Shown here: in pieces, positions 1-33,481 of the stretch | How the letters are laid out: the number at the start of each line of letters is the position of its first letter | How positions within the stretch are numbered: position 1 is the first letter of the stretch | Virus genome (UHGV): UHGV-0034894 | Length of the DNA stretch: 33,481 nt | Direction: 5' to 3' (one strand) | Source: a virus | Made by a program: the position numbers and the translations under genes | Notes under the pieces: model-generated | The model's database searches: none | Seen by the model: the letters and a program-made list of their open reading frames with translations, nothing else | What the model was told of the DNA's origin: nothing

Positions 1-141
1 GTAAAGAATGCGCGTATAATGCCCGCCCGGTTTGTGTTGTTTTGAGAGTTTCCTTATGGCGCTGTTAATCACTAAAAAATGCATCAATTGTGATATGTGT
101 GAAATTAAATAAAAATACATTTATTTTCATGGTGATGCAGT

Positions 142-165
142 AATGTGTTATTGAATGTGTTATTG
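142..165. repeat. Tandem 12-bp repeat AATGTGTTATTG x2 (plus partial third copy) in AT-rich non-coding DNA
   Basis: Read directly from sequence; function unknown. Confidence 0.5.
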
Positions 166-310
166 AATTTATGGTGCAAAAAAATTTTGCATACGTTCAG
201 CAACACAAAGAGCTCCCCTTTCTATAAAGGTTCATTTGAGACTCCCCCTTGACTCCCTCTTCGAAATTGAAGACCATTAACTGTACATAATTACAGTCCT
301 GGATAATATT

Positions 311-577
311 ATGCGCAGAAAAGAATCAAACGTTAGCAGTTTGCCGGAACTCACCAATTTTGAGGTAAGCTATTCCCTAGTTACCAATGAAGTTTACTTG
401 TCTGCATCCTTCACTGATAACATGGCCTGTATACCAAACTGGCCCTTACAAGAATTTCCGGATCAACTAATATGCATTTCTCGAGCAAAAGCTATTGCCC
501 TAATCGAAGAGCTCCAGAAGACCATCGACTATATGGACGCAGGAATCGATCGACAATCAGGTAGCCTGCTCCAGTAG
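311..577 (+). CDS. Hypothetical protein (88 aa) in AT-rich cargo region
   Basis: ORF only; weak RBS; no recognisable motif. Confidence 0.3.
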   Translation: MRRKESNVSSLPELTNFEVSYSLVTNEVYLSASFTDNMACIPNWPLQEFPDQLICISRAKAIALIEELQKTIDYMDAGIDRQSGSLLQ

Positions 578-710
578 CTGGCGAGTTTTATACTCGTTCC
601 CTGCAACAATGGGCTTTTGGTAAGGCACTCACAAATAAGGAATTCGTTAAGGCTTTTGTTCTGGAGACTCTGAAAGATACAAGGAATCAGTTGATGGCTG
701 GTTTGATCAT

Positions 711-751
711 ACTAATTAATATATTGTCAAACTCACAATATATTAATTAGT
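711..751. promoter_or_regulatory. Perfect 16-bp inverted repeat ACTAATTAATATATTG / CAATATATTAATTAGT with 9-bp spacer, about 130 bp upstream of the 281-aa cargo gene
   Basis: Palindrome read directly; candidate operator or AT-rich hairpin. Confidence 0.5.
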
Positions 752-878
752 GGTAGAACATAAAACCGAGTTCTTGACTTTCAATAGCTATTATATGCGA
801 TCAACAACCTTAACCATCTCCTTATATTTTATGAGATACTCAAACAATTTAAATTTATGAGCAAAGGAAAATAATAAA

Positions 879-1724
879 GTGAATAAAAATCCCTGGGATA
901 TTCCAGCATGGCACGCTCTGGGCCGAGAAGCATCTTTAGTTACACAGCTCATTGGTTCTGGGGCAACAGCCATAGGTAAAGCCAATTATGCAGACAAAAT
1001 AGGTGAATATTACACAGCATTTTTTGGGCTTTCTGTAGGTTTTGAGAGACTTGCTAAACTAATACTTGTTGCACACTATGCCATTGAACACAAAGGGAAA
1101 ATGCCTGATGAGAATATTGTAAGAAAATTTGGACATAAGCTCATTGAATTAACCAACGAGGTTGATAGTATTTCTAAAAAAATGCAACTATCTCTGAGAT
1201 ATTCACGTCCTACACATAAAATTACCTACAAAATACTTGAATGTTTAGATTCCTTTGCTGATGCCCGACGGGGACGTTACGCAAATTTCTCCTCATTAAG
1301 CAGCCCCAATTTAACCAATAATGAACCTATTAATAAATGGTGGGGAGAAGTAGCCGAGAGTATCCTTGAAAAACATTATTATTATACAGTTGAACAAAGA
1401 CGTGTTGAAGAAAATGCTAGGTTTATCAATGCCACTCTTTCACCGTATACAACGGTCATGTATATGAATGAAAGTACCAACATTATGCAAGACCTTATAT
1501 CAGCCTCCATCCGTACTGGACAAAATACCATTGTTCAAAAGTGGGGAAGATTCTATTCTCTTAGCATCGCTCGTTGGCTTGCCACAGTATTAGCAGAACT
1601 GTCTGATATAGCTTCTCATAAATATGGAATAATTAGTTTTTATGGCCTTAGTGAACATTGTTGCAGTTATATAGTTGAAGATAGTTTTTTAAAAAACAGA
1701 AAAATATGGCCACTTCGCCAATAG
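879..1724 (+). CDS. Orphan cargo protein (281 aa), function unknown; candidate accessory/defence gene
   Basis: GTG start with AAAGGA SD upstream; visibly AT-richer than phage genes; convergent with and abutting the truncated invertase; no family recognised. Confidence 0.6.
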   Translation: MNKNPWDIPAWHALGREASLVTQLIGSGATAIGKANYADKIGEYYTAFFGLSVGFERLAKLILVAHYAIEHKGKMPDENIVRKFGHKLIELTNEVDSISKKMQLSLRYSRPTHKITYKILECLDSFADARRGRYANFSSLSSPNLTNNEPINKWWGEVAESILEKHYYYTVEQRRVEENARFINATLSPYTTVMYMNESTNIMQDLISASIRTGQNTIVQKWGRFYSLSIARWLATVLAELSDIASHKYGIISFYGLSEHCCSYIVEDSFLKNRKIWPLRQ

Positions 1725-1728
1725 TTAA

Positions 1729-2043
1729 CTAGAAAATCTGCATAAGGGGGAGAAATCCCCCACCTGTAATAACATAACTACTAAAATTAACACCTTGTTC
1801 GCACAACTCCTCCACCAGCACGACAAGATGCCGCACACTGCGCCCCAGCCGATCCAGCTTCCAGACAACCAGAGTGTCACCTGCCGATAATGTCCTGAGC
1901 AGTTTTTTCAGTCCCGGCCTTTCGGACTTTGTACCGCTTATCTTGTCTTCAAAAAACAGCTCGCATCCTGCACAGTTCAGCGCATTACGTTGTAGATCTG
2001 TGTTCTGGTCATTTGTTGACACACGTACATAGCCAATAAGCAT
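1729..2043 (-). pseudogene. Truncated Gin/Hin/Pin-family serine DNA invertase (N-terminal about 90 aa only)
   Basis: MLIGYVRVSTNDQNTDLQRNAL...TLVVWKLDRLGRSV matches the invertase catalytic N-terminus; reading frame diverges after GVNF and stops; no other frame continues the invertase. Confidence 0.8.
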
Positions 2044-2097
2044 AGTGGATCCCTCTGACAAAAGCAGGAATGATGCCATTTGCTCGTTATTTCTGCA

Positions 2098-2123
2098 TTT
2101 TCATAAACGTTGGTTTGGGAGAA
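2098..2123. repeat. hix/gix-like 26-bp invertase crossover site (distal)
   Basis: TTTTCATAAACG-TT-GGTTTGGGAGAA; inner half-site plus core are the exact inverted copy of the site at 3920-3945. Confidence 0.7.
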
Positions 2124-2468
2124 GCGGCAAAACGGAATGTGGGCACAGGAGATAATCAGATACCGGATATGGGAGCATTCGCTTCTGGTTCGGGATGGTT
2201 CAGGCTACCAGGTGGATATATTGTTCAGTTTGGCACTTTTTCAGGAAACACGACCCGCTTTATCAGTGGACACTTCCCTATACCATTCCCTAATCAGCCG
2301 ATGATTTCAGTCAGTGTTATGTCTGATGCCGTTCAGTCAGACCCGTCGAATCCTGCCCCGCAGGTTTTGTCTGTAAATTTTGAACATATCAGTAATTCAG
2401 CGTGGCGTGTGGCAACCAGTGATATCTCACAGCAATACAGATTCAGTTATATTTCGATAGGACGGTAG
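2112..2468 (+). CDS. Alternative tail-fibre variable C-terminus (Sv'-like), silent in this orientation
   Basis: Starts at the crossover core in frame (GLGE...), no own start codon; inversion would fuse it in frame to the constant part of the fibre gene. Confidence 0.6.
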   Translation, partial: GLGEAAKRNVGTGDNQIPDMGAFASGSGWFRLPGGYIVQFGTFSGNTTRFISGHFPIPFPNQPMISVSVMSDAVQSDPSNPAPQVLSVNFEHISNSAWRVATSDISQQYRFSYISIGR

Positions 2469-2470
2469 AA

Positions 2471-2911
2471 ATGCAGAAATATATTTTCAGTGCCGATAAA
2501 AATGCGTTTTTCCCTGTGGAGCTTAAAATCGCTTATCAGGAATCCGGCGAATGGCCCGATGATGGAATCGAAATTGACGACACTGTTGCTGCCGAATTTA
2601 TGAAGGAAGCACCAGAAGGAAAATACAGAGGTGTCATCGACGGAATGCCTGCATGGATTGATATTCCACCGCCAACTCATGAGGAACAAATTGCCGCAGC
2701 CGAACTGAAAAAGCAGCAATTGATTAATCAGGTCAACGAATACATAAACAGTAAGCAATGGCCTGGTAAAGCGGCGATTGGTCGCCTGAAAGGTGAGGAA
2801 CTGGTGCAATATAATTTGTGGCTGGATTATCTGGACGCACTGGAACTGGTCGATACTTCCGGTGCGCCAGATATTGAATGGCCTACGCCTCCGGCAGTTC
2901 AGGCCAGATGA
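2471..2911 (+). CDS. Tail fibre assembly protein, alternative copy (U'-like)
   Basis: Tfa-like C-terminus (...[20 protein letters not shown]); sits inside the invertible segment. Confidence 0.7.
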   Translation: MQKYIFSADKNAFFPVELKIAYQESGEWPDDGIEIDDTVAAEFMKEAPEGKYRGVIDGMPAWIDIPPPTHEEQIAAAELKKQQLINQVNEYINSKQWPGKAAIGRLKGEELVQYNLWLDYLDALELVDTSGAPDIEWPTPPAVQAR

Positions 2912-3479
2912 CATCCGGCGCGGTGCTGGTATCTGTTGCCGTCACCGCGTCAATGTAATCCAGCACAGCGTTAAGCCGGGTTGTTTCTGCCTGCGTCAGT
3001 TTCCGCCCGGCTTGTAATTTCAGCTGAATCAGACTAATGGAAGCCATTGCTGCATCAATCAGTGACTGGCGCTGTGCTTCTGACGCGTCTACTGCGGCGC
3101 TATGCTGTGCCTCGGTATCCGTCACCCATTTCTCACCATCCCATTTATCGTATGGCGTTAACGGTGAAAGCGTGACATAACCATCTTTGATGGCACCGAT
3201 ATAATCCACTGTAACAGCTGCGCCATTTTCGATTGAGTAAACAGTCTCATTGCGATGGTCCTCTTCATGGCTCCATCCCTTACCTGTAAATACAGCCACT
3301 TTTCCCGGAATGTTTTCGCCAGGGTTAATTCCAGTGGAACAGGCGGGCATACTTACGCCAGTATTAATATATTCATCAGACCAGCCCGTATACTCAGATG
3401 TTTCAGCATCATAATAAAAACAACGCATATCGCCCGGCACTGTAGCCAGTCCATTTTCATCAAAAATTGGGGTCATCAT
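2883..3479 (-). CDS. Tail fibre assembly protein (U-like), expressed orientation
   Basis: Tfa-like conserved C-terminus (...[22 protein letters not shown]); directly downstream of the fibre gene. Confidence 0.75.
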
Positions 3480-4288
3480 TTAGCCCTCACCAGAAAGTTA
3501 AATGCAATATTTCGCGGTCTGACGGCAACAAAATTCACACCATCACCCACAGAGTTACTGGTGAAATTAAATCGTGAAAATCCTGGCTGATTTCCGGCGA
3601 TACCATCATGAAAATTAATTGTGTGGCCCGCACCATCGCCTATATTCCCGGCAAACTGAGAAAAGTTTGTAGCTGCCTGCCAGCTTAATAATTCGCGACC
3701 ACCGTCTGCACCTCGCCCGTCATCCCAGATACGAATGAAATCACCGCGGGCTTCAGGTAATACCAGCGAAGGAAACACTTTCGCCAGCACAGGGTAATCA
3801 GAGGCAGAAAATTTCGCCCCGTTAAACTTCAAAAACACCATACCGGACCAGCTGTCGATGACAGAATTTGGCATTGCAGCGGACGGCCAGAAGAACGGAA
3901 CGCCAATAGCTGGGGCACCTTCTCCCAAACCAAGGTTTTCGAGAGCTGTTTTCACCGTGCCGTCCGATTTGATATCGCCAAACGGATTCTTGCGGCTCAG
4001 GTATTCAACAGCAAACCCCGATCCCAGCAATTCAACAAAACCGGGCAGATCACCATTATCAAGCACATCCCGTTGCGTTTTATCACTTACAAACTGGGCC
4101 AGAGCTGCAGCAATAAAGCTGGCCTGCCGAATAACCTTATTGACTTGCGCACTGGAGGCTTTCCCTGCTGTAAATCCAGATAAAAGCGCGGGCAACGCTT
4201 CCCATTCCTCCTGCGATATAACATTGGCATTTCGATCCGTTGCAAACGCTTTAAAGTCATTTTTCGCCATCAGAGTAATACTCCCCAT
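3476..4288 (-). CDS. Tail fibre protein (constant N-terminus plus variable C-terminus)
   Basis: Fibre-like motif [17 protein letters not shown]; crossover site lies inside the gene; position after baseplate genes; start uncertain. Confidence 0.75.
3920..3945. repeat. hix/gix-like 26-bp invertase crossover site (proximal, inside the tail fibre gene)
   Basis: TTCTCCCAAACC-AA-GGTTTTCGAGAG resembles the hix consensus; encodes ...LENLGLGE... in the fibre. Confidence 0.7.
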
Positions 4289-4950
4289 GCTCCTACATCA
4301 AAACCACTGATGAATTCGTTATCCATATCAAAACCAAAAAATTTTGAGCCTTCCGATGGGGTTTCCACCGAAGGTGTTTCAATGCCACCCGCCCATACCC
4401 CGGCGGCTTTTACTGTGAGATACCCCTGTTTAATTGCCGCAATTAACTCACGCGATACATCTGAAATATCAGTATCAGGAAAGACCCAGACCGATATCGT
4501 CATGTCCTGGTTATCGACTATCTGCATTCGCAGCCCGGATCCTGCTGTTGCCGCGTCAAGAATTGCCGGAAGCGAATCATTCCGTCCGTCCCAGTTATTA
4601 ATCGCAATCTTCGCTTTAAGAATGACACGATAAGTTTCATCGCTGAGATACATGTATCCTGAATCAGGATCGTATGGTCCCTGCCATACCCCCTGATCAT
4701 ATCCAAGCCCGTCGGTATCCCAGCTGAAATAGACACCTGAGATAGGCTGGCTGACAACACGGCTACGTCCGATCCACAATCCAAGGATGTCAAGTTGCAC
4801 ACCAACCGCAGAGTCAATATCAAATGCACTAATCAGCCCTCTGGTGGCAGCCGCAACATCAATAAGTGGCCGGGTCATCAGATCAACATGCGCAAGAAAT
4901 TTAGGTTTGGTGGCGTGGTAGTTCGTGATTAGTTCGGTGTATTTGCTCAT
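4270..4950 (-). CDS. Tail/baseplate protein, Mu gp48 / YmfQ-like
   Basis: Position between baseplate J-like gene and tail fibre; resemblance to YmfQ-type proteins from memory. Confidence 0.55.
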
Positions 4951-6146
4951 GACTCCACCGTTATAACGATATTTTTCGGGGTACAGGACGCAGATTCGTT
5001 GTATCTGATATCAATGTTTGATGACGACAAAGCCCCCGGGGATTTCCCAATCGTCAGTTCCTGAATATCGTAATAGCGTGCATTCCCGCCACTCACCACG
5101 CCAAGATTCGCCGGTGAGTAAATGCGACTTAAAAGGACCGAATCACCAATCATCAGACTATTGATATAGTCGGAAATAGCCTGCTGGATCTGCTGCCCTA
5201 TCTGTGAGGTATAACCCGTAAAAACTTTTAATTTAATCAGGGCATAAACAGGCACATCACTGGAACGCGAGAATTTGATTACATGGGGATTGCCGTATTT
5301 ATCCGGAACCGTAACGGATGTTGTACCGTGAGTGGCTGTCCCCTGGCCTTTATTCCCTCTGATAGCCTGAGCAATATCCGTTACATCACCGCCATCCACA
5401 ATTACAGCAACAGAGTGTGGCGGTAACCCGTTACCGTCCTCCGAACCAGTATCGTTTTCATAGAGTTTGTGGCGGGTTACACCGGTAACATTAGAAACAG
5501 CACCATCCAGTGCTTCAAATGGGGTTATTGATGGCAACGCAACACTTTGCGACTGGCGGATACGTAACTCAGCGTCAGTTTCTGCCGGAGTGCCCACAGT
5601 GGCTGCAGCAGGATTGGTTACCGAAACCCAGCCACGGGTTGGCGTATTAATTTCAGTGATAGTTCCAGCCAGCGCCGCCACTGCACCACTGACGGAACAT
5701 GTTGCGGTCACCATCACTGTACCATCCACGCCTACCACCACTGAAGCAGGCAAACGCCATATCACATTATTACTGTCTTTCACGCTGCCATTAATGATGG
5801 TTGTTCCGGCAGTTCCTGTAAGAAGCAAATCAACCGTAGAGTTCGTCGCGCCTTTACGTGAAATACCATTTATTTTCACGTTACAGGTCAGTGCAGCCCC
5901 ATAGCCGGTTGCCGGTGAAAAACAGTTGTAGACAGTTATCGCAGTATTATTGGCATCATGAATCGCCAGCGCCATCAGAGCCACCATCTGGCCGTCTTTG
6001 CTGTCCGGTTCGAGGTAGGCATCACTGCCATAAATCTGCTGAAAATAGCTAATCAGGGTGCTGAGTATCGTCTGATAATCAGGCGCACTGATCCCCTCCG
6101 CGGTTACCTTTGCAGATAAACCGAGAGAATCAAGGTTCAGAGCCAT
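4947..6146 (-). CDS. Baseplate J-like protein (Mu gp47-like)
   Basis: Size and synteny; J-like sequence character. Confidence 0.65.
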   Translation of the reverse strand: MALNLDSLGLSAKVTAEGISAPDYQTILSTLISYFQQIYGSDAYLEPDSKDGQMVALMALAIHDANNTAITVYNCFSPATGYGAALTCNVKINGISRKGATNSTVDLLLTGTAGTTIINGSVKDSNNVIWRLPASVVVGVDGTVMVTATCSVSGAVAALAGTITEINTPTRGWVSVTNPAAATVGTPAETDAELRIRQSQSVALPSITPFEALDGAVSNVTGVTRHKLYENDTGSEDGNGLPPHSVAVIVDGGDVTDIAQAIRGNKGQGTATHGTTSVTVPDKYGNPHVIKFSRSSDVPVYALIKLKVFTGYTSQIGQQIQQAISDYINSLMIGDSVLLSRIYSPANLGVVSGGNARYYDIQELTIGKSPGALSSSNIDIRYNESASCTPKNIVITVES

Positions 6147-6499
6147 TACGCCTCCGATGTAACAGTCGTTATTCCATAAAGAGTGTCGATTTCAGCGGAA
6201 AACATGACACGTCGGGTCGTGGTATCCAGCGTCGTATTGAAAGAGAGGATTGATTTAACGCCCTGCGTTTCGAGGATGCGCTTACGGATCGCCAGGTTGT
6301 AGGTTTCCGGCTTCTGCTTACCGAGTACGGACTGGATCCACGGAGTCCCCTCGGTGGTGTCGAGAAACCATTGCCCATACCACAATTCGAATCGCGTTTT
6401 TACCGCCTGCGCCACGGCCTCCGGTGAGTTAATCAGCCAGGTGTCATCACCGCTGCCAAAGGTGTAATCGCCATCGGCGTCTTCACGTCTGTATCGCAT
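6146..6499 (-). CDS. Baseplate wedge protein (gp25/W-like)
   Basis: Small protein translationally coupled between spike and J genes. Confidence 0.5.
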   Translation of the reverse strand: MRYRREDADGDYTFGSGDDTWLINSPEAVAQAVKTRFELWYGQWFLDTTEGTPWIQSVLGKQKPETYNLAIRKRILETQGVKSILSFNTTLDTTTRRVMFSAEIDTLYGITTVTSEA

Positions 6500-7251
6500 C
6501 AGTTTACCCCGTCGGTACTGCTTCCACCGCGCTGAACACCACCATGAGTGTGCGTATCATCGATTGGCTTGCCGTTAGCCTTCACGCTCCCCAAAAACTC
6601 AACAGCACCAGTGATTTTTGAAGCCACACCAGAAACCACAGACCCCACCATGCCCCCCATCCAGGTTAACAGGCCATGAATGGTTACTTTCTCAGAAAAA
6701 TCAGCCAGGGGGGCAACCACATCAAGCCCCCCCGGAGCGACAATTTTAATTTTCCTGGTATCAGGATTAAGCTCAAAATAGGTGCTGCCGTCGTCACTAC
6801 GCAACTGTGTGGCACTGGTATTAATACCGCTAATCTTCCTAGCCTGCGACTGGGGACCGACAATACAAAACGCATCCGATAAATCATGCATTCTGTCATC
6901 AACCGTCTCCTGTATCCCGCCGCTCTGCCACCAGAAATCAATACAACGATCGGCAAAAACGACAAGACACTCATCCCCAGCTTTTACCGGAAAAGTCAAC
7001 GTACAGCCTCCGCCGCGCGGGAATACCACTGGCACATCCACCAGCAATGGGTAATTTTTGGTAATGCGGTTACCGTCGTTATCCTTTTCAACTGACCGGA
7101 TAGCTGGCTGCACAACCGCCGTCACCGCGTCAGGATCGAATGACTGAATAATGCCAGGCAAGGCGACACGGATCTGGTTCTTTGTTGTTTCCCGTTCAGA
7201 TTTAAATGTTTCGGCAAGATCGCCACTGCGGGTCTGGTCAGTTACTGCCAT
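6499..7251 (-). CDS. Baseplate spike/assembly protein V-like
   Basis: gpV-like N-terminal OB region and C-terminal DDTHTHGG apex motif. Confidence 0.7.
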   Translation of the reverse strand: MAVTDQTRSGDLAETFKSERETTKNQIRVALPGIIQSFDPDAVTAVVQPAIRSVEKDNDGNRITKNYPLLVDVPVVFPRGGGCTLTFPVKAGDECLVVFADRCIDFWWQSGGIQETVDDRMHDLSDAFCIVGPQSQARKISGINTSATQLRSDDGSTYFELNPDTRKIKIVAPGGLDVVAPLADFSEKVTIHGLLTWMGGMVGSVVSGVASKITGAVEFLGSVKANGKPIDDTHTHGGVQRGGSSTDGVN

Positions 7252-7264
7252 TGGTAGGCTCCAA

Positions 7265-7296
7265 AAAGCAAAAAACCCGCCGGGTGGCAGGTTTTA
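7265..7296 (-). terminator. Rho-independent terminator after the inserted two-gene cassette
   Basis: On minus strand ACCUGCC-ACCC-GGCGGGU stem-loop followed by UUUUUUGCUUUUU, 16 nt after the 170-aa gene stop. Confidence 0.55.
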
Positions 7297-7311
7297 TCTC
7301 ATGAAGAATGA

Positions 7312-7824
7312 CTATCGGTGGATAGTATTAAAGTATTCAGAAAGCTGATTATCAGTTATCAAACACAACTGCATCAAATAAATAGAGTATTTCAATAACT
7401 TTTCATCACGAACGGGGGCGGGACGTAAATACTTCCCGCCGTGAAAGAGATTATTTCTTATATACGGGATCTGCTTTAATGCTTCAGCAAGAGAATGAGG
7501 TTCGATTGGAGGTTTATCCTCCCACGAAAAATCATGCCTCTGCTGCTTCACAGGTTGCTGACATAGATACTCAACTGCCCTATCGACATTTCTATTTCCA
7601 GTAGGATATAAAGGCCGCGTATCATCAGTAGCGTAGCGGCTCCAGTCAGCACCGATTAGATAATTTCTACGATCAGTTTTTTTGAAATTAATTCTTTTTA
7701 ACGCATATTCGAAACGCGAAAAATAATTAAAAAACCTTATAACAAGAGTAATATCAATTCCGCCGAGAAGTTCCTGAAAGTCAGGGTCTTGAAATGAATT
7801 CAAAGGATCATCATCAACTGTCAC
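7312..7824 (-). CDS. Hypothetical protein (170 aa), second gene of an insertion within the baseplate operon
   Basis: AT-richer than flanking tail genes; 4-bp overlap with upstream 111-aa gene; no family recognised. Confidence 0.55.
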   Translation of the reverse strand: MTVDDDPLNSFQDPDFQELLGGIDITLVIRFFNYFSRFEYALKRINFKKTDRRNYLIGADWSRYATDDTRPLYPTGNRNVDRAVEYLCQQPVKQQRHDFSWEDKPPIEPHSLAEALKQIPYIRNNLFHGGKYLRPAPVRDEKLLKYSIYLMQLCLITDNQLSEYFNTIHR

Positions 7825-8156
7825 TTGCTGCTCACTTTTTTACACGGGAAAGATCCAATGATTTTCGGCGCGTCCATGCTGTTCTGCAGCAGCTGGACGT
7901 TCAGGAAAGCTTTTCCGTTACGTTTCACAAACTCAAAGCCGTAATTGTTACCATCACGGGAAGGCATCAGGCCCATGTCCATTTTCATGTTTGAATAGTC
8001 ACCATCTTTTCCCAGAAATTTTATCTTCTGTGATGTGACAGTTTCACCGTTAATAACAGTCATTCCGTCACCGGTCATCGTGTAGTTGCCGCACTGAATT
8101 GCAGCCATCGCCGGAGCAGTAACCATCATAACTAACGCCAAACATAACCGTTTCAT
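7821..8156 (-). CDS. Small secreted/periplasmic protein (111 aa) with Sec signal peptide
   Basis: N-terminus MKRLCLALVMMVTAPAMAA is a typical signal peptide; start overlaps stop of hub gene. Confidence 0.6.
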   Translation of the reverse strand: MKRLCLALVMMVTAPAMAAIQCGNYTMTGDGMTVINGETVTSQKIKFLGKDGDYSNMKMDMGLMPSRDGNNYGFEFVKRNGKAFLNVQLLQNSMDAPKIIGSFPCKKVSSK

Positions 8157-9220
8157 TAAAGCCCTCTTTCCCTCGCTGATGAGGAAACAAGATCCGCCGC
8201 GCCACGCGCTTCACACATCATATCCATGTACCACGCCTGGCCCCTTGTGTCGCCAGTGTACATAATCCCGCGCACAATATAAACGCCATCCGTTGCGATG
8301 CTGGCAGGCTGCGATGTGGTGCCGCTGAGCGTGATATTTCCGTCCGTGTTCTGGTCGGTGATCTGACCACCAGCCATCGCAATATCGTTGTTCGACAACG
8401 CGGTACGATAGACGGAAGCCTGATCCAGCTGAATGAGCCCGTTAACCCGGATGTTCGGATTAATAAGCGCGCGGACGTTTACGCCGTTACCGATAGTCTG
8501 CTGCGGCATTCCAATAAGCCCGGTAGCGCTGTTGAGCACAATCGCTTCGTGAACATATTCGTTATTCACCACCATCTGGCGCTGACCGTCCACGAATTGC
8601 CATGTTGCGCCACATTGTCCGGCTACGTTATCCATTAGATGCCGCGTCATGCCAAAGAGTACCCGCCCCCGGGGGAATACAGTAGCAGGCATTTCAGGCG
8701 TCAGGCCTTCGGTCGCGCCTTTGGCTTCGAAGTCTTTCATCAGCGCACGGTTCACATCAGCGACCGTGTAACCGGCAGCCAGCGTCTGTGAGGTTATACT
8801 GGTAGCAAAAGCCAGATCAGTATCTGCTGCCTGAATCAGGACGTAGGTATCAACCGGACTGTCTTTTCCTGTGACCGAGTAGCGAATTTCACCGCTGAAA
8901 ATCAGTCCGTAGTTGCGGCCATCTCTCTGGCCCACGTCCGCCGCGTCAACTTCCCGCACGGTCCCTACGTCGCTTGCTGACACCTCCGGCGCGATACCGT
9001 CGTAACCGGCAATCAGACGCACTTTCGAAAACTCCTGCCCGGTAATTCGGTTCACAGTATCTGCCGAGAGGTTATAAATTTTGATAGTCCCTACCCGGGA
9101 CGCGCTGCTGATGTTGAACCAGTCGATCGTAAAGGTGACTTTGAAATCACTTAGCTCAATTCCCTGACCGTTCCCGTCCACAAGCTGCAGCTCGAAATGT
9201 CTCATCCAGTTCTGTGACAT
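8156..9220 (-). CDS. Tail/baseplate hub protein (P2 gpD / Mu P-like)
   Basis: Size and position downstream of tape measure and small tail proteins. Confidence 0.55.
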   Translation of the reverse strand: MSQNWMRHFELQLVDGNGQGIELSDFKVTFTIDWFNISSASRVGTIKIYNLSADTVNRITGQEFSKVRLIAGYDGIAPEVSASDVGTVREVDAADVGQRDGRNYGLIFSGEIRYSVTGKDSPVDTYVLIQAADTDLAFATSITSQTLAAGYTVADVNRALMKDFEAKGATEGLTPEMPATVFPRGRVLFGMTRHLMDNVAGQCGATWQFVDGQRQMVVNNEYVHEAIVLNSATGLIGMPQQTIGNGVNVRALINPNIRVNGLIQLDQASVYRTALSNNDIAMAGGQITDQNTDGNITLSGTTSQPASIATDGVYIVRGIMYTGDTRGQAWYMDMMCEARGAADLVSSSARERGL

Positions 9221-9222
9221 GC

Positions 9223-9525
9223 TTACTCCGTTGATACCAGTAAATGGCTGCGACCGCCCAGGTCAGTTTTTGTGGGGTAATCCTGTGTGTTGTCATCACA
9301 GACCACCACCAGCTTAAAACCAAGCCCCATACAGGCGTACTGCGCCAGCAGGTCAGCACCAGTGACGAGAGGAATACCGGAGATTACCGGCTCCCCTCTG
9401 TCGTTCTGCAGGTCCATAATCCAGTACAGATCGCGCCATATGATGCTAATCCGCCAGGTGACACCACCCAGGACGATGCTGAACTGCTGGTTGTCCGCTG
9501 TCAGCGGAATTTCCTGAATTGTCAT
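9223..9525 (-). CDS. Small tail protein
   Basis: Synteny only. Confidence 0.4.
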   Translation of the reverse strand: MTIQEIPLTADNQQFSIVLGGVTWRISIIWRDLYWIMDLQNDRGEPVISGIPLVTGADLLAQYACMGLGFKLVVVCDDNTQDYPTKTDLGGRSHLLVSTE

Positions 9526-10112
9526 TAGCCGCCCCCCAGTAATGACGCCACGTTACCCGTGATGCTTTTCAGCAGTGAAGTATCTGGAGGCTTTGTGGTT
9601 TTGTTGCCGCTGTTCTGTACCGCCGACGTGCTGGCCCCTTCCTTCATGTTGGTTTTATCCGCGACGGTAATCTGCTGTGTCCGGGAGATAATGACCTCCC
9701 TCAGGGTGAGGACGGCGGACAGGACGTTTTCGGTTGTCTTGTCCGTCGTCACTTCCAGCGCCCGGATCAACATGTTGCTGTACAGCCGTTTACCGGTTAC
9801 CACATCGAAGGGGATACGGCTTTCCTGCAGACCCAGTAGCTCCTGATACGTCTGCTGAGGACTCAGGCCGAGCAGGCTGGTAGCCGTCAGGTTACTGGCA
9901 AAATCCAGCAATGCGCCGCCACCGGCGAAACCAACCTCCATCACCACTTCTGACGGTTTTTTATAGGCATGATCAGCGACAGCGGCCCCGACCTCTACCG
10001 GATGCTCTGTTATTTCAAGCATATCTGTATGCTTCTCTGAAATAACAACACTGGGAACAATCATTCCTATTTTTCTGCTCTGCTGATGAAAAAGTGTAGA
10101 GAGAATATCCAC
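9525..10112 (-). CDS. Tail protein downstream of tape measure
   Basis: Synteny only; translationally coupled. Confidence 0.4.
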   Translation of the reverse strand: MDILSTLFHQQSRKIGMIVPSVVISEKHTDMLEITEHPVEVGAAVADHAYKKPSEVVMEVGFAGGGALLDFASNLTATSLLGLSPQQTYQELLGLQESRIPFDVVTGKRLYSNMLIRALEVTTDKTTENVLSAVLTLREVIISRTQQITVADKTNMKEGASTSAVQNSGNKTTKPPDTSLLKSITGNVASLLGGG

Positions 10113-12118
10113 TAACCCACCCTCACCTGATTACTTCGCATGACCTGAGCATTTGCAGACTGTTGCCGACGTGCAACCTCATTACCGACAGCGTGCGGAT
10201 CTCCGCCACCGTAAATGTGGTAGGTATTTTGCTGGTTAACCTCTGTCACTTTGCCACTAATTCCCGCCACGGCAGCCTTATTAATCAGCTCTCGAGAATA
10301 GATATTTCTTCCATTCTCATGCTGGATAATGCTGCTCATCAATGCTGACATGGTTTGCGGATCGCTCATATTCAGGGCAGCCCGGGGATCCACTCCCAGT
10401 CGTTGCGATACAGCCCTGATATACGCTGTTGTGTTGTTATTATCAGACGCAGGTGCCCAGGTAGAGATAATTTTCTCCACACTGTTTATTCCCCGTCCGG
10501 CGTACAGCATTAACTGACGAGCAAGAGCCCGTAATCCATCAAAGGCAGTTTCAAATCTGGCAAATCGCCCGCCCGGGCGTTCAAGAGAAGCCCCTGCCTG
10601 ACCAGCAAAATTAAGGTTTCCCGGATTGTTATTCCGTTCTCCTCGTTTCGTAGCCTGTGCATATTGTTCCGGCTCAGCACCTGGAATATCTGACTGAATA
10701 TTTGCGCCTTTTACGGTATGAGGATTACGACCAAAATCGGTATCAATGCCAAGCCAGCGCAATGAATCTCCAATATTTTGTTTCGTGTAATCCCAGGATG
10801 ACTTCGCACTGGCACCAATATTTTCGCGATCAGAGTACAAATACGCAGCATAAGCCATCCAGCCTTTTAACCACGGCGGGACCGGCAAACCTGATATTTT
10901 CCCGAAAGCCCCCAGAACCCTGGATACCCAGACACCCGCGATGAATGTACCAAGGATTTCCAGTGCATTTTGCCAGCCGCCAACACCATCTTTTAGTTCC
11001 AGAAGGTGATCACGAAGCCAGGTGATCGCATCCTTCGCTTTATCTATTGCCGGTTGCCATTTTTCCCAGTCGATAAGACTGTTACCGCCTTCTTTCCATG
11101 TTTTGTAGTCTTCCCACAAGAGACCGAGAGCCACGATCAGACCGGTAATCAGCCCTATAGGTGACATCCAGAAAGTAGAGTTAAGTATCCGCATGGCGAC
11201 AACCAGACCGCCGATAACCTCTATCAGGGTTTTCGTTTCGGCATCCAGTTTCCCCCACCACTCGATGATATCTCCGACACCATCGACTATCCGAAATGCT
11301 ACCCGCCCGACTATCTCACCCAGCCAGAGGATCCCCTTTATGACCTTTGTGATGGTGACTTCAATTTTGGGAAAATTTTCAATTATCTTTTTGCGCAGGT
11401 TATCAATCTGCCCCGCCAGTCCGTCCGCAAGATTCGATCCGATTTTGTCCCGCGCCATCCTGGCCATTTCACCGAGCGATTTCAGCGAGGTCATAAACCG
11501 GTTTGACGATAAGGCAGCCTGATCGGCATTAAATCCGATCGCTTTCACCATTTCTGAATACTGAGCGCTGAACTGCCCCACTCCGCGACGCATAGCCATC
11601 AGGGTATTTTCGTCAATGCCCAGCATCTGCGCATACTGGTTAGCCCGGTAATACGGCATGCTGCTGAGTTTCTGTCCAACGCCCGTAAAGATAGCAGCCA
11701 TGTCACGCATGTTACCGCTGGCATCACGGGTCTGTACGCCCAGGCGATTCAGAAAGCCTTCTGCTCCGGGATTGTTACGAATAAACCGGGAGAGGCTTTC
11801 CAGAGAAGATCGCGCAGCGTCCACACTGCCGCCAACCTGCGAAACCGCATAGCCAATAGACTGAATTCCCTGGACCGTCGCGCCGGTGCGCTGTGACGCC
11901 CAGTAAAGATTATCCAGGCCGGAGGCGATCTTAGCCGTGAAGGCCACCACGGACAGCGCAGCCCCTTCAACAGCCAGCCCCATTTTGATGACATTTGCAG
12001 TTGTACCGGCGAGGACAGAACCGAACTTTTTCGCTCCTGCATCATCCACACGGAAGCCAAGCGAGACGAGGAAATCTTTAATAGTTTCAGCGTTCATTAT
12101 CCTCTCTCCATTTCTCAA
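10112..12118 (-). CDS. Tail tape measure protein (668 aa)
   Basis: Long helical protein with central hydrophobic segments, after tube and chaperone genes; start may be at the internal Met at 12097. Confidence 0.8.
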   Translation of the reverse strand: MRNGERIMNAETIKDFLVSLGFRVDDAGAKKFGSVLAGTTANVIKMGLAVEGAALSVVAFTAKIASGLDNLYWASQRTGATVQGIQSIGYAVSQVGGSVDAARSSLESLSRFIRNNPGAEGFLNRLGVQTRDASGNMRDMAAIFTGVGQKLSSMPYYRANQYAQMLGIDENTLMAMRRGVGQFSAQYSEMVKAIGFNADQAALSSNRFMTSLKSLGEMARMARDKIGSNLADGLAGQIDNLRKKIIENFPKIEVTITKVIKGILWLGEIVGRVAFRIVDGVGDIIEWWGKLDAETKTLIEVIGGLVVAMRILNSTFWMSPIGLITGLIVALGLLWEDYKTWKEGGNSLIDWEKWQPAIDKAKDAITWLRDHLLELKDGVGGWQNALEILGTFIAGVWVSRVLGAFGKISGLPVPPWLKGWMAYAAYLYSDRENIGASAKSSWDYTKQNIGDSLRWLGIDTDFGRNPHTVKGANIQSDIPGAEPEQYAQATKRGERNNNPGNLNFAGQAGASLERPGGRFARFETAFDGLRALARQLMLYAGRGINSVEKIISTWAPASDNNNTTAYIRAVSQRLGVDPRAALNMSDPQTMSALMSSIIQHENGRNIYSRELINKAAVAGISGKVTEVNQQNTYHIYGGGDPHAVGNEVARRQQSANAQVMRSNQVRVG

Positions 12119-12329
12119 TGCGTCGCTGGTTATCCGCTTTTACCGCCAGATGGTCATTCAAGAGAGCAATGTCATACAAATCGACAGAGCCATCTTTAAG
12201 TGCTGTATAAGGAATTAACCCGGCGTCAACCGGATTGAGAAGGTAGGACAGCCCGTCCGGCAGGCTGTTAAACGTCAGCCCTGTTGCAGGCTCTGCGTCG
12301 TGCTGGTAAGGGGTGTAGGCAAAAAATTT
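12087..12329 (-). CDS. Candidate -1 frameshift extension of the tail assembly chaperone (GT / E+E'-like)
   Basis: Slippery heptamer A_AAT_TTT in zero frame near the chaperone 3' end; the -1 frame stays open about 80 codons, has no ATG, fills the gap to the tape measure start. Confidence 0.45.
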   Translation of the reverse strand, partial: KFFAYTPYQHDAEPATGLTFNSLPDGLSYLLNPVDAGLIPYTALKDGSVDLYDIALLNDHLAVKADNQRRIEKWREDNER

Positions 12330-12727
12330 CCCAGCGAATCGGCGACCACCCGCGCCACCAGCTGCAGCATGACCAGCAAGTCAATATCATCAAACATCAG
12401 TTCGCCCTGGGTAAATACCGGCACCCATCCGTCCATATGACGCCGCGATACCACCGCAAGACAGGGATGAATAATCGCATCGGTGTCATCTTCGGTCAGG
12501 GAAGACAGTTCCTCAGCGATACGCGGGAGCATGGTTTCAAACACCGGTTTTAACTGTTCGAATTTCACGGTGTCGATTTTGCCGTCAGCAGGCAAACGGG
12601 AGCGAATACTCCCGAAATCTGACATCATTCCTGCCAGCACCGGCAGAAGTTTGCGGGTCACTTTCAGCTGGTCAAAAACGCTGAGTTTTGCCGTGCGATA
12701 TTTCACGCCTTTAATTTCGAATTCCAT
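12275..12727 (-). CDS. Tail assembly chaperone
   Basis: Position between tail tube and tape measure genes; acidic small protein. Confidence 0.6.
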   Translation of the reverse strand: MEFEIKGVKYRTAKLSVFDQLKVTRKLLPVLAGMMSDFGSIRSRLPADGKIDTVKFEQLKPVFETMLPRIAEELSSLTEDDTDAIIHPCLAVVSRRHMDGWVPVFTQGELMFDDIDLLVMLQLVARVVADSLGNFLPTPLTSTTQSLQQG

Positions 12728-12730
12728 GCA

Positions 12731-13171
12731 TTAAAACTCCCCGAGAACCTGGTCAATCTTGCCGCAGTCAAACACCCACGGCATCGTATTACCGGTTTTA
12801 GCGTTGGCGTTATCCGGTTGTTTCTGGAACGCAACACTGCGTGCCGTGATGATGTCGCCGCTGACCTTGTTGCGGATAACGATAACGTTATTCCCCCATG
12901 TGGCAGAAGACTGGCTCTGTGCGTTATACGCCAGCGACAATTTTTTATTTGTCGGTGATGTCTTCAGAAGGTTAACGGTAATCGTCCCGCTTTTATCTGC
13001 ATGGAGGCTGTGCATCACTTCACCATCAGCACCGATGGTCATGGTGTTTTTAGGACCGCCCATCGCAACCACAATCCCCTCTTCAGAACTTGCCGAACCG
13101 TACCCGAGGTCAATCGAACCGGTCGGCCCGGTCAGCGTCGCAGTGACATCCATAAAAGAATAGGTAGACAT
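12731..13171 (-). CDS. Tail tube protein
   Basis: Size and position directly downstream of sheath gene. Confidence 0.65.
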   Translation of the reverse strand: MSTYSFMDVTATLTGPTGSIDLGYGSASSEEGIVVAMGGPKNTMTIGADGEVMHSLHADKSGTITVNLLKTSPTNKKLSLAYNAQSQSSATWGNNVIVIRNKVSGDIITARSVAFQKQPDNANAKTGNTMPWVFDCGKIDQVLGEF

Positions 13172-13181
13172 TCACTTCCCC

Positions 13182-14327
13182 TTAGCGAACAACGTTAATC
13201 TGTACGTCAGCGTAATGAACCGCGCCTGCAAGTTTTATTGCAGCCTGAATCACCGGAGCCTTACGGGCTTCACGTTCTGATTGTGCCTGTTCATCCAGCG
13301 GCTGGGCGTATACGTAATAACCTTTGGGCAGCGTGTCACCTGATGACAACTGGCCAAGGTCGCCACCGTTCCATACGCCCGGAGCAATCAGTCCATTCTG
13401 AACGGCCTGATCCAGTGATTTTTCAACATTTGATAACAGTCGGGTAATACCGGCTTCAGTCTGGGGAACCTTCGTGGTGCTGGTATAAAGCAGGTTATAG
13501 AGGTTGGTCTGCACATAATTCTGTAACCAGTCCAGGCCGTGGCGTTCATCAAAGAAATCGCCGTTAGCCATCACTCCCTGCTGGAGGATAGCTGTATCAT
13601 TCTGGTAGTACACGAACACATTGCAGTTTTTTGCATCAAGTGCCGATGCCTGGCTGACTGTCAGTGTTTCATACCCGACACCCGGCTCCTGCTTAAACTT
13701 GAGCGTAATCGCGGTATTACTGCCATTGAAATTAACCGTGAATGCCCGGCCAAATGCAGATAACGCAGCGAATTTATTACCCGATGAATATTGTATAAAA
13801 CTGCGTGAATATCCGGCGCTTTTCAGTTTTGATGCCAAATCATCTCTGGATGCAGTCTGCAGGCATTTCTCATCGCTTGTCGTAATCGCCAGAATACGGC
13901 TTACAGAAGAGGATTCGATCGCCGCAGCCACTTTCAGCCAGTCTGCATCCGGAATATCTGCATCGTCTGCAATCCCCAGCCCATACCATGAAGTATAATC
14001 AAGCATGGCATTCACAGCCTGCTCCAGCGTCTCAGGCGTGGCCTGTTCGCTGTCTCCCTTCGTTTTCACCCAACGACCAACAAAAACCTCCTGAGGTTTC
14101 GGTGATTGTGAGAAAAACACCTGCGCAGCTTTATATTCTGGTGATTCCACGCCAAAATCTTTTCCAATATCTTCCGCGGCAGAATAACGGCGAATGCGCT
14201 CACTTACCGGAATGATTGTGGACGGGCCGAGAATGAGTAATGCACCAAAATTTCGCCCTGATGCTGCACGCGGCGACATGATCACATCAACATTAACAAC
14301 GTTTGATACAGGCAAGCCCTGTGCCAT
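13182..14327 (-). CDS. Tail sheath protein (SfV/Mu-like contractile tail)
   Basis: Size and synteny; resembles DUF3383-type sheath proteins from memory. Confidence 0.6.
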
Positions 14328-14330
14328 AGC

Positions 14331-14897
14331 TTAATCTCCGAAAAAGATGACAGGTGCTTCCACCAGCGATTTAATACCGTACTCGCGCACAACCTTCCGG
14401 CGCAGGCGCACCGTCATATCGTAGCGGCGGACCCATTGCTGATTAATAAGTTCAGGGAAGGGAGTCAGACCTGTGTAATCGCCAAGAGACAGCCCCAGCG
14501 CATTCAGTGCTGCATTGTTCTGCGGCACAGATATACCGTCACGAAACCGGGACGCATACACCATCCCCGCCGGTCCATAAAACGAAGCCATACACTCAAT
14601 CGTTTCATGCCGCCAGAGCTGAGAGCCATCATCGGTCTGTCTGGTGAATGCCGGACTGTCATCACCTGACCATCCGATAACCCCAAACGCACACCAGTTC
14701 GTTTCAACCGGTAGCAGTGGCGGCTGCTCTTTCTGCCAGCGCGGGCGAACCATCCCGGCAGACAGGCCGGAAACGTTACGCATCCACTGGCTTAACAGCC
14801 TGTCGAGCGCTTCGTCATAATCCGGATCGCCACTGGTTGGTATTAACCATCCGCGCTCTGTACTGGTGTTATTGCTCAACCGGAGTTCCCCCATCAA
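14331..14897 (-). CDS. Head-tail joining / tail completion protein (putative)
   Basis: Synteny between capsid and sheath genes. Confidence 0.4.
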   Translation of the reverse strand: MMGELRLSNNTSTERGWLIPTSGDPDYDEALDRLLSQWMRNVSGLSAGMVRPRWQKEQPPLLPVETNWCAFGVIGWSGDDSPAFTRQTDDGSQLWRHETIECMASFYGPAGMVYASRFRDGISVPQNNAALNALGLSLGDYTGLTPFPELINQQWVRRYDMTVRLRRKVVREYGIKSLVEAPVIFFGD

Positions 14898-15258
14898 ACG
14901 GCATCAACTCACAATGCGCCTGAACGAATCCGGCACCATACGCTGTATACGGGTCGACGAAAGTCACACGATAATCACGGCCCTGATACGTCACGATATC
15001 GGCATCACGGCCAGTCTGTCCCTGTGTCAGTCGCTCAGTCGTCACAATCAGAATTGCACCACTGATTACCTGCCCGGCCTGCATACGACGGTTTTCCAGA
15101 GAGCGATCAACAGTTACGACTCCGGCAAACTGCTTTTTAACTTCACTGTCGCTGCCGATCCCGTCCTCATCCACCGTTTGCACTCGGCGTGTTACCCACA
15201 AATTGAAGCCGCAAAAATCGGGGTCAAAAAGCACATCTGTTACATCAAGAGTCGGCAT
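14869..15258 (-). CDS. Head-tail connector protein (putative)
   Basis: Synteny; start probably downstream of the listed ORF start. Confidence 0.4.
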   Translation of the reverse strand: MPTLDVTDVLFDPDFCGFNLWVTRRVQTVDEDGIGSDSEVKKQFAGVVTVDRSLENRRMQAGQVISGAILIVTTERLTQGQTGRDADIVTYQGRDYRVTFVDPYTAYGAGFVQAHCELMPFDGGTPVEQ

Positions 15259-15799
15259 CTTTATCCCTCACTACATGGGTAATAGCTCTGCGATATTGCC
15301 CGGTGTCAATTAATGGTTTCGCCAGATCGGTTCCGGGAGATTCGCCAGCAACACGCCGGGCAAGTTCCAGTGTTGCCCCCTTGCGCCCCCGACGAGCCCG
15401 GGCTTCAACAGTGCTGTCAGCAAGCGGCGTAAAGCCGGTAATAGTCATGTAACGCCTGACGCCATTAGCGGCCAGCGTTCCGGCACGGTTGAGTGCGCGT
15501 TCTGCTCCCGCAGCATTACCATCAAGAGCAGCCTGCGCCGCGGTTTTGAGCTGCGGCACCGTCTGCTCTTCTGCCGATTTAACGCCGGGGACCAGGTGAG
15601 GTCGTGGCGGGATGTTCTGCTCTGGTGAGCCGTATTCGTTGAGGTAACCGATGCCCGCATTACCAAACGGAACATCATCCCGCCCGCTGTCTTCCGAAGG
15701 GATGCCGACCAGCACATCTTTTTTGGTTAACGACCTGAGCGCATCCAGAATGGCCTTAGCGTTATCCACCCTCGTTGTTACACCGCTTTTGAAACTCAT
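15245..15799 (-). CDS. Virion morphogenesis / head completion protein (putative)
   Basis: Synteny. Confidence 0.4.
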
Positions 15800-16203
15800 A
15801 GCTGGCGACCGCCTGCACCGAACATCGTGATCAACTGATAAAATTCAGCGCCATATCGGGTGTTATTCCAGAAACCTGCATCAGGATTCAGCGTCGCGCT
15901 GGTGTCATAGCTGACGCTTACCTTGTCAACGGACTTTGAGGACTGAACACCATTGGTTGAACCGCCCGGCCCGCCAGCCAGCATCGCCCGGCTGTCTGCC
16001 GCCCAGAGCGTCATGTAGTGTGCAACGAACAATCCGGCAAAATACGGAAACAACTTTTTGCCGGTGACGTTTTCGCTCAGCAGTTCATCGGCCAGATTCA
16101 GACGAAACTGGATTTGCGCTTCGGGATATTTGGCAGGGTCAGCAAACTGCGGGAAGTCGCGGCGAAAATCACTTACCGCTGGCAGATTTTGATTCTTTGG
16201 CAT
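15796..16203 (-). CDS. Head-tail adaptor protein (putative)
   Basis: Synteny; translational coupling. Confidence 0.4.
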
Positions 16204-16390
16204 TTTTTACCTCGTTACGCGCGTCTGTGGCTTTGCCAACGGATACTTCCGCGTGCGCACGAGTGAACCAGTGCGTGGCAACGTCTTCCTCCACAGCATG
16301 ACGGCCTTTAACAAACTCGCGCCGTGAACCGTCGGGAAGCGTGAGCACAAACGGGGTATGTACGTGTATTACTGCATTATTTTTTGCCAT
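16169..16390 (-). CDS. Small structural protein following the capsid gene
   Basis: Synteny only. Confidence 0.35.
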
Positions 16391-16431
16391 CGGGTCATCC
16401 TTAATGGCCCCGCCAGGGGGCCATGTGGCTG

Positions 16432-17373
16432 TTAAATGCCATCAACGTACGAAATGGTTTCTTTGTACACTGGCTCAACCGCACCCAGCTTGCCGTAGTA
16501 AGTGACGATCTGATACAGACCGCGATACTGCACCGGCACGCTCTGAAGCGGAACCAGCGGGTAGCGAACGTATTTTTTATCGTTGGTGTACGCAACCATG
16601 CGATCCTTTTTCCTCACACCACGGCCTTTCAGCCATTTAACCGCGCGGATATTCAGCGGAACACCGTTCTGGTGATAGCTGATGGTGTTGGTCTGAAGAT
16701 ACGTCAACAGGGACTGGTTACCCGCAGATGAAACGATGATGCTGGACAACAGAGCAAACTGCTCAGGCGGGATCAGCAAATCACGCGGAACCACAGAGTA
16801 ACCGGAAGCGGCCCACGCATCAGACAGCACCTGGTTAATGCTTGCGCGGATTTCGTCCGGTGTTGAGGTTGCCCACGTTTTGGCAGCGTTGTTGACAGGC
16901 ACGCCGTCCAGGGTAACAAGGCCTTTCAGGTTTAATGCGGAATCGCCAACATATACCTGTTCATCGTTATCCATCTGCCATTTCAGTTGCATACCGTCAT
17001 ACTTCTGCGTATCAATCGGGCGGCCGACCTGCTGAGCAGCCTGCAATTCTATGACCGTCCAGCCAAGTTCCATCCCCCACAGGTTCAGCGGGTTACCGGA
17101 TTTGCCGATATCCACGTTCACGCCAGCAATAGCGGTTGAGTCTTTGCCTACCCAGTTTTTGCCATTCGGATTTGCACCAGTACCCGCAGCGGCGAAGCTG
17201 GTATTCGTCCAGCTGGAAATGTCATCTGCGATAGAGACATCTTCACGCAACTGAATATCGCGGGTCCAGGTGTACCCCACCAGTGGCAGGTTCAGCGTCT
17301 GGTCGAGTCGCTCCAGCTCCCCGATGAGAAAGGCACCAGAGCTGTCAACGGTTGCCTGATCAAAAGTAATCAT
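16432..17373 (-). CDS. Major capsid protein
   Basis: 313 aa, position after scaffold/decoration genes; capsid-like composition. Confidence 0.7.
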   Translation of the reverse strand: MITFDQATVDSSGAFLIGELERLDQTLNLPLVGYTWTRDIQLREDVSIADDISSWTNTSFAAAGTGANPNGKNWVGKDSTAIAGVNVDIGKSGNPLNLWGMELGWTVIELQAAQQVGRPIDTQKYDGMQLKWQMDNDEQVYVGDSALNLKGLVTLDGVPVNNAAKTWATSTPDEIRASINQVLSDAWAASGYSVVPRDLLIPPEQFALLSSIIVSSAGNQSLLTYLQTNTISYHQNGVPLNIRAVKWLKGRGVRKKDRMVAYTNDKKYVRYPLVPLQSVPVQYRGLYQIVTYYGKLGAVEPVYKETISYVDGI

Positions 17374-17384
17374 TCGTCTGTTCC

Positions 17385-17891
17385 TTAAATCTTCCAGGAA
17401 ATTTCTGCATTGCCGTCAGCATCACCGGCACCTGTGAATTCAGCGTTGGTCAGCACCACATTTTTGCCACTGACTGACGTGGACATGAATCCCCCCAGCG
17501 GCACTTTGATGGATTCATCAGTGGAGACGACAACGTATACCGGGTCGCCTTTTTTGATGGTGCTGGCATCAAAATCAGAACCGAGATTAACAGTCACGTA
17601 GCCACGCTTCATGGCGTCGCCCGGGAAGTTCTTGCCTGTTCCCACCTGGCGAACCATGTCCGGCTGCGACGTGGTCGGATAAGGGCGCACGTAGATCCCC
17701 TTTACCTTGTCTGCGGTATCACCATCTGCCAGCGGCACGAAAAAACCGTCATCATCGTATTTACCAGCCAGGCCATAGGCAGCGAAGGCGTTATCGGATT
17801 TAAGGACCACCGGTTCGACGGTTAAGTCCTGCGGGCGAGAGACAGCCCCGGCAATGCCAACAGGCATCCGGTACAGAAATACATTATTCAT
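17385..17891 (-). CDS. Head decoration / minor capsid protein (putative)
   Basis: Position immediately upstream of the capsid gene. Confidence 0.45.
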   Translation of the reverse strand: MNNVFLYRMPVGIAGAVSRPQDLTVEPVVLKSDNAFAAYGLAGKYDDDGFFVPLADGDTADKVKGIYVRPYPTTSQPDMVRQVGTGKNFPGDAMKRGYVTVNLGSDFDASTIKKGDPVYVVVSTDESIKVPLGGFMSTSVSGKNVVLTNAEFTGAGDADGNAEISWKI

Positions 17892-17894
17892 TTT

Positions 17895-19115
17895 TTACCC
17901 TTTACGGTTTGCCCAGAATTCAGCGTTTTGTTTGTTCAGGGAAGCGATACTGGTCATGCCCATGTTTAGGCGCTGTGCATCGCCGGTGGTGGCGCGGGTG
18001 TTTCGCCCTTTGGCAATCTCAGACACGGCATTAAACGCCATGTCGACCGATTGTTTCGGCAATTTGCGGATATCCGCATCACCGACAATCTGGCGAACCA
18101 GCGTTTTATCTGCGGAAGCCAGAACCTCGCGTTTGAACTCGGTCGGTTTCATCTTACGGCTCAGATCGATACCCGGAACGATAACTTCGGCACGCCAGGC
18201 TGAGTCACCAGTAATCGTGGTTTCCTCTTCATCGTCCTCGCCGTCACCGGTCGGATTATCGTCAGGCTTATTATCGTTATCGCCCGTGGCATTTCCTTCC
18301 AGCTTAGCCAGCAGGGCTTTCAGTAATGTTTTGAGGTCATCATCACTGTCGCCGGTTGGACCTCCACCCATCTCTGGTGCTTTGTCCGGTAGTGGTTGCT
18401 GCGGGGACAGGTTGATGTTGAGATTAACGCCCTGCGGCAAATCCCCCTCATCTCCTGTAACCGATGCGGGAGCCGACTCCACCAGTTCGTTCATGGTGTC
18501 GGCATCTCCTGTCTTGATGGCTGCACGCATGCGGTTCCACCAGTTTTTCTTTTGATTTGCCATTGTGTCTCTGTCTCCAATTGCACAACGATTTCCGGCT
18601 CTGCCTTTGGGGACAAGAGCCACATGGTTTCCGGTAATATCGACCTGCCCGGCTTTACCTGGCTCGGTCTGCTCGTACTCCGCGTCATAGCCGCACGACA
18701 CTTCTCGCAGGCCATCTTCGATAAGCTGAATGGCGTTTTCGTCTTTGACGATAAGGTCAGCCAGCATCAAATCAGACTGCTCACCCGTCCCGCGCCGGAC
18801 ATTCTGGAGGTGCCCGACAGCAAGCTCTTTCCAGTTCTCGGGATTTACCAGCCGCACATTCCCGTTTTCATCTTCAGGATGCAGGATCGTGATGCTCATC
18901 CCTTCGAATGAGGCGAGCGTGGCCGGATGGAATACCTGCTCAGGAGAACGCGTGACGACTATTTCACCGAACTTATCGGGTTTCAGTTTTGGCAGGTCAT
19001 CAGCACCATAGAGCTGCTTACCTGTTCGTCCTATCGGCACGTCTTTGCACAGCAACGAGCCGTCAGCCAGCTGATAGCGGGTTTCCCCCAGCCGGGTATT
19101 GAAAAAATATTTCAT
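17895..19115 (-). CDS. Prohead scaffold/protease-like protein (DUF2213-like)
   Basis: Position between head morphogenesis gene and capsid; acidic low-complexity C-terminal half typical of scaffolds. Confidence 0.5.
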   Translation of the reverse strand: MKYFFNTRLGETRYQLADGSLLCKDVPIGRTGKQLYGADDLPKLKPDKFGEIVVTRSPEQVFHPATLASFEGMSITILHPEDENGNVRLVNPENWKELAVGHLQNVRRGTGEQSDLMLADLIVKDENAIQLIEDGLREVSCGYDAEYEQTEPGKAGQVDITGNHVALVPKGRAGNRCAIGDRDTMANQKKNWWNRMRAAIKTGDADTMNELVESAPASVTGDEGDLPQGVNLNINLSPQQPLPDKAPEMGGGPTGDSDDDLKTLLKALLAKLEGNATGDNDNKPDDNPTGDGEDDEEETTITGDSAWRAEVIVPGIDLSRKMKPTEFKREVLASADKTLVRQIVGDADIRKLPKQSVDMAFNAVSEIAKGRNTRATTGDAQRLNMGMTSIASLNKQNAEFWANRKG

Positions 19116-19129
19116 GTGTTACCTGCGAT

Positions 19130-19903
19130 TCAGGCGGGATAAGAATGGGAGGTGGGAAAAACGATTTCTTTATAACAGCGGCAATTCGGGAGCTCGCCAG
19201 CGTGACCGGTCATGCCATCAAGCGTTGGAGGTTTGCCCCATTCGACAAATTTACCTTCCATTTCCCGATGAGAATGCCTGACGTCACCATCTTCGGCTGT
19301 ACGCCAGATATAACCATTCGAACCAATTGCCAGCGCACGCGCCTGATCCAGCGCGCCGGTTGCACGTCCAAGTTCAGTACGGGCAATCAGGTCAGCTCTG
19401 GACTTTGCTATATCACCCGATGCGGCTATTTCTTTAGCAAAATGTTCCGCTCTCCCACCGGTCACAACAGCTTCAATCGCCCGATTCTGGATGTCGTACA
19501 CCCTGTCAGCCGCCTCGAGGGGTAGCGATTTAATGTACTTAACCTGTTCAGCAACGATGGATTTCATCACCTGCCCTGGCGGGGCACTGTTTACCAGATT
19601 GCGTAGCTCACGGCTGATGGTTTTGCTGTGTTTACGCCACTGCTCATCATTCTTGCGCACAATATCGGCGGTAAAGTTTTCCGCGACCTTTGTCGCCCAG
19701 GGGGTGATGATTTCACTGTAGCGCTCCAGCGCCTCAATAATTTCCGTGATACTGTCATTTGAACCATCGTAGTGACCATTTACGATGTCCCCGACCGCCC
19801 GCGCTATCCTGCGTAGGCTGGTTCGATACCGGATTTCCGCCTGACGGTTCCTGCGGTTCGTCATCAGGTTCGCCGATGCCGGGCGGCGCTTCATCTTCGG
19901 CAT
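19130..19903 (-). CDS. Head morphogenesis protein (Mu F / SPP1 gp7 family)
   Basis: Family-like C-terminal region; directly downstream of portal; true start likely at an internal Met. Confidence 0.7.
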   Translation of the reverse strand: MPKMKRRPASANLMTNRRNRQAEIRYRTSLRRIARAVGDIVNGHYDGSNDSITEIIEALERYSEIITPWATKVAENFTADIVRKNDEQWRKHSKTISRELRNLVNSAPPGQVMKSIVAEQVKYIKSLPLEAADRVYDIQNRAIEAVVTGGRAEHFAKEIAASGDIAKSRADLIARTELGRATGALDQARALAIGSNGYIWRTAEDGDVRHSHREMEGKFVEWGKPPTLDGMTGHAGELPNCRCYKEIVFPTSHSYPA

Positions 19904-21221
19904 TCTCGATGTCCTCGTCGGTAATGGATGCCCCGATGCCGGTTACGTCAGAATTTTCTCGCAAATCAGTCATAGCGGCTTTCAGTGTCATCAGACCATC
20001 ACCCAGCGCTGTACTGATTGCGTTGGTAGTGTTTAACGCCACCGTTGAGCGATCGACATCAGACATTTGCCAGAGCGGGTTAAACTCAAACGTGAAATCG
20101 TCCGGCAGCGGCTTGCCAAGTTCCGAACGATGCATGATGTCCAGTATCCGCCGCACCGGAAGACGTAAACGCCTCTCCTGCAACGAGCTTACCCGGTCGT
20201 AATAGTTGGCAAGGTCTGCATCGCCGGTAGAAAATCCCTTCGGGGACTGTCCGAACAACCGCACCAGTGGGATACCAACAGCGCCACTAATCTGTTCTGC
20301 AAACTGTGAAAGGATGTCATCCAGACCACTGAAGCTGTACTGATGGGTTTCAAACTTATCCCGCGAGTCCATGAGAGTCATGCCTTCATTGCTCTGGAAC
20401 TGTCGAATCAGGTCAATATTCTTCAGCAACGCTTCATACGCAGGACCACCAAGTGCGATAAGCTCGCGTAGCTTCTCCACGCTGTAGGTACGCAAATGCG
20501 CTTTGTAGACCAGCTGCGCCGCGCCGACAGTAGCGCTGTCGAACGCGGTAAGACGATCCCAGATACGCTCTACAACCGACATTCCCCATTCGTTCTCGGT
20601 CATCTTCTGCTGAAATGGCAGCGTGACGCCATCAAAGCGAATCAGTCGACTGTGATGAATGCGCCAGGCAGGAATTCCCGTTGCTGTGGTCACCACATCG
20701 TAAAACTCAGGTTTACCCAGGTCCGGCCCCATATCTTTAATGCGGCGGGTCAGTACCGGGTCAATCATCCAGCGGTCGAGCGGGAGAATTCCCTTAAACT
20801 TGCCCTTACCGATGGTTTCGGGTCGCAGCGGGGTCATTGGTGCCTGCCCCTCAATCATGATGAAACCCACCGCGCCGCCGTAGAGGCGCGACCATTTCAG
20901 CACGTCATTCAGCGCATCCCAGATTTGCAACTCATCCAGTTGTGATTCGAGAATGCCACGATCTTTTGCATCAATTTCCGAAGTGATGCGAATGCCTTTG
21001 CGGGTCATATCATCCGGGATAGCATCGACTGCTTCGCCGATGATCCAGGACGAACGATAGGACCATTCCACCAGCATGCGGTTACGACTGGTGAAATTAG
21101 CCCGGTAGGTGGATGCTGAGTGCTGGTTAGGTGTCTGCATCCCTACGCGGGCAATAAAATTCTCATAACCATCAGCTGTGGCCTGCGCAGTTCGCCGCAG
21201 GGCTTGTTTGTTTCGTGCCAT
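19755..21221 (-). CDS. Portal protein
   Basis: 488 aa, immediately downstream of terminase large subunit. Confidence 0.75.
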   Translation of the reverse strand: MARNKQALRRTAQATADGYENFIARVGMQTPNQHSASTYRANFTSRNRMLVEWSYRSSWIIGEAVDAIPDDMTRKGIRITSEIDAKDRGILESQLDELQIWDALNDVLKWSRLYGGAVGFIMIEGQAPMTPLRPETIGKGKFKGILPLDRWMIDPVLTRRIKDMGPDLGKPEFYDVVTTATGIPAWRIHHSRLIRFDGVTLPFQQKMTENEWGMSVVERIWDRLTAFDSATVGAAQLVYKAHLRTYSVEKLRELIALGGPAYEALLKNIDLIRQFQSNEGMTLMDSRDKFETHQYSFSGLDDILSQFAEQISGAVGIPLVRLFGQSPKGFSTGDADLANYYDRVSSLQERRLRLPVRRILDIMHRSELGKPLPDDFTFEFNPLWQMSDVDRSTVALNTTNAISTALGDGLMTLKAAMTDLRENSDVTGIGASITDEDIENAEDEAPPGIGEPDDEPQEPSGGNPVSNQPTQDSAGGRGHRKWSLRWFK

Positions 21222-22843
21222 CAGGCCTGTCTCCCTAGCAGCTCCCAGATGTTCAGGGCTGAATTCATTGGGGCATAGTTGATCATCACCGAGTCGGCAA
21301 GGTTTGGCGATCGGGTTCCATCAGGCTGTTTATCAATAACTATTTTTCCCACACCATTAATGGAATAGGTCGGCTGCGAAAGCTCGATGATGAGTTTATC
21401 TTTGAGTGCCATGCTACTGCTGATTGAGATGATTTCGTCCGGGTTGTAAGCCATACCTTCAACCACGGCGCGCCAGGTATTCTGAAAAAGTTTACGTAAC
21501 CGCCACCAGCTCTGGGCTTTGGCGTTAGCGAAGAAGTCCTTGTTCAGACGTGCGGCTTGCCCGTTGTCCCCGCGAACAGCTTCATCATCCGGATCAAATA
21601 CCGCGCCACTACCTCGAAACGGTGTGGCAAGTATTGACGGTCGACGCGCAGCGTTACGCAGTTCGTTGATAGCGCGTGCATCGCCGCGAACGCCAGCGCC
21701 CAGCCCGTCCTCGTCAAAGCGAAACTCTTCGAGGTTGTCCTGTTCGCAAAAGCCGAAAACCTTCTTGACGGACTGATAAATGTCGCTGCCCACACCGGAC
21801 CATTCCCGCACATTTTCCAGGAGGAAGCCATGACGGGTGGAAAAGGCATTTTTGTCCCTGCCTTCGTCGGCGACATCCATCGCGCCAAGTCGTTTGCCTG
21901 TTGGCTGGATACCCAGTTTGATATGCGCATCAACGGCAGCCTGTACCCATTCGGATGGAATCAGGACGCCTTCCGCTGATGCGCTGTAGTTCAGATCAAG
22001 TTCCTGTGCCACCACCACCGGATTATCGATTTTCTCGCATTCCCTGCGATACCACTCTTCATCCTTGCGAGGATCATCCCGCCAGTGGAATGTGAATACC
22101 GGTATCTTCCCGCCATGACGCTTCTGAGCGAACGGGTTAGCCATGCCGTTAACTGAACTCAGGTCGATACGGCAACGCGTCGTTTGTGACAACGCCGCAT
22201 CAATCAGCAGAGGACGCTGAAGGAATGCAGCCTCATCAACCAGATAAAGCGTGGTACGGTCACCACGACCAATATTATCGCCAGCCTCGCCTTTGATAAC
22301 GGCACCAGTTTCAGGAAACTCAACACGCATATATGGCGCGTGCTTCTTCTCGCTCCACGAACCGCGAAACTCTACAGGCAGTGTTTCCACGAACTTGCGC
22401 GCCTTCCAGAACAATGCTTTCGGGTCACCGGTGCTGTCGACGTATTCCTCTTTACGGGAGCCGAAACCGATAACCATTTCTTTGTTGAAGAGACAAAGCG
22501 AACATGCCAGTCCGATCGCGGTCCAACTGAGCCCCATTTCACGGGATTTTTCGGTAATACCATTCTCCCGATTGCCCCAGCGTTCCATAATCCAGTGGAT
22601 CCACTCCTCCTGCTTAGGGAAGAGTAAAAACGGAATGGTCACCGGCAGGCCATAATCAATATTACGCGGGTCCGTTGTCATGCCCCAGTCGATGATGAAC
22701 TGAGCCGGATTGGTTCGGTAAAACTGTTTTAGTGCAGGCAATATTTCAGGATTCTGGCGAATGCGCTGTAGGCGTTCCATCCGCCATTCAAAAACCATCT
22801 GGTAATCAGGATGTTTAAAATCGAAGGGGAATGGTAACGGCAT
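21221..22843 (-). CDS. Terminase large subunit
   Basis: 540 aa; ATPase-like N-terminal region and nuclease-like C-terminal half; position. Confidence 0.85.
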
Positions 22844-22845
22844 AC

Positions 22846-23418
22846 TTAGCCCATCATTTTTCTATACGCCTCTGCAGCCTGCTCCGGCGTTAAGTTGGTA
22901 ATTTCTGTTCTGACTGGTCCTCCATCAGCGCCAGTCACTTCATTTTTGACGTTGTCTTTAAACGCCTGAACAGAAACATGACGCCCAAGCAACTCAAGGT
23001 TTTTAACCTTATCAGGCCACTTAATCTTTTTAAGGATCCCGACCATTTCTCTGTCATCTCCTCGCCCCTCAAACATTTCAGCGAGGTTAAATCCACTCAG
23101 GTACCGACGCCACGATTCCGGCCACGCAGACAGAGGCTTAATACTTAAATCGTCCTCTAGGATGTCAGCCACATCGAGCCTGTCGATCTCAACCAGTCGC
23201 ATCAGCACATAATTCGCATCAATGCCCAGTTGATCAATACGCTCCTGCTTTAGCTCGTTAATACGGGCGCGTATCTCAGGTTTACCGTATAGTTCAGCCC
23301 CCGTAACATGTGCTCGCCTGGAGACGTAGCCTGCGCGAATAGCTGCTTGTGTAGCATTCAGATCGACAAGAAACTCGCGACAAAACACCTCGTGTTTTGC
23401 TTTCAGCTTCTTAGTCAT
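22846..23418 (-). CDS. Terminase small subunit
   Basis: N-terminal HTH-like region ([24 protein letters not shown]), upstream of TerL. Confidence 0.75.
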
Positions 23419-23479
23419 TTTATTTTCCAGTTATCAGGTCATTATCGAAGCCCCTCCTGGAAGAGCTTCTGTAATGCTA

Positions 23480-24004
23480 TTACCGGGACTGTTCTATTTG
23501 TCGGACACCAGCCAACTGGTTATTCGCCTTCTCGATGGCTGCCAACAATGGGTTAATCCACAGAACAGCCTGGCAATATGTCAACGTTCTGGTGGTAGTG
23601 GCACGATCACCGGCTGGGTCAATGTACCCGGAATCGGCGTGCAATGCGCTGGCGCGTAAACGGTTCGCGTAGTTGAGCAACCCGACAGCAATATCAGCAG
23701 GAACAGGGAAATCACAGTTCTTTTCACGGAGCAGAACCTCACGGTATTTGATGACTGTCTTCTCGTGACCGATGTCGACCAGAGAATTTAATCGGCTTGC
23801 GTTTTCTGCTATCTGGTTAAAACGATTGAAGTTTAATGCCTGATTAGCTATCACTTTCCCTTGATATTCAGCTTCACCTTCCGCTTTATCAGCCCGCAAC
23901 TTTTCTGCCTGATACTTGCTGTGGTAATGGTTTGCAGACCAGACGAGCGCCCCAAAGGCAGAGAAGAAAAATGCCGCGATGACAATCTTATAAGTCAGCT
24001 TCAT
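23480..24004 (-). CDS. Rz-like i-spanin (lysis protein)
   Basis: N-terminal TM helix then WSANHY resembling lambda Rz; last gene of the lysis cassette. Confidence 0.6.
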   Translation of the reverse strand: MKLTYKIVIAAFFFSAFGALVWSANHYHSKYQAEKLRADKAEGEAEYQGKVIANQALNFNRFNQIAENASRLNSLVDIGHEKTVIKYREVLLREKNCDFPVPADIAVGLLNYANRLRASALHADSGYIDPAGDRATTTRTLTYCQAVLWINPLLAAIEKANNQLAGVRQIEQSR

Positions 24005-24464
24005 TTACCACCCCACCAGCATCTTTAAACCTGGAAATCAGGTCACCGATTTTATGTTCATACTGACCGTAACCTGCACCAGGTAACGACGCCCAGATAT
24101 TGCTGCAACGGTCGATTGCCTGACGAATATCGCCACGGTCAATCATCGGTAAAGCGCCACGCTCTTTAATCTGCTGCAGCGCCACAGCGTCCTGACTTTC
24201 TGGCGAAAAATCTTTCAGGCCAAGCTGCTTGCGGTAGGCATCCCACCAGCGTGAAAGAAGCTGATACCGGCCTGCGGCTGTTGATTTAAGCTTCGGGTTT
24301 AGCGTGACAAGTTTGCGAGGGTGATCGGAGTAATCAGTGAACAACTCACCTCCGACGATAACGTCATAACCGTGATTACGTGTCGGTTGTCGCCCGTTAT
24401 CCGTTCCTTCTGACCATGCCACCATATCCAGGAAAGCTTTACGTTGGGAATTTAGTGTCTGCAT
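23988..24464 (-). CDS. R: Endolysin, lambda R-type lytic transglycosylase
   Basis: Near-identical over most of its length to lambda R as I recall it (QRKAFLDM.AWSEGTDNGRQ...GRYQLLSRWWDAYRKQLGLKDF...). Confidence 0.9.
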   Translation of the reverse strand: MQTLNSQRKAFLDMVAWSEGTDNGRQPTRNHGYDVIVGGELFTDYSDHPRKLVTLNPKLKSTAAGRYQLLSRWWDAYRKQLGLKDFSPESQDAVALQQIKERGALPMIDRGDIRQAIDRCSNIWASLPGAGYGQYEHKIGDLISRFKDAGGVVNEADL

Positions 24465-24467
24465 GAA

Positions 24468-24827
24468 TTACTCCTTAGAGCCACCAAACTTGTTACCGAT
24501 TACTCGCATTGCAGCCCCACGAATAGCATCGACACCGATCAGCCCAACACCACCACCAATGGCAACAGAAAGCGATTTAGGCCATCCGACATACTCAAGA
24601 GCGGATGCAAAAGTCAGCGTCAGAGCACCACAGAGCAAAATCTCAAGCGTTTTTCGTTTCCAGCCGCCGCCACCGCCAAAATAGGCAATGCGCAAGCCAG
24701 CCATAACAATTGACATAACCACTGCGCCCAACGGCGTATCTCCACGCCACCAACTTTGTAAGAGTTCCAGTAAGTCAGGCCAGGAATGAGGAGCATTGTG
24801 CATTTTCATACTTCCCACCTCCGCCAT
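24468..24827 (-). CDS. Holin (class I-like); possible dual-start MKM motif
   Basis: Multiple TM segments, immediately upstream of endolysin; MAEVGSMKMHN... suggests alternative starts. Confidence 0.65.
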   Translation of the reverse strand: MAEVGSMKMHNAPHSWPDLLELLQSWWRGDTPLGAVVMSIVMAGLRIAYFGGGGGWKRKTLEILLCGALTLTFASALEYVGWPKSLSVAIGGGVGLIGVDAIRGAAMRVIGNKFGGSKE

Positions 24828-24910
24828 TACGGGGTGTTGTTGAAAGGCGGGCCCTGCGTATACGCCCGTAGGATTGGGTTATGAGCCGTCCTTCGGTGGG
24901 CCCTGAATAC

Positions 24911-24933
24911 AAAAAAAGTTCGCCATAGCGAAC
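24911..24933 (-). terminator. tR'-like rho-independent terminator between Q and the lysis genes
   Basis: Minus strand GUUCGC-UAUG-GCGAAC perfect hairpin followed by UUUUUUU. Confidence 0.6.
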
Positions 24934-25341
24934 CTTGTTAAATTTGTTAAAAAAGGAAGTTATTTAACATAATGTACGTTATAGGAACCACACGATCCCC
25001 GCTCGCAATAGATTTGCGATGAAAGGCCTATTTAATCAACTTAAGTGGTCCAGAATGACGAAATTCGAGTGAATAAAAGGTGCATAAAAAAGGGCAAAAA
25101 CTGCATAGCGTTTTTTCGCAGCGAAAGCCCTGTTTTATTAACTTTTCCCCAGAATGGGGCAATAAAAAAGGCCCCCTTGCGGAAGCCTCTTCGTGATGAA
25201 CTGTTTTCAACAGATATCAGGCTAATCGGCTTTTTGGAATTCCACAACTATTTTTTATCTTACCTTGATACCTGAAGCCGTCAGGTGTTTACGGCAATCC
25301 TGAATACCATCTGATTCCCTTACGTGATTGATTACTGGATA

Positions 25342-25764
25342 TTATGCCGCCGGGCAGCTCCTTCGCAAAGTCCTGATAGCCTTAGGCTTTGACTGAACTG
25401 CTTGATCCATTTCCAGAACCACGTCCAGCATAGCCAGGCAGCCGTCGATAAATCCCTCTGCAGCCTGGAGCCTCTTCAGAACTTGAGTGTGTGATACGCC
25501 GAGCTTCACACCCATAGCCCTCACAGGCATCGCCTGGATGTAATGCCACTCAAGGAGCGTACACAGGTACGGATCTTTTTTCTTCAGGCAGTTCATAGCA
25601 GAGCTGATGATCAGACCGTCATTGTCACTGCACTTCAGCCGCCCGGCTTGCGTTGCAGGTAGCAGATTCTTAAATCCAGCGGAAACAGGTGGATAGTAGA
25701 CACTGCAACCTTCGCTCGCAGCCCAGCCCCCCCATCGCTCTAAAACCAGTCGAATATCACGCAT
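25342..25764 (-). CDS. Late-gene antiterminator Q-like protein
   Basis: Position immediately upstream of late leader/terminator and lysis cassette; resembles Q-like proteins from memory. Confidence 0.55.
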   Translation of the reverse strand: MRDIRLVLERWGGWAASEGCSVYYPPVSAGFKNLLPATQAGRLKCSDNDGLIISSAMNCLKKKDPYLCTLLEWHYIQAMPVRAMGVKLGVSHTQVLKRLQAAEGFIDGCLAMLDVVLEMDQAVQSKPKAIRTLRRSCPAA

Positions 25765-25789
25765 AGCTCTGACCTCTACGTTTTGCTAC

Positions 25790-26080
25790 TTACCGTTCAT
25801 CTTTCATTTTGAGGTTAGAAAGATGTTTAAGCCGCTGGCAATACGCTTTCCAGTAAGCCTCAGAGTGCATCGGGTGCTCGATATCGCTATACAGCCATAC
25901 ACAGTCGTCGCGCTGAGTTACCGGCGGTGGCGCCAACACATCTCGAGTGGCCTGCGTTAGTGCTCTTTTGAAGAAAAAAGCCTCCCCTAAGGGCTGGTAG
26001 TCTCTGTTGAATGCTTCCCAAGCCCCCTCAGCTGTTTTGCGGATACCGTAAGGCATACATTGGCGGAATATCTTTGACAT
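25790..26080 (-). CDS. Hypothetical protein (96 aa) between ori-like region and Q
   Basis: ORF and synteny only. Confidence 0.4.
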   Translation of the reverse strand: MSKIFRQCMPYGIRKTAEGAWEAFNRDYQPLGEAFFFKRALTQATRDVLAPPPVTQRDDCVWLYSDIEHPMHSEAYWKAYCQRLKHLSNLKMKDER

Positions 26081-26129
26081 CGTCGTATCCTCATTTAGTT
26101 ATTTGCTAATTTTTTCAAGTTAATTTCCG

Positions 26130-26392
26130 GGTGACGGCTAGGTGACGCGTAATTACATATCCGTCACCTGCTGCAAAGCGCGCCATATAAGGCCTGAAGA
26201 TGTTTTAGGTGACAGGTGACGGTTGATTTTAGTTCTCTATATATAAGCGATCGTATAATACCTAAAATACACACTATCGCGTATATAGTTTTAAATTCTG
26301 CCGTCACCTGTCACCTTTAGCACATTTCCCATTGTTTTATATATACTTTTTAAGGTGACGCTTAAGCGTTTTGCCGTCACCTAGCCGTCACC
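26130..26392. repeat. Iteron cluster: ten GGTGAC hexamers in nested inverted-repeat symmetry around an AT-rich core; candidate replication origin
   Basis: Perfect 18-bp IR (26130-26147 / 26375-26392), perfect 15-bp IR (26208-26222 / 26301-26315), single copies at 26163-26168 and 26353-26358, about 78-bp AT-rich centre. Confidence 0.7.
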
Positions 26393-26395
26393 TTT

Positions 26396-28657
26396 TTACA
26401 ATCCAGATTGCAAAATTTCGCAAGATTTATATATTTCGCGCAATTCTTCGTTGCTGAAATCGTTATTTTTTACAAGAATCCAAATCCTATATACAAACCC
26501 GTCAATTTTTACGCGTACGGGTTCCCGCTTTGTTCTTTCTTTCAAAATGCGAGTAATATGCTTCTGGTTAATTTCTACATCCATTCCTGCTTCTGCCAGT
26601 ATTGCGTTAACAATTTGTTGATAAGTCATTGCTGGCACAGGCGGATTATCCAGGATTTCAATAAGAGCAGCCTCCACATCGCTCTTATTGCTTTCAATCA
26701 TCAGAAGGCGTTCTTTCGTCTCGGGGGCGCGCTGCCAGTTAAAGCGAGACAGGTCAACGCCCATCAGATACCAGTACACCTGGGCGATAAAGTCGCTGTC
26801 GCTTAGCGCACCGTACAGGCTGGCGTAATGCTCTTCAGTTGCGGCGAAGTCAGGGCCCCCCAGCACAGCGATACGTCGGTCTTCCTCTGGCAGCGCCAGC
26901 GCATCAAAGTGGTTGGTGTAGAACAGAAAGCCGGTGTATATATCCATCGTTTTTTTGCTGCCATATTTGCGGTTCACTTCAAACCGTGGTTCTGTCAGCA
27001 CGTCACGGATCTTATCGTTCACCTCATACCGCTTATCATTTTCGCGCACCTCGTCAATGGTGCATAGAAGCGTATTGTACAGATAGTCATGGAACTGGTT
27101 ATCGCACAGGATCTTCATGCGAGTACGAGCACAGTTCCACGGACCAAGCACGCGCTCCATTAACTGGCTGACCCATCCTCTGCCCGTACCATGTGCGGAA
27201 GCCACATGCAGAATAGAAATCGGGCATCGACGCTCCGGACGCTGAACCATCCACCCCAGACGGGCGATGAAAAACTCGCGCTGCCAGGCATCAGGTACCA
27301 GATACGCCATATGATTAAGGAACGTGGACACCTTACTTGTATCCGCTGTACGTGGATGCTCAGGCATATAAAATTCGTTTATCTCAAACCGCCCGTCGAA
27401 ACGCTCGATAATACGTCCCGCACCGGGCTTATAGCCTGTCGTCTCAGCAATCTTCTTATGCCGATGCTCTATCCACCGTTTGGTTGCGGGAGTTGGTTGC
27501 CCTTTCCCTTCTGGCGGGAACTGGTAAGGCGCCATCAGGTTTTTGAACGACTTCATATCCATCATGCACTGATATGGCGGTCGGCTAAGATCACATACCT
27601 GGTCACCCTCGATGACGTAGATAAAGCGTTCCAGAAAATGAGCTGTCATATCTGTATTAATATCGGTAAATTCAGGCTTATCGCCATCTTCAACCACCGT
27701 GAGATCTTCGAACAGGGATTGCGTATAGCCGTAGCCTTCCAGCCAGTCGGCATCAGTAAGCCCCGCATCGGTGTTGTGCATGCTTTTAAAATGTCCCTGT
27801 TCAAATCCCCCCGTCCCTTTTGGGAAATACTTAATGGATGTTTCGCTGCAACCGTTGCTGTATTCTGACTCATCCCGAAACGGTTTCAGATTGCGGGAAC
27901 CATCAGAGCTGACTGACAGAGTCCACCCGTTCGCGTCAAGCCAGTCGGCGACATCATCTGTCGCGGAAGGATCAACACAGGAAAGATCACGCTGACGTCC
28001 TGCACCTGCGGTATAGCTGTCTTTCACGGGTAAGTTATCCGCCAGACGCTGCCACAGGCTTTCGAGCTGTTCAGATGTAATTTTCAGAGGTTCGCCGGGC
28101 AGACCGCAGTCCCACTGAATACGTTCGCCTGCCGGATGGGTACCACAAGCCACAAACTGCTGGCCCTTAGCGAGCAGCTCTATTTGTTTGTTTTCGCCTT
28201 CCAGGCGGTGACCACGTTTACGGTAGTCGCCATCAACAGCAATCAGGTACAGGCATTTATGACTGTCAGCCCGCCAGCGACGTGGCGGAAGTTCCCCCAG
28301 GCATGACAGGATAATATTGCGTACGATCTCCTGCATCCCGGCGTCATTGATATCGCAGTCCAGAGCCACCACCCCGTCGCCAGTACGAACGCAAATACCG
28401 TAATCGGGTTCGTTCGACCACCGGGCAAAATCGTTTTCCGTAACAACATAGTTAGCCCAGTCGGGGATACCAACAACCTTACGTTGGCCATTGTAGCGAC
28501 TGGGGGTTTTGCCGAAATTATGAGACAGCTTGCTATTAGGCGACAGTTCTGCACAGGGATTGGACACCACAGGTAAAAGCCTGTCTGTCATCCCCAACAC
28601 CAGATCGAAGTGGAACCACTCATCGGGCGTAGCTCCCCATGGTTTGTTATCAGACAT
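26396..28657 (-). CDS. Replication protein: AEP-type primase-polymerase N-terminal domain with C-terminal NTPase/helicase-like region
   Basis: 753 aa; DxD-like motif LDCDIND; directly downstream of cro; adjacent iterons. Confidence 0.6.
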   Translation of the reverse strand: MSDNKPWGATPDEWFHFDLVLGMTDRLLPVVSNPCAELSPNSKLSHNFGKTPSRYNGQRKVVGIPDWANYVVTENDFARWSNEPDYGICVRTGDGVVALDCDINDAGMQEIVRNIILSCLGELPPRRWRADSHKCLYLIAVDGDYRKRGHRLEGENKQIELLAKGQQFVACGTHPAGERIQWDCGLPGEPLKITSEQLESLWQRLADNLPVKDSYTAGAGRQRDLSCVDPSATDDVADWLDANGWTLSVSSDGSRNLKPFRDESEYSNGCSETSIKYFPKGTGGFEQGHFKSMHNTDAGLTDADWLEGYGYTQSLFEDLTVVEDGDKPEFTDINTDMTAHFLERFIYVIEGDQVCDLSRPPYQCMMDMKSFKNLMAPYQFPPEGKGQPTPATKRWIEHRHKKIAETTGYKPGAGRIIERFDGRFEINEFYMPEHPRTADTSKVSTFLNHMAYLVPDAWQREFFIARLGWMVQRPERRCPISILHVASAHGTGRGWVSQLMERVLGPWNCARTRMKILCDNQFHDYLYNTLLCTIDEVRENDKRYEVNDKIRDVLTEPRFEVNRKYGSKKTMDIYTGFLFYTNHFDALALPEEDRRIAVLGGPDFAATEEHYASLYGALSDSDFIAQVYWYLMGVDLSRFNWQRAPETKERLLMIESNKSDVEAALIEILDNPPVPAMTYQQIVNAILAEAGMDVEINQKHITRILKERTKREPVRVKIDGFVYRIWILVKNNDFSNEELREIYKSCEILQSGL

Positions 28658-28660
28658 GGG

Positions 28661-28861
28661 TTACGCCTTTTGTCTAGCTGTCACTTCCTGAAAAAGCTTT
28701 TCTATCGCACGTACTGTAGAAAAGCGAGGGTCAGAATGAACCCCGGTGAGAAGCCGACTAATAGAAGACTGCTTCACGCCTGCAATTTCGGCAATTTGGT
28801 TTTGGGTATACCCTGAATCAATCAAGCTTTTGACCATCTCTTGTGGTGTTAGTCCGGACAT
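28661..28861 (-). CDS. Cro-like HTH transcriptional regulator
   Basis: 66 aa with HTH (QNQIAEIAGVKQSSISRLL); divergent from repressor gene. Confidence 0.65.
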   Translation of the reverse strand: MSGLTPQEMVKSLIDSGYTQNQIAEIAGVKQSSISRLLTGVHSDPRFSTVRAIEKLFQEVTARQKA

Positions 28862-29002
28862 ATTTAAGTCTCCACTTTCGTCTATAGCGCAAATTTATAC
28901 GAAAACGGATTATTCAGCAATACGGCAATTCTATATCATCCTGGATTAAAATATCCGATAACGCATAATCACCGTCCCTGTATACAACATGGATGAATCC
29001 AA
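28862..29002. promoter_or_regulatory. Divergent cI/cro promoter-operator region
   Basis: 141-bp AT-rich gap between divergent regulators; contains GATAACGCATAAT motif also found downstream of cI. Confidence 0.5.
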
Positions 29003-29677
29003 ATGATTGATACTACCGATATCCTTTCTCAAAACATCAAGTACCTGATGGACAAAGCCAAGATAAGCTCGATAACTGAGCTGGCACGTCGGTTACAACT
29101 GAACCAACCAACGCTACACAGGCTGGTATCAGGAGAGGTGAAAGATCCGAAATACGCAACGTTAAAGCAGATCGCCGACTACTTCCACGTGTCACCAATA
29201 GACCTGGCAGAAAGGAGCCTTCAAGAAATGGAGAAAGAGGACGCGACGGGTATAAAAACGTATATTTCTCTTAGGTTTAATAAAGTACCTGTTTTGGGAA
29301 ACACTCAGCTAGGCGTTGGAGGACTTTGGAGCGACACCCAATATTCAGTAGGTAGCAGTGATGGTTTCATATACTGGCCGACAAAGGATGAAGATGCATA
29401 CGCCCTGAAATGTGTTGGTGATTCAATGATGCCTAGAATCAAAGAGGGTGAGTTCGTAATCGTCGAACCCAACCACGACTACACTCCTGGTGATGAAGTA
29501 CTTGTGGTTACCCGGGACGGTGAGGTCATGGTTAAAACCTTCTTGTTCGAACGCGATGGCCTGTTCCATCTAATGTCTGTAAATGAAGATCATCCACCAG
29601 TCAGAGTACCACGCGAAAACATTGAAAAAATCCATTACGTGGCGGGGATCGCCAAATCCGCGCTACGCATGTACTAA
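29003..29677 (+). CDS. CI-like prophage repressor (HTH plus S24 LexA-like autopeptidase domain)
   Basis: N-terminal HTH; C-terminal GDSM catalytic Ser context and conserved Lys (VMVKTF). Confidence 0.85.
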   Translation: MIDTTDILSQNIKYLMDKAKISSITELARRLQLNQPTLHRLVSGEVKDPKYATLKQIADYFHVSPIDLAERSLQEMEKEDATGIKTYISLRFNKVPVLGNTQLGVGGLWSDTQYSVGSSDGFIYWPTKDEDAYALKCVGDSMMPRIKEGEFVIVEPNHDYTPGDEVLVVTRDGEVMVKTFLFERDGLFHLMSVNEDHPPVRVPRENIEKIHYVAGIAKSALRMY

Positions 29678-29707
29678 CCTTTACAGTCTGATAACTTACT
29701 TCTGATC

Positions 29708-29740
29708 AAACCGCTCTCCACAAGGGCGGTTTTCTTATTT
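29708..29740 (+). terminator. Rho-independent terminator downstream of cI
   Basis: AAACCGC-(11-nt loop)-GCGGUUU followed by a U-rich tract. Confidence 0.5.
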
Positions 29741-29761
29741 GCAAAATAATTCATTTTCGTA

Positions 29762-29790
29762 TTGACGCAAAATCCCATAACGCATATAAA
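29762..29790 (+). promoter_or_regulatory. Strong sigma70-like promoter (TTGACG-17 bp-TATAAA) with overlapping operator-like ACGCATA motifs
   Basis: Near-consensus -35/-10 with 17-bp spacer read directly; CGCATAATTAATGCG near-palindrome just downstream. Confidence 0.5.
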
Positions 29791-30052
29791 TACGATACCG
29801 CATAATTAATGCGTTTTTTAATACCAGCTCTTTAACAAACTGAACCGCGTGACAGGTAAGCCGCAGTACTCCTGGCAAAATGAAATGGCACCCGATGGGA
29901 TCGAGGTAAGCGCCGAGTCCGTATGCGTACGGTAAGCGTAGAGGACAACACCGCGACGAACTGATAAGTCACGCAAGTTGAAACGCCCCGACGATGGGGC
30001 GCTTAGTTCCTTTAACTCTGGGTGGCCGGAAGGGTACCCATGCTTAAAGAAA

Positions 30053-30622
30053 TTACTGGTTGTAAGGATCGTAATCCGTGATTGCCTTCCCCGGATTTTC
30101 ATCTTCAGCAGGCAGTCTGGCCTCTAAAGCATTTCGGTTGAACAGATAGGAAGCCCTACAGTGCGAACAAACCATATTAACGGCTCGCCCAAGGCCTGGC
30201 TTAATAACCAGACCTTCCGCTTGCAATATAGATTTTCTCTTTTGCTCGTAGCAATTGGGACAAATATAAACCGGAGATTGGTCAGTATCTGCAGAAAGCT
30301 TGCTGCGATAGACCAGAGTACCCCGCATAGGCTGGTAAAGTTCATAGCTCGCCGCTTCAGCGGCCCAGTTCTCTTGCTTTACTTTCTCATTTTCCAGTTC
30401 AACAATTTTCTCCTTAGCCGCAATCAGCAGCTCCTGAAGCGACATTTGCTGCATCTGAACATCCATTAGCTTATCGAGTAAGGTGTGCGTCTTCTCTTTA
30501 ACTGCATAGTCGACAGTCAGATTCTGAATCTCTCTTGCTGCTCCAACCGCGCCTTTAATTGCTCCTCCCACGCCGGATAACGATTCAGTTATCCGGGAAA
30601 GAATTCCTTTTTCTTCAGACAT
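30053..30622 (-). CDS. Coiled-coil / zinc-ribbon protein (189 aa) in the immunity region; candidate accessory gene
   Basis: CPNC...(21 aa)...CSHC zinc-ribbon motif after a predicted coiled coil; convergent with cI. Confidence 0.6.
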   Translation of the reverse strand: MSEEKGILSRITESLSGVGGAIKGAVGAAREIQNLTVDYAVKEKTHTLLDKLMDVQMQQMSLQELLIAAKEKIVELENEKVKQENWAAEAASYELYQPMRGTLVYRSKLSADTDQSPVYICPNCYEQKRKSILQAEGLVIKPGLGRAVNMVCSHCRASYLFNRNALEARLPAEDENPGKAITDYDPYNQ

Positions 30623-30636
30623 ATCTAATCTCTCTC

Positions 30637-30684
30637 AAACTGTAGGGGTGAAGAGATATTAGACGATTTCTCACTGTAGGGGTA
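30637..30684. repeat. Direct repeat ACTGTAGGGGT x2 (33 bp apart) immediately upstream of the 189-aa gene
   Basis: Read directly; candidate regulator binding sites. Confidence 0.5.
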
Positions 30685-30761
30685 CAAGGAGAACCACCTC
30701 GCCTGATGTGGTTAAAAGCAGGCACTCGATGATATCCATGTAATTGCTGTGTGTAGTCTTT

Positions 30762-30788
30762 GCCCGCCGCAAATGACGGGCTTTTTTA
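30762..30788 (+). terminator. Plus-strand rho-independent terminator upstream of the early plus-strand operon
   Basis: GCCCG-(10-nt loop)-CGGGC followed by UUUUUU. Confidence 0.5.
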
Positions 30789-30846
30789 TGTCTGAAAGCG
30801 CACTCGCAACAGCGCGCTCCCCGATATGAAAAAAGGAATACAACCG

Positions 30847-30996
30847 ATGAAACCTGAACACCTCTATCGACTGACGGGGCGCGATGTTCTCCGTTATCGC
30901 CGTAAAAACTTCGATTTGATGACCGGTCTGGCCGTTGCCACTGCGCTCGGTCTGATCATCACTTTCATTCTCCTTGTAGCGAGGACCACAGTATGA
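30847..30996 (+). CDS. Small membrane protein (49 aa), not in ORF track
   Basis: AAAGGAA SD 9 nt upstream of ATG; basic N-terminus then TM helix (LAVATALGLIITFILLVA); stop overlaps the next ATG (ATGA). Confidence 0.4.
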   Translation: MKPEHLYRLTGRDVLRYRRKNFDLMTGLAVATALGLIITFILLVARTTV

Positions 30997-31895
30997 GTTT
31001 AGAAACCAGTCTCGAACTTAATAATCAACTTCTGGCACAACATAATGCGCTGCTTGAACGTCTTATCCGCACAATGGCATCAGGTATTGTTATGCATCCT
31101 GACACGATTTCACGAGTGCAGGAATGTCGGGATACAGCAACTGAAACTGAAAATATGTCAGCGGCAATGACACTGGATGATCTGGAGTTCAGCGACGTTA
31201 TCGCACTGGCTGGTTTCTACCCAGTAGCCACCCCTATCACAGAAGACATGCTGCAACGTGCTGTTGCCTACCGTGATGCTGAAGGCGATAAACGAGTAGT
31301 TCAGATTGATGCTCTCGACAGCGCATTGCAGGGCGTCAAACGAGCCAGGGCGCTGCTTAAACCTGCTCTCCTGGACCTGTCCCGTAACATCCTTAAGTTC
31401 TGGGACGACCTGCCAACCATCGGCGAGCGACGTGCTTTTGCCGAGCAGCTACTTGATGCACCTGCGGATGGGCGTGATGAAGTTAAGCCGAAAAAGGCCA
31501 GTAACAAAGATGGAGAACGCACGGGGCCGTTTTACGTCAAAAATGTATCCGGCACAGCAGCCAGTGAACTCCACACCTTACGCAAGTTGAACGAGATGCT
31601 GAAAAAAGGCCATATCGAGACCAACCGTGTTGAGTACCTTCAGCTGCAGGAAGAATTTGCACGCAGAGACACAGCAAATTCCAGCCAGAATAATGACGCC
31701 AAAGATGACCATACAATTGATTTCGCGGCACTACGCAAACAAGCTGAAGGGTTGATCCTCCAGTTAGCAAAAGGGGGTTACCGGGCAGAAGCTATTGCAA
31801 TTCTGGAAAAACAGGGAGCCAGGAAACTTGGTGAAGTAACGGATGAAAATCTCGCTGAAGTAATCACCCTGGCTGAAAAAGCACTGGAGGGTTAA
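30993..31895 (+). CDS. Hypothetical early protein (300 aa), likely partner of the downstream nuclease
   Basis: Tight 3-bp spacing to nuclease gene; no family recognised. Confidence 0.5.
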
Positions 31896-31897
31896 TC

Positions 31898-33199
31898 ATG
31901 CCAGACGTTCATGCACAACTTTCTCCATCATCAGCGCATCGATGGATGCGCTGCCCAGGAAGTCTGGCGCTGGAGGCCACACAACCGGATAAAGAAACAA
32001 CTTTTGCAATCGAGGGCACTGCAGCGCACGCGCTTGCTGAAAAAGTTCTACGAAACAGGCAAAGCCACCCGGAACACTACGCCGGATGCAATGTTTCTAT
32101 GTTTCTCGGCTCATACCCCCTTCGCGAAAATCCTGATGATACATCTGGCCCACAGGTGGATGATGAAATGGTCGAAGCCGTTGGCCGGTATGTTGATACG
32201 GTCTGGACTCTTGCACAGAATAATGAACTATTGGTTGAACAACGTGTTGATTTCTCACATATAACGGGTGTGGAAGAATCTTTCGGAACTGCCGACGGCA
32301 TAATCATCGCTGGTAGCGAATTACAAATCCACGACCTGAAATATGGCAAAGGCGTCCGCATTGATGCAGAACAAAATGAGCAACTACAACTGTATGCTCT
32401 GGGTGCTCTCGAACAATTCAGCATGCTGTATGACTTTGAGACTGTAAGATTATTTATTCACCAGCCAAGGCTCAACCACGTTTCAGAATGGTCGTTAACC
32501 GTGCAGGAACTTCAGTCTTTCGGTAAACGAGCACAGGAGGCCGCAACCAGTGCGATCCTTGTTCTCAATATTGCTGAATGCGAAGGCATTGAGACACTAC
32601 CGCTGGAAAACTTCATACCTGGAGAAAAGCAGTGCCGCTTCTGTAAAGCAAAAGCTATTTGCACTGCCCAGAAAATGCAGCATTTACAAACAGCGGCCAG
32701 CGACTTTGAAGATCTGACAAAGCCTGTCAGCGAAATAATCACCAATGCCAGCGCACGTGTACCTCTGTTAACCATTGAGCAGCTTGCGGAGATCTATAGC
32801 CAGGCCGACTTTATTGAGTCCTGGCTAAAGGCAGTACGGGACCGGGTTCACAATGAACTCAATGCCGGACATCCGGTACCGGGGTTTAAACTGGTAACAG
32901 GAAAACAAGGTAACCGGGCCTGGAGTGATGAAGAGGCAGCTCGCGCACTTCTGAAGGACCAGTTCAGGTACAAAACTGAAGAAGTATTCGACTTTAAACT
33001 TATTAGTCCCACAAAAGCCGAAAAACTTATCAAAAAGGCCAGTCCACGCCGTTGGTCAAAAGTCGAGGCACTGATAACACGAGCTGATGGTAAACCAACC
33101 GTCGTTCCCGAGTCAGACCCACGCCCCGCACTCAATATCAACCCTGTAAATGATTTCGACGACGTATCCGACGATACGCTAACCGCAGACCTCATCTGA
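31898..33199 (+). CDS. PD-(D/E)XK nuclease with Cas4-like 4-Cys cluster (DUF2800-like phage exonuclease)
   Basis: N-terminal [14 protein letters not shown], catalytic-like D...[13 protein letters not shown]-terminal [10 protein letters not shown]. Confidence 0.7.
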
Positions 33200-33214
33200 T
33201 TTAAGGAAATACCC

Positions 33215-33445
33215 ATGAAACTGAAGCTGAACAATGTTCGTCTGGCCTTCCCGTCTCTGTTTGAAGCTAAAACTGTAAACGGCGAAGGCGATCCGCGTTT
33301 CTCCGCAGTATTTTTAATGTCTCCCAAACACCCACAACTGGAAGAAATCCGTAAAGCTATGAAGCAGGTAGCGAAGGAAAAATGGGGAGAGAAGTGGGAG
33401 CCCATTTATAACCAGCTGGAGAAAAAACGTAACCGGCTCATTTAA
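33215..33445 (+). CDS. Small protein (76 aa) downstream of nuclease
   Basis: ORF with good spacing after nuclease; function unknown. Confidence 0.4.
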   Translation: MKLKLNNVRLAFPSLFEAKTVNGEGDPRFSAVFLMSPKHPQLEEIRKAMKQVAKEKWGEKWEPIYNQLEKKRNRLI

Positions 33446-33481
33446 ACCGTCTGGTCTGTTTCCTCCGGCTCTACAAAAATA

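Follow-up and report, generated by a model that had tools for sequence, protein, structure and literature searches.

Among the systems closest to the locus described here, AbiV of L. lactis is a protein of about 200 aa. HepS, the HEPN Solo defence element of the Salmonella Gifsy-1 prophage (PDB 9oik), has a canonical R100-x4-H105 motif that is needed for catalysis; its trigger is the J tail tip and its targets are tRNA anticodons (PMC13043305). PrrC is reported to occur almost exclusively embedded in type I restriction-modification (R-M) systems, TgvAB is another embedded example, and time and again genes inside type I R-M operons have turned out to be defences (PMC11411939; bioRxiv 10.1101/2024.01.29.577857). 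For P4 satellites with only unknown-function genes at the defence locus, 6 of 8 chosen at random gave protection, and in 19% of P2 phages all genes at the main defence loci are of unknown function (PMC13586616).

The DNA analysed here, called the window, is the whole 33,481-nucleotide stretch of the virus genome UHGV-0034894. It comes from a prophage of ~42 kb that is integrated at yfhL in E. coli, and from base 104 onward it represents the tail-fibre end of that prophage. Window positions 1–103 were matched in 5426 of 5426 E. coli genomes with 95–100% identity and are annotated yfhL; at the far prophage end an intact yfhL copy adjoins the integrase. The features of the region are listed in Table 1. 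We give roughly even chances to the reading that this end holds a horizontally acquired single-gene cassette whose 281-aa product is a stand-alone anti-phage effector of the abortive-infection type, carried as a prophage moron.

Table 1. Features at the tail-fibre end of the yfhL prophage (window positions; strand given as +, − or.)
Feature	Positions	Strand	Remarks
Host DNA: yfhH-yfhL intergenic region and first 48 nt of yfhL (ATGGCGCTGTTAATCACT...)	1..103	.	prophage att-side boundary
Conserved terminal prophage segment, moderately AT-rich (39% GC)	104..596	.	common to both slot alleles
Tandem 12-nt direct repeat, AATGTGTTATTG x2	142..165	+	copies 100% identical; just inside att boundary
88-aa ORF	311..577	+	in conserved prophage end, outside swapped cassette
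Non-coding cassette leader, 31.9% GC	597..878	+	promoter-like hexamers at 801-828 and 848-875
Perfect 17-nt inverted repeat, 7-nt spacer (ACTAATTAATATATTGT / ACAATATATTAATTAGT)	711..751	.	100% complementary
Shine-Dalgarno region AAAGGAAAAT, then GTG start codon	863..881	+	both conserved across genera
281-aa gene, GTG start, WP_001039127.1	879..1724	+	member of large unnamed family
Hairpin GGGGGA-GAAA-TCCCCC between two convergent genes	1746..1761	.	read from sequence
Truncated serine invertase (pin/gin type), residues 1-~88 kept	1729..2040	−	junction with cassette ~1783
Invertible tail-fibre segment (1.8 kb)	2105..3938	.	inverted crossover sites and tail-fibre/assembly ORFs on both strands

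In sister prophages integrated at this yfhL site, the 88-aa ORF is accompanied by a gene for a 215-aa protein and a full-length pinE; one sister has an acyltransferase in the slot instead. Because the sisters hold the 215-aa gene and an intact pinE there, we conclude that the slot between the invertase and att is a swappable cargo slot. DNA alignment showed that homology to strain UTAK-4 was lost at ~596, and the right junction of the cassette was placed at ~1783, inside the invertase. Segment 104–596, including the 88-aa ORF, is present in ~129 E. coli genomes, ~80 of which match window positions 104–592 alone with 93–94% identity. The swapped AT-rich cassette extends from 597 to ~1783, contains one gene (879–1724), and is carried by 43–44 genomes. 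The original prediction had described an accessory slot like that of e14, and this description was upheld: when the junction was compared across related prophages, the slot content differed and homology broke at ~596 and ~1783, and in e14 (pinE-mcrA-att) the same position is occupied by mcrA. In both, a defective or temperate phage has a single accessory gene placed between its attachment site and its tail-fibre invertase. The differences are that mcrA encodes an unrelated protein with an HNH motif, whereas the 281-aa protein has no HNH and no other Pfam match, in agreement with the earlier statement that it is not McrA-like, and that the invertase of e14 is intact, whereas that of the yfhL prophage has been destroyed by the insertion.

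The GC content of positions 597–1783 is 36.0%, compared with 50.2% for the rest of the window; it falls to 31.9% in the leader (597–878), and the GC3 of the 879–1724 ORF is 27%. None of 303 windows of the same size elsewhere in the window had a GC content below 43.5%. The AT-richness of this region is beyond chance, and its base composition is foreign. An AT-rich island had been proposed for positions 311–1775; the drop in GC was confirmed, but not the existence of a single island, since 104–596 is conserved prophage end and only 597 to ~1783 is swapped. The 88-aa ORF likewise was found at 311–577 as proposed but is not part of the swapped cargo, because it is kept in both slot alleles. It was assigned to phrog_17793 (E 5.8e-46) and had no match in Pfam, PADLOC or NCBIfam; in five sister prophages it is intact, with 6–7 synonymous versus 3–5 non-synonymous codon differences. 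The direct repeat at 142–165 may be a binding site for the recombinase or an accessory factor.

The 281-aa ORF (879–1724, +) is convergent to the invertase ORF, and all ORFs were at the positions proposed for them. The invertase had been described as Gin/Hin-like for about 90 residues and unrelated thereafter, with the cassette replacing its 3' half, and both DNA alignment and comparison with PinE bore this out. A sister prophage has an intact PinE of 184 aa; the truncated invertase shares 82% identity with it up to residue ~88, after which come 15 unrelated residues and a stop. In the invertase ORF (1729–2079, −), residues 15–101 alone matched the Pfam Resolvase family (E 1.5e-28), with profile positions 2–98 of 145 present, and the Pfam HTH_7 domain was absent; the intact sister PinE carries both Resolvase and HTH_7. 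The invertase has lost the remainder of its catalytic domain and its HTH_7 DNA-binding domain, with 15 unrelated codons in their place, and RefSeq annotates it as a pseudogene without a C-terminus. The neighbouring invertible segment has 20-nt inverted crossover sites (2105–2124 and 3919–3938) that are 95% complementary. Because the cassette replaced invertase codons ~89–184, this segment is left without its own recombinase. Arrival of the cassette removed not only these codons but also an older 215-aa cargo gene.

Signals around the 281-aa gene were examined as well. The inverted repeat at 711–751 lies 128 nt 5' of the start codon and overlaps promoter-like hexamers on both strands; it is a candidate operator. 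The scan for promoters and terminators gave nothing above shuffled sequences, and the promoter-like sites upstream of the gene were not enriched. No RNA family was found in positions 1–2300 with Rfam, and no credible small ORF was found in the leader (597–878). A DNA alignment compared the E. coli locus with those of Enterobacter, Serratia, Klebsiella and Motiliproteus. Both the GTG and the AAAGG.A motif were invariant in it, and conserved DNA extended only from ~70 nt upstream through the stop codon. The hairpin at 1746–1761 is terminator-like, with a T-rich tract following it on the minus strand only; other genera have a different conserved hairpin 3' of the stop codon. Three GenBank "phage" records that contain the 281-aa gene were considered as proof of virion packaging and rejected as such, as the one examined, ON470579, holds the host genes tadA, yfhB and yfhH.

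The 281-aa protein had been regarded as an orphan, a view that did not survive database searches. A database clustered at 90% contained 486 matches with 56–99% identity and lengths of 279–283 aa, and clustering at 50% gave at least 788 representatives at E ≤ 1e-3 and 467 at E ≤ 1e-10 (26–74% identity), nearly all of them 270–290 aa long and from many phyla. The 54 species loci examined are from Gamma-, Alpha- and Betaproteobacteria, Mycobacterium, Nitrospinota, Fibrobacteraceae, Gemmatimonadota, Chloroflexota and Binatia. Seven polar residues are invariant across 223 full-length members with 26–74% identity; the conserved polar set consists of E17, E56-R57-x2-K60, [R/K]82-x3-H86, R133-Y-x-N136 and W154. 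A routine structural or housekeeping role in the phage, or decay to a functionless remnant, is extremely improbable for this gene and effectively refuted by its distribution and conservation: most sister prophages of this type lack it, it turns up outside phages across phyla, and it has no PHROG match in addition to its seven invariant residues, even though it is annotated only as a hypothetical protein and adjoins the pseudogenised invertase.

The family did not correspond to any of the described families searched. For the E. coli protein nothing was found in Pfam, PHROGs or NCBIfam, and none of the 5027 models of PADLOC-DB v2.0.0, which include the PD-T4-x and PDC candidates, matched at E ≤ 1; the lone match in the Pfam, PADLOC, PHROGs and NCBIfam scans, HdrC at E 0.054, was dismissed. 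With 42 diverse members, PADLOC gave two chance-level matches (CARF_HEPN_mCpol, 0.0031; REase_II, 0.0079), and Pfam gave a single sub-threshold match of one member to HEPN_AbiV (E 0.0087). This weak match to AbiV (PF18728; PDB 9bj5) is far below the Pfam threshold, ten more members had none, and the 281-aa protein differs from AbiV in being ~80 residues longer, with an extra C-terminal helical half. A literature search by protein accession found nothing. Other families are the subject of the papers on defences in integrons, in P2/P4 and inside R-M operons; for HNPBCG_15845 (a HEPN AbiU2 cassette), HEC-08 and the PDC candidates, the comparison made was the negative PADLOC result.

The AlphaFold model of the 281-aa protein (pLDDT 82.9, pTM 0.83) is all-helical except for a predicted beta-hairpin at ~195–202. 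In this model the N-terminal ~165 residues are predicted to form a HEPN-like helical bundle, with the up-and-down core seen in solved HEPN domains. A Foldseek search of the PDB gave no match at E<0.3, two alignments searched as profiles against PDB sequences yielded chance matches only, and no profile-level similarity to a described HEPN family was found; ten members with a canonical Rx5-6H matched no HEPN family in Pfam. The HEPN Rx4-6H motif belongs at the N-terminus of the fourth core helix, here reference positions 100–117, where 31 of the 106 distant members and 7 of the 117 close ones had it; [R/K]x3-4H86 was present in 213 of 223. At the Rx4-6H place the E. coli copy has RYSRPTH, which the original prediction had offered as a HEPN-like hint. 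We rejected this stretch as a family catalytic motif, because H113 is Q, T or S in the closest relatives and most members lack Rx4-6H. We propose instead that the functional site is formed by the conserved polar set and not by the canonical HEPN Rx4-6H. The protein also differs from HepS in these respects: there is no detectable sequence similarity between them, and the R-x4-H of HepS is not a conserved feature of the 281-aa family.

Homologues occupy a variety of genomic settings. In P2-like Serratia prophages the gene lies in the gpA-portal interval beside a PvuII R-M system, and in Enterobacter it is directly 3' of hsdR, within an island that has an integrase as well as Vsr, HNH and DUF4917. 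V. cholerae has it as a repeat-flanked integron cassette and V. vulnificus in a cassette-like array. In one Vibrio locus (L020) there are ten copies of a ~133-nt repeat, two of which (2884–3016 and 3883–4015) flank the gene at 3038–3880. The Vibrio homologues have the attributes of an integron gene cassette (a single ORF, attC-type repeats and a co-directional array), a definition that does not apply to the E. coli copy. Neighbouring genes match MADS, DruD, DRT, PDC-S02, PDC-S59 and SoFic, and those immediately upstream match the PDC-S35 TIR model (1.5e-95) or PD-T4-4_B (~1e-6). A distant 273-aa member occurs on 134 plasmids, mostly conjugative; the one plasmid locus examined (IncX1/X3) has it in an accessory region whose other genes include hns, hha, topB and type I toxins. 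The IncX plasmid setting near hns, hha and topB fits non-defence roles too.

No conserved partner or neighbour gene was found in more than 60 loci. A conserved two-gene system was considered and rejected, since the 44 non-embedded loci vary and the 204-aa PD-T4-4_B-like ORF and the TIR ORF occur in few loci only. The family moves as a solo gene between defence-associated locations, judging from the sequences surrounding it. Because the family sits in known anti-phage defence hotspots, the 281-aa gene is a good candidate for a stand-alone defence gene.

In 10 of the 54 species loci (19%) the gene is embedded in a type I R-M operon in the order hsdM-hsdS-(X)-gene-hsdR, on the same strand and with gaps of ~15 nt or less; the hsd genes were confirmed by Pfam in two of these loci (L058, from Aurantiacibacter marinus, and L066). 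The remaining 44 loci are outside type I R-M operons and have heterogeneous neighbours, several of them mainly housekeeping genes. Solo and R-M-embedded copies have 47–58% identity. For these ten homologues, though not for the yfhL prophage copy or most others, the position between hsdS and hsdR is a likeness to PrrC and RloC. The latter differ in having an N-terminal ABC/P-loop NTPase domain fused to the nuclease domain; the 281-aa protein has no NTPase domain in Pfam and is much shorter, and neither the E. coli protein nor the 42 members matched the PADLOC PrrC/RloC models. Because most copies, including that of the yfhL prophage, adjoin no R-M genes, we conclude that an R-M partner is not obligatory for the family.

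These distributions bear on two rival explanations. In the first, the protein would serve type I R-M as an accessory subunit or a regulator that might affect HsdR activity, assembly or restriction alleviation, and solo copies would be remnants or act on the resident hsd genes. The ten embedded loci and the Enterobacter copy directly after hsdR suggest such a role, but the copies away from R-M genes are the majority; the gene is also found alone in an integron cassette and in the yfhL prophage, and in a P2 hotspot it lies next to a type II system. To our knowledge no Hsd accessory protein has the fold or size of the 281-aa protein, and we regard this role as improbable. The second is a role in anti-defence or establishment: the protein might, for instance, inhibit or modulate restriction by the host, to the benefit of the mobile elements that carry it and not of the host. 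For an inhibitor, the co-directional position of the ten embedded loci, almost abutting hsdR of the same system, would be odd, although the physical link to type I R-M could mean a functional interaction with Hsd. The yfhL prophage, the P2-like prophages and the 134 plasmids with their IncX1/X3 accessory region are the kind of carriers expected of such a factor, whereas the many unrelated defence neighbours (MADS, Druantia, DRT, TIR) are not its expected company, and a protein of this size with seven strictly conserved polar residues is more suggestive of an enzyme than of a DNA mimic or small inhibitor. We regard an anti-defence role as unlikely, if slightly less so than the regulatory one.

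The lack of a conserved partner also bears on whether the gene is a selfish toxin or addiction gene, or a stress-response nuclease, that stabilises its carrier element with no specific anti-phage role. The protein shares its HEPN-like fold with HepT toxins, toxin-antitoxin modules abound in integron arrays and on plasmids, and in our set RES-Xre adjoins the gene in one locus (L021) and DinQ-like toxins are nearby in another (L084). Set against this, no antitoxin-like partner is conserved in the more than 60 loci, a solo constitutive toxin would not persist, and the family is full-length and strongly constrained in many lineages. We consider a selfish toxin about as improbable as an R-M regulator.

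If the protein is a stand-alone defence effector, it would be expressed from the lysogen and remain latent until an infection cue. Once triggered, it would attack an essential nucleic acid, most likely RNA, as do HepS, AbiV and the R-M-embedded PrrC. By analogy, a plausible working model for the embedded copies is a PrrC-like back-up that fires when restriction is neutralised. A broader and more tentative reading, which we think possible but hardly probable, is that these proteins constitute a new and very widespread single-gene immunity family with a remodelled HEPN-like fold and an active site of E56-R57-x2-K60/H86/R133-x2-N136, which forms, like PrrC, a second line wired into type I R-M (and MADS) operons and, unlike PrrC, also works alone. 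On this reading, independence of a partner would explain why the family spreads as a solo module with prophages, IncX plasmids and integron cassettes and in P2 hotspots.

The family at present has no name, domain model or PADLOC entry. If its function is confirmed, the catalogue of anti-phage defences would gain a new family of at least 788 clusters across many bacterial phyla. It would also be, after PrrC, a second nuclease-like effector genetically coupled to type I restriction, and the 47–58% identity of solo and embedded copies would permit a direct comparison of how latency is kept. If it is not confirmed, the supposed orphan has still been corrected to a conserved family, and the slot of the yfhL prophage is a two- or three-allele accessory hotspot. 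The locus is a clean natural case of cargo turnover at a prophage end, in which acquisition of the cassette appears to have disabled tail-fibre phase variation and so may impose a measurable cost on host-range switching by the phage.

The first 2.6 kb of the window matched chromosomes from several E. coli strains at 100% identity, and in strain WP3-W18-ESBL-08 the window begins directly 3′ of the host gene yfhH. Positions 1–103, which overlap yfhL at its annotated start, were found in 5426 of 5426 complete E. coli genomes; a tyrosine integrase adjoins intact yfhL approximately 42 kb distant. Because of this host flank and the integrase beside intact yfhL, we conclude that a prophage has integrated into the 5′ end of yfhL, that the window is the tail-fiber end of this prophage, and that everything from position 104 onward is prophage-internal. 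A tandem 12-nt duplication (AATGTGTTATTG) may be an arm-type site for integrase or accessory-factor binding. The deposited genome of 'Escherichia phage vB_EcoM-606R2' includes bacterial flanking DNA, its GenBank record (ON470579.1, positions 1–2254; our locus L019) opening with the host genes tadA, yfhB, and yfhH. Three GenBank 'phage' records containing the 281-aa gene were rejected as proof of packaging; the one examined (ON470579) has host genes.

A search with positions 104–878 matched 129 genomes, of which 43 contained the whole piece and approximately 80 matched 104–592 only, at 93–94% identity. The gene order in UTAK-4, ETEC H10407, O55:H7 DEC5B, and BH100N is yfhH, att, the 88-aa ORF, a 215-aa gene, pinE, and the invertible tail-fiber genes; pinE is full-length in these four genomes, with a frameshift in two of the four. 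Pairwise alignment to UTAK-4 placed the breakpoints at approximately 596, just past the stop codon of the 88-aa ORF, and approximately 1783, within the invertase. The original prediction was of an AT-rich island with a 281-aa and an 88-aa ORF in place of the 3′ half of the invertase; these two ORFs and the convergent invertase ORF were all found (see the table of features). Because UTAK-4 homology breaks at these two points, this region falls into two parts: positions 597 to ~1783 are a swapped cassette, which took the place of the 215-aa gene and of the invertase's distal half, and the remainder is a conserved prophage end. The 88-aa ORF, which had been counted as cargo, lies before the first breakpoint and is intact in all slot alleles, with 6–7 synonymous versus 3–5 non-synonymous differences among them. 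The low GC-content itself was no chance fluctuation. The cassette (597–1783) contains 36.0% GC, falling to 31.9% in the leader (597–878) and 27% at third codon positions of the 281-aa ORF, as compared to 50.2% for the rest of the window, where none of 303 windows of equal size was below 43.5%.

Coordinates of features in the window and in related loci
Feature	Location	Strand	Remarks
Tandem 12-nt duplication	142–165		Exact; ~40 nt inside prophage boundary
88-aa ORF	311–577	+	phrog_17793, E 5.8e-46
Inverted repeat, perfect, 17 nt with 7-nt spacer	711–751		128 nt upstream of 281-aa gene
281-aa gene	879–1724	+	WP_001039127.1
Hairpin GGGGGA-GAAA-TCCCCC	1746–1761		Between convergent genes
Truncated invertase ORF	1729–2079	−	Convergent with 281-aa gene
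Crossover sites, 20-nt inverted repeats	2105–2124, 3919–3938		95% complementary; bound invertible segment 2105–3938
215-aa protein gene, alternative slot occupant	L013 6640–7287; L081 4034–4681		Sister prophages; WP_0012888xx
Acyltransferase-family gene (Acyl_transf_3)	L082 5254–6321		IAI1; follows 215-aa gene
Extra gene before homolog	L066 9368–9979; L035 9380–9988; L050 5291–6025		R-M operons
273-aa distant member	L084 3603–4424 (NZ_OX460314.1)		IncX1/X3 plasmid, the one examined
L-numbers are handles of retrieved loci, with coordinates within the locus.

The suggestion that this slot is a known accessory site, made by analogy with the e14 element, was borne out: in K-12 the order is stfE/tfaE, pinE, mcrA, att, so that mcrA lies between pinE and att. 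Among the ~80 genomes that have the other slot allele, most contain the 215-aa gene, whose product gave no Pfam or PADLOC match. The prophage end in IAI1 represents a third state, with no invertase annotated and a truncated tail-fiber assembly gene beyond the acyltransferase gene; this suggests further remodeling and possibly a lysogenic-conversion function. Turnover of cargo beside a tail-fiber invertase is nothing out of the ordinary, but its resolution here, with two or three alleles, is unusually good. To the right of the window, the same prophage encodes a TIR-domain protein (locus L002, 17378–18139; NZ_AP022003.1, 1342377–1343138) among early and replication genes, near genes for an SNF2-related protein, a VRR-NUC protein, and DNA polymerase; it may be a second defense-type cargo gene.

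The invertase was predicted to match its relatives for about 90 residues and then run into unrelated sequence, and it does: identity to the intact 184-aa PinE of a sister prophage is 82% up to residue ~88, followed by 15 unrelated codons. The sister protein has Resolvase and HTH_7 domains; the truncated one gave only an N-terminal Pfam Resolvase match (E 1.5e-28, profile positions 2–98 of 145) and no HTH_7 match, and RefSeq labels it a pseudogene lacking the C-terminus. The crossover sites are intact, and the adjoining invertase is truncated. With these sites intact and the segment's own recombinase dead, the tail-fiber orientation, and with it the host-range switch, is therefore presumably frozen unless the segment can be inverted in trans by a Pin-type invertase encoded elsewhere in the genome.

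Within the cassette, the 282-nt leader contained no Rfam match and no credible ORF, and promoter-like sites there were no commoner than in shuffled sequence. Its inverted repeat overlaps promoter-like hexamers on both strands, was found in E. coli only along with the cassette, and may be an operator. When homolog loci from Enterobacter, Serratia, Klebsiella, and Motiliproteus were aligned, an AAAGG.A ribosome-binding motif and the GTG start were invariant. DNA conservation extended from only ~70 nt upstream to the stop codon; the mobile unit is essentially the gene itself.

The 281-aa protein is not the orphan that had been proposed; it has 486 matches in a 90%-clustered database, and an exhaustive HMMER scan of 50%-cluster representatives yielded 788 proteins with E ≤ 1e-3, of which 467 had E ≤ 1e-10. 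Of the complete ones, nearly all were 265–290 aa long and aligned end to end. The best 120 of the 486 matches, mostly 279–283 aa with 56–99% identity, are all 'hypothetical' with no Pfam domain, and come from Enterobacter, Citrobacter, Serratia, Klebsiella, Morganella, Pectobacterium, Vibrio, Marinobacter, Chromohalobacter, Methylocella, Acidibrevibacterium, and many metagenomes. When one genome per species was scanned, 54 loci (44–74% identity) were identified, including Paraburkholderia, Mycobacterium paraense, Nitrospinota, Fibrobacteraceae, Gemmatimonadota, Chloroflexota, Binatia, and Mailhella. High identity across phyla and patchy distribution indicate spread by horizontal transfer. Among 223 full-length members, E17, E56, K60, H86, and W154 were each missing from none or two of the sequences, and R57, R133, and Y134 from one or two; G28, Y44, F49, G54, F126, N136, E198, R232, and D268 were near-invariant. 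A distant 273-aa member (33% identity, E 2e-19), which conserves the ER..K, GH, and RY.N motifs, was found on 134 plasmids, most of them conjugative, in E. coli, Klebsiella, and Salmonella; on the plasmid examined, the accessory region around it also contains hns, hha, topB, and DinQ-like type I toxins.

Homologs recur at four independent kinds of sites in which anti-phage genes accumulate: type I R-M operons, the P2 hotspot, integron arrays, and prophage ends or defense islands. In Enterobacter the homolog is directly 3′ of hsdM-hsdS-hsdR, in an integrase-bounded island that also encodes Vsr, an HNH protein, and DUF4917. P2-like prophages of Serratia marcescens have it between gpA (replication) and the portal gene, which we take to be the tin/old interval of the P2 map, and in one strain it is beside a PvuII-type R-M system. 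Defense hotspots of P2 have been described (PMC9122126, PMC13586616). The Klebsiella variicola homolog is at a prophage end by SRAP, umuDC-like genes, DUF6236, and tail genes; that of Motiliproteus adjoins an IS110 transposase, and that of Acidibrevibacterium is inserted alone, with lgt on one side and a hydrolase gene on the other. In V. cholerae and V. vulnificus homologs lie inside co-directional arrays of small genes. On one V. cholerae contig (L020, 577–8639), a ~133-nt repeat occurs ten times and delimits single-gene cassettes; because two of its copies flank the homolog, the latter is an integron cassette. Other cassettes on this contig encode a SieB-domain protein or acetyltransferases, and on a related contig (L021) a RES-Xre toxin-antitoxin pair adjoins the homolog.

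When ORFs were called by a simple procedure of our own and compared by BLASTP with the Enterobacter Hsd proteins, 10 of the 54 species loci had the order hsdM, hsdS, an optional extra gene, the homolog, and hsdR on one strand with gaps of ~15 nt or less; Pfam confirmed the hsd genes at two of the 10 (HsdM_N and N6_Mtase, Methylase_S, HSDR_N/SWI2_SNF2/ResIII/T1R_D3). The extra gene encodes a 204-aa protein weakly similar to PD-T4-4_B (E 5.5e-7, 1.3e-6) and PDC-M47B, or at one locus a TIR protein matching PDC-S35 (E 1.5e-95); thus, several defense genes can be stacked between hsdS and hsdR. That the homolog is an R-M accessory protein was given less weight than defense. Because the two nearest ORFs on each side at the other 44 loci included no recurrent Pfam family, the family has no obligate partner. 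PADLOC matches of these neighbors at E ≤ 1e-10, counted per protein rather than per locus and among the best 25 families listed, included MADS (mad3 four times, mad2 three, mad8 two), DruD, reverse-transcriptase defenses, type II methylases, PDC-S02, PDC-S59, and SoFic. As a module, the gene stands alone, is under strong constraint, and moves horizontally.

An AlphaFold model from a 33-sequence alignment was all-helical and confident overall (pLDDT 82.9, pTM 0.83), with low confidence for residues 1–8 and loop 131–147, which holds the invariant R133-Y-x-N136; Foldseek with this model found no match in PDB. The N-terminal ~165 residues probably, not certainly, form a HEPN-like core. HEPN domains carry the motif Rx4-6H at the N-terminal start of their fourth core helix (Anantharaman et al. 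2013, as cited in PMC13043305), and the counterpart of this position in the model is residues ~107–116, just ahead of helix 114–129. The speculative HEPN hint in the original prediction, RYSRPTH (R107–H113), falls exactly at this canonical position but is no family feature: close relatives of the E. coli protein have Q, T, or S at position 113, and 7 of 117 close and 31 of 106 distant members contain an Rx4-6H in this segment, typically R-(L)-P-x-x-x-I-H. The preceding helix, by contrast, has [R/K]-x3-4-H86 at its N-terminus in 213 of 223 members, and E56-R57-x2-K60 and R133-Y-x-N136 are essentially universal. Judging from helix polarity, the conserved residues would form one pocket. The family is best described as having a HEPN-like fold with a remodeled conserved site; we regard the canonical motif as a vestige surviving in some branches, the E. 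coli clade happening to be one that has it.

The protein was outside every described family tested, including the Pfam HEPN families, and fit none of 5027 PADLOC models, PD-T4 and PDC candidates included. It has no HNH, in contrast to McrA and as predicted, and no NTPase domain, in contrast to PrrC and RloC. As a defense effector it would parallel HepS, AbiV, and PrrC in concept, and it resembles HEPN solo defenses in fold and lifestyle. Genes embedded in R-M operons are often defenses, according to published work on TgvAB (PMC11411939) and on the Hma-embedded candidates and 'guilt by embedding' (bioRxiv 10.1101/2024.01.29.577857). Of eight P4 satellites picked at random from those whose defense locus has only unknown-function genes, six protected against phages, and 19% of P2 phages have only unknown genes at their main defense loci (PMC13586616). 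We put a defense function for the 281-aa gene at an even chance, and consider an anti-defense factor or an addiction toxin less probable. Because of the recurrent anti-phage sites, these published cases, and the HEPN-like fold, the best-supported explanation is that the protein would be a stand-alone effector of the abortive-infection type that shields the lysogen; we infer its trigger, its target, and even its enzymatic nature. We regard the protein as a prophage- or R-M-associated, HEPN-like, single-gene candidate defense outside the described families tested.

Follow-up and report, generated by a model that had tools for sequence, protein, structure and literature searches.

Can a tail-fiber switch that has lost its own invertase still be turned? 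Fiber switches of the Din type, and the ability of Hin, Gin, Cin and Pin to complement one another, have been familiar since the 1980s. The question is raised here by a locus in a 33,481-bp stretch of DNA (the window), in which a fiber cassette with two intact crossover sites lies next to a truncated invertase gene. An initial annotation, made from the sequence of the window, had described this locus as a Mu G-segment-like cassette that appears locked unless an invertase acts in trans. Based on the comparison with related genomes, it is very likely that the locus is a fiber switch of the Pin/P-segment type, located in a SEN34-like prophage, which has lost the capacity to flip itself, has kept its cis elements and can still be inverted in trans. 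The switch appears to be orphaned, not dead, and what is new is the presence of both orientations among genomes that share the same truncated invertase.

The carrier prophage

The cassette lies at the tail-fiber end of an apparently complete 42-kb prophage, a SEN34-like temperate myovirus inserted in yfhL of E. coli, with a tyrosine integrase and an att duplication. The best match of the prophage to a real phage is Salmonella phage SEN34 (81%), a member of Brunovirus (PMC12945033). This match, the tyrosine integrase and the location in yfhL together ruled out a Mu-like prophage. Matches of 100% to records presented as phages (ON470579 and others) were rejected as evidence of virion production because tadA, yfhB and yfhH, which are host genes, form part of these records. 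In the annotation of the whole prophage no other serine recombinase was found.

The fiber cassette and its crossover sites

The fiber gene is encoded on the minus strand (3476-4270/4288). Its constant N-terminal part (3946-4270, minus strand, ~108 aa), with matches to phrog_11303 and phrog_1396 over residues 1-120, is joined to the upstream baseplate genes, and its N-terminus is common to all cassette variants. The currently expressed variable tip is of the tail-collar type (3476-3919, minus strand; phrog_3100 and phrog_523 match fiber residues 104-264) and is paired with a tail-fiber assembly chaperone (2883-3479, minus strand; Pfam Caudo_TAP, E = 5e-26). A silent pair, convergent to the expressed one, is encoded on the plus strand and consists of an alternative tip with a gp53-like C-terminal domain (2124-2468; Pfam PF21882, E = 3e-9, and PHROG tail-fiber families) and its own assembly chaperone (2471-2911; Caudo_TAP, E = 9e-34). 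The RefSeq ORF corresponding to the silent tip begins at 2070.

Both tip and chaperone pairs are contained in an invertible segment of 1822 bp (2111-3932), delimited by two 26-bp imperfect palindromes. The invertase-proximal site, of the pix type (2098-2123, plus strand), reads TTTTCATAAACG TT GGTTTGGGAGAA, with the core TT at 2110-2111. The fiber-side site (3920-3945, plus strand) reads TTCTCCCAAACC AA GGTTTTCGAGAG, with the core AA at 3932-3933, its reverse complement being CTCTCGAAAACC TT GGTTTGGGAGAA; it falls within the fiber gene, where it encodes ENLGLGEG. The inner half-sites and the 2-bp cores are identical and the sites are mutually inverted, as in the Din family, and a repeat finder detected a 20-nt inverted repeat (95% complementary) with arms 1794 nt apart. 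In a scan of the full 33,481 bp with the hix/gix/pix-type consensus TTNTCNNAAACCWWGGTTTNNGANAA, allowing up to 3 mismatches, these two sites were the sole matches, with 1 mismatch each; 0.01 matches are expected by chance and two or more occurred in 0 of 100 shuffles. The alignment to the consensus that had been proposed as a check confirms the sites that the initial annotation described, with their shared inner half-site and core.

In silico inversion of the segment produced an in-frame fiber of 231 aa, which matches exactly the protein annotated for a genome flipped in nature, and flipped genomes carry the alternative tip as an in-frame continuation of the constant part. The arrangement is that of the S/U - S'/U' type, with the constant N-terminus outside the segment, two C-termini and their Caudo_TAP chaperones inside, and an open frame in either orientation. 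Through inversion between the two 26-bp pix sites the constant fiber part is joined to either the tail-collar or the gp53-like tip, and each tip has its own assembly chaperone behind it; the in-frame swap of tip and chaperone foreseen for a crossover site inside the fiber gene is thus supported by a natural product.

The truncated invertase and the presumed enhancer region

The invertase gene next to the segment (1729-2043, minus strand) is an ORF of 104 aa related to pin-type serine invertases; only residues 1-87 are authentic, the remaining 17 being derived from a replacement block. The ORF matches only positions 2-98 of the 145 of the Pfam Resolvase profile, the Pfam search found no HTH domain in it, and it aligns with full-length Pin proteins of 181-184 aa only to about residue 87. 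Over residues 1-87 it is identical to K-12 PinE at 82/87 positions, to Gin at 66/87 and to PinQ at 36/87. The RefSeq entry lists the gene as a pseudogene, "missing C-terminus", in agreement with the earlier claim that the cognate invertase is truncated. The complete adjacent invertase of the Din family, with catalytic domain, helix E and C-terminal helix-turn-helix, is therefore absent from this cassette.

The break was located by blastn against the intact version of O55:H7 strain CB9615 (L007). Positions 1-592 and 1777-2171 of the window align to this reference, and the DNA lying between these two parts takes the place of L007 4794-5838, where a 215-aa ORF and the 3' 282 bp of pinE are located. 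The replacement block (593-1776) has a low GC content (37%) and ends on the right at the break by which the 3' half of the invertase gene was lost; it contains a 281-aa ORF (879-1724, plus strand) for which no match was obtained in Pfam, PHROGs or PADLOC. When a low-GC cargo gene replaced the neighboring DNA, the invertase lost everything after codon 87, including the end of the catalytic domain, the oligomerization helix and the DNA-binding domain. Lacking these parts, the locus would be unable to flip itself.

The kept 5' end of the invertase gene, in which the first 103 bp are identical to e14 pinE at 100/103 positions, contains a presumed Fis-dependent recombinational enhancer (1959-2022, minus strand), proposed on conservation and spacing. 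Its proximal 15-mer is GTGTCAACAAATGAC (2008-2022) and its distal one GTGCAGGATGCGAGC (1959-1973). The center of the proximal 15-mer lies 95.5 bp from the center of the site, as in Mu gin (~100 bp in the Hin system), and the center of the proximal site lies 67.5 bp from the invertase ATG, equal to the spacing in e14 and Mu. Fis binding and enhancer function of this region are inferred from these features. Since both sites, their identical cores and the enhancer region all appear to survive, a compatible serine invertase from another prophage or from a plasmid could still invert the segment; in a cell that carries none, the orientation would be frozen and inherited.

Both orientations among genomes with the truncated gene

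Strain 22AR0747 (L002) carries the same truncated gene and identical flanks; at 1822/1822 positions its segment equals the reverse complement of the one in the window, no other difference being present. Among near-identical complete genomes, 18 have the orientation of the window and three are flipped (22AR0747, MSB1_6C and 1296KP). In the STEC lineage, which has another cassette, the segment is flipped between strains 97-3250 and O111:H11 8D. The exact 104-aa truncated protein is very widespread (1744 blocks of the sequence collection), and 3 of the 25 largest contigs that encode it are flipped, in different cassette variants. At least four other lineages or variants of the cassette show this flip as well, and each of them agrees with an unflipped counterpart of its own. 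As in the Din family, both orientations thus exist with breakpoints at the sites, in a comparison made between strains. These observations evidence that inversions occurred in nature after the truncation.

The exact flipped fiber was found in 56 contigs vs 658 for the native one (8% flipped), and the truncated invertase gene was present in 25 of 25 contigs examined with the native fiber. In a relative lineage with an intact pin gene the corresponding numbers were 103 and 130 (44% flipped). Across several lineages flips reach 8-33% of assemblies, the STEC, L004-type and O55:H7 contigs being counted by protein alone, irrespective of the state of the invertase gene.

Candidate invertases acting in trans

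The natural flips were probably brought about by a related enzyme encoded at another place in the same cell. Candidates were assessed with chimeric queries, in which a unique flank was joined to the test sequence, an assay sensitive to Gin-level divergence that yields only a count of matching places per chromosome. A PinE-like C-terminal half is present elsewhere on the chromosome of 22AR0747 and MSB1_6C. In the flipped strain 1296KP no PinE-like gene was detected on the chromosome and a PinQ-like gene is the only chromosomal candidate; a PinQ-like candidate is also present in 8 unflipped strains. In 10 of the 18 complete genomes with the orientation of the window, neither a PinE/Gin-like nor a PinQ-like invertase was found on the chromosome. 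In statistical terms, flipping is weakly associated with the possession of an invertase (one-sided hypergeometric test, p = 0.04 for PinE-like and 0.12 for any candidate, in strains that are not phylogenetically independent). An extra pin-like N-terminal match, present in all the ST38-like genomes, is probably no functional invertase because it comes without a C-terminal half; pinH, a pseudogene of K-12, is a pin-like N-terminal fragment of the same sort.

In K-12, PinQ inverts the e14 P segment in trans, and a pinE deletion mutant was locked (Kirigo et al., 2025, PMC12529663). For the locus described here, the genome comparison points to probable catalysis in trans by a Din-family invertase that would use Fis and the retained enhancer region. 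The proposal that the cassette is locked unless an invertase acts in trans agrees with the two orientations of genomes with the truncated gene, with the flipped fraction being far below that of the intact-pin lineage and with the unflipped genomes without a candidate. "Locked" describes the state of particular cells and does not hold as a permanent property of the locus.

Alternative explanations

The cassette could be a dead fossil that never inverts, with flipped alleles imported by homologous recombination from relatives that have an intact invertase. Exchange of cassettes between prophages is clear, as strain 82.0312 has the identical truncated gene next to a different tip and chaperone pair, and the cassette is mosaic relative to e14. 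However, 22AR0747 and the window differ by the inversion alone, with flanks that are 100% identical including the truncation junction, ~335 bp from the site; import would need crossovers that fall, on one side, inside this ~335-bp flank, and polymorphisms would probably have come along with it. The recurrence of the flip in other lineages, each time against a matching unflipped counterpart, also argues against import, which is considered improbable. An origin by general recombination, RecA-dependent or based on short homology, across the 20-nt inverted repeat would dispense with an invertase altogether. The breakpoints lie in the shared repeat, where the sequence reads the same after a general or a site-specific crossover, and 1296KP is flipped with no PinE-like gene on its chromosome. 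Efficient RecA recombination requires homology longer than ~15 bp, and the perfect homology between the two crossover sites reaches only ~15 bp; yet the flips recur, and at the frequencies given above. The same sites are locked in K-12 in the absence of PinE (PMC12529663), and this origin is judged quite improbable.

It could also be argued that the 104-aa protein still inverts the segment, alone or with another protein, given that the truncated reading frame is uninterrupted and keeps the region of the catalytic serine (MLIGYVRVST...), and that the exact protein is very widespread in the collection. Nevertheless, the catalytic domain of this protein is incomplete at its end, and helix E is missing along with the entire C-terminal DNA-binding domain; in Hin and Gin, sites cannot be bound and tetramers cannot form without helix E/the end of the catalytic domain and the DNA-binding domain (PMC4513852, PMC3798978). 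Compared with the intact-pin lineage, the two orientations are also very unequal in number, which speaks against residual activity, and such activity is extremely improbable. Inversion by an invertase supplied in trans remains the preferred reading of the natural flips.

Implications

The mechanism is not new, and the locus represents a decayed example of a familiar type of switch. It offers a natural experiment in which one truncation is shared by hundreds of assemblies, so that the flip rate of an orphaned switch can be read (~8%, vs ~44% with an intact pin). Several independent flips are visible, which suggests that co-resident mobile elements can reset a host-range determinant of another prophage. 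In genome annotation such loci should be labelled "orphan invertible cassette" and not as unrelated partial fiber genes. A further proposal, speculative and rather unlikely, is that the orphaned cassette is kept as a switch run by other mobile elements (co-resident prophages, plasmids), which would set the host range of the virion or, alternatively, a trait of the lysogen (cell-surface or anti-phage), as has been reported for StfE2, an e14 chimera. If this were true, it would account for the intact sites, the enhancer region and both tip and chaperone pairs in a widespread lineage with a truncated invertase.

Comparison with known systems

The designation as Mu G-segment-like stands in so far as this is a fiber cassette of the Hin/Gin/Cin/Pin type; its nearest relative, however, is the Pin/P segment of e14, as judged from the identity of the sites and of the invertase, and the prophage is SEN34-like. 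Like the Gin/G segment of Mu, and the Cin/C segment of P1, the cassette has a constant fiber part, a segment of the S/U and S'/U' kind and a downstream invertase gene in the same orientation as the fiber gene, and it agrees with Mu in the distance from the site to the invertase start and in where the proximal 15-mer of the presumed enhancer lies. Unlike the sites described here, with core TT, gix is TTATCCAAAACC TC GGTTTACAGGAA with core TC; Gin is a more distant relative than PinE, the Mu G segment measures 3 kb and the Mu fiber considerably exceeds the present one in length. Mu belongs to the transposable phages, whereas the present prophage has a tyrosine integrase and an att duplication in yfhL. 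In the Hin/H system of Salmonella the 26-bp sites likewise follow this half-site consensus, and an enhancer lies inside the invertase gene ~100 bp from the proximal site, at a distance like that of the presumed one here, but the H segment carries a promoter controlling flagellin genes and not alternative coding ends of a fiber.

Of the known systems, the e14 Pin/P segment of E. coli K-12 (pinE, stfP-tfaP/tfaE-stfE) comes closest to this cassette. Both 26-bp sites are identical base for base (26/26 each for the pin-proximal and the fiber-side site), and the spacing to the invertase start and the 5' end of pin are conserved. The order of elements is also shared, with a constant 5' part of the fiber gene, two convergent tip and chaperone pairs with overlapping chaperone genes, and then the invertase, in a segment of ~1.8 kb. 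The invertase is intact in e14 and truncated here, and the carrier is a SEN34-like prophage in yfhL, whereas e14 is a remnant at icd. For the most part the variable tips show no DNA relationship to those of e14, and the stfP/stfE tips are not shared, the DNA matches to the e14 cassette (94-95%) being confined to the 3' ends of the chaperone genes, the site regions and the 5' end of pin. PinQ and PinR, encoded by the Qin and Rac prophages, invert the e14 P segment in trans (Kirigo et al., 2025, PMC12529663), a case in which the invertase of one prophage acts on the cassette of another; the inverted repeats reported there, TTGGTTTGGGAGAAGG, are found in the present locus. The K-12 target keeps its own PinE, whereas in the orphaned cassette, as deduced from genome comparison, action in trans would be the only route to inversion.

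Architecture of the fibre cassette

On the minus strand, genes encoding the spike, sheath initiator, baseplate J protein and a DUF2612 wedge lead to a 264-aa fibre gene (3476-4270, minus strand), followed by a gene for a Caudo_TAP chaperone (2883-3479, minus strand). Convergent with the latter, the plus strand carries the coding sequence of a gp53-like C-terminal domain at 2124-2468, then another Caudo_TAP chaperone gene at 2471-2911. The 1822-bp invertible segment (2111-3932) excludes fibre residues 1 to ~108, and tail-collar fibre families were matched by residues 104-264. Inversion of the segment in silico generated an in-frame 231-aa fibre with a gp53-like tip that is identical to the natural fibre protein of strain 22AR0747, bearing out the in-frame tip exchange proposed in the initial annotation.

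The segment is delimited by two 26-bp crossover sites, site 1 (2098-2123, TTTTCATAAACG-TT-GGTTTGGGAGAA) and site 2 (3920-3945, TTCTCCCAAACC-AA-GGTTTTCGAGAG), which, read from the outside inwards, have the same TT core and inner half-site, as first described. A repeat finder picked up the pair as inverted 20-nt arms separated by 1794 nt; the site within the fibre gene encodes ENLGLGEG. A scan of the 33.5-kb window for the hix/gix/pix consensus, with a tolerance of three mismatches, detected these two sites alone, each with one mismatch (chance expectation, 0.01; two matches in 0 of 100 shuffles). In addition, a perfect 13-nt inverted repeat was observed at 2088-2100 and 2469-2481 (TATTTCTGCATTT and AAATGCAGAAATA), so that an inverted copy of the silent chaperone gene's start is found in the spacer that separates the invertase gene from the crossover site; it may be the scar of an older cassette rearrangement.

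Truncation of the cognate invertase

The invertase ORF (1729-2043, minus strand; 104 aa, starting MLIGYVRVSTNDQ) tracks full-length Pin proteins to residue ~87, past which its sequence is unrelated up to the stop at 104 aa. The Pfam Resolvase match covers only positions 2-98 of 145, no helix-turn-helix domain was found in the Pfam search, and RefSeq labels the gene as a pseudogene without the C-terminus, all of which agrees with the truncation reported initially. O55:H7 strain CB9615 carries this prophage at an identical chromosomal position, with an intact 182-aa pinE. Compared with that version, a block of 1184 bp and 37% GC (593-1776) stands in place of a 215-aa ORF and the last 282 bp of pin, so the truncation is a side effect of an exchange of cargo at the end of the prophage. 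This block contains a 281-aa ORF (879-1724, plus strand), unrelated to the 215-aa ORF and without match in Pfam, PHROG or PADLOC, which may represent an uncharacterised accessory or defence gene. The interval from attL to the invertase resembles a cargo-swap hot spot, as judged from this block and the O55:H7 ORF.

An identical (100%) truncated invertase adjoins another silent tip/chaperone pair in strain 82.0312 (4771-7009 of its locus) and in contigs L015 and L017, indicating that cassette contents have been swapped between prophages, besides inversion.

Inversion after loss of the invertase

The window junction was matched at ≥99.9% identity in 18 complete genomes. Three complete genomes (22AR0747, MSB1_6C and 1296KP) display the other junction, with the flank and truncated gene 100% identical, and the segment of 22AR0747 is the exact reverse complement of 2111-3932 (1822/1822 bases). 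Because the truncation junction is common to both orientations, the inversions postdate the loss of the invertase. The segment was also flipped in 3 of the 25 largest contigs encoding the exact 104-aa protein (L014, L016 and L017, with different cassette variants), L017 being the flip of L015; in a STEC lineage whose cassette is different, a precise inversion distinguishes strain 97-3250 from O111:H11 8D.

Orientation was quantified as the number of contigs with the exact fibre protein sequence. The window type, with truncated pin, comprised 658 native and 56 flipped contigs (minor orientation, 8%), vs 130 native and 103 flipped (44%) for the O55:H7 type with intact pin. Among contigs not sorted by invertase state, the 82.0312 cassette showed 59 native and 29 flipped (33%), and the STEC pair 556 and 170 (23%), where "native" denotes the commoner form by convention and makes no claim of ancestral orientation. 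Of the contigs with the window-type native fibre, 25 were inspected, and all 25 had the truncated gene. The uneven orientation ratio of the window lineage is consistent with a switch that is now seldom flipped and is otherwise passed on unchanged. The shared truncation in both orientations and the 8% vs 44% support the earlier interpretation that the switch is locked unless an invertase acts in trans.

The repeated natural flips are most plausibly due to invertases of co-resident elements. Import of flipped alleles from elsewhere is less likely, set beside the identical flanks and the 1822/1822 match of the inverted segment; recombination across the 15-20-bp repeat is likewise a less likely source of the flips, and so is activity retained by the invertase stump, which lacks the end of the catalytic domain and the DNA-binding domain. 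The switch cannot flip itself, but its cis elements (both sites and the putative enhancer region) are intact, and according to the favoured reading invertases of co-resident elements would flip the orphaned segment in trans: the switch is orphaned, not dead.

Candidate invertases in trans

Hin, Gin, Cin and Pin cross-complement one another. Candidates were sought with chimeric queries (unique flank plus test sequence), counting the matching places on each chromosome. No other copy of the pinE C-terminal half was found on the chromosome in 17/18 window-orientation genomes, the remaining genome, 097H6, having one. Of the three flipped genomes, two (22AR0747 and MSB1_6C) have a single further copy and 1296KP has none. 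This assay is sensitive to divergence as large as that of Gin. The pinQ test sequence was present in 8/18 window-orientation genomes and, among the flipped ones, in 1296KP only; thus, each flipped complete genome contains at least one candidate, and PinE-like and PinQ-like queries detected none on the chromosome in 10 of the 18 unflipped genomes. The association between flip and candidate invertase is no more than suggestive (hypergeometric p = 0.04 for PinE-like and 0.12 for any candidate, among related strains and chromosomes only).

All locus-bearing (ST38-like) genomes have one more pin-like N-terminal fragment elsewhere on the chromosome, without the C-terminal half. The K-12 pseudogene pinH (11066-11305 of its locus) is a fragment of this kind, sharing 83% identity with window 1780-1920, and is likely its counterpart.

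The carrier prophage

The whole element (~42 kb) lies in yfhL, its far end encoding a tyrosine integrase, and its best real-phage match is Salmonella phage SEN34 (81% identity over 61% of the query), named Brunovirus (PMC12945033); on these grounds a Mu-like carrier was rejected. Four "Escherichia phage vB_EcoM-..." entries 100% identical to the window (ON470579, ON470588, ON470593 and ON470582) were rejected as virions, being predicted prophage regions with the host genes tadA, yfhB and yfhH. A duplicated yfhL 5' end (MALLITKKCINCDMCE...) at 56-110 is the apparent left attachment site; intact yfhL and the tyrosine integrase lie past the right end of the window (40827-42700 in L018, the same prophage extended). 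A tail or baseplate ORF (8156-9220, minus strand, 354 aa) is intact in the window; in 15.TR.026_OXA one base difference at position 8584 creates an internal stop and RefSeq calls a pseudogene, indicating that the window is a different, possibly more intact, prophage copy. The early region encodes a TIR-domain protein (L018 36768-37529, past the window end) as well as SNF2-related and VRR-NUC proteins, possible defence cargo.

Relation to known inversion systems

The locus had been described as Mu G-segment-like; it is an invertible fibre cassette, but its nearest relative is the Pin/P segment rather than Gin/G. Both crossover sites are 26/26 identical to those of the e14 P segment (K-12 cryptic prophage), the first 103 bp of the invertase gene are 100/103 identical to e14 pinE, and residues 1-87 share 82/87 identities with PinE, 66/87 with Gin and 36/87 with PinQ. 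In the window, e14 and Mu alike, the invertase start codon is 67.5 bp away from the site centre. The Hin enhancer is located at ~100 bp from its proximal site (PMC3798978); the centre of the 15-mer GTGTCAACAAATGAC is 95.5 bp from the site centre in both the window and Mu, matching that position. A second G...C 15-mer ~49 bp beyond it is a putative distal Fis site according to the Fis consensus, and the putative enhancer region falls entirely inside the retained part of the invertase gene.

The e14 P segment, with these same repeats, is inverted in trans by PinQ, and deletion of pinE resulted in one locked orientation (PMC12529663). DUF2612 neighbours and tail-fibre genes were already among those enriched in a systematic survey of programmed inversions (PMC9881135). 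The locus adds to this well-known class of switch and is chiefly useful as a natural gauge of flipping in trans.

What the first reader, a model, noticed from the sequence alone, without database searches (positions are those of the whole stretch)
7265..8156. Two-gene insertion with its own terminator inside the baseplate operon
Between the hub-like gene and the spike gene, where Mu/P2-type tail modules are normally contiguous, sit a 111-aa protein with a clear Sec signal peptide and a 170-aa protein of unknown family. The pair overlaps by 4 bp, is AT-richer than its neighbours and is followed by a good intrinsic terminator before the spike gene. A terminator-flanked insertion inside a late operon is the classic moron layout and would be read through by Q-modified polymerase. 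The pair could be a lysogenic-conversion, exclusion or defence cassette.
Basis: partly seen in the sequence, partly recalled or inferred. Interest (0 to 1): 0.7.

Follow-up and report, generated by a model that had tools for sequence, protein, structure and literature searches.

The report
Swappable cargo slot in prophage baseplate operon
Between two tail-tip genes of an E. coli prophage lies a fixed slot where related prophages carry different accessory genes, some of them known anti-phage systems; here it holds one uncharacterised gene that looks like an RNA-cutting (HEPN-type) enzyme.

Summary
The sequence features are real: a 111-aa signal-peptide gene (7821-8156), a 170-aa gene (7312-7824) overlapping it by 4 bp, low GC, and a strong hairpin+T-run terminator (7295-7262) before the spike gene. 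The "two-gene insertion" reading is only half right.

- **ORF-A is resident.** In 121 related loci, an ORF-A homologue follows the hub in 106. In some loci it is the only gene in the gap.
- **ORF-B is the swappable part.** Similarity to sister prophages breaks at ~7833-7837 and resumes at ~7292-7297, the first base of the terminator stem. The cassette (~7298-7832) holds ORF-B alone.
- **The slot is a hotspot.** About 40 gene arrangements occur there, including PD-Lambda-1, PDC-S42, an Mrr-type nuclease and a YafO toxin pair.
- **The terminator is constant.** It is present in 111 of 121 loci, with compensatory stem changes.
- **Q is present.** A lambda-type Q antiterminator with a promoter/terminator leader sits upstream, so late read-through is plausible.

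ORF-B belongs to an uncurated family (2,392 clusters) with invariant E39, R123, H128. Its RNxxxH aligns with the catalytic R401/N402/H406 of a Csx1 HEPN RNase. It is probably a solitary HEPN-like RNase, and a defence role is inferred, not shown. This is a new member of a known kind; interest is moderate.

The parts
8156..9220 (-). Baseplate hub gene; conserved left anchor of the locus
   Evidence: phrog_196 'baseplate hub' E 2e-88; Pfam E217_GP41 E 5e-5, below cutoff. Used as anchor to fetch 125 related loci.
7821..8156 (-). ORF-A, 111 aa, exported (Sec signal peptide; two invariant Cys, C22 and C105). Resident 'slot 1' gene of the module, not part of the swappable cassette
   Evidence: phrog_3443 E 2.7e-53. 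A 98%-identical RefSeq protein is named 'STY1065/STY2022 family phage-derived protein'. Homologue directly after the hub in 106 of 121 loci. 410 clusters, all listed names from Enterobacterales, several labelled 'Secreted protein'. Alignment A2 shows the conserved signal peptide and Cys pair. AF2 model: N-terminal helix plus a beta-sheet, pLDDT 76.7. Looked up from ORF-A homologues, the gene is again upstream of the spike gene, directly after the hub in Edwardsiella.
7298..7832 (-). Swappable cassette (slot 2) as delimited by loss of similarity to sister prophages. It holds ORF-B and supplies the last ~4 codons of ORF-A
   Evidence: blastn breakpoints against ~100 loci cluster at window 7833-7837 (left) and 7292-7297 (right). 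The empty site L078 joins these two points. GC 38.5%. Present in 25 of 5,426 complete E. coli genomes, all at least 99.8% identical, against 353 genomes with the flanking backbone.
7312..7824 (-). ORF-B, 170 aa, probable solitary HEPN-like RNase. Its GTG start overlaps the ORF-A stop (GTGA)
7262..7295 (-). Intrinsic terminator (8-10 bp stem, ACCC loop, T-run). Constant right boundary of the slot; the T-run ends 18 nt before the spike ATG
   Evidence: z = -3.1. A hairpin+T-run is present in 111 of 121 loci, with more than 20 loop variants. On 35 distinct sequences, 94.8% of cells are paired and 4 of 8 pairs show changes on both sides; 0 of 500 shuffles reach the covariation score. The motif occurs once in the window.
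6499..7251 (-). Spike gene (gpV/Gp138 type); conserved right anchor. Its RBS GGAG at 7259-7262 follows the terminator tail directly, leaving no room for a promoter
   Evidence: Pfam N-domain E 5e-44 and Apex motif; sequence read.
25342..25764 (-). Q-family antiterminator gene that would license read-through of the slot terminator during lytic growth
   Evidence: Pfam Phage_antitermQ E 8.3e-41; PGAP 'antiterminator Q family protein' in the identical prophage.
24915..25370 (-). Late-operon leader between Q and the holin: sigma-70-like promoter (25368-25341) and two hairpin+T-run terminators (~25190-25160 and 24936-24915)
   Evidence: The holin follows at 24468-24809 (Phage_holin_3_1, E 1e-27).

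Best explanation
The hub-spike interval of this Q-regulated temperate myophage is a two-tier accessory locus.

- **Slot 1.** Directly after the hub, slot 1 holds a resident exported protein (ORF-A here). It most likely acts in the cell envelope of the lysogen, for example in superinfection exclusion, rather than in the virion.
- **Slot 2.** It runs from the last codons of ORF-A to a conserved intrinsic terminator just upstream of the spike gene. It is a recombination hotspot where related prophages carry interchangeable 'gene(s) + terminator' units of the moron type.
- **This window.** Slot 2 holds a single low-GC gene, ORF-B. It belongs to a large uncurated family with a HEPN-type R-N-x3-H catalytic motif.

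The most likely mode of action is as follows. ORF-B is a solitary HEPN-like ribonuclease, kept latent in the lysogen. Infection by another phage activates it, and it then cuts RNA and aborts that infection, like the single-gene HEPN Abi proteins. Its translation is coupled to ORF-A. The terminator stops transcription that is not Q-modified from entering the spike and downstream tail genes. Q-modified polymerase reads through it during lytic growth.

**Shown:** the anatomy, the slot boundaries, the diversity of cargo, the conserved hairpin, the presence of Q, and the invariant R/H motif.

**Inferred:** export of ORF-A, RNase activity, expression in the lysogen, the defence role, and Q read-through.
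For: **Slot and boundaries**
- Across 121 loci there are ~40 architectures, and ORF-A is present in 106.
- Breakpoints are sharp, at 7833-7837 and 7292-7297, and the empty site L078 joins them.

**Cargo in sister loci**
- PADLOC hits: PD-Lambda-1 (E 3e-82), PDC-S42 (E 2e-36) and Mrr/ZorD-like nuclease models.
- Pfam hits: YafO toxin and Mrr_cat. A T5orf172 protein sits in the same slot in Edwardsiella.

**Terminator**
- It is conserved with covariation.
- Stacked cargos carry extra copies of it (L032; L134).
- The loop sequence tracks the cargo more than the spike allele: 1.54 against 2.39 bits of conditional entropy, and 0 of 2,000 permutations as low.

**Q system:**

**ORF-B as HEPN-like**
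- R123 and H128 are invariant and N124 nearly so.
- The motif aligns with the catalytic R401/N402/H406 of Csx1.
- One family member gives faint Pfam hits to HEPN_Swt1 and Abi_2 (E ~0.05).

**Genomic context of relatives**
- Distant relatives sit as solo genes beside HEPN_AbiV, TIR, Mrr-DEAD and RNase_T genes, or beside an nSTAND3 NTPase.
- One sits in the structural module of a Klebsiella prophage.
- Every enterobacterial relative checked lies in this same slot.
Against: **On the HEPN assignment**
- No curated HEPN, Abi or defence model matches ORF-B.
- The PDB profile hits are below significance (E 0.03-0.07).

**On expression and role**
- There is no promoter of its own. ORF-B overlaps ORF-A, and the only sigma-70-like site nearby is weak. 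Expression could therefore be purely late and lytic.
- No antitoxin or regulator is evident to hold a free RNase in check.
- ORF-B occurs in only 25 of 5,426 E. coli genomes, all nearly identical and mostly at similar chromosomal coordinates. This looks like one lineage, so it gives no population evidence of selection.
- Defence-island context was seen for only a few distant relatives.

**On ORF-A**
- The exclusion role has no direct support. The fold search was uninformative.
Confidence: 0.55

Rival explanations
1. ORF-B serves the phage's own lytic cycle. It is transcribed only from the Q-dependent late operon and translated by coupling to ORF-A. It then cuts host or competitor RNA for host takeover or counter-defence, and has no role in the lysogen.
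For: There is no intergenic space or convincing promoter. The start/stop overlap with an ORF-A-type frame is conserved in every enterobacterial homologue examined except L134, which has a 40-nt gap. It holds even where only a 17-codon relic of ORF-A remains. The gene lies inside a late operon driven by Q.
Against: Most prophages of this family lack ORF-B (25 of 353 E. coli genomes with the backbone), so it is dispensable for lytic growth. The same slot carries recognised host-protective systems. Low GC and the terminator-bounded layout are typical of lysogen-expressed morons. Distant relatives lie in non-phage defence-island contexts.
Confidence: 0.2
2. ORF-B is the toxin of an addiction or toxin-antitoxin module whose antitoxin has not been recognised (a small RNA or a short ORF). 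Its main effect is to stabilise the prophage rather than to defend against phages.
Against: No MNT or other partner gene is present. ORF-A is exported and is present whatever the cargo, so it cannot be a cognate antitoxin. Rfam finds no RNA family in the region. The antisense promoter-like matches are no more frequent than chance. Family members are usually solo genes.
Confidence: 0.1
3. ORF-A and ORF-B are tail or baseplate components, or assembly factors, of this phage lineage.
For: They lie between two baseplate genes, are read in the same direction and are coupled translationally. ORF-A is nearly universal at this position.
Against: ORF-A has a canonical cleavable signal peptide and a conserved Cys pair, which suits the periplasm and not cytoplasmic virion assembly. 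ORF-B is absent from more than 90% of otherwise near-identical tail modules and is replaced by unrelated genes. Some related modules have the hub followed directly by the terminator and spike (L041, L048, L052).
Confidence: 0.05
4. ORF-B is a HEPN-like protein without nuclease activity (a binding or regulatory protein), or a selectively neutral hitch-hiker in one clonal prophage lineage.
For: Fold and profile evidence for HEPN is sub-threshold. The E. coli copies are essentially one clone.
Against: R, H, G and K of the motif, plus E39, are invariant across 68 members at ~29% mean identity. This argues for a conserved active site under purifying selection. Homologues at 49-74% identity persist in the same slot in Pantoea and Citrobacter genomes, in a Logan sequencing-run assembly, and in a contig labelled Chryseobacterium that is probably mislabelled enterobacterial DNA.
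Confidence: 0.1

Closest known systems
Morons of lambdoid phages (HK97/HK022 tail-region morons; lambda lom and bor) - from my own knowledge of Juhala et al. 2000 and Hendrix et al. 2000
   Same: Extra gene between two late genes that are adjacent in relatives. Deviant (low) GC, an intrinsic terminator at its 3' end, and a host phage with a Q antiterminator that can read through.
   Different: No recognisable promoter of its own. ORF-B is translationally coupled to the upstream resident gene. The slot lies inside the baseplate operon of a myophage with a Pam3/E217-type baseplate.
Defence hotspots of P2-like phages and P4-like satellites (Rousset et al. 2022, from my own knowledge)
   Same: A fixed position between conserved phage genes where related elements carry interchangeable cargos, including validated anti-phage systems. 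PD-Lambda-1 is found here in L034, and a T5orf172 protein of the same length in L152.
   Different: Different phage lineage and different position (hub-spike). The right boundary is a conserved terminator hairpin. An exported 'slot 1' gene always precedes the cargo. I found no description of this hotspot in the searched literature.
Single-gene HEPN abortive-infection proteins (AbiV, AbiD/AbiF = Pfam Abi_2, AbiJ, AbiU2)
   Same: Small, mostly helical, solitary proteins with an R-x4-6-H motif, carried on mobile elements. One ORF-B relative sits next to a HEPN_AbiV gene in a defence island.
   Different: No significant sequence match to any of these families. The best are E ~0.05 hits to HEPN_Swt1 and Abi_2 for one family member. 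No experimental data.
HEPN RNase domain of Csx1/Csm6 (Csx1-Crn2, PDB 8y7f/8y75; PMC11317161)
   Same: The family profile aligns RNNLFHGGK with RNsvaHGGR, so R123/N124/H128 fall on the catalytic R401/N402/H406. The following helix also aligns.
   Different: E-values are 0.03-0.1, not significant. ORF-B has no CARF or HTH sensor domain and is not in a CRISPR context.
Phage-encoded envelope exclusion proteins next to tail genes (T4 Sp, T5 Llp, phi80/N15 Cor) - analogy for ORF-A, from my own knowledge
   Same: Small exported protein encoded beside the phage's own host-penetration genes.
   Different: No sequence or fold similarity. Function untested.

Membership tests
Moron (extra transcription unit inside a late operon) | Gene absent from the same position in related phages whose flanking genes are adjacent | tested here: met
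   For ORF-B: the empty site L078, and about 40 alternative contents. For ORF-A: true only against a few distant loci (L041, L048, L052); it is otherwise resident.
Moron (extra transcription unit inside a late operon) | Own promoter upstream | tested here: inconclusive
   There is no intergenic space (4-bp overlap with ORF-A, 1-bp overlap of ORF-A with the hub). The only match is a 9/12 sigma-70-like site at 8047-8018 inside ORF-A, and the count of such sites is no higher than in shuffles.
Moron (extra transcription unit inside a late operon) | Intrinsic terminator downstream | tested here: met
   7295-7262, z = -3.1. Conserved with compensatory changes.
Moron (extra transcription unit inside a late operon) | Base composition different from neighbours | tested here: met
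   ORF-B GC 38.4% and GC3 33.9%, against 51-54% and 51-61% in hub and spike.
Moron (extra transcription unit inside a late operon) | Expressed from the repressed prophage | not testable with these tools
   Needs RNA-seq or 5'-end mapping in a lysogen.
HEPN superfamily | Conserved R-x4-6-H motif with a polar residue after R | tested here: met
   R123-N-N-L-F-H128. R and H are invariant and N124 at least 90% conserved in 68 members.
HEPN superfamily | Helical-bundle fold matching solved HEPN domains | tested here: inconclusive
HEPN superfamily | Significant match to a curated HEPN family model | tested here: not met
   No Pfam, NCBIfam or PADLOC hit. Profile against the PDB gives E 0.03-0.1 to Csx1 HEPN.
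HEPN superfamily | Metal-independent RNase activity from a dimeric composite site | not testable with these tools
   Needs biochemistry.
HEPN-MNT type II toxin-antitoxin | Adjacent minimal nucleotidyltransferase (MNT) antitoxin gene | tested here: not met
   The only neighbour is the exported ORF-A, which has no Pfam domain. No other ORF lies in the cassette.
Known anti-phage defence systems (PADLOC-DB 2.0) | Match to a defence-protein model | tested here: not met
   No family for ORF-A or ORF-B at E<=1.
phrog_3443 / RefSeq 'STY1065/STY2022 family phage-derived protein' (ORF-A) | Full-length sequence match | tested here: met
   phrog_3443 E 2.7e-53 over residues 3-109. A 98%-identical protein carries the RefSeq name. 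The NCBIfam HMM library itself gave no hit, so that name must rest on another rule.
Prophage defence/accessory hotspot | Same flanking genes with many unrelated cargos, some of them known defence systems | tested here: met
   About 40 architectures in 121 loci. PD-Lambda-1, PDC-S42, an Mrr-type nuclease and a YafO toxin are among them.

The most novel reading that the evidence does not exclude
ORF-B is the first noticed member of a large, uncurated family of solitary HEPN-like ribonucleases (at least 2,392 clusters at 50% identity). These would act as single-gene abortive-infection effectors. The hub-spike interval of these Brunovirus-like enterobacterial prophages would then be an undescribed defence hotspot, marked by an exported 'slot 1' gene and a conserved terminator. 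Its unannotated cargos could be mined for new systems. An example is the C2+C3 pair, found in 45 of 121 loci.
Probability: 0.35. Interest if true: 0.65.

Novelty: new member of a known kind. Interest (0 to 1): 0.5.

Why it matters
- **A precise way to find cargo.** The finding gives a sequence-defined way to locate accessory cargo in a common family of enterobacterial prophages (353 of 5,426 complete E. coli genomes). The cargo lies between the ...GSFPCKKV end of ORF-A and the CCCGCC-loop-GGCGGG-T6 hairpin before the spike gene. Validated systems such as PD-Lambda-1 sit there, so the many unannotated cargos are good candidates for new anti-phage or exclusion functions.
- **An uncurated protein family.** ORF-B belongs to a large protein family that is missing from Pfam, NCBIfam and PADLOC. 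It has an intact HEPN-type catalytic motif.
- **A testable regulatory layout.** The conserved terminator lies in the middle of a baseplate operon with a Q antiterminator upstream. This is a clean case for testing how late-operon read-through and lysogen-time insulation coexist.

Tried and rejected
- **Family libraries.** Pfam, NCBIfam and PADLOC scans of both proteins gave no hits.
- **PDB sequence search.** phmmer of both proteins against PDB sequences gave only chance-level hits.
- **ORF-B fold search.** Foldseek of the ORF-B model against the PDB gave nothing below E = 2.7. The afdb50 library was not available.
- **ORF-B against other cargos.** hhalign of the ORF-B family against the common cargos C2, C3, C5 and C7 gave no relationship (probability below 1%).
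- **Rfam.** An E-value search of 6400-9300 gave no RNA family.
- **ORF-A/ORF-B as a toxin-antitoxin or functional pair.** Rejected, because ORF-A is exported and is present whatever the cargo. What is real is the translational coupling of ORF-B to the 3' end of ORF-A.
- **Hairpin as an integron-like attC recombination site.** Considered because cassettes end at it and stacked cassettes repeat it. No integrase lies nearby, and the stem sequence resembles, from my own knowledge, ordinary E. coli intrinsic terminators. I kept this only as a remote possibility.
- **Literature.** Searches for the phage names, protein accessions, STY1065 and hub-spike hotspots found no prior description.
Full report
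**1. What is in the sequence**

All genes in this part of the window are on the - strand. In order of transcription they are:
- tape measure protein (10112-12118);
- Dit-like baseplate protein (9525-10112);
- Pam3-gp18-type plug (9223-9525);
- baseplate hub (8156-9220);
- ORF-A (7821-8156, 111 aa);
- ORF-B (7312-7824, 170 aa, GTG start);
- a hairpin plus T-run (7295-7262);
- gpV/Gp138-type spike (6499-7251);
- a 117-aa gene that Pfam does not recognise here, but whose counterparts in related loci carry the Sheath_initiator domain (6146-6499);
- baseplate J (4947-6146).

The hub stop and ORF-A start overlap (TAATG). The ORF-A stop and ORF-B start also overlap (GTGA).

GC content is 38.4% for ORF-B (GC3 33.9%) and 45.2% for ORF-A. 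It is 54.4% for the hub and 51.1% for the spike.

The hairpin AAAACCTGCC-ACCC-GGCGGGTTTT plus a T-rich tail is the best-scoring terminator-like site on the gene strand in window 1-17000. It folds at -19.3 kcal/mol, z = -3.1.

**2. The phage**

The window is identical to Escherichia phage vB_EcoM-689R2 and three sister isolates. It is also identical to a prophage beside yfhH in E. coli WP3-W18-ESBL-08. More distant relatives include Salmonella phage SEN34 (genus Brunovirus), Yersinia phage YP3 and Klebsiella phage Mulock.

The prophage encodes a Q-family antiterminator at 25342-25764 (Pfam E 8e-41). A sigma-70-like promoter and two hairpin+T-run terminators follow it, ahead of the holin. Lysis, head, tail and baseplate genes then run in one direction.

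This is the lambda PR'/tR' layout. It makes Q-dependent read-through of internal terminators plausible. That step rests on established knowledge of lambda Q and was not tested here.

**3. Comparative anatomy of the hub-spike interval**

I used the hub protein to fetch 45 loci from one genome per species and 80 viral contigs. I added eight annotated records. In each locus I located the hub and spike by tblastn and catalogued what lies between them. In total, 121 loci had both anchors.

- **ORF-A is resident.** A homologue lies directly after the hub in 106 loci, including phages whose hub is only ~48% identical. In 8 loci it is the only gene in the gap. In 3 loci the hub is followed directly by the spike region.
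- **The rest is highly variable.** About 40 gene arrangements occur. Examples are an unannotated pair C2+C3 (45 loci), an unknown protein plus a YafO-type toxin, and a DUF2335 membrane protein. Others are a tRNA_anti-like OB-fold exported protein, an Mrr_cat nuclease, a PADLOC PDC-S42 protein and PD-Lambda-1.
- **ORF-B is rare.** It was found only in the window, one identical viral contig, and one locus at 53% identity.

Where ORF-A itself is replaced (families C8, C14, C31), the replacement also begins with a signal peptide or lipobox (sequences).

I also looked up two distant ORF-A homologues. In Edwardsiella the order is hub, ORF-A homologue, a T5orf172 protein, spike. In Photorhabdus the locus is a degraded remnant.

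**4. Boundaries of the slot**

I ran blastn of the window's hub-to-spike region against all loci. Similarity stops at window 7833-7837, about four codons before the ORF-A stop. It resumes at 7292-7297, the first base of the terminator stem. The empty site L078 joins these two points. The swappable unit in the window is therefore ~7298-7832 and contains ORF-B alone.

A GC-rich hairpin followed by T5-7, ending 12-19 nt before the spike ATG, is present in 111 of 121 loci. These include the empty loci and the three that lack ORF-A. More than 20 different loops occur, and some stems show compensatory variants, for example CCCAC/GTGGG, GCCGCT/AGTGGC and CCCAGC/GCTGGG.

On 35 distinct sequences:
- 94.8% of cells form a standard pair;
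- 4 of 8 pairs show changes on both sides;
- 0 of 500 shuffles reach the covariation score;
- sliding the partner columns collapses pairing to 30-60%.

A more distant subgroup of six loci has ORF-A abutting the spike with no hairpin. None of these carries cargo.

Two further observations suggest the hairpin travels with the cargo:
- The loop sequence tracks the cargo better than the spike allele: conditional entropy 1.54 against 2.39 bits, with 0 of 2,000 permutations as low. The loci are related to one another, which weakens this test.
- Stacked cargos carry a second hairpin copy (L032; L134).

Together these fit repeated exchange of 'gene(s) + terminator' units. The crossover points would be the conserved 3' end of ORF-A and the hairpin/spike 5' region.

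Only ~10 nt (GAGCCTACCA) lie between the terminator tail, whose last G begins the GGAG ribosome-binding site, and the spike ATG. The spike and downstream genes therefore have no room for a promoter and must be transcribed through the hairpin.

**5. ORF-A**

The family has 410 clusters at 90% identity. Every source name among the 120 listed hits is from Enterobacterales, and the proteins are ~110 aa. All aligned members have an N-terminal signal peptide and invariant C22 and C105. The C-terminal two-thirds is very well conserved.

It matches phrog_3443 (unknown function). RefSeq names a 98%-identical copy 'STY1065/STY2022 family phage-derived protein'.

I infer a periplasmic protein. A role in the lysogen's envelope, such as exclusion of incoming phages, is the most economical guess, but it has no direct support.

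**6. ORF-B**

The word-indexed search found only 27 clusters. An exhaustive profile search found 2,392 clusters at E<=1e-3 and 606 at E<=1e-30. Most are stand-alone proteins of 155-180 aa. A few are fused to DUF6884. No Pfam, NCBIfam or PADLOC model covers the family.

In 68 diverse members (mean column identity 29%), E39, R123, H128, G129 and K131 are invariant. F35, R37, F38, K43, N124, N125, L126, F127, G130 and R139 are at least 90% conserved. The motifs are FSRFEyALK and RNNLFHGGK.

The second motif is a textbook HEPN R-N-x3-H. The family profile's best functionally interpretable PDB match is the HEPN domain of Csx1-Crn2. There RNNLFHGG aligns with RNSVAHGG (E 0.03-0.1). Counting along that alignment places R123, N124 and H128 on R401, N402 and H406. 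The structural paper identifies these as the R-X4-6-H catalytic residues (PMC11317161).

I rate 'HEPN-like RNase' as probable, about 0.65, but not established.

**7. Where relatives of ORF-B sit**

All enterobacterial relatives that I looked up (49-74% identical) lie in this same slot, immediately upstream of the spike.

In five loci (L015, L138, L146, L147, L148) the homologue's start abuts or overlaps the stop of an ORF-A-type frame ending ...GSFPCKKVxx*. In L138 a different exported gene has replaced ORF-A, and only a 17-codon relic of its end remains. L134 is the one exception, with a 40-nt gap. ORF-B therefore travels with the 3' end of ORF-A and is probably translated by coupling to it.

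Distant relatives occur in these contexts:
- as solo genes next to HEPN_AbiV, TIR_2, Mrr_cat_2-DEAD and RNase_T genes;
- next to a 1,257-aa nSTAND3 NTPase;
- downstream of an HTH_3 plus Peptidase_M78 pair;
- in the structural module of Klebsiella phage ST101-KPC2phi6.1.

This pattern suggests a conflict-system gene, but it rests on a handful of look-ups.

**8. Distribution**

The flanking backbone is present in 353 of 5,426 complete E. coli genomes. The ORF-B cassette is present in 25. All copies are at least 99.8% identical, and most lie at similar chromosomal coordinates. It is probably inherited within one or a few lineages.

**9. Interpretation**

Three corrections apply:
- only ORF-B is the exchangeable cargo;
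- ORF-A is a resident exported protein of the module;
- the terminator is a constant feature of the locus, shared by all cargos and by empty sites.

For ORF-B I commit to a solitary HEPN-like RNase acting as a latent abortive-infection effector. I give the defence step itself about 0.4.

The main rival is a purely late, phage-serving RNase. No separate promoter could be found, and the gene is translationally coupled within the late operon.

An addiction-toxin role, a structural role and a non-catalytic role are less likely, for the reasons given under the rival explanations.

**10. Novelty and score**

Morons, prophage defence hotspots and HEPN Abi proteins are all known kinds. This particular hotspot, its terminator-marked boundary, its two-tier organisation and the ORF-B family were not found in the curated libraries or the searchable literature.

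I class it as a new member of a known kind, with moderate interest (0.5). It is useful as a mining handle and as a candidate new defence family. It would not surprise a specialist.

Noticed in passing
window 1777-2911 (and 2883-3476): Tail-fibre C-terminal and assembly genes lie in opposite orientations beside a truncated recombinase pseudogene, according to the PGAP annotation of the identical prophage. This looks like a Mu G-segment-type invertible tail-fibre switch whose invertase is broken, so host range may be frozen in one orientation.
   Followed up: no
window 24915-25370, - strand: The interval between Q and the holin (~530 nt) holds a sigma-70-like promoter overlapping the end of Q, and two hairpin+T-run terminators (~25190-25160 and 24936-24915). 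This is the lambdoid PR'/tR' arrangement.
   Followed up: partly
sister loci, e.g. L005 2412-3571 and L062; 45 of 121 loci: The commonest cargo of the slot is an unannotated overlapping pair: C2 (243-276 aa) plus C3 (123-153 aa). Neither has a Pfam or PADLOC hit, and neither is related to ORF-B. It is a candidate unknown two-gene system.
   Followed up: partly
L002, L004, L027, L026 (position directly after the hub): Where ORF-A is replaced (families C8, C14, C31), the substitute also starts with a signal peptide or lipobox. Slot 1 therefore always encodes an exported protein. RefSeq labels C8 'HMG-box domain-containing', which looks like a misannotation for a lipoprotein.
   Followed up: no
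L034 (Pantoea dispersa), L152 (Edwardsiella anguillarum), L033 (Pantoea ananatis), L025 (Rouxiella silvae): Recognised defence genes sit in the same slot. L034 carries PD-Lambda-1 (E 3e-82) and L152 carries a T5orf172/MUG113 protein of the same length. L033 carries PDC-S42 with two more genes, and L025 carries a membrane-anchored Mrr_cat nuclease.
   Followed up: partly
L015 (labelled Chryseobacterium sp. 18061) and L051 (labelled Bacillus sp., 255-bp contig): These records carry DNA encoding a hub 93-96% identical to the enterobacterial one. They are probably contamination or mislabelled assemblies rather than true hosts.
   Followed up: no
L139 2378-3139 (same prophage, beyond the window's end): The early region of the identical prophage encodes a TIR domain-containing protein next to a DNA polymerase and a VRR-NUC gene. 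This may be a second accessory or defence gene of the same prophage.
   Followed up: no
window 10112-12118: The counterparts of the tape measure protein in sister loci carry a lytic transglycosylase (SLT) domain (Pfam annotation in L134 and L147; RefSeq 'lytic transglycosylase'). A periplasmic inhibitor of such an enzyme is one conceivable role for the exported ORF-A. This was not tested.
   Followed up: no
P0047, P0055 (ORF-B family members of 332 and 650 aa): Some family members are fused to DUF6884, a domain of unknown function. This may hint at a sensor or partner domain for the HEPN-like module.
   Followed up: no

What the first reader, a model, noticed from the sequence alone, without database searches (positions are those of the whole stretch)
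12087..12329. Candidate programmed -1 frameshift at the end of the tail assembly chaperone gene
The chaperone ORF contains the heptamer A_AAT_TTT in the zero frame about 50 nt before its stop. The -1 frame from that point is open for about 80 codons with no ATG, spans the otherwise ORF-less 157-bp gap to the tape measure gene and ends just past its start. This matches the conserved GT / E-E' arrangement of tailed phages.
Basis: seen in the sequence. Interest (0 to 1): 0.5.

Follow-up and report, generated by a model that had tools for sequence, protein, structure and literature searches.

The report
Phage tail chaperone programmed -1 frameshift

Summary
The 150-aa chaperone gene (12727..12275, Pfam Phage_TAC_15) carries the in-phase tract G_GGA_AAT_TTT_TTG (12332..12320) 49-55 nt before its stop. 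From there the -1 frame is open for 79-81 codons, has no ATG or GTG, fills the 177-nt gap, and stops 8 nt past the tape-measure ATG.

That frame is coding. It matches Pfam DUF6889 (E=1e-20). Its pN/pS is 0.37-0.39, against about 1.3-1.4 for the other two sense-strand readings, and this starts right after the slip tract. An in-phase T6 run followed by a long open -1 frame is kept in 47 of 49 relatives with an intact chaperone gene, down to 34% identity. Synonymous sites in the tract are frozen. No RNA stimulator was found.

This is a lambda G/GT and P2 E/E+E' type programmed -1 frameshift; P2 uses the same TTTTTTG. Which heptamer slips is unresolved: A_AAU_UUU is in the class that shifts efficiently in E. 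coli, and T_TTT_TTN is the only universal one.

GenBank leaves the gap empty. RefSeq calls a 54-aa CTG-start "DUF6889 family protein". Only Klebsiella phage Mulock carries the joined CDS. The biology is ordinary; the value is correcting annotation.

The parts
12275..12727 (-). Tail assembly chaperone gene ('G'), 150 aa, zero frame, stop TGA at 12277..12275
   Evidence: ORF. Pfam PF21822 Phage_TAC_15 at E=4.9e-31. phrog_1688 tail assembly chaperone at 3.6e-65. pN/pS 0.38-0.43.
12320..12332 (-). Extended slippery tract G_GGA_AAT_TTT_TTG: three overlapping in-phase X_XXY_YYZ heptamers
   Evidence: Codon phase; heptamers listed. The nucleotides are identical in 23 of 32 representatives sharing less than 90% identity. 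Codon choice is frozen: TTT 32/32, AAT 29/29, GGA 27/32. Elsewhere in the same proteins the figures are TTT 34-62%, GGA 0-17% and TTG 3-37%.
12323..12329 (-).
   Evidence: In phase. Present in 27 of 32 representatives. It belongs to the H_HH.U_UU.Y class that is efficient in E. coli (PMC4066793). It is absent or blocked by a -1 stop in L102, L119, L123, L127 and L130 among the representatives, and also in L121.
12320..12326 (-). T_TTT_TTG, the P2-type heptamer; its in-phase T6 run is the only invariant element
   Evidence: In-phase T_TTT_TTN is present in all 49 relatives with an intact chaperone ORF and in all 80 near-identical IMG/VR loci. P2 E/E+E' shifts on TTTTTTG (PMC3091744).
12087..12326 (-). 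-1 frame segment ('T'): 79 sense codons plus TGA at 12089..12087. It is translated only as the C-terminal part of a fusion of about 213 aa
   Evidence: Open frame shown. pN/pS is 0.37-0.39 in this frame, against about 1.3-1.4 in the other two sense frames; every antisense frame has stops. No ATG or GTG in the frame.
12096..12212 (-). Part of the -1 frame that matches Pfam DUF6889 (residues 38-76 of the 78-aa extension)
   Evidence: PF21829 at E=1.2e-20, profile positions 2-40 of 40. phrog_4364 at 1.9e-23.
12087..12251 (-). RefSeq/PGAP CDS 'DUF6889 family protein' WP_071819661.1, 54 aa with a CTG start: judged an annotation artefact of the unrecognised frameshift
   Evidence: Annotation in NZ_AP022003. 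The start codon is CTG. Database fragments of 43-78 aa begin at no fewer than six different positions. -1 frame conservation extends 25 codons upstream of this start.
10112..12097 (-). Tape measure protein gene, ATG at 12097, with its Shine-Dalgarno GGAGAGAGG at 12109..12101 inside the last T codons. The T stop overlaps TMP codons 3-4
   Evidence: phrog_2276 at 2.7e-265. ATG start as in the GenBank and RefSeq records. Sequence. The overlap is conserved in relatives.
12731..14327 (-). Upstream context: tail sheath (14327..13182) and tail tube (13171..12731) genes
   Evidence: PF11863 DUF3383 at 4.4e-101 with phrog_205 tail sheath, and PF11681 at 8.8e-61.

Best explanation
This is a programmed -1 ribosomal frameshift of the lambda G/GT and P2 E/E+E' type.

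Most ribosomes translating the chaperone gene stop at 12277..12275 and make the 150-aa chaperone 'G'. A minority slip back one nucleotide on the tract G_GGA_AAU_UUU_UUG (12332..12320). They then read the -1 frame to the TGA at 12089..12087 and make a fusion 'G-T' of about 213 aa, whose C-terminal part is the DUF6889 domain.

The shift happens on A_AAU_UUU, on U_UUU_UUG, or on both. Dual-tRNA slippage at U_UUU_UUG predicts the junction ...GNFL-AYTP. Slippage at A_AAU_UUU or G_GGA_AAU, or P-site-only slippage on the U-run, predicts ...GNFF-AYTP. No RNA stimulator seems to be needed.

By analogy with lambda, G and the G part of G-T would coat the tape measure protein, and the T domain would recruit the tube protein. 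Both would then leave the finished tail.

Shown here: the architecture, coding of the -1 frame, nucleotide-level conservation of the tract, and absence of a start codon. Inferred: that the shift is ribosomal, its efficiency, which heptamer is used, and the assembly function.
For: (1) Position and family. The gene lies between the tube and tape measure genes. It hits Pfam Phage_TAC_15 at 4.9e-31 and phrog_1688 at 3.6e-65.

(2) The -1 extension is protein-coding. It hits DUF6889 at 1.2e-20 and phrog_4364 at 1.9e-23. Half of all substitutions fall on its third codon positions. pN/pS is 0.37-0.39, against about 1.3-1.4 in the other two sense frames; the antisense frames all contain stops.

(3) Constraint switches frame at the tract. 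In the first 10 codons after it, pN/pS is 0.39 in the -1 frame and 1.28 in the zero frame. The conserved peptide FFARTPRQRD begins at the tract.

(4) No independent start. There is no ATG or GTG, and the first TTG is 30 codons from the stop. PGAP resorts to CTG. Gene callers chose no fewer than six different starts among near-identical sequences.

(5) Conservation. An in-phase T_TTT_TTN followed by a -1 frame open for 70-84 codons is found in 47 of 49 relatives with an intact chaperone ORF, from Enterobacterales to a Rhizobiales MAG at 34% identity. The +1 frame typically closes within 2-16 codons.

(6) Synonymous sites are frozen. TTT 32/32, AAT 29/29 and GGA 27/32, against 34-62% and 0-17% at control columns.

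(7) Precedents. P2 E/E+E' shifts on TTTTTTG with no downstream structure (PMC3091744). A_AAU_UUU and U_UUU_UUY belong to the efficient class in E. coli (PMC4066793). 31 of 32 representatives keep at least one heptamer of that class.

(8) Klebsiella phage Mulock carries a joined 'frameshift product' CDS at the same tract.

(9) A one-T insertion in the run (T7, locus L133) gives exactly the predicted 213-aa protein with both Pfam domains.
Against: There is no experimental evidence for any member of this family. No proteomics or reporter data were found, and no paper covers the identical phages.

No stimulatory element was detected. Downstream folding is no better than shuffled sequence (z = -0.47 and -0.62). 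No hairpin is shared among 32 relatives. SD-like sequences upstream vary in sequence and spacing. The efficiency may therefore be low and cannot be predicted.

U_UUU_UUG and G_GGA_AAU are not in the efficient class in E. coli.

The single-sequence statistics are weak.

The comparative data cannot separate ribosomal from transcriptional slippage. The chaperone function of G and G-T is by analogy only, and the AlphaFold model was too poor to test the fold (mean pLDDT 42.5).
Confidence: 0.85

Rival explanations
1. Transcriptional slippage. RNA polymerase occasionally adds one extra U while copying the T6 run. Standard translation of that minority mRNA then gives the same G-T fusion, with junction GNFF-AYTP.
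For: The invariant element is a homopolymer run, T6 or T7, in all 49 relatives. A DNA-level T7 variant gives precisely the fusion protein. The comparative data cannot distinguish the two mechanisms.
Against: Productive transcriptional slippage in bacteria is described for runs of about 9 A or T (PMC5009743); here the run is 6-7. The run is kept strictly in the X_XXY_YYZ phase in every relative, which matters for tRNA re-pairing but not for the polymerase. The flanking GGA AAT codons are also frozen, and the resulting A_AAU_UUU heptamer is a known efficient ribosomal motif. P2's TTTTTTG is treated in the literature as a translational frameshift.
Confidence: 0.07
2. The DUF6889 region is an independent small gene, as RefSeq annotates it (54 aa, CTG start at 12251). 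It would be translated by its own initiation, or by termination-reinitiation at the chaperone stop (CTGA).
For: PGAP and other pipelines annotate free-standing proteins of 43-78 aa. In the window the chaperone stop overlaps a CTG in the -1 frame (CTGA).
Against: There is no ATG or GTG in the frame and no convincing Shine-Dalgarno before any CTG. The called starts differ among near-identical sequences. The stop context is TTAA in SEN34 and Mulock, so CTGA is not conserved. Purifying selection in the -1 frame and the conserved FFARTPRQRD peptide begin at the slip tract, 16 codons upstream of the chaperone stop and 25 codons upstream of the PGAP start. In L102, L119 and L123 the -1 frame opens exactly at the T-run.
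Confidence: 0.05
3. Chance or non-functional. The open -1 frame and the heptamers are coincidental, and the 177-nt gap is non-coding spacer or regulatory DNA.
For: Taken alone, the window gives only weak statistics: 62 in-phase heptamers, and 7% of positions have a -1 frame open for at least 79 codons. One terminator-like hairpin lies at 12236..12217.
Against: The frame gives a curated Pfam domain hit at 1.2e-20 and pN/pS of 0.37, and it is conserved across 47 loci. The terminator-like hit is at the level expected by chance (1 found, 1.2 expected), no promoter-like site was found, and there is no Rfam match.
Confidence: 0.01

Closest known systems
Bacteriophage P2 gpE / gpE+E' (FETUD tail operon; Christie et al. 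2002, Xu et al. 2004, as cited in PMC3091744)
   Same: It is a contractile-tail phage of E. coli. The chaperone gene lies between the tube and tape measure genes. The shift is -1 onto an ORF that has no start of its own. The slip sequence is the same, TTTTTTG, and no downstream RNA structure is involved.
   Different: No sequence similarity was detected: Pfam reports only Phage_TAC_15 for this protein. Here the T-run is preceded by GGGAAA, which creates two further in-phase heptamers. The products are 150 and about 213 aa, against 91 and 142 aa in P2.
Bacteriophage lambda gpG / gpGT (Levin et al. 1993; Xu et al. 2004, 2013, 2014, as summarised in PMC5009743)
   Same: It has the same genetic logic and presumably the same function: an abundant short chaperone plus a rare trans-frame fusion whose T part ends next to or overlapping the tape measure gene. 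The first heptamer here, G_GGA_AAT, resembles lambda's G_GGA_AAG.
   Different: Lambda is a siphovirus. Its A-site codon is AAG (Lys), which is the efficient one in E. coli; AAU (Asn) is not in the efficient class. It belongs to a different Pfam family. The 30:1 ratio and the binding partners are measured for lambda and unknown here.
Klebsiella phage Mulock CPT_Mulock_014/015 (MN098327), 'tape measure chaperone' and 'tape measure chaperone frameshift product'
   Same: It is a true homologue: 59% identity in the chaperone, the same GGGAAATTTTTTG tract, the same DUF6889-type extension of about 80 codons, and a stop just past the tape measure ATG.
   Different: The join is a curator's annotation only. 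It is not mentioned in the genome announcement and is not tested. The join coordinate was not visible with these tools.
Stimulator-dependent bacterial -1 frameshifts (dnaX, IS911, IS3)
   Same: They use an X_XXY_YYZ heptamer with tandem tRNA slippage.
   Different: Those use an upstream Shine-Dalgarno-like element and/or a downstream hairpin or pseudoknot. Neither is conserved here.

Membership tests
G/GT-type tail assembly chaperone with programmed frameshift (Xu, Hendrix and Duda 2004) | Gene located between the major tail (tube) gene and the tape measure gene | tested here: met
   The order on the minus strand is sheath, tube, chaperone, tape measure protein.
G/GT-type tail assembly chaperone with programmed frameshift (Xu, Hendrix and Duda 2004) | A second ORF that overlaps the 3' end of the first in another frame, lacks its own start and RBS, and ends near the tape measure start | tested here: met
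   The -1 frame is open from 12326 to 12087. It has no ATG or GTG and stops 8 nt after the tape measure ATG.
G/GT-type tail assembly chaperone with programmed frameshift (Xu, Hendrix and Duda 2004) | A slippery sequence in the overlap, in the correct phase, conserved among relatives | tested here: met
   In-phase T_TTT_TTN is present in 49/49 relatives and A_AAT_TTT in 27/32 representatives. Synonymous sites are frozen.
G/GT-type tail assembly chaperone with programmed frameshift (Xu, Hendrix and Duda 2004) | The downstream frame is under protein-level selection | tested here: met
   pN/pS is 0.37-0.39, against about 1.3-1.4 in the other two sense frames. DUF6889 hit at 1.2e-20.
G/GT-type tail assembly chaperone with programmed frameshift (Xu, Hendrix and Duda 2004) | Both the short and the trans-frame protein are made from one start, in a fixed ratio, and both are needed for tail assembly | not testable with these tools
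   This needs western blot or mass spectrometry plus genetics. No published data were found.
G/GT-type tail assembly chaperone with programmed frameshift (Xu, Hendrix and Duda 2004) | The G part binds the tape measure protein and the T part binds the tube protein; neither is present in virions | not testable with these tools
   This is inferred from lambda (PMC5009743). The structure model was unusable (pLDDT 42.5).
Pfam Phage_TAC_15 (PF21822) | Score above the curated gathering threshold | tested here: met
   108.3 bits against a cut-off of 22; E=4.9e-31; profile positions 1-122 of 127.
Pfam DUF6889 (PF21829) | Score above the curated gathering threshold (tested on the -1 frame translation) | tested here: met
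   73.4 bits against a cut-off of 23.9; E=1.2e-20; profile positions 2-40 of 40.
P2 gpE / gpE+E' | Slip on TTTTTTG without a downstream structure | tested here: met
   T_TTT_TTG at 12326..12320. Folding z-scores are about 0. P2 facts are from PMC3091744.
P2 gpE / gpE+E' | Sequence homology to P2 gpE | tested here: not met
   Pfam and PHROGs scans at E<=0.01 returned only Phage_TAC_15, phrog_1688 and phrog_1613. It works like P2 E/E+E' but is not a sequence member of that family.
Stimulator-dependent -1 PRF (dnaX / IS3 type) | A conserved downstream hairpin or pseudoknot 5-9 nt after the heptamer, or an SD-like element 6-17 nt upstream | tested here: not met
   No stable or shared structure was found. 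SD-like sequences vary in sequence and spacing among relatives.

The most novel reading that the evidence does not exclude
The family may use a compound slippery tract and not a single heptamer. In most members, two overlapping sites, A_AAU_UUU and U_UUU_UUG, would both contribute, giving two fusion isoforms that differ at one residue (F or L at position 136). Evolution would then trade one efficient motif for another. Lineages that lose A_AAU_UUU, some through a -1 stop directly before the run, carry U_UUU_UUU instead, so that 31 of 32 representatives keep at least one motif of the class that is efficient in E. coli. A corollary is that the Pfam family DUF6889, and the RefSeq/NCBI entries named 'DUF6889 family protein' or 'NTP pyrophosphohydrolase', are never free-standing proteins. 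They would be the T domain of this chaperone.
Probability: 0.35. Interest if true: 0.35.

Novelty: new member of a known kind. Interest (0 to 1): 0.25.

Why it matters
The mechanism is textbook phage biology, so the gain is practical. The prophage or phage type is common: 368 of 5426 complete E. coli genomes carry this region, and it occurs widely in Enterobacterales.

Its tail chaperone locus is annotated wrongly or incompletely almost everywhere. GenBank phage records leave a 177-nt hole. RefSeq lists a 54-aa CTG-start 'DUF6889 family protein'. Other records call the fragment 'NTP pyrophosphohydrolase'.

Recognising the frameshift gives DUF6889 a function: it is the T domain of a G-T tail assembly chaperone. 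It removes spurious small proteins from databases. It also adds a well-sampled family to the training and test sets of frameshift predictors, with about 32 divergent representatives, a compound slip tract and natural variants.

The overlapping heptamers make a convenient natural system for asking which motif E. coli ribosomes actually use when no stimulator is present.

Tried and rejected
(1) Downstream RNA stimulator. Folding the 90 nt and the 261 nt after the tract gave z = -0.47 and -0.62 against dinucleotide shuffles. In 32 relatives the 70 nt downstream gave z-scores scattered around 0 and no shared hairpin. Rejected.

(2) Upstream SD-like stimulator. GGGTGG ends 16-19 nt upstream in the window, outside the known optimum. 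It is replaced by other sequences at other spacings in relatives. Not supported.

(3) Structure-based membership test. The AlphaFold2 model of the natural in-frame fusion P0001, built with a 39-row alignment, reached only mean pLDDT 42.5 and pTM 0.26. I therefore ran no fold search. phmmer against PDB sequences found nothing at E<=1.

(4) Regulatory reading of the gap. No promoter-like site was found. One terminator-like hairpin was found, which is the chance level. There was no Rfam match except a chance miRNA hit at E=0.98.

(5) Termination-reinitiation at CTGA. Rejected because the stop context is TTAA in relatives and -1 frame conservation starts upstream of the stop.

(6) The plus-strand ORFs across the region (11937..12218 and 12284..12553). 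In the part tested (about 12087-12270) the antisense frames have stops, and pN/pS is above 1 or 0.54 with stops. Rejected as coding.

(7) The claim that only T_TTT_TTG is functional. I held this at first because it is the only universal heptamer. I withdrew it after reading Sharma et al. 2014 and after the GGA codon control.

(8) The association between loss of A_AAT_TTT and Z=T gives Fisher p=0.002. A rough NJ tree shows it rests on about three independent events, so it is only suggestive.

(9) Literature. Nothing was found on the identical phages. The Mulock and SEN34 papers do not mention the frameshift. Christie et al. 2002 is not held.
Full report
WHAT IS THERE

All genes in this part of the window lie on the minus strand. 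Read 5' to 3' on that strand, the order is:
- tail sheath, 14327..13182 (Pfam DUF3383, E=4.4e-101; phrog_205);
- tail tube, 13171..12731 (PF11681, E=8.8e-61);
- a 150-aa tail assembly chaperone, 12727..12275 (PF21822 Phage_TAC_15, E=4.9e-31; phrog_1688, E=3.6e-65);
- a stretch without an annotated gene;
- the tape measure protein, starting at ATG 12097 (phrog_2276, E=2.7e-265).

Near the end of the chaperone the zero frame reads CTG GGA AAT TTT TTG (12334..12320). It is flanked by two more in-phase X_XXY_YYZ heptamers that overlap it: G_GGA_AAT (12332..12326) and T_TTT_TTG (12326..12320).

From the tract the -1 frame stays open for 79-81 codons. It crosses the chaperone stop (12277..12275) and fills the gap. 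It ends at TGA 12089..12087, 8 nt after the tape measure ATG.

The gap is 177 nt if measured to the ATG that GenBank and RefSeq use.

The -1 frame has no ATG or GTG. Its first TTG is 30 codons from the stop.

IS IT MORE THAN CHANCE?

From the window alone, only weakly. ORFs of at least 100 aa in the window hold 62 in-phase heptamers. About 7% of in-ORF positions are followed by a -1 frame open for at least 79 codons. The case rests on three other lines of evidence.

First, the -1 translation matches curated families. It hits Pfam DUF6889 at E=1.2e-20, above the gathering threshold, and phrog_4364 at E=1.9e-23.

Second, the arrangement is conserved in relatives. I fetched 47 loci from different bacterial species, with 34-86% chaperone identity, plus phages YP3, SEN34 and Mulock.
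- Every one of the 49 loci with an intact chaperone ORF has an in-phase T_TTT_TTN.
- In 47 of these the -1 frame then runs for 70-84 codons to just past the tape measure start.
- The +1 frame typically closes within 2-16 codons.
- The exceptions are decayed loci. L092 and L126 have broken chaperone genes. L121, an Arsenophonus MAG, has a -1 stop. L115 has a deletion that fuses T to a downstream gene.

Third, substitution patterns show which frame is coding. Over 46 distinct sequences:
- half of all differences fall on the third codon position of the -1 frame;
- pN/pS is 0.37-0.39 in that frame, the same as in the chaperone itself (0.38-0.43);
- pN/pS is about 1.3-1.4 in the other two sense frames;
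- every antisense frame has stops.
The constraint changes frame at the tract. In the first 10 codons after it, which are aligned without gaps, pN/pS is 0.39 in the -1 frame and 1.28 in the zero frame. The conserved peptide FFARTPRQRD starts there. The last 14 residues or so of the short chaperone are therefore unconstrained, while the overlapping -1 codons are translated.

THE SLIP TRACT IS CONSTRAINED AS NUCLEOTIDES

I took 32 representatives sharing less than 90% identity and compared codon choice.
- At the tract: TTT 32/32, AAT 29/29, GGA 27/32.
- At other conserved Phe, Gly and Leu columns of the same proteins: TTT 34-62%, GGA 0-17%, TTG 3-37%.
Residue 136 is not even conserved as an amino acid (Leu or Phe), but it is always TTN. 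All 80 near-identical IMG/VR loci keep GGAAA-T6-G.

WHICH HEPTAMER?

The data do not settle this.

In favour of T_TTT_TTN:
- It is the only universal site.
- In L102, L119, L121 and L123 a -1-frame stop (TAG, TAA or TGA) sits directly 5' of the T-run, and L127 and L130 lack the upstream heptamers. The shift must occur on the T-run in those loci.
- P2 E/E+E' shifts on exactly TTTTTTG (PMC3091744).

- Sharma et al. 2014 measured all 64 heptamers in E. coli. They place H_HH.U_UU.Y among the efficient motifs. That class includes A_AAU_UUU and U_UUU_UUY but not U_UUU_UUG or G_GGA_AAU (PMC4066793).
- The frozen third base of GGA is needed for A_AAT_TTT and is not explained by a shift on the T-run alone.
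- Representatives that lack A_AAT_TTT mostly have T_TTT_TTT (4 of 5). Those that have it mostly end in TTG (25 of 27). Fisher's exact test gives p=0.002, and 31 of 32 keep at least one motif of the efficient class.
- A rough NJ tree shows that this association rests on about three independent events, so it is only suggestive.

My reading is that the tract is compound and both sites may be used in this window.

The products differ by one residue. Dual-tRNA slippage on U_UUU_UUG gives ...GNFL-AYTP. Slippage at either upstream heptamer gives ...GNFF-AYTP. So does P-site-only slippage on the U-run, and so does transcriptional insertion of one U.

STIMULATORS

None was found.
- The 90 nt and the 261 nt after the tract fold no better than shuffled sequence (z = -0.47 and -0.62).
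- The 32 relatives share no hairpin.
- Upstream SD-like sequences vary in sequence and spacing.
- Rfam gives nothing.
- Promoter and terminator scans are at chance level.
This agrees with what is reported for P2 and its relatives.

HOW IT MOST LIKELY WORKS

Most ribosomes terminate at 12277..12275 and make the 150-aa chaperone. A minority slip -1 on the tract and make a fusion of about 213 aa that ends in the DUF6889 domain.

The function is inferred from lambda (PMC5009743). There, many copies of G and a few of G-T coat the tape measure protein through the G part. The T domain recruits the tail tube protein, and both chaperones are absent from the finished tail.

The T reading frame ends 11 nt into the tape measure gene. 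The tape measure Shine-Dalgarno, GGAGAGAGG (12109..12101), lies inside the conserved KWRE codons of T.

Architecture, coding and conservation are shown here. The ribosomal nature of the shift, its efficiency, the site used and the assembly role are inferred.

RIVAL EXPLANATIONS

Transcriptional slippage on the T-run cannot be excluded by comparative data, but it is unlikely.
- The run is 6-7 nt, and productive bacterial cases involve about 9 (PMC5009743).
- The run is always in the heptamer phase.
- The flanking codons are frozen too.

Independent translation of DUF6889, which is the RefSeq model with a CTG start at 12251, is contradicted on several counts.
- There is no conventional start.
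- Gene callers used no fewer than six different starts for near-identical sequences.
- -1 frame conservation extends 25 codons upstream of that start.
- In several relatives the frame opens exactly at the T-run.

Reinitiation at the CTGA stop-start overlap is not conserved; the context is TTAA in SEN34 and Mulock.

COMPARISON WITH WHAT IS KNOWN

In mechanism and layout this is the G/GT arrangement of Xu, Hendrix and Duda (2004). It is closest to P2 E/E+E', which is also a contractile tail, uses the same TTTTTTG and has no stimulator.

It is not a sequence relative of P2 gpE or lambda gpG. Pfam and PHROGs place it in Phage_TAC_15 and phrog_1688.

Within its own family the frameshift has been recognised once. 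This was by curators of Klebsiella phage Mulock (MN098327), whose joined CDS 'tape measure chaperone frameshift product' spans the same tract. The genome announcement does not mention it.

Other records miss it.
- The identical phages vB_EcoM-606R2, -689R2, -611R5 and -683R1, Yersinia phage YP3 and Salmonella phage SEN34 (Brunovirus) all leave the gap empty.
- RefSeq E. coli genomes carry a 54-aa 'DUF6889 family protein'.
- Other records name such fragments 'NTP pyrophosphohydrolase'.

A large protein database holds one full-length fusion, P0001 (213 aa, both Pfam domains). Its DNA, locus L133 from a Logan assembly of SRR23924998, has T7 instead of T6. It is therefore a one-base insertion or a sequencing error in the slip run, and it gives exactly the predicted trans-frame product.

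VERDICT

The slip site is a compound tract whose invariant core is the in-phase T6 run. The gap is 177 nt.

This is a new, well-supported member of a known kind, without experimental proof. Specialists would not be surprised. The value lies in correcting widespread annotation, since 368 of 5426 complete E. coli genomes carry the region. It also assigns DUF6889 as the T domain of a tail assembly chaperone.

Noticed in passing
L133:1896-1909 (Logan assembly of SRR23924998); protein P0001: A near-identical prophage copy has T7 instead of T6 in the slip run. This fuses chaperone and DUF6889 in frame into a 213-aa protein, and the 90% cluster has 16 member sequences. It is either a homopolymer sequencing error or a natural mutant that would make only the fusion; in lambda, making only the fusion blocks tail assembly.
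   Followed up: partly
window 12087-12251 (-); proteins P0122, P0124, P0125, P0127, P0129: Many NCBI records name the short -1 frame fragments 'NTP pyrophosphohydrolase'. Nothing in the sequence supports that name. The only family hits are DUF6889 and phrog_4364, which has no known function. It looks like a propagated misannotation.
   Followed up: partly
window 10112-12097 (-): The C-terminal third of the tape measure protein (about residues 407-650) matches endolysin and 'tail injection transglycosylase' PHROGs (phrog_873 at 1.7e-53, phrog_7182 at 1.6e-26). The tape measure protein therefore seems to carry a peptidoglycan-degrading domain.
   Followed up: no
window 12101-12109 and 12087-12097 (-): The tape measure Shine-Dalgarno, GGAGAGAGG, is embedded in the conserved KWRE codons at the end of the -1 frame. 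The -1 frame stop overlaps tape measure codons 3-4. This 11-nt overlap is kept in most relatives, so these bases are under a double constraint, and some translational coupling is possible.
   Followed up: partly
window 9525-9540 (-): An in-phase G_GGG_GGC heptamer lies 10 nt before the stop of the 195-aa ORF 10112..9525, and the -1 frame after it is open for 104 codons. That frame is simply the next gene (9525..9223), which has its own ATG overlapping the stop, so it is probably an ordinary gene overlap and not a frameshift.
   Followed up: no
L115 (Izhakiella australiensis NZ_MRUL01000024.1), about 1850-2680: In this relative the -1 frame continues for 258 codons after the slip run. It leaves the DUF6889 sequence midway and runs into a different protein. 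This indicates a deletion that removed the end of T and the start of the tape measure region, so the prophage is probably defective.
   Followed up: no
protein P0076 (212 aa, Logan): This is a chimeric ORF. A DUF977-like N-terminal part (PF06163) is joined to residues from about 29 onward of a chaperone homologue. It probably comes from a rearranged prophage or a misassembly.
   Followed up: no
window 12217-12236 (-): An 8-bp hairpin, AATCCGGTTGACGCCGGGTT, lies inside the -1 frame codons for the conserved NPVDAGL motif, about 85 nt after the slip tract. It scored as terminator-like, but at the frequency expected by chance. It is too far downstream to act as a classical frameshift stimulator.
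   Followed up: partly
whole window; The region occurs in 368 of 5426 complete E. coli genomes, always on the chromosome. It is 100% identical to induced phages vB_EcoM-606R2, -689R2, -611R5 and -683R1. The window is therefore from a widespread temperate myovirus related to Brunovirus SEN34.
   Followed up: partly

Follow-up and report, generated by a model that had tools for sequence, protein, structure and literature searches.

An ordered cluster of GGTGAC hexamers occupies positions 26130-26392 of the window (the whole stretch of DNA analysed, 33,481 nt of UHGV virus genome UHGV-0034894), and the question that it raises is whether it is an origin of replication served by the primase-type protein encoded next to it, or a complex operator. 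The window is a temperate E. coli phage. Over 25700-26900 its sequence has 100% identity to four induced prophages (vB_EcoM-606R2 plus three relatives); these four, all induced from E. coli, are the only close relatives in the isolated-phage collection. Genes for large and small terminase, head, baseplate, tail-fibre, holin, endolysin, Rz, CI, Cro and Q are present in the window and the matching phage record, and in both, the gene annotation from cro to Q shows neither an O-like nor a P-like gene. The genes surrounding the cluster are as follows.

29003-29677, + strand: gene for a CI-like repressor
28661-28861, - strand: cro-like HTH gene, head of the rightward early operon cro - initiator - proposed origin - orf96 - Q
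26396-28657, - strand: initiator gene, 753 aa, with an N-terminal PrimPol domain, an SF3 helicase part (DUF5906, NrS-1-like) and a C-terminal winged helix
25790-26080, - strand: 96-aa ORF, directly downstream of the proposed origin and on the origin side of Q
25342-25764, - strand: gene for antiterminator Q, downstream of the 96-aa ORF on the same strand

The gap between the initiator gene and the 96-aa ORF is 315 bp, and holin, endolysin and terminase genes lie beyond Q. Existing annotation of the replicon genes reads 'hypothetical' or DUF5906 and nothing more. The 96-aa ORF had no family match in Pfam, PHROG or NCBIfam, and NCBIfam likewise assigned the 753-aa initiator to no family. Scans of the whole window with Rfam (gathering thresholds) and for tRNAs gave zero matches, and hence no sign of a structured RNA.

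The ten GGTGAC hexamers reported in the original prediction were all recovered at exactly their predicted coordinates, five starting on the + strand at 26130, 26141, 26208, 26215 and 26354, and five on the - strand at 26163, 26303, 26310, 26376 and 26387. They form two sets of five.

26130-26392, unstranded: whole iteron array, the proposed origin, with the order > > < > > (centre) < < > < < on the window + strand
26130-26220, unstranded: gene-distal half-origin with five iterons, 26130-26135(+), 26141-26146(+), 26163-26168(-), 26208-26213(+) and 26215-26220(+)
26303-26392, unstranded: gene-proximal half-origin with five iterons, 26303-26308(-), 26310-26315(-), 26354-26359(+), 26376-26381(-) and 26387-26392(-)

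The last iteron (26387-26392) is 3 nt from the initiator stop codon (26396-26398), and the array thus lies directly 3' of the gene. The expected nesting of perfect inverted repeats was borne out for the outer pair, which is perfect over 18 bp (26130-26147, GGTGACGGCTAGGTGACG, versus 26375-26392), whereas the length of 15 bp given for the inner pair requires correction to 16 bp, also perfect (26207-26222, AGGTGACAGGTGACGG, versus 26301-26316). The single copies, at 26163(-) and 26354(+), are a mirror pair, as had been proposed, and share the symmetry centre of the array; every mirrored pair is centred on the same point, 26261-26261.5. Inside each half-origin, the centre-to-centre spacings are 11, 22, 44-45 and 7 bp, the long one being 45 bp in the gene-distal half. 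The repeat unit is longer than the hexamer and can be written a-GGTGAC-G-G-n-T.

GGTGAC occurs 34 times in the whole window, compared with 13.8 +/- 3.7 times in shuffled sequences. The ten copies within 263 bp compare with 0.19 predicted from the rate outside the array (Poisson P ~1e-14, or ~5e-10 once multiplied by all start positions), and the clustering is not due to chance. A second cluster resembling the crr of P4 was sought in the full 42.7-kb phage record, which contains the single cluster only. Five lone copies of the 8-mer GGTGACGG occur outside the array, at window positions 2939, 3119, 7119, 8065 and 18241, all on the - (coding) strand and scattered in structural genes, where about one is expected for a random 8-mer. 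This excess is probably a codon effect.

The AT-rich centre of about 78 bp in the original prediction corresponds to the 78 bp between the inner arms, or 82 bp between the inner hexamers. The centre and the adjoining gene-distal spacer contain the following elements.

26221-26302, unstranded: central segment, the proposed DNA-unwinding element, 82 bp with 70% A+T against 50% for the whole window
26240-26287, unstranded: conserved inverted repeat within the centre, 26240-26254 (TATATAAGCGATCGT) versus 26273-26287 (ACTATCGCGTATATA), 87% complementary
26169-26207, unstranded: gene-distal spacer, 54% A+T, with a conserved TAAGG (AAGG invariant) and a small possible hairpin

Nearest-neighbour energy gives the centre a low stability (z = 3.1), placing it in the lowest eight, at about eighth place, among distinct 80-bp regions of the window; other stretches are less stable still. 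The family consensus of the central inverted repeat is CTATATACG ... CGTATATAG, and its columns are among the most conserved outside the iterons in the alignment of relatives. The gene-proximal spacer (26316-26353) is 79% A+T, and the half-origins are thus asymmetric in their long spacers. In the gene-distal spacer the hairpin stem shows compensatory changes, being GCC-N6-GGC in the E. coli types and CCCTT-N7-AAGGG in the Serratia/Erwinia types, and the TAAGG/hairpin element may be a priming signal. Scans for DnaA boxes, IHF and Fis sites and GATC gave one DnaA box with one mismatch, where 0.6 are expected, and no conserved DnaA box or IHF site; the single box is not conserved because it falls in a variable part of the alignment of relatives. 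The lack of conserved host sites is consistent with independence from host initiators.

The 753-aa protein, assigned to PHROG 1156 (DNA primase), includes a PrimPol primase domain at aa 75-185 (Pfam PF09250) and DUF5906 at aa 487-595 (Pfam PF19263, E = 6e-14). When all solved structures were searched by sequence, the helicase domain of the NrS-1 primase-helicase (6k9c, a solved SF3 helicase domain) was the only meaningful match, covering aa 456-659 (E = 4e-8). The C-terminal part, which lies nearest the array, is made up as follows.

26402-26632, - strand: C-terminal winged-helix domain, aa 676-752 (b1 676-678, helix 679-690, helix 698-709, b2 714-718, b3 721-727, helix 736-752)
26477-26524, - strand: specificity wing, aa 712-727 (EPVRVKIDGFVYRIWI), the one patch of the protein that is hypervariable, in which residues 715, 721-723 and 725 track the iteron class

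In the structural model, where the winged-helix domain is predicted with confidence, the variable patch is its beta-hairpin wing. Elsewhere in the protein, the Walker-A lysine is replaced by arginine (HGTGRGW, aa 489-495; window 27173-27193, - strand), with GTGRG aligning to GTGKG of NrS-1. GTGRG was found in 47 of 47 full-length DUF5906-type homologues retrieved, while VapE-type chimeras have a canonical GCGKS. Arginine at this position would be unusual for an active P-loop motor, and the substitution raises the question of whether, and by what means, the predicted helicase hydrolyses ATP.

The intergenic region containing the array was detected in 45 of 5426 complete E. coli genomes (~0.8%), in one copy each and always in the chromosome, and 15 of these copies are just 69-77% identical to it. 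The full-length initiator gene was likewise found in 45 complete E. coli genomes, once per genome and only in chromosomes. The replicon family also occurs in Salmonella, Citrobacter and Klebsiella. In a first alignment of six E. coli copies with the window, the ten sites are kept in place, and the motif changes from one phage to another with all ten sites changing together (GGTGACGG, GGTGGCAG or GGTAACAG). Further loci were gathered from viral and genome collections via the initiator protein; homologues were collected with the full-length query, as the C-terminal 159 aa retrieved gene fragments only.

At 28 loci from E. coli, Serratia, Erwinia and Izhakiella, with protein identity down to 68%, the sites have the same positions and orientations, > > < > > (centre) < < > < <, starting 4, 15, 37, 81 and 88 nt after the stop codon on one side of the centre and at 176, 183, 228, 250 and 261 nt on the other. 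The central segment is 80-85 bp long and 64-80% A+T in all 28. The 11-, 22- and 44-bp spacings are whole multiples of about one helical turn, to which the 7-bp pair is added. Because the spacings within each half are invariant (+/-1) across genera while the length of the centre floats between 80 and 85 bp, the data suggest that each half-origin is a rigid assembly unit.

The 28 loci fall into five motif classes (GGTGACGG, GGTGGCAG, GGTAACAG, GGTGTCAG and GGTGACAG), with one class at essentially all ten sites of each locus; 268 of the 280 sites are exactly equal to the hexamer of their own locus. A Xenorhabdus locus (59% protein identity) has sites at the same coordinates with a sixth motif, GGTTGCAG. 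The variation is confined to iteron positions 4, 5 and 7, and G1, G2, T3, C6 and G8 are fixed. In more distant relatives from Arsenophonus (64%), Limnobaculum (46%) and Avibacterium (36%), iteron pairs flank an A+T-rich centre of 81-99 bp, and the gene order cI-cro-initiator-array-Q is common to these three and Xenorhabdus. A lack of hexamer conservation in related phages with the same initiator had been named as an outcome that would refute an origin; the opposite was found, the ten sites being retained in position and orientation in every relative examined.

Several loci merit separate mention. E. coli STEC435 (NZ_CP129348.1, locus 1689-6576; L003) carries an Stx2b-converting prophage with a PrimPol/DUF5906 replicon of the GGTGGC class in place of lambda-type O/P genes, the stx genes lying just downstream of Q. 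In E. coli O121 (NZ_CP119441.1, locus 2681-3378; L004), IS1A is inserted just downstream of a shortened Q, probably disabling late-gene expression there. At IMG/VR UViG_2654587792_000007 (~4150-4329; L013), the initiator C-terminus is frameshifted with stop codons in the winged-helix region, and the ten GGTGAC hexamers are intact; the prophage has probably decayed recently. L006, L007, L022, L028 and L031 each have one or two iterons that are degenerate.

The class of the iterons was then related to the sequence of the initiator. Overall identity among seven E. coli initiators is 97-99%, and the positions that differ are concentrated in aa 703-746 and sort the proteins exactly by iteron class; outside the wing hairpin of ~15 aa, initiators of different classes are up to 99-100% identical. 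Among 29 proteins, pairs of different class with backbones at least 95% identical share only 62% identity in aa 700-733, whereas pairs of the same class with backbones no more than 85% identical share 78%. The residues most informative on iteron class, by mutual information over the 29 proteins, are 722, 715, 721, 723 and 725, located on both wing strands (aa 714-718 and 721-727). In contrast, the putative recognition helix (aa 698-709) varies without regard to class, KLLREK occurring with both GGTAAC and GGTGGC.

Each of the six iteron classes is paired with one wing motif, on backbones 59% to 100% identical; the wing of the GGTGGC class, for example, is EAVKLKVDGMTVRMWM. The same wing motif accompanies the same iteron on backbones of 64%-100% identity, as with [MI][GA]YRFW and GGTAAC in E. 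coli, Serratia and Arsenophonus. Thus, the iteron sequence among the relatives changes only when the wing of the winged helix changes.

Part of this covariation could come from co-inheritance of a single recombination cassette, because the wing codons adjoin the array at a distance of ~85-130 bp. Taken further, the array might bind some other factor, or be a packaging or recombination site, with its match to the initiator C-terminus reflecting hitch-hiking of adjacent DNA, given that wing codons (26477-26524) within ~130 bp of it would usually move together with it in recombination. Linkage alone, however, fails to explain the same substitution at all ten sites, and it fails to explain a pairing that persists on backbones and spacers diverged to 59-69% identity (64-69% for backbones combined with diverged spacers). 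The segment between wing and array, the last 24 codons of the gene, is conserved. A host factor would not account for six specificities in a single host species. More than 2.6 kb separates the array from the terminase genes, whose alleles are not needed to predict the motif, and there is no other motif cluster in the phage. We therefore regard this explanation as very improbable.

The products of the neighbouring genes were also considered as partners of the iterons. CI and Cro are 99-100% identical between the window and L005, and between L004 and L006, yet the iterons differ within each pair. The 96-aa ORF is 100% identical in the window, L002 and L003, again with different iterons, and Q alleles 85-89% identical occur with different iterons and do not track class. 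CI, Cro, the 96-aa ORF product and Q were hence rejected as the iteron-binding partner.

These dissociations bear directly on the complex operator that the original prediction had named as an alternative, in which a regulator bound to the array would control the 96-aa ORF and the late-gene activator Q, as an operator or transcriptional roadblock with no role in replication. Operators typically contain symmetric repeats, the array stands on the transcribed strand with the early promoter region on one side and Q on the other, Q directly follows the array in the distant relatives, and an origin-bound initiator may itself act as a secondary roadblock. However, besides the failure of CI, Cro, the small ORF and Q to follow the iterons, scanning 25700-26700 for promoters and terminators gave no terminator and a sole promoter-like match, at 26408-26435 (+), within the initiator gene, leaving the array with no promoter-like or terminator-like site. 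Ten sites in 263 bp with an A+T-rich centre, beside an SF3 helicase gene whose wing covaries with them, are a better fit to an origin, and a pure operator is accordingly disfavoured as highly unlikely.

A centromere-like partition site of an extrachromosomal form of the phage was weighed as well. The model would be parC of plasmid R1, in which, as described in PMC2241845, two five-iteron sets flank a central region, and the array does have two sets of five short repeats on either side of a central segment. The likeness is superficial: the repeats of the array are mirror-symmetric and not two direct sets, and the genes adjoining it (initiator, 96-aa ORF and Q) include no ParA/ParM or ParR/ParB-type gene. 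Moreover, 45 of the 45 E. coli copies are in chromosomal prophages with none on a plasmid, and the only protein segment that covaries with the repeats is the winged helix of the helicase itself. A partition function is therefore hardly credible.

We conclude, with a probability of roughly 85%, that 26130-26392 is the vegetative replication origin of a lambdoid temperate phage, recognised by the 753-aa protein encoded immediately upstream. This assignment is favoured because the array begins 3 nt past the initiator stop codon and is in the same place in every relative; because the ten-site architecture and A+T-rich centre are kept in the 28 loci and Xenorhabdus; and because the ten sites switch together and covary with the initiator wing. 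It is further favoured because the initiator has PrimPol and SF3-helicase domains, because characterised origins of SaPIs and E. coli PICIs share the layout, and because a distant DUF5906 protein on a Proteus plasmid also precedes a comparable array. Comparison with relatives thus lends strong support to the predicted iteron/unwinding-element origin served by the adjacent primase-type initiator.

Under the origin assignment, induction would lead to the rightward early transcript and to synthesis of Cro and then the initiator. The C-terminal winged helix of the initiator would bind the ten aGGTGACGGnT iterons in the two mirror half-origins, each with five sites at fixed spacing, and assembly of the SF3-helicase part would follow on both half-origins, two opposed hexamers being the most likely form. 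The 82-bp A+T-rich centre would then be opened without DnaA or a helicase loader, and the N-terminal PrimPol domain would prime the exposed strands, giving bidirectional replication. Specificity would reside in the wing hairpin (aa 715, 721-723 and 725) reading iteron positions 4, 5 and 7, while the invariant part of the winged-helix domain would read the invariant G1, G2, T3, C6 and G8. We infer binding, hexamer assembly, melting, priming, origin firing and bidirectionality at 26130-26392 from the sequence comparisons.

The closest known counterparts are the Rep-ori systems of SaPIs and other PICIs (SaPIbov1, SaPI1 and SaPI5, and EcCICFT073 of E. coli), which have the origin directly after the 3' end of the initiator gene (PMC9371898, PMC6092414). 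These origins have 6-12 short iterons in two sets flanking an AT-rich centre, with at least two per side and in opposed orientation (PMC9371898). Rep, an SF3 helicase that loads itself and in some cases has a primase fused to it, recognises the iterons through its C-terminal winged helix, and each Rep allele is matched to its own ori. Neither binding nor melting by Rep requires ATP, and Rep binding and rep-ori dependent plasmid replication have been demonstrated (PMC9371898, PMC6092414). Likewise, the phage array is immediately 3' of the initiator gene, here and in the relatives, and has ten iterons, five per side, with inner pairs > > (centre) < < and an 82-bp centre of 70% A+T. The phage initiator is an SF3 (AAA+) helicase by its DUF5906/NrS-1 match, albeit with arginine for the Walker-A lysine, its C-terminal winged helix is the predicted iteron-recognition domain, and initiator and iterons occur in allele-matched pairs. 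All the defining features of the SaPI/PICI origin type that can be tested in sequence thus appear to be present in the phage array.

Unlike a PICI, which is a phage-dependent satellite of ~10-15 kb without the full virion and lysis set, the element with this PICI-type origin is a complete lambdoid phage. The phage module also differs in its location between cro and Q, in the PrimPol plus DUF5906 (NrS-1-like) composition of its initiator, and in the 5 + 5 layout with fixed 11/22/44/7-bp spacing, which is specific to the phage family.

In satellite phage P4, a single polypeptide, the alpha protein, has a primase, an SF3 helicase and a C-terminal domain for origin binding. It resembles the phage system in recognising 8-bp repeats, and the P4 record annotation places crr, with 5 + 5 type-1 repeats, immediately 3' of the alpha gene. 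No sequence similarity between the initiator and P4 alpha was detectable (BLASTP E = 0.32; hhalign probability 0.2%). P4 needs two cis sites ~4.5 kb apart (ori and crr), whereas the phage has one cluster, and crr is a direct 120-bp duplication, whereas the phage array is mirror-symmetric around its AT-rich centre.

With lambda O and ori-lambda, the locus shares the lambdoid genome context and iterons beside an AT-rich region. In lambda-type phages, too, the initiator and iteron specificities are matched among related phages. O-origin complexes of Stx phages are the subject of PMC7466680. In lambda, however, the iterons are inside the O gene, while the phage array lies between genes and has mirror symmetry. 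O, which is no helicase, depends on P and host DnaB, while the phage initiator has helicase and primase domains of its own. SV40 large T and papillomavirus E1 are SF3 initiators with inverted-repeat sites beside easily melted DNA and act as head-to-head double hexamers. Mpox E5, a poxvirus primase-helicase fusion, is described as a double hexamer in PMC12137749. The likeness of large T, E1 and E5 to the phage initiator is that of the SF3 class, and the origin-binding domains and hosts are different.

The replicon is not described in the searchable literature on DUF5906 with iterons, on lambdoid primase-helicase origins or on the four matching phages. That initiator and iteron alleles are matched at AT-rich origins is well established as a principle, and it is the replicon family itself that is undescribed. 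The present assignment would provide a precise origin and initiator for a lambdoid replicon family that includes at least one Stx2b-converting prophage. An origin layout described as unique to PICI satellites is also seen in complete phages, the phage family being a counter-example, which bears on the source of satellite replication modules and on the cross-use of initiators between satellites and phages. Initiator alleles that are nearly isogenic but differ in their wings, each with iterons to match, make up a natural series of unusual tidiness, with the specificity switches confined to the winged-helix hairpin; they are a ready set for studying how such a hairpin reads DNA and could be used for building orthogonal replicons.

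A broader proposal can be advanced only tentatively, and its overall correctness is doubtful. Three to five residues of the wing hairpin (715, 721-723 and 725) alone, and not the recognition helix, might retarget a near-identical 753-aa initiator to at least six iterons, the likely driver being selection for orthogonal replicons among co-resident prophages and origin-mimicking satellites. In addition, the loaded origin might act as a roadblock or timer coupling the onset of replication to the late genes, an idea raised because transcription that starts at the early promoter has no other evident route to Q than across the origin.

The N-terminal third of the initiator, containing PrimPol (aa 1-323/330, 50-97% identical), is fused to a VapE-type helicase half in many Enterobacterales prophages (loci L033, L036, L062 and L090; proteins P0061 and P0072-P0135). 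These fusion genes are followed by symmetric iteron arrays around an A+T-rich centre, the iterons being GGTTGAGTA in L033 (~10 copies), GGTGGTTCCA in L036 and TGGTACA in L062. The origin design is therefore common to different initiator classes, and these prophages also argue against a layout restricted to PICIs.

The distant DUF5906 protein on the Proteus plasmid (28% identity over aa 341-753) is encoded by the 8.9-kb circular pW47-1 of Proteus mirabilis (NZ_CP104987.1; L098). Ten GGTTACAA repeats at 4097-4365, ~300 nt downstream of the DUF5906 gene, are arranged > > > < < > > (centre) < > < with an 81-bp centre. Because this small replicon also has a tape-measure gene, it may be a satellite or phage fragment and not an ordinary plasmid.

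The leftward operon of the phage past cI (window 30993-33199, + strand) includes the gene for a 433-aa exonuclease (PHROG 69), and in the full record ON470579.1 (33247-42743) it continues with genes annotated as DNA polymerase, nuclease, TIR-like protein and DNA helicase. Given the exonuclease, polymerase, nuclease and helicase genes, the phage may therefore supply much of its own replication machinery besides the primase-helicase.

Follow-up and report, generated by a model that had tools for sequence, protein, structure and literature searches.

Few RNAs are known to bring about processive antitermination by themselves; put in HK022-like phages, which acts on the beta' zinc-binding domain of RNA polymerase, and EAR in Bacillus are two of them. 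The put RNA of HK022, a structured nascent RNA directly downstream of a repressor-controlled early promoter, is about 70 nt long, folds into two stem-loops, carries no boxA and is reported to need no protein factor (PMC9378689). In the nut sites of lambdoid phages (phi80 nutL for example), a boxA, a spacer and an RNA structure follow each other in that order near pL, the structure being boxB, a hairpin some 15 nt in length that N recognises through its arginine-rich motif. The rrn-type boxA/Nus arrangement found in rRNA and in CRISPR array leaders goes with long untranslated transcripts and is described as anti-Rho, without N; boxA by itself is reportedly enough to keep Rho from terminating untranslated CRISPR transcripts (PMC7665894). 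The E. coli rrn boxA and spacer sequence has also been used in NusA/NusB binding work (PMC2724277).

The locus described here can be set beside each of these systems. As with put, a structured RNA would be made directly downstream of a putative repressor-controlled early promoter, and in sister phages put itself occupies the identical slot behind the identical promoter, followed by the same terminator and the same early operon; unlike put, it is a module of 177 nt with a three-way junction and a consensus boxA at its start. As in phi80 nutL, boxA, spacer and RNA structure stand in order near a pL-like promoter, but a junction domain of about 130 nt takes the place of boxB. With the rrn-type arrangement the module shares the identity of a 12-nt boxA and spacer and a long untranslated transcript, whereas it faces a conserved intrinsic terminator and possesses a large conserved structure. 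Judged from its sequence, the module appears to fail the defining features of put and of nut/N and to exceed an rrn-type boxA. It is fairly likely, in our estimation, that the locus comprises a pL-like early promoter followed by a cis-acting, boxA-containing processive antiterminator RNA, which would probably be a hitherto undescribed means for early phage transcripts to bypass terminators.

The window (the whole stretch of DNA that was analysed, 33,481 nt of the virus genome UHGV-0034894) contains a region identical to the Escherichia phages vB_EcoM-606R2, 689R2, 611R5 and 683R1 and belongs to a temperate phage. Its features are as follows:

26396-28657, minus strand: primase-helicase
28661-28861, minus strand: cro-like HTH protein
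29003-29677, plus strand: CI-like repressor with HTH and S24 peptidase
29708-29732, plus strand: cI intrinsic terminator, a 10-bp stem followed by a T-run (-13.4 kcal/mol, z -4.5)
29762-29790, plus strand: pL-like early sigma-70 promoter (-35 TTGACG at 29762-29767, 17-bp spacer, -10 TATAAA at 29785-29790)
29770-29804, plus strand: tandem operator-like 17-mers, a direct repeat spanning the spacer, the -10 and the start site
about 29791-30052, plus strand: non-coding DNA, about 260 nt
29799-29819, plus strand: palindrome CGCATAATTAATGCG followed by T6, right after the predicted start and upstream of boxA (-4.8 kcal/mol)
29827-29838, plus strand: boxA GCTCTTTAACAA, the 5' boundary of the module, about 30 nt from the predicted start
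30004-30830, no strand given: variable cargo slot, holding in the window the zinc-ribbon gene, its 3' hairpin and its upstream region
30004-30052: 3' hairpin of the zinc-ribbon gene
30053-30622, minus strand: convergent gene for a 189-aa coiled-coil and zinc-ribbon protein, the end of its stop codon at 30053
30762-30787, plus strand: intrinsic terminator GCCCGCC-loop-GACGGGC-T6, about 60 nt before the gene for the 49-aa early peptide
30847-33199, plus strand: start of the early operon, presumably served by the promoter
30847-30996, plus strand: early-operon 49-aa membrane peptide
30993-31895, plus strand: early-operon 300-aa protein
31898-33199, plus strand: early-operon DUF2800 PD-(D/E)XK nuclease

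Elsewhere in the window, an ORF at 25342-25764 (minus strand) is annotated as antitermination protein Q in an identical phage record, so that a lambdoid-style late Q system and an RNA-based early system appear to coexist in this phage.

The initial annotation had placed a promoter of the form TTGACG-17 bp-TATAAA just past the cI terminator, and it is present as described, 30 bp after the terminator, with transcription predicted to start at about A29797. The -35 matches five of the six consensus positions and so does the -10, in which -11A is present and -7T is absent. The lack of -7T genuinely weakens the site, and it is the only reason why a consensus scanner, whose rule demands a T there, left the promoter out. 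Chance alone would give 4.0 promoter-like matches in this AT-rich region, where 2 were observed, so that such a match is in itself unremarkable; it is conservation and position that speak for the promoter. TTGACA-17-TATAAA is carried by the most frequent sister immunity type (23 loci), and in the Yersinia phage YeP4 the -35 and the CATATAAAT block are conserved while the flanks have diverged. The site also occupies the position of the annotated pL of HK022/O276 and phi80, downstream of cI and directed away from it. Conservation and position together lend the promoter credibility.

The operator-like 17-mer AAATCCCATAACGCATA at 29770-29786 is followed by a second copy at 29788-29804 with 82% identity, and between cI and cro (about 28953-28968) a related one, TCCGATAACGCATAAT, is present. 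The initial annotation had described an operator-like motif that overlaps the promoter and recurs between cI and cro; it is real as a cluster, since 5 of the 16 CGCAWAWW sites of the window sit in the promoter and cI-cro regions, the whole-window count itself being at chance (16 observed against 14.2 expected). The palindrome CGCATAATTAATGCG was found only with the immunity type of the window and forms part of an immunity-specific segment; a terminator scan flags it as terminator-like, but weak, and it is more likely an operator than a weak 5' hairpin. The sequence upstream of the promoter also varies by immunity type. The proposal of a repressor-controlled, pL-like promoter would fit these observations, namely the place and orientation of pL, the repeats over the -10 and the start site, and an upstream region linked to the immunity type.

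The limits of the RNA module were obtained from BLAST matches. The region is present in 104 of 5426 complete E. coli genomes, and many matches begin exactly at 29827, with another immunity region upstream, or stop at 30001-30013, with other cargo downstream; these sharp, recurrent breakpoints define 29827-30003, of 177 nt, as the module. Its 5' boundary, GCTCTTTAACAA, has a single exact copy within the window and is identical to the E. coli rrn boxA-spacer oligonucleotide ugcucuuuaacaauuua (PMC2724277, Table 1). Among 51 loci gathered without any boxA pattern, 48 carry GCTCTTTAACAA and three carry GTTCTTTAACAA, and a pattern without boxA recovered 93 true elements, 92 of which have one. Five sequence types, A to E, can be told apart among the copies of the module, with identities down to roughly 60%; in type E the match of boxA and spacer to the rrn sequence extends to 16 nt, and one type E copy (L183) is without boxA. 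A pattern search returned about 90 IMG/VR contigs together with Pseudocitrobacter, Citrobacter and Trabulsiella genomes, and phages of Citrobacter, Trabulsiella, Yersinia and Enterobacter are also among the carriers. The module stands behind at least 41 different promoter/operator regions and always on the strand of the promoter: in 40 of 41 upstream regions a sigma-70-like promoter points into it, with the end of the -10 located 17-66 nt before boxA.

The fold downstream of boxA was derived by hand from the five types and then used for a covariance-model alignment. Its elements are as follows:

29847-29974, plus strand: three-way-junction RNA domain
29847-29853 with 29968-29974, plus strand: P1, a long-range helix that covaries between types
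29860-29873 with 29942-29957, plus strand: P3-P4, the second long helix
29874-29889, plus strand: unpaired A-rich junction strand GGCAAAAYGAAAURGC, conserved and almost invariant
29890-29907, plus strand: H1 hairpin, with a bulged A at 29904
29910-29939, plus strand: H2 hairpin, variable and dispensable
29938-29946, plus strand: conserved GUAGAGGAY
29984-30001, plus strand: terminal hairpin CGCCCC-GACGAT-GGGGCG (-12.9 kcal/mol), the 3' end of the module in types A, B and D

None of the helices includes boxA. The two perfect hairpins pointed out in the initial annotation exist and are conserved; the one at 29919-29932 is the inner stem of H2 and the one at 29984-30001 is the terminal hairpin. 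Compensatory changes were found across the five types in P1, P3, H1, H2 and the terminal hairpin. P1 reads GCGUGAC/GUCACGC in types A and D, GAGUGAC/GUCACUC in type B, GCAUGAC/GUCAUGC in type C, GUGUGAC/GUCACAC in L140 and GCACUG/CAGUGC in type E, whereas the four central pairs of H1 vary by type as CGAU/AUCG, GGUA/UACC, GCGA/UCGC and CAAUCC/GGAUUG. Covariance modelling across relatives, which the initial annotation had suggested, found the module conserved: in an alignment of 52 distinct sequences 93.7% of cells were paired, compared with 26-38% in slid controls, and 33 of 44 base pairs had changed on both sides among the five types, figures that come from an alignment fitted to the model and therefore favour the structure, whereas the P1 and H1 comparisons are legible in the unaligned sequences. 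A sequence-only alignment of types A, B and D gave weaker covariation (7 pairs changed on both sides), and a plain MAFFT alignment misaligned the five types, so that RNAalifold recovered almost no structure from it. P3 contains a C-A mismatch in most type A copies.

Natural variants bear on the same fold. Two copies (L053 and L140) carry a clean deletion of H2, and another (L148) is without the A-rich strand and H1; in the three of them the deletion endpoints fall in GGTAAGCG repeats. Two other candidate elements were rejected. The three GGTAAGC repeats are not a conserved motif, being specific to type A and acting as deletion endpoints, and a pairing of boxA (UUUAAC) with the GUUGAA before the terminal hairpin, suggested by RNAalifold, was discarded since the 3' partner varies while boxA is fixed.

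A further comparison is offered by the sister phages. Related loci (79) were collected through the DUF2800 protein, with no reference to the RNA: the slot behind the promoter contains the module in 51 of them, a putL homologue in 22, both in none and neither in six. The last group consists of three truncated contigs plus L131, L166 and L170, of which one also appears truncated and two show a different upstream arrangement. The putL homologues are 79-84% identical to the putL of HK022, HK75, O276 and HK639, annotated as 'antiterminator RNA', and align with it, compensatory changes included. In L086 and L100 the end of cI, the operators, the -35 and the -10 are common to both, and the sequences diverge just after the -10 into the module or put, which suggests that one promoter can drive either RNA. 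Moreover, put replaces the module on backbones whose DUF2800 protein is 100% identical. No sequence similarity was detected between the two RNAs, and blastn of the region against phage records returned no put-carrying phage.

The putL homologues were located at 4460-4560 in L100, 4277-4369 in L154 and 3809-3899 in L137, and in 19 further loci; these sister-phage homologues sit behind a TTTACA-17-TATCTT/TAGATT promoter, ahead of the same early operon. Their presence places put-type antitermination in a non-lambdoid group of phages named as myoviruses (vB_EcoM). A conserved non-coding block, CTCAAGGGCATGNGCGCGGCCACTGCGRGAGTGTGGCGAAGT, was also noticed in the long GC-rich leaders downstream of put-type and boxA-type modules of different phages, and it may be another structured RNA. 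Its positions are:

L003, 3883-3925: CTCAAGGGCATGNGCGCGGCCACTGCGRGAGTGTGGCGAAGT block
L154, 4583-4625: CTCAAGGGCATGNGCGCGGCCACTGCGRGAGTGTGGCGAAGT block
L065, about 1645-1600, minus strand: CTCAAGGGCATGNGCGCGGCCACTGCGRGAGTGTGGCGAAGT block

The region between the RNA slot and the early operon is divided into a variable and a conserved part. In the window the variable part is the zinc-ribbon gene, whose protein matches the functionally uncharacterised family phrog_1244; Pfam, PADLOC and NCBIfam gave no match for it. Other members of the family harbor different cargo, cargo in the opposite orientation or none, with the module unchanged (co-oriented cargo in L005 and L100, different cargo in L004 and no cargo in L162); in YeP4 the same early genes come directly after the leader. 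This comparison indicates that the zinc-ribbon gene is swappable cargo. Upstream of it, on the side of the minus-strand promoter, two direct copies of CTGTAGGGGT (30640-30650 and 30674-30685) are conserved in L004, which has a related but different cargo gene, and may form a putative regulator binding site. The initial annotation had the non-coding stretch overlap the 3' end of the convergent gene; it abuts that gene only, since the stop codon ends at 30053, and a transcript from the promoter would be antisense to the gene only further downstream.

The conserved part is an intrinsic terminator on the plus strand. A folding-based finder (a strict finder had missed a known terminator) located one downstream of the RNA slot and ahead of the early operon in 50 of 52 module loci and all 22 put loci, irrespective of the cargo. 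The terminator was noted in L004, L100, L154 and most of L100-L178, where the loop varies, and a few loci use the alternative stem GCCCCTCG...AGAGGGGC. The claim that no credible plus-strand ORF follows the promoter for about 1 kb holds: no conserved ORF of at least 30 aa was found on that strand until 30826/30847. In some loci only about 105 nt, a terminator, separates the module from the early gene, so that these loci have no room for the gene of a dedicated factor. As read from the compared loci, the conserved order would be early promoter, antiterminator slot (put or module), cargo hot spot, terminator and early operon.

We infer transcription from the promoter, repression by CI, binding of Nus factors, antitermination and independence of phage proteins, according to the following scheme. 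The promoter would correspond to lambda pL; the CI-like repressor, acting at the operator-like repeats, would keep it silent, and it would fire upon loss of the repressor. The 177-nt cis-acting module would begin about 30 nt into the transcript with boxA single-stranded, and the nascent boxA would recruit the host NusB/NusE(S10) and other Nus factors. The junction domain would stabilise or complete a termination-resistant complex, replacing lambda boxB and N or the HK022 put RNA, and the module would stay with the elongating polymerase and confer resistance to termination. The polymerase could then escape Rho termination along the approximately 1 kb of untranslated leader, continue across the cargo and read through the terminator at 30762-30787 to express the early operon. 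In the window it would run antisense through the zinc-ribbon gene as a consequence of this particular cargo, which is not conserved. Regarding the phage group of the window, the lack of a detected N-like gene, the replaceability by put and the lack of coding room in some loci point to a module that would work with host factors alone. A broader proposal, which we find tentative but quite possible, is that of a third and so far undescribed class of early antitermination in phages, in which a self-sufficient nascent RNA with a consensus rrn-type boxA and a three-way junction in place of the N-boxB complex uses host Nus factors alone, makes the polymerase resist both intrinsic and Rho-dependent terminators, and is swapped freely with put and N/nut in one genomic slot.

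The best of the alternatives, although an unlikely one, is that of a plain anti-Rho leader, in which boxA alone matters and the structured domain has a separate role as a processed stable RNA, a processing or stability element, or a sensor of a ligand or protein that gates lytic development. The capacity reported for boxA alone on CRISPR transcripts (PMC7665894) and the approximately 1 kb of untranslated RNA that follows in the window would suit it, and the combination of conserved junction nucleotides with variable helices resembles the build of an aptamer. This explanation leaves the conserved downstream intrinsic terminator unaccounted for; moreover, no plus-strand terminator or expression platform lies at the 3' end of the module, and Rfam 15 yielded no family match at gathering threshold for the window and seven related loci (the best permissive hit was RsaF, with E = 8). 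Among the three functions proposed in the initial annotation, the 'long leader' comes closest, yet it understates a discrete, covarying 177-nt module that is interchangeable with put, while a free-standing sRNA, with no plus-strand terminator at its 3' end, finds no specific support.

It is improbable that the module is an enlarged nut site needing a phage N-like protein that binds the A-rich strand of the junction, an explanation on which type B bears. This type is found in lambdoid prophages, such as that of E. coli CX07, and consists of the module with a 60-nt 5' extension. The 60-nt leader and boxA are 98.6% identical to the phi80 pL leader through the annotated nutL boxA, and the similarity stops right after boxA, where phi80 has the 'nutL core' hairpin and N and type B has the junction domain. 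Both the layout (boxA, spacer, structure) and this 5' homology are those of a nut site. The nut-site features were therefore sought individually. A boxA (CGCUCUUUA-like) is present near the promoter, at 29827; neither the window nor the type B leaders showed a boxB, in the sense of a short hairpin with an A-rich GNRA-like loop after boxA, and the 128-nt three-way junction occupies the place where a nut site has boxB. With the N proteins of phi80 and lambda as queries, tblastn matched no N-like gene in the window or across the 79 loci L100-L178, a search that a very divergent N could escape; Pfam and PHROGs searches for an N-like protein likewise gave nothing.

The only tblastn matches to N occur in two lambdoid type B loci. 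One of them (L003, 4539-4835) encodes a protein 100% identical to the phi80 'N', 860 nt downstream of the module, and the other (L065, 1425-1105, minus strand) a protein 68% identical to lambda N, 590 nt downstream of it. Neither has a cognate boxB or 'nutL core' in its pL leader or in the remaining available sequence. These N genes beside modules whose leader has no cognate boxB speak for an N-dependent site, and because of them N-independence is not established for the type B hosts. On the other hand, two unrelated N proteins beside near-identical type B modules misfit a specific recognition, and outside type B the explanation meets the lack of a detected N-like gene, the use of put, reported as free of protein factors, on backbones with an identical DUF2800 protein, and the loci without coding room between module and early operon. 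Two further observations belong to this comparison of N systems. Just upstream of the lambda-like N of L065 (about 1500-1462, minus strand) there is a sequence resembling a tRNA 3' end, with a GGTTCGACTCCAGCC T-arm followed by ACCACACCA. The 'Nus-dependent non-lambdoid' mEpimmI coliphages (PMC11893012) were considered as relatives and rejected, as they are a different group and possess the N-like Gp17.

The assignment of the RNA to the plus strand has to be considered separately, since the window copy, read on the plus strand, gains no stability over shuffled sequence (z +0.41) and folds better on the minus strand (z -3.5). Across the types, single-sequence folding energies are mixed as to strand, and the counts of G-U and A-C are equal at 17 pair columns each. 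The terminal hairpin has no U-run after it on the plus strand, and on the minus strand UUUCAACUU comes after it. In types A and B a stop-free minus-strand frame also crosses the element, and public records hold minus-strand 'hypothetical protein' ORFs over the promoter and the module (URC08718.1, WP_134393345.1):

window, 29735-29878, minus strand: annotated hypothetical-protein ORF
window, 29818-30102, minus strand: annotated hypothetical-protein ORF
L003, 3421-3648, minus strand: annotated hypothetical-protein ORF

These points would suit a feature of the minus strand, either a coding ORF or the 3' UTR/terminator region of a cargo gene, which we regard as very improbable. The frame is not conserved, being shifted by a 26-nt deletion and by 1-nt indels and interrupted by stops in types C and E, and the substitutions are compensatory in helices and not synonymous; the annotated proteins are probably spurious. 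The plus strand was assigned by context, with boxA on that strand, promoters leading into the left edge and variable cargo at the right edge, the last of which makes a conserved minus-strand promoter unlikely. The independence of the module from the right-hand cargo and the boxA and plus-strand promoter on its left in 40 of 41 contexts are difficult to reconcile with a minus-strand feature. Antisense control as the main function, the switch of the initial annotation by which the induced early transcript would silence the convergent zinc-ribbon gene, is just as hard to credit, for although the window transcript would run antisense over 30053-30622, the same module occurs with cargo that is co-oriented, different or absent and stops 50 nt before the zinc-ribbon gene; antisense transcriptional interference may well arise as a side effect.

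The preferred reading thus remains that of an early promoter followed by a boxA-containing antiterminator RNA. A literature search, incomplete in its coverage, returned no description of the module, and RefSeq holds nothing or a hypothetical protein at its sites. The natural variants already at hand, that is the exchange of put with the boxA module, the loss of H2 and that of the A-rich strand, provide ready controls. The module is common; it marks the left edge of a prophage cargo hot spot and, if it is an antiterminator, would give a handle on how a Nus-factor complex resists intrinsic terminators without an N protein.

Follow-up and report, generated by a model that had tools for sequence, protein, structure and literature searches.

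A gene that stands alone beside the repressor of a temperate phage raises the question of whether it serves the phage itself or protects the lysogen from other phages. The locus considered here lies in a virus genome (UHGV-0034894), of which one strand of 33,481 nucleotides was analysed, hereafter the window, and the gene in question occupies positions 30053-30622 on the minus strand (ATG start, 189 amino acids, stop codon included; taken from the ORF listing and re-derived). A preliminary description, made from the letters of the sequence, had proposed an exclusion or defence gene in a repressor-adjacent hotspot, with a coiled coil followed by a CxxC...CxxC motif and direct repeats of its own upstream, and had left the family unrecognised. 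In the following, the protein is assigned to a family, its control region is compared with those of known exclusion genes, and the alternatives to a defence function are weighed.

Gene order and source of the locus

The repressor gene at 29003-29677 on the plus strand, identified from the ORF listing, Pfam and PHROG, encodes a protein of 224 amino acids with a Cro/C1 HTH and a Peptidase_S24 domain, i.e., a LexA-type cI. It is divergent from the minus-strand genes of a 66-aa Cro-like HTH protein and a Prim-Pol/DUF5906 primase and convergent with the 189-aa ORF, while from 30826 onwards the plus-strand genes follow, comprising a 56-aa ORF, a 300-aa ORF (phrog_6784) and a DUF2800/PD-(D/E)XK exonuclease, all of which run opposite to the 189-aa ORF. 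The latter is therefore the sole gene on its strand between cI and the early operon and has no partner gene with which it could form an operon. Re-derivation of the ORF confirmed the arrangement given in the preliminary description, namely a minus-strand ORF of 189 amino acids, convergent with cI and opposite to the early plus-strand genes.

The prophage context of the gene was established by comparison with database records. Over this region, the temperate Escherichia phage vB_EcoM-606R2 (ON470579) and three sibling records show 100% identity, and chromosomal prophages of E. coli are likewise 100% identical to the window. The 189-aa ORF is annotated as a hypothetical protein in ON470579, and likewise in GenBank and RefSeq. 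The phage encodes its own small terminase, large terminase and portal protein within the window.

Assignment to the Rip1 family

A profile built from the ORF and its homologues matched, among solved structures, PDB 9oox, “ring interacting pore 1 (Rip1)”, with an E-value of 1.5e-66. This entry is, according to its title in Foldseek, the cryo-EM structure of Rip1 of Escherichia phage HK446 bound to the small terminase of phage T6. The relationship is already visible with the single sequence, since phmmer aligned residues 3-166 to chain L of 9oox with an E-value of 8.5e-48 and BLASTP gave 52% identity over 166 residues to HK446 gp37 (E 1e-59). The identity to HK446 Rip1 differs between the parts of the protein and amounts to 61% in the N-terminal helix, 56% in the long helix and 49% in the C-terminal domain; the greater divergence of the C-terminal domain suggests that the ring or trigger recognised may differ. 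Structure prediction, which had been named earlier as a check, agrees with this assignment: the AlphaFold2 model matched chain M of 9oox in Foldseek with an E-value of 5.7e-11, a target-normalised TM-score of 0.89 and an rmsd of 2.1 Å over 128 columns, and none of the unrelated PDB folds was significant in the same search, the next-best having an E-value of 0.35.

The family databases are less informative. The only PHROG match of the ORF is phrog_1244 (E 6e-40), a family without assigned function, and neither Pfam nor NCBIfam returned anything above threshold. PADLOC likewise gave nothing for the ORF, and its database (PADLOC-DB, 2023) predates the publication of Rip1 and contains no model of the family. 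The size of the family became visible only in an exhaustive profile search, in which 3411 cluster representatives were found at E≤1e-3 and 2046 at E≤1e-10, as opposed to the 16 relatives obtained with a word-index homology search. Together with the PHROG match, this breadth marks the ORF as a genuine gene.

Rip1 was described by Patel et al. (Nature 651:1060, 2026) as a defence against phages that consists of one protein, as summarised in a 2026 review (PMC13434031). According to this review, it is a prophage-encoded antiphage protein that is harmless by itself, and mutations that allow phages to escape it map to the portal in Pseudomonas phages and to the small terminase in E. coli phages (PMC13434031). 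Cryo-EM revealed 12 Rip1 monomers that encircle an 11-mer ring of the small terminase and leave a central pore; the N-terminal part is an amphipathic helix, the ring is contacted via the C-terminal half, and Rip1 complexes cause the release of dye from liposomes (PMC13434031). The same review describes homologues as widespread in Proteobacteria, chiefly in prophages (PMC13434031), and a meeting report and a paper on Avs2 concur with this account of Rip1 (PMC12908700, PMC13601566). The family that the preliminary description could not name has thus been known, together with a solved structure, since early 2026.

Membership of the gene at 30053-30622 in the Rip1 family is established by these matches, and on the strength of this homology it is probably a single-protein abortive-infection defence of the ring interacting pore 1 type. 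By homology with the characterised family members, we infer that this particular allele is expressed in the lysogen, is triggered by small-terminase or portal rings, forms pores and confers defence. The earlier guess of an exclusion or defence gene gains support from the clear homology to the validated Rip1. The assignment itself is a useful but routine re-annotation, as the family is already known.

Domain layout, predicted fold and conserved residues

The domain layout of the protein follows that of Rip1. AlphaFold2, run with an alignment of 14 sequences, placed helices at residues 7-34 and 39-90 and a beta-rich domain at residues 93-166; the model is of moderate confidence, with a mean pLDDT of 70.8 and a pTM of 0.41. 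Codons 7-34 (30521-30604, minus strand) encode the Gly/Ala-rich N-terminal helix, which is presumed to be membrane-active based on the predicted helix and the hydrophobic moment. The computed moment reaches its maximum within the protein at these residues, with values of 0.35-0.42, and the helix is therefore predicted to be amphipathic, as in Rip1. No segment of the 189-aa protein is hydrophobic enough to resemble a transmembrane helix. The long helix that had been described as a coiled coil is encoded by codons 39-90 (30353-30508, minus strand), was modelled with a pLDDT of 76-88 and aligns to chain M of 9oox. It is followed by the C-terminal beta-rich four-Cys domain, assigned from the AlphaFold2 strands and the Cys positions to codons 91-166 (30125-30352, minus strand), which is the presumed ring-contacting sensor.

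The protein contains exactly four cysteines, C121, C124, C152 and C155, arranged as CPNC-27-CSHC, whose codons lie at 30251-30262 (CPNC) and 30158-30169 (CSHC) on the minus strand; the domain that holds them is a candidate zinc ribbon. In an alignment of 55 diverse family members the four cysteines and Y93 are invariant, and L76, W86, L95, Y105, L133 and the His two residues before the first Cys are near-invariant. The earlier wording, a coiled coil and then CxxC...CxxC, is accurate as a statement of secondary structure. The residue set that was checked comprised the cysteines of the CxxC...CxxC motif, Y93, W86, Y105, the KSILQ motif and the His before the first Cys. At positions conserved in at least 80% of the 55 members, the protein keeps 18 of 20 residues, including the four cysteines, W86, Y93 and Y105, and the two deviations are Val in place of His118 (present in 51 of 55 members) and Ser in place of Pro116 (44 of 55). 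The C-terminal tail, codons 167-189 (30056-30124, minus strand), was modelled with a pLDDT below 50 and ends in DYDPYNQ. It is missing in HK446 Rip1, is common to the two homologues P0004 and P0010, and resembles the RYDPFSE end of JBD30 gp30.

The upstream module and its relation to the sieB locus

The preliminary description had noted direct repeats upstream of the gene. Two 11-nt copies of ACTGTAGGGGT are indeed present at 30639-30649 and 30673-30683, 34 nt apart from start to start, and at up to one mismatch three copies were observed in comparison with 0.31 expected, a number that none of 100 shuffles reached. The repeats are kept upstream of rip1 in E. coli IAI1 and in HK446 and upstream of the sieB genes of P22 and of the lambda type, and they recur in a diverged form upstream of an ECs1072-family gene. 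The conservation extends beyond the repeats, since the approximately 115 bp upstream of the ORF are 86% identical to P22 over 86 nt and 81% identical to lambda over approximately 105 nt.

The P22 record BK000583 assigns both the promoter and the RNA start site of sieB to the aligned stretch, and the promoter features of the window were placed by transferring this annotation through the alignment. The resulting PsieB-type promoter lies at 30656-30686 on the minus strand, with a poor -35 element TGTACC (30686-30681), a -10 element TAATAT (30661-30656) and a spacer of 19 bp between them. The predicted transcription start is an A at 30649 (minus strand), which aligns to the start of the P22 sieB RNA, and the predicted 5' UTR accordingly covers 30623-30649 on the same strand. 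The predicted mRNA has the proximal repeat as its first 10 nt, and the distal copy overlaps the -35 element and the spacer. Upstream of the promoter, the alignment contains a conserved hairpin, AACCAC-N10-GTGGTT, at 30692-30713. The homology to the mapped promoter of P22 sieB, a gene annotated for superinfection exclusion, further favours the earlier guess of a defence gene.

On the opposite strand, the plus strand, a homologue of the P22 sas antisense RNA was located at 30611-30725 by alignment to the P22 sas sequence, and this sas-like region spans the rip1 start codon, the 5' UTR and the promoter. Ranade and Poteete are said to have shown in 1993 that the sas switch shields P22 from its own SieB. 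The sequence of P22 sas is known from RNA-seq (PMC13397905), and the RNA pairs with the sieB mRNA and thereby switches translation between the sieB products (PMC12197685). The PsieB/sas module also precedes rip1 of HK446, the divergent rip1 of E. coli IAI1 and a lambda-type sieB, and a more diverged version precedes the ECs1072-family gene. As judged from sequence conservation, the direct repeats are thus part of a conserved PsieB/sas-type regulatory module and have no role as stand-alone operators. The observation of upstream repeats itself stands, as they are present, above chance and conserved.

An Esc-like internal start was not found in rip1, the first internal Met being residue 53. A complementarity of 14 nt between the repeat in the 5' UTR and codons ~152-156 was considered and rejected as a probable product of chance: HK446 Rip1 has HRCN where the present protein has SHCR, which precludes conservation of the complementary stretch in the DNA sequence.

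The early operon around the gene

The gene lies within what appears to be an early-left type operon of the opposite strand. Downstream of the cI terminator, which a terminator scan placed at 29708-29732, a PL-like promoter (TTGACG-17-TATAAA) was assigned at 29762-29790 on the plus strand by reading of the sequence and of the repeat families. Around it lie further copies (29739-29804) of the operator-like repeats found in the cI/cro region, and exact copies of ATAACGCATA occur in the window only at 28958 and 29777. A consensus promoter scan under strict rules missed both the PL-like and the PsieB-type promoter, which were assigned from repeats and homology. The record ON470579 also annotates an ORF of 47 amino acids at 29735-29878, which overlaps the PL-like promoter.

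The promoter is followed by a conserved leader of approximately 180 nt with the appearance of a nutL-type site (29827-30004, plus strand), recognised by its boxA and its conservation. It begins with an exact copy of GCTCTTTAACAA at 29827-29838, the single exact match in the window, which we take to be the rrn-type boxA consensus, and it is kept even in prophages with a different repressor and different operators. A closing helix of the leader can be drawn between 29847-29853 and 29968-29974 and includes a compensatory change. Compared with shuffled sequences, positions 29827-30012 fold no better (z = 0.48), and the support for a structure consists of a few compensatory pairs from one divergent copy.

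Terminator-like elements are found on both sides of rip1. A GC-rich hairpin, CGCCCCGACGATGGGGCG, at 29984-30001, 52 nt past the stop codon, is terminator-like with respect to rip1 and coincides with the left boundary of the variable cassette. On the other side, an RprA-like 3' module with an intrinsic terminator was identified at 30742-30787 on the plus strand by Rfam and by alignment to rprA, and the terminator proper (30762-30787) is predicted to end plus-strand transcripts just ahead of the early genes. At gathering thresholds, Rfam returned nothing in the window, and the match to RF00034 (RprA) at 30678-30791 (plus strand) reaches 50.2 bits (E 9e-6), whereas the gathering score is 70. Over 46 nt, the segment shares 85% identity with the chromosomal rprA; the resemblance to RprA is confined to the 3' ~50 nt, and the segment is kept in related prophages with or without rip1. 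The presence of an RprA gene was therefore rejected, as the sub-threshold match is a chimera of the sas-like module in its 5' part and the RprA-like terminator.

Transcription of the plus strand would run antisense through rip1 and the sas-like region up to the RprA-like terminator. From the position of rip1 antisense in an early operon with a cI-operator-flanked promoter, a boxA leader and a sas-like region, it follows that the resident phage probably silences its rip1 when it grows lytically itself, in the way that P22 silences sieB. We hypothesise that PsieB drives the expression of rip1 in the lysogen and that this expression is countered by antisense transcription upon lytic growth of the resident phage.

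Variability and distribution of the slot

Among 5426 complete E. coli genomes, 168 have chromosomal prophages that match the 1.1-kb region, only 49 of them with a coverage of at least 80%, and the 90%-identity cluster of the allele comprises 102 member sequences. At least 49 of the 5426 genomes thus carry the 189-aa allele, and others have a divergent allele in the same slot. An example is E. coli IAI1, where the flanks are approximately 98% identical and the rip1 proteins share only 44% identity. In three further related prophages (L008, L009 and L010), the interval consists of approximately 400 bp of mutually different DNA, in which a homologue of Rip1 was not found. The variable cassette extends from ~30005 to ~30733, and the notion of a repressor-adjacent hotspot is supported by this variability of the slot among related prophages.

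Wherever the surroundings of a rip1 homologue were inspected, it proved to be a single gene running against its lytic neighbours. These contexts comprise HK446 and 720R6, where it occupies the sieB slot in the PL operon, hkaP of HK620 and HK629, PhiR29_2, where it adjoins cI, RcWaterboi, and JBD30.

Relation to known systems

The closest characterised relative, Rip1 of HK446, shares with the present protein the order of two helices and a four-Cys domain, the fold, and a 5' module of the PsieB/sas type with two ACCCCTACAG repeats, and each of the two genes is positioned in antisense orientation within an early operon close to the immunity region. However, the 189-aa protein is 25 residues longer and has Val for His118, and the phages differ. 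HK446 is lambdoid and carries rip1 in the sieB slot of the PL operon, between a gene for a ral-like “anti-restriction protein” and N, a position that mirrors that of sieB in P22 between gene 24, the analogue of N, and ral. The phage described here is of the DUF2800/DUF2815/PolA/Prim-Pol type, and its rip1 directly adjoins cI.

More distant homologues vary in their location. The gp30-type Rip1 of JBD30, found in Mu-like prophages of P. aeruginosa, has 28% identity (E 3e-16), belongs to the same length class, has the four cysteines and the YDP[YF] end and is likewise a lone gene in opposite orientation, but it lies in the late region, between the gene of a “DNA binding protein” (gp29) and that of the large terminase, and lacks a PsieB/sas module. 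HkaP of HK620, also present in HK629 and HK630, is 29% identical over residues 38-163 and antisense in the PL operon, and has long been annotated as a “putative superinfection exclusion protein”. It differs in being much more diverged and in having an annotated tL1 terminator inside its ORF.

The resemblance to the SieB-Esc-sas system of P22 and lambda is of another kind. There, too, the gene lies behind a nut site, antisense within an operon of the early-left type, the DNA of promoter, leader and antisense RNA is homologous, and the mapped start of the sieB RNA falls on the proximal repeat, but SieB itself is unrelated to the 189-aa protein, so that only the non-coding 5' module is common to both. 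In agreement with this, the SieB family is absent from the Pfam and PHROG matches of the ORF.

RexAB is encoded beside the lambda repressor and causes a loss of membrane integrity when a product of an infecting phage appears in the lysogen. RexAB, other prophage-encoded membrane effectors of abortive infection, pore-forming toxins and gasdermin-type defences are alike in outcome (PMC13434031). In contrast, none of them is related to Rip1 in sequence or fold, and Rip1 is a small protein that is sensor and effector at once and for whose assembly the phage ring serves as the template.

Proposed mechanism and alternative explanations

Transferred to the present phage, the published account suggests the following course of events. 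The weak PsieB-type promoter would provide a low level of the Rip1-like protein in the lysogen, where it would be harmless alone. Once the late genes of a superinfecting phage are expressed, the oligomeric rings of that phage, formed by the small terminase or the portal, would be bound by the C-terminal four-Cys domain, and about a dozen copies of the protein would then assemble around the ring. The N-terminal amphipathic helices and the long helices would form a pore in the inner membrane, and the cell would die before the phage progeny is completed. Sensor and effector would probably be combined in one chain.

It is conceivable that the protein retains the Rip1 fold with a lost or changed activity, either as an inactive or decaying allele or as one directed at a different partner. 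The replacement of His118, found in 51 of 55 members, by Val and of Pro116 by Ser could be read in this sense, as could the poorly modelled tail (residues 167-189, pLDDT below 50) that HK446 Rip1 lacks. However, a Val or Ile at this position is common to a whole subclade from Escherichia, Yersinia and Rahnella, whose ORFs are intact, and JBD30 gp30 has a comparable YDP[YF] tail. Moreover, 49 complete E. coli genomes contain the exact allele over at least 80% of the query, which together with its 102-member cluster argues for purifying selection, and we consider a loss or change of activity unlikely. Another explanation would be that the protein serves the development of the resident phage, for instance as a checkpoint of lysis timing or packaging that senses the phage's own rings, and that exclusion is incidental. 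The genes for small terminase, large terminase and portal are present in the same phage, and a homologue adjoins the large terminase gene in Pseudomonas phages, both of which would suit such a role. Yet the gene is opposite to all flanking lytic operons and is equipped with a sieB-type promoter and a sas-type antisense module, closely related prophages do without rip1 in the slot, which indicates that it is dispensable, and the phenotype published for Rip1 is defence (PMC13434031). A role in the phage's own development therefore appears very unlikely.

A coiled-coil-like helix and a C4 motif beside an immunity region would also fit a regulator of the zinc-ribbon/coiled-coil kind with nucleic acid or RNA polymerase as its target, such as an antirepressor, a DksA/TraR-like protein or a replication regulator, and two sub-threshold zinc-ribbon matches (PF08274, E 0.023; TIGR02098, E 0.25) are in line with it. 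However, no regulator family of Pfam, NCBIfam or PHROG was matched at threshold, and the sole significant match in both sequence and fold is Rip1, which leaves a regulator as a highly improbable explanation. Antirepressors and replication regulators had been named earlier as identities that would contradict a defence role, and neither was found in the Pfam, NCBIfam, PHROG and fold searches. The DksA/TraR-like reading was dropped, as Pfam gave no zf-dskA_traR match at E≤0.1 and the cysteines are spaced CxxC-27-CxxC. A Rip1-type defence accordingly remains the preferred interpretation of the gene.

Possible implications for prophage self-immunity

The only point that is possibly new is that rip1 is carried in a sieB/sas control cassette. 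We tentatively suggest that the PsieB/sas module of approximately 115 bp, in which two ACCCCTACAG repeats and a hairpin are combined with a weak promoter and, on the opposite strand, an antisense RNA, might be a portable self-immunity switch that has been reused by the unrelated abortive-infection effectors SieB, Rip1 and the ECs1072-family protein, although we hold this to be somewhat less probable than not. In such a switch, the early transcript would begin at the cI-operator-flanked promoter, include the boxA leader and supply a sas-like RNA, terminated at the RprA-like element, that shuts off the translation of Rip1 or shifts it to an N-terminally truncated product that does not form pores. 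If this is true, the phage's own terminase and portal rings would trigger no suicide on induction.

With the assignment to Rip1, the gene at 30053-30622 can now be annotated, with a function by homology. The pairs of rip1 alleles within flanks that are approximately 98% identical offer natural material for mapping the residues of the C-terminal domain that determine ring specificity, and the module shared with sieB and sas provides a concrete candidate answer to the question of how a prophage escapes its own ring sensor.

Putative regulatory elements around rip1

Directly 3' of the cI terminator, on the plus strand, lies a second operator/promoter region (29739-29804), in which a promoter (TTGACG-17-TATAAA) is bordered by copies of the cI-cro intergenic motifs ATAACGCATA and ATACGAAAAYGRATTAT. 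This region looks like a PL/OL equivalent, directed rightward into the antisense strand of rip1. It is followed on the same strand by a block of about 180 nt (29827-30004), which opens with an exact boxA of the rrn type (GCTCTTTAACAA), closes with a GC hairpin and is probably a nutL-like antitermination leader. Related prophages, including those with another repressor and other operators, keep the block downstream of their repressor, and the copy in E. coli CX04 (L007) retains 86% identity next to differing neighbouring genes. A compensatory change was seen in one closing helix; the folding energy of the block was no better than that of shuffled sequences, and an Rfam search with it gave no match.

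The plus-strand segment at 30742-30787, consisting of AATTGCTGTGTGTAGTCTTTGCCC and a terminator, resembles the 3' half of RprA, an sRNA of the host, with 85% identity to chromosomal rprA over 46 nt and an Rfam score of 50.2 bits, which is under the gathering score. This 3' half is kept in all related prophages, whether rip1 is present or absent. It may be merely a terminator, or it could supply phage transcripts with an RprA-like Hfq-binding 3' end.

The rip1 slot and possible accessory genes

In three related prophages without rip1, the slot (L008 2816-3190, L009 2640-3010 and L010 2690-3020) holds about 400 bp of mutually unrelated sequence without an annotated gene. The window protein carries a C-terminal tail with a DYDPYNQ end (codons 167-189, minus strand, 30056-30124; cf. 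L004 2932-3423), which is common to a few enterobacterial homologues. HK446 Rip1, the solved homologue, lacks the tail. In gp30 of the Pseudomonas phage JBD30 the end is similar, RYDPFSE.

E. coli CX04 also encodes, about 390 bp past the divergent boxA leader copy, an ‘ECs_2282 family putative zinc-binding protein’ of 150 aa (L007 3559-4011, minus strand), which the Rip1 profile did not match at E<=1e-3. Past the right end of the window, a gene annotated as ‘TIR-like domain-containing protein’ (L001 14021-14401, corresponding to ON470579 38874-39635) directly follows the DNA polymerase gene of the temperate phage ON470579 and may serve this phage as a second accessory gene of the defence type.

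The module upstream of rip1 that is homologous to the P22 sieB promoter and sas antisense RNA recurs in E. coli C289 (L015 2016-2551) and BEN2908 (L016 1864-2551). The genes behind it at these loci are an ‘ECs1072 family phage-associated protein’, whose neighbour is a repressor of the LexA family, and a sieB of the lambda type. The PsieB/sas-like module appears to act as a single regulatory cassette that drives three or more cargo genes unrelated to one another.

Follow-up and report, generated by a model that had tools for sequence, protein, structure and literature searches.

The P22 sas antisense RNA and the PsieB-sieB-esc system, an antisense switch acting on sieB, were reportedly described once, by Ranade and Poteete in 1993. 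Rip1 is an anti-phage pore protein whose structure was solved recently. DicF is a phage small RNA that arises from early termination of a transcript. StxS is another phage small RNA of this origin (PMC7547250). The function of sas in P22 has been summarized in reviews, among which sas is described as a product of the superinfecting phage (PMC12197685, PMC10002423, PMC12888859). In the host, the most conserved region of processed RprA is its seed, and the processed form is a regulator in its own right (PMC5137417).

We compared these systems with a stretch of 360 bases (positions 30637-30996) in a sequence of 33,481 nt, referred to here as the window, which is 100% identical to the temperate E. 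coli phage Escherichia phage vB_EcoM-606R2. The earlier note on this DNA took the stretch for a control region, and the present analysis supports that view. Rather than forming one operator region, the stretch joins two unrelated modules. Module 1 (30623-30727) is, as judged by homology, a promoter/antisense cassette of the PsieB/sas type, and module 2 (30742-30788) is by the same measure an RprA-like tract with an intrinsic terminator. Our preferred reading, which we consider probable, is that a sas-type antisense switch for a Rip1-like gene adjoins an RprA-like terminator/attenuator heading the operon of a 49-aa peptide gene, p49. A simple promoter/terminator scan and Rfam at gathering thresholds were applied to the window. 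The scan called no promoter in 30600-30850, and it also missed the terminator at 30762-30788 because the 10-nt loop of the latter exceeds the scan's loop limit of 8. Rfam at these thresholds gave no match anywhere in the window. The features of module 1 and of the gene that it fronts are as follows.

30053-30622, minus strand: 189-aa gene, cargo of the cassette, homologous to the gene for the anti-phage defence protein HK446 Rip1 ('ring interacting pore 1')
30623-30649, minus strand: putative 27-nt 5′ UTR of the rip1-like mRNA, transferred from P22 record BK000583
30656-30661, minus strand: −10 hexamer TAATAT of the cargo promoter, between the repeats and coinciding with the annotated P22 sieB promoter
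30681-30686, minus strand: −35-like element TGTACC in the cargo promoter, which shares bases with the distal repeat and corresponds by homology to where the promoter feature of BK000583 ends
30639-30649, plus strand: repeat copy 1, ACTGTAGGGGT, apical part of SL1 on the plus-strand RNA; its complement corresponds to nt 1-10 of the cargo mRNA
30673-30683, plus strand: repeat copy 2, ACTGTAGGGGT, apical part of SL2 (UGUA-GGGG-UACA)
30624-30663, plus strand: SL1, predicted 11-bp stem with one mismatch, in which the complement of the SD region pairs with the −10 region
30668-30693, plus strand: SL2, outer stem UUCUC/GAGAA, predicted by RNAalifold
30692-30723, plus strand: predicted H-type pseudoknot, stem S1 AACCAC/GTGGTT (30692-97 with 30708-13) and loop GCCTG (30701-05) with CAGGC (30719-23)

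The cassette is 81% identical to lambda 34395-34499, upstream of lambda sieB, and 67 columns are invariant in an alignment with lambda, HK446 and the P22 sas sequence. In the P22 record BK000583 the start of the sieB RNA is annotated on the homologous A and the sieB promoter over the homologous positions. By this analogy transcription of the rip1-like gene would start at 30649, the A of ACCCCTACAG. The −10 pattern TAnnnT was invariant across 32 diverse versions (A33, T37 and A38 of alignment A2), and the −35-like TGTACC matches TTGACA poorly. When the cargo was tallied over 118 loci, SieB was found in 91 and a Rip1-like protein in 25. HK446 rip1 also carries the cassette. When rip1-like genes were sampled without reference to the motif, 12 of their 14 distinct upstream regions had it. 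From these comparisons the cassette appears to be portable and common to phages with unrelated repressors. The homology with P22 and lambda extends over about 105 nt, both repeats included, and the element takes the same place in relation to a prophage exclusion gene lying antisense in the pL operon, whether measured from its start codon, its promoter or its transcription start. The hairpin and pseudoknot architecture of the RNA is presumably shared with P22 sas as well. There are also differences: the cargo here is of the Rip1 type and not SieB, the early operon of the present phage is non-lambdoid (DUF2800/DUF2815/PolA) and lacks an N gene, and the RNA can continue to an intrinsic terminator, whereas P22 and lambda have no terminator at that place.

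The two exact copies of the repeat had been recognized before, with a distance of 33 bp that is only approximate, as they are 34 nt apart from start to start with a gap of 23 nt. Measured from the ATG at 30622, where the minus-strand 189-aa gene begins, they lie 17 and 51 nt upstream; the proximal copy corresponds to the first 10 nt of that gene's mRNA and the distal copy overlaps the −35/spacer of its promoter. Taken alone the repeat was not significant: an exact 11-mer was repeated within 60 nt in 31% of Markov resamples of the window, and the 9-mer core with at most one mismatch occurred in the window at chance frequency. We judge the pair to be real because it is conserved and not because of its own statistics. 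Both copies are also found in lambda, P22 and HK446, and in the same 12 of the 14 upstream regions of Rip1-like genes, a set gathered without using the motif. A third, inverted copy, ACTGTAGGG, at 30154-62 within the 189-aa gene, lies in Zn-ribbon codons (H-C-R-A) and was dismissed as a coincidence.

On the plus strand, the data support an RNA of the sas type, predicted to fold into two repeat-bearing hairpins followed by a covarying pseudoknot. Over 33 variants of SL1 the mean ΔG was −11.0 for the plus strand versus −5.5 for the reverse complement, and G·U pairs numbered 104 versus 26. In SL2, 97.6% of the cells were paired, and every one-sided change gave a G·U pair in the plus sense. Both helices of the pseudoknot covary, and the G·U pairs listed for the pseudoknot helix are also of the plus sense; the pseudoknot score was reached by 34 of 40 variants versus 50 of 800 shuffles. 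For the structure as a whole, 93.9% of the cells were paired versus 28-46% in slid controls. Double changes occurred in seven pairs, and none of 500 shuffles reached the observed values.

The gene fronted by the cassette appears, from sequence and predicted fold, to be of the Rip1 type and not sieB. In a phmmer search of the PDB the 189-aa protein matched 9OOX over residues 3-166 (E 8.5e-48), and its AF2 model (pLDDT only 71) matched Rip1 in Foldseek with E 2e-10, a TM of 0.85 on the target and 50% identity over the aligned stretch. The protein belongs to phrog_1244, its four Zn-ribbon Cys are conserved, and no blastp link was obtained to SieB, which sieB encodes together with the truncated Esc. 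Pfam, NCBIfam and PADLOC gave no match for it. Entry 9OOX is HK446 Rip1 solved with the T6 small terminase, and its title and molecule name suggest that the anti-phage activity of Rip1 is triggered by the small terminase; the same trigger is putative for the 189-aa protein. We found no literature naming Rip1 together with HK446 in a search that covered only part of the literature. The 189-aa protein resembles HK446 Rip1 in its helical N-terminal half, its Zn-ribbon C-terminal half and its upstream cassette, and differs in having 25 extra C-terminal residues and in the position of its gene, which directly follows the pL leader whereas HK446 rip1 follows N. No Esc-like internal start was evident on reading the sequence of the gene, in which the first internal Met is codon 53 and lacks a convincing SD. 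The 'translational switch' of P22 may therefore not apply to it.

Plus-strand transcripts through the cassette would come from further upstream, where two features were found.

29762-29790, plus strand: putative pL-type promoter TTGACG-17-TATAAA, read from the sequence and overlapped by operator-like repeats (family D1)
29827-30001, plus strand: pL leader, with boxA GCTCTTTAACAA at 29827-38, a conserved structured region closed by GCGTGAC/GTCACGC (29847-53 with 29968-74) and a hairpin at 29984-30001

This pL-type promoter was not called by the simple promoter scan; we consider it the likely source of the plus-strand transcripts. Conservation of the leader extends to phages with only 25% identity in CI. 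The order of promoter, boxA, structured leader RNA, terminator and early genes resembles that of lambda nutL/N and HK022 put. In contrast to those systems, no ORF between pL and the first terminator fits an N-like gene, and the leader has no sequence similarity to lambda or HK022, nor to phage records beyond close relatives. A role of the leader in antitermination is proposed by analogy; covariation offers no support for it because the sequences are too similar. A 28-aa leader ORF (29849-29935) was rejected, as L202 has a 2-nt deletion and a stop within it.

Downstream of the cassette are module 2 and the first genes of the early operon.

30742-30761, plus strand: RprA-like seed tract, with the 17-mer TTGCTGTGTGTAGTCTT at 30744-60
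30762-30788, plus strand: predicted intrinsic terminator of the RprA type, stem GCCCG (30762-66)/CGGGC (30777-81), 10-nt loop and six T (30782-87)
30797-30818, plus strand: conserved hairpin AGCGC/GCGCT of the leader, downstream of the terminator and ahead of the p49 SD, with compensatory AACGCA/TGCGTT and a U·G variant in the family alignment
30847-30996, plus strand: p49, gene for a 49-aa tail-anchored membrane peptide, with SD AAGGA (30833-37) nine nt before the ATG and a stop that overlaps the next ATG (ATGA)
30993-31895, plus strand: p300, the 300-aa gene, second gene of the early operon, phrog_6784

The plus-strand terminator at 30762-30788, proposed in the earlier note, held up and heads the plus-strand early operon. 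It was predicted by RNAfold in a 178-nt context and is conserved with varying stems. With a GC-rich hairpin, a U tract and conservation at the level of structure it has the properties of an intrinsic terminator and is predicted to be active, although the hairpin, with its 5-bp stem and −9.2 kcal/mol for the segment folded alone, is a modest one. The terminator and the preceding 20 nt share a run of about 25 identical nt with RprA, over the most conserved columns of the model. AAUUGCUGUGUGUAGUCUUUGCCCG is identical to the RprA consensus and is followed by the terminator hairpin and U tail. Rfam RF00034 (RprA) matched in E-value mode with 49-50 bits (E 7e-6 to 5e-5); these scores of 49.3-50.2 bits are below the gathering score of 70 bits. 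In blastn the identity to rprA was 84.8% over 46 nt in 5424 of 5426 E. coli genomes. RprA is an Hfq-dependent host sRNA, and the resemblance is to its processed 3′ form, made by RNase E, in which the conserved tract is likewise followed by the terminator hairpin and U tail. The phage module differs from RprA in that the 5′ stem-loop and the rpoS-pairing region AUCCCCUGAGUGAAACAACGAA are absent in an alignment to K-12 rprA (a partial AUCCCCUGA occurs in some relatives only), and in that it is fused behind another RNA at the head of an operon. In the relatives L038 and L078 the loop also matches that of rprA, and the stem changes are compensatory. We found no literature on an 'RprA-like' phage RNA in a search that reached only part of the literature. 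Both this likeness to the RprA 3′ end and the Rip1 kinship of the 189-aa gene had been missed by the earlier note.

The 17-mer was present in 39 of 44 p49-containing loci, which were picked by p300 homology independently of the motif, and only seven of these 39 copies had a substitution, one in each. Among viral contigs, at least 120 carried it. A hairpin and T-run followed the 17-mer in 79 of 95 contexts, with at least 37 different stems.

The 49-aa ORF, its SD, its C-terminal TM helix and the overlap of its stop with the start of the 300-aa gene were all confirmed. It had been called unlisted, which is true of the ORF track, as this covered only ORFs of at least 60 aa; elsewhere it is already annotated, as URC08720.1 and WP_000801676.1 and as phrog_11981, of no assigned function. 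Fifteen intact DNA versions had a median dN/dS of 0.27, and the ATGA coupling was kept in 14 of the 15. The peptide is under purifying selection. We conclude from its sequence conservation that p49 is a genuine C-terminally anchored membrane peptide, translationally coupled to the 300-aa gene. Its N-terminus is conserved and basic. Neither p49 nor the 300-aa protein had a match in Pfam, NCBIfam or PADLOC. An alternative start at 30826, giving 56 aa, was rejected, since in relatives this ATG is not in frame with p49 and every homologue begins MKPEH.

From the homologies, covarying structures, synteny and coding constraint observed here, we infer the following course of transcription, RNA pairing, termination and possible action in trans. 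In the lysogen the Rip1-like protein would be expressed from its own promoter, with the −10 between the repeats and the mRNA starting at the proximal repeat. Once pL (29762-90) fires, rightward transcripts would run antisense through the rip1-like gene and the cassette, and would there form the structured sas-like RNA of two repeat-bearing hairpins and a pseudoknot. The sequence of this RNA would complement that of the rip1-like mRNA across the 27-nt 5′ UTR and the ribosome-binding site. By analogy with P22 sas, an antisense RNA of about 105 nt that prevents full-length SieB from being translated, it could stop synthesis of the defence protein, so that the growth of the phage is not aborted by its own product. 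The terminator at 30762-30788 would end the transcript composed of pL leader and sas, and termination would release a small RNA with an RprA-type 3′ end, that is, a U-rich tract, a hairpin and a U tail. This is the layout of an Hfq-binding module. The conserved tract of module 2 would correspond to the single-stranded tract of processed host RprA. The terminator would double as an attenuator ahead of the early operon p49-p300-DUF2800, and passage beyond it presumably requires the leader with boxA. A short RNA formed as the by-product of a terminator that precedes antitermination-controlled genes, with an Hfq-type 3′ layout, would be akin to StxS, DicF and IsrK, prophage sRNAs that come from early or late operon transcripts by termination or processing. 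It would differ from them in that the seed is that of RprA and in that pL, unlike PR′, is repressed in lysogens. With pL expected to be repressed in the lysogen, synthesis of the RprA-like RNA would be only transient. Rfam gave no match to DicF (RF00039) or IsrK in the window.

The ACTGTAGGGGT copies could instead be DNA sites through which the promoter of the 189-aa gene is controlled by a bound protein, be it RNA polymerase or a regulator of phage or host origin. They exactly flank the −10, the distal copy lying near −30 and the proximal one covering +1 to +10, and L309 has the identical C-to-T change in both. The 10-mer is near-invariant while the adjoining stems vary, a constancy that antisense complementarity alone does not need. 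An activator or an unusual mode of recognition is also conceivable because the −35 is non-canonical. However, the adjoining stems covary and have G·U pairs in the plus sense only, which indicates selection on RNA, and the corresponding region of P22 is a sequenced RNA, the sas antisense sequence covering the positions homologous to the repeats (PMC13397905). The phage's own regulators, which the earlier note had suggested as the binding proteins, are unlikely since the cassette moves among phages with unrelated repressors (lambda, P22, HK446 and the present phage) and different cargo genes; moreover, the P22 counterparts of the repeats are the sieB start and promoter, and the CI-operator-like repeats of the phage differ in sequence and lie elsewhere (28950-67 and 29769-804). 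We thus regard control by a bound protein as quite unlikely, while noting that a protein-site role and an RNA role of the repeats are not mutually exclusive and that cis-antisense pairing by itself is no full account of the near-invariance and duplication of the 10-mer. It is still less probable that the plus-strand RNA, with its sas-like part and RprA-like 3′ end (∼170 nt), has a promoter to itself and is a separate sRNA gene, expressed in the lysogen for constant tuning of the Rip1-like gene and with no lytic switch-off. A −10-like TCTAAT can be read on the plus strand at 30624-29, and many non-lambda versions of the element end in a terminator of their own, but there is no −35 and the promoter scan made no call. 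In addition, no conserved plus-strand promoter adjoining the cassette was found across its versions, because the sequence upstream is variable cargo coding sequence, and the reviews cited above attribute sas to the superinfecting phage.

With regard to module 2, the RprA-like tract may be no more than a terminator with a conserved upstream context, obtained by recombination with the host in either direction, that serves as a cis attenuator of the early operon and yields no trans-acting sRNA. The 17-mer does stand at the ends of operons or RNAs with the T-run next to it, and it lies 60-130 nt upstream of p49 across the family. The rpoS-pairing part of RprA is missing, and no target complementary to the seed with up to three mismatches was found in the window. 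Nevertheless, the 17-mer is constant while stem, loop and surroundings change (at least 37 stems in about 100 contexts), and substitutions are rare even in the sample drawn independently of the motif. Terminators have no need of a fixed sequence 5′ of the stem. In processed RprA this tract is the part that carries the seed and is best conserved, and StxS and DicF are precedents for phage sRNAs made by early termination. We therefore consider a purely cis-acting role possible but rather doubtful. That p49 is a host-killing or lysis-type toxin kept silent by the terminator seems to us unlikely. The peptide is small, tail-anchored and the first to be encoded after the terminator, and its basic N-terminus is conserved, yet it belongs to no family in Pfam, NCBIfam or PADLOC and no antitoxin-like antisense feature was seen. 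It is coupled to, and kept with, the 300-aa gene in 14 of 15 versions, which suggests a functional partner rather than a stand-alone toxin.

Under our preferred reading of a sas-type switch joined to an RprA-like terminator, the antisense switch known from P22 sieB appears to be a mobile cassette that also fronts Rip1. The cassette suggests, in concrete terms, how a Rip1-bearing prophage might escape self-killing on induction, and its sequence is a handle for locating more defence genes in the same slot. The early-operon terminator appears to copy the most conserved part of a core host sRNA in many phages, while its surroundings change. If the RprA-like RNA acts in trans, phages would have copied a host regulatory RNA on a wide scale, and the question of the order of origin of the host rprA gene and the phage module would arise. 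We tentatively suggest, as an idea that we would not yet favour, that a family of temperate phages of enterobacteria and many other viral contigs carry a mimic of processed RprA (seed and Hfq-type terminator) where early transcripts first terminate, and that the RNA released on infection or induction competes for Hfq or brings part of the RprA regulon under phage control. The sas-type RNA to which this mimic would be fused in the present phage would serve as a portable 'anti-suicide' switch for abortive-infection genes that can replace one another (SieB, Rip1 and others). Apart from these RNAs, p49 is itself a well-conserved peptide at the first position of an early operon. In the unrelated contig L181 the RprA-like module overlaps an Rfam DicF hit, with the same seed joined to a DicF-type terminator.

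The earlier note had described the stretch upstream of the 49-aa gene as an operon control region with direct repeats and a terminator. We found these features, and the interpretation proved partly right: the control region consists of two modules, a sieB-type promoter/antisense cassette of the sas/PsieB type (module 1, 30623-30727) and an RprA-like tract with an intrinsic terminator (module 2, 30742-30788). Two exact 11-mer repeats lie at 30639-30649 and 30673-30683, 34 nt apart from start to start. Statistically such a repeat is unremarkable, being found in 31% of resampled windows, and it was judged real because it is conserved. The terminator hairpin GCCCG/CGGGC with six T residues (30762-30788) is predicted by RNAfold in context, with -9.2 kcal/mol when isolated; a consensus scan missed it because its loop is 10 nt long. 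Escherichia phage vB_EcoM-606R2 is 100% identical to the window. E. coli chromosomal prophages also match the queried segment, and 49 genomes cover most of the query. The features are arranged as follows.

Near the region, minus strand: primase-type gene and cro-like gene
28950-28967: operator-like 18-nt repeat in the cI-cro spacer
29003-29677, plus strand: gene for a CI-like repressor of the LexA family, followed by a terminator
29762-29790, rightward: good sigma-70 promoter (TTGACG 29762-29767, 17 nt, TATAAA 29785-29790), read from the sequence and treated as the pL equivalent
29769-29786 and 29787-29804: operator-like 18-nt repeats after the cI terminator
29827-29838, plus strand: consensus boxA GCTCTTTAACAA in the non-coding pL leader
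29984-30001, plus strand: GC hairpin in the pL leader
30053-30622, minus strand: 189-aa gene, between the leader and the control region
30661-30656, minus strand: -10 hexamer TAATAT, the form of TAnnnT in the window
30797-30818, plus strand: hairpin AGCGC/GCGCT between the terminator and the Shine-Dalgarno sequence (SD) of p49
30847-30996, plus strand: p49, the 49-aa membrane-peptide gene
30993-31895, plus strand: p300, the 300-aa gene, followed on the same strand by DUF2800 and DUF2815 genes

Window positions 30620-30725 align at 81% identity with lambda 34499-34395, directly upstream of lambda sieB, and both repeats are kept. The P22 antisense RNA sas, whose sequence has been published (PMC13397905), aligns with the same stretch. 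The curated P22 record BK000583 assigns the start of the sieB RNA to the counterpart of 30649, which is the A in ACCCCTACAG, the sequence complementary to repeat 1, and annotates the sieB promoter over the counterparts of 30656-30686. Between the repeats, an alignment of 32 diverse versions shows no invariance except at the T, A and T of a minus-strand TAnnnT -10 element. Together with the start and promoter annotated in P22, this places repeat 1 at nucleotides 1-10 of a predicted 27-nt 5′ UTR on the cargo strand and makes repeat 2 overlap the -35/spacer region. A pattern scan recovered the two-repeat element from at least 120 viral contigs in 68 distinct versions, where invariance of the 10-mer is partly by construction because the pattern fixes both repeats. 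When sequences were collected by Rip1 homology instead, the cassette was present in 12 of 14 distinct upstream regions and the 10-mers carried single changes only. Upstream of one Rip1 homologue with 51% identity (L309), both repeats read TTGTAGGGGT, with the same C-to-T change, a hint that identity between the copies is maintained. A third ACTGTAGGG, inverted, occurs at 30154-30162 (minus strand) within the zinc-ribbon codons H-C-R-A of the 189-aa gene; its mRNA copy is complementary to the first 10 nt of the same mRNA, and it is probably a coincidence.

The plus-strand RNA of the cassette is predicted to be structured. Repeat 1 lies in the apical part of a hairpin, SL1, whose stem varies in sequence and register. 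Across 33 variants SL1 is twice as stable as its reverse complement (mean -11.0 versus -5.5 kcal/mol) and contains 104 G.U pairs versus 26. Repeat 2 forms UGUA-GGGG-UACA within a UUCUC/GAGAA stem (SL2), and the 3′ domain is an H-type pseudoknot in which the loop GCCUG of the helix AACCAC/GUGGUU pairs with a downstream CAGGC. Both pseudoknot helices covary, for example CCACG/CGUGG with GCCGGG/CCCGGC and AACCUCA/UGAGGUU with GCCUGA/UCAGGC. For SL2, helix S1 and the pseudoknot helix taken together, 93.9% of cells are paired versus 28-46% with slid partners, seven pairs have changes on both sides, and none of 500 shuffles reached these figures. Wherever only one side of an SL2 pair has changed, the result is a G.U pair in the plus sense. 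The pair counts, the covariation and these G.U pairs argue for selection on the plus-strand, sas-sense RNA.

At 118 cassette loci the adjacent minus-strand gene encodes SieB in 91 and a member of the window's 189-aa family in 25. In the PDB, this family matches a chain from phage HK446 that is named ‘ring interacting pore 1 (Rip1)’ and was solved with the T6 small terminase (phmmer: 9OOX, E 8.5e-48, residues 3-166; Foldseek with an AF2 model of mean pLDDT 71: E 2e-10); its function is taken here solely from the names given by the PDB depositors. In HK446, rip1 occupies the sieB slot, with N on one side and an anti-restriction gene on the other, and it too is preceded by the cassette. PADLOC 2023 holds no entry for the Rip1-like family. 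Module 1 is a new member of the sas/PsieB system on a different, newly characterised defence gene.

Reviews describe how P22 sas, by base-pairing with the sieB transcript, inhibits synthesis of SieB whereas Esc is still made, allowing the phage to escape its own exclusion system (PMC12197685, PMC10002423, PMC12888859). By homology of sequence, position and structure, we infer that the same logic applies to the window's cassette. In a lysogen, the rip1-like gene would be expressed from its own promoter. Firing of pL would send rightward transcripts across the gene in antisense and yield the structured RNA, whose SL1 would block synthesis of the defence protein since it is complementary to the entire 5′ UTR and SD. 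Every step of transcription, base-pairing or termination proposed here is our inference. No conserved plus-strand promoter for the antisense RNA was seen at the cassette. The duplicated 10-mer might enable both loops to contact the mRNA 5′ end; another possibility is a role at the DNA level, at the promoter.

Module 2 resembles the 3′ part of the host sRNA RprA. In E-value mode, Rfam matched 30678-30791 to RprA (RF00034) with 50 bits and E 5e-5, and a shorter stretch with E 7e-6, neither reaching the gathering score of 70. The similarity resides in AAUUGCUGUGUGUAGUCUUUGCCCG, identical to the model's most conserved columns, and in the hairpin and U tail. By blastn, annotated rprA was matched in 5424 of 5426 E. 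coli genomes (84.8% over 46 nt). At L038 and L078, two related loci, the RprA loop CUCCCAC is also kept and stem changes are compensatory. RprA's 5′ stem-loop and rpoS-pairing region are missing. RNase E cuts RprA upstream of its most conserved region, which is the seed, and the processed form regulates in its own right (PMC5137417; see also PMC6202311). The exact 17-mer seed tract TTGCTGTGTGTAGTCTT was present in at least 120 viral contigs, its roughly 100 contexts not including host rprA. A hairpin and T-run came next in 79 of the 95 distinct sequences downstream of it, with no fewer than 37 kinds of stem. One contig, L181, has it overlapping an Rfam DicF match, in effect a DicF-type terminator bearing an RprA-type seed. 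Module 2 is a phage-borne copy of RprA's seed and terminator, and the literature searched contained no description of it.

In a motif-independent sample collected by p300 homology, 39 of 44 p49 loci carry the 17-mer within 260 nt upstream (32 exact, 7 with one substitution), and only 5 of the 44 carry the sas cassette. The family gene order is primase-cro-cI-[variable]-RprA-like module-p49-p300-DUF2800, with CI proteins 25% to 93% identical. In three relatives without the cassette (L221, L178, L162) the pL leader is joined directly to the module, indicating that the rip1-like gene and cassette form a ~730-bp insertion (about 30003 to 30733) lying between the leader hairpin and module 2. The module would terminate pL-leader transcripts, and in this phage those containing sas, to give an sRNA with an RprA-type 3′ end, and would also attenuate the early operon. 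Such an sRNA would resemble StxS, which arises from tR' (PMC7547250). No site complementary to the RprA-like seed, with up to 3 mismatches allowed, was found in the window.

Between the pL leader and the module, five loci with the window's early operon (L246, L250, L255, L219, L226) carry other cargo, for example a plus-strand ORF that ends in a CPGCG zinc ribbon and stops right beside the module. This slot resembles a hotspot for defence or accessory genes; cargo on the plus strand would provide the RprA-like RNA with a 3′-UTR origin in lysogens. Among L129-L243 (e.g. L137, L136, L169, L216, L187, L181), loci in other viral contigs, the 17-mer and terminator follow very different elements, including tRNA-like T-arms, ORF ends and large RNAs enclosed by GTTGTGGT...ACCACAAC and preceded by a boxA-like GCTCTTT. 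This suggests that prophage sRNAs are assembled from interchangeable seeds and terminators. The RprA-like tract and terminator were also matched (~85% over 47 nt) inside hypothetical-protein annotations of the Erwinia amylovora phages Ea9-2, Frozen, Rexella, Gutmeister and Tellus, whose records are 71-76 kb.

No N-like ORF was found in the window. After boxA, ~165 nt are almost invariant, with a predicted multi-branch fold closed by GCGUGAC/GUCACGC. This leader (29827-30001, plus strand) is common to phages whose CI proteins are only 25% identical, and has no Rfam match. L202 has lost 2 nt in this leader and has a stop there, which rules out a leader peptide. A U.G variant of the leader hairpin in L221 fits a plus-strand RNA; no covariation was obtained because the sequences are too similar. 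As a lead, the leader may function as a processive antitermination RNA of the nut or put type. The three copies of the 18-nt motif (AATATCCGATAACGCATA-like) flanking cI are probably the OR and OL operators, with the OL pair lying across the predicted pL promoter. GenBank has a 47-aa CDS, URC08718.1 (29735-29878, minus strand), that overlaps the operators, pL and boxA; it is absent from the RefSeq annotation and so is probably spurious.

Between module 2 and p49, the hairpin at 30797-30818 is preceded by a conserved CUGAAAGCGC and is kept in the family, its variants including a compensatory AACGCA/UGCGUU and one U.G. The 49-aa ORF reported earlier is real. An SD precedes it by 9 nt, and its end overlaps the start of the following gene as ATGA. 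It had been called unlisted, but GenBank and RefSeq already annotate it. Its 52 homologues (46-49 aa) occur in Escherichia, Salmonella, Citrobacter, Enterobacter, Edwardsiella and Trabulsiella, and share a near-invariant N-terminus, MKPEHLxRLTGRDVLRYRR, followed by a variable hydrophobic segment and ILLVAR. All 15 distinct DNA versions are intact and 14 retain the ATGA overlap; median dN/dS is 0.27, and the other two frames contain stops. In relatives, the ATG at 30826, upstream and in frame here, no longer shares the reading frame, which makes the 49-aa start the correct one. Family searches of p49 (Pfam, NCBIfam, PADLOC, phrog) yielded no function. Near the left end of the window (142-168, plus strand), a 15-nt unit, AATGTGTTATTGAAT, is tandemly duplicated with copy starts 12 nt apart.
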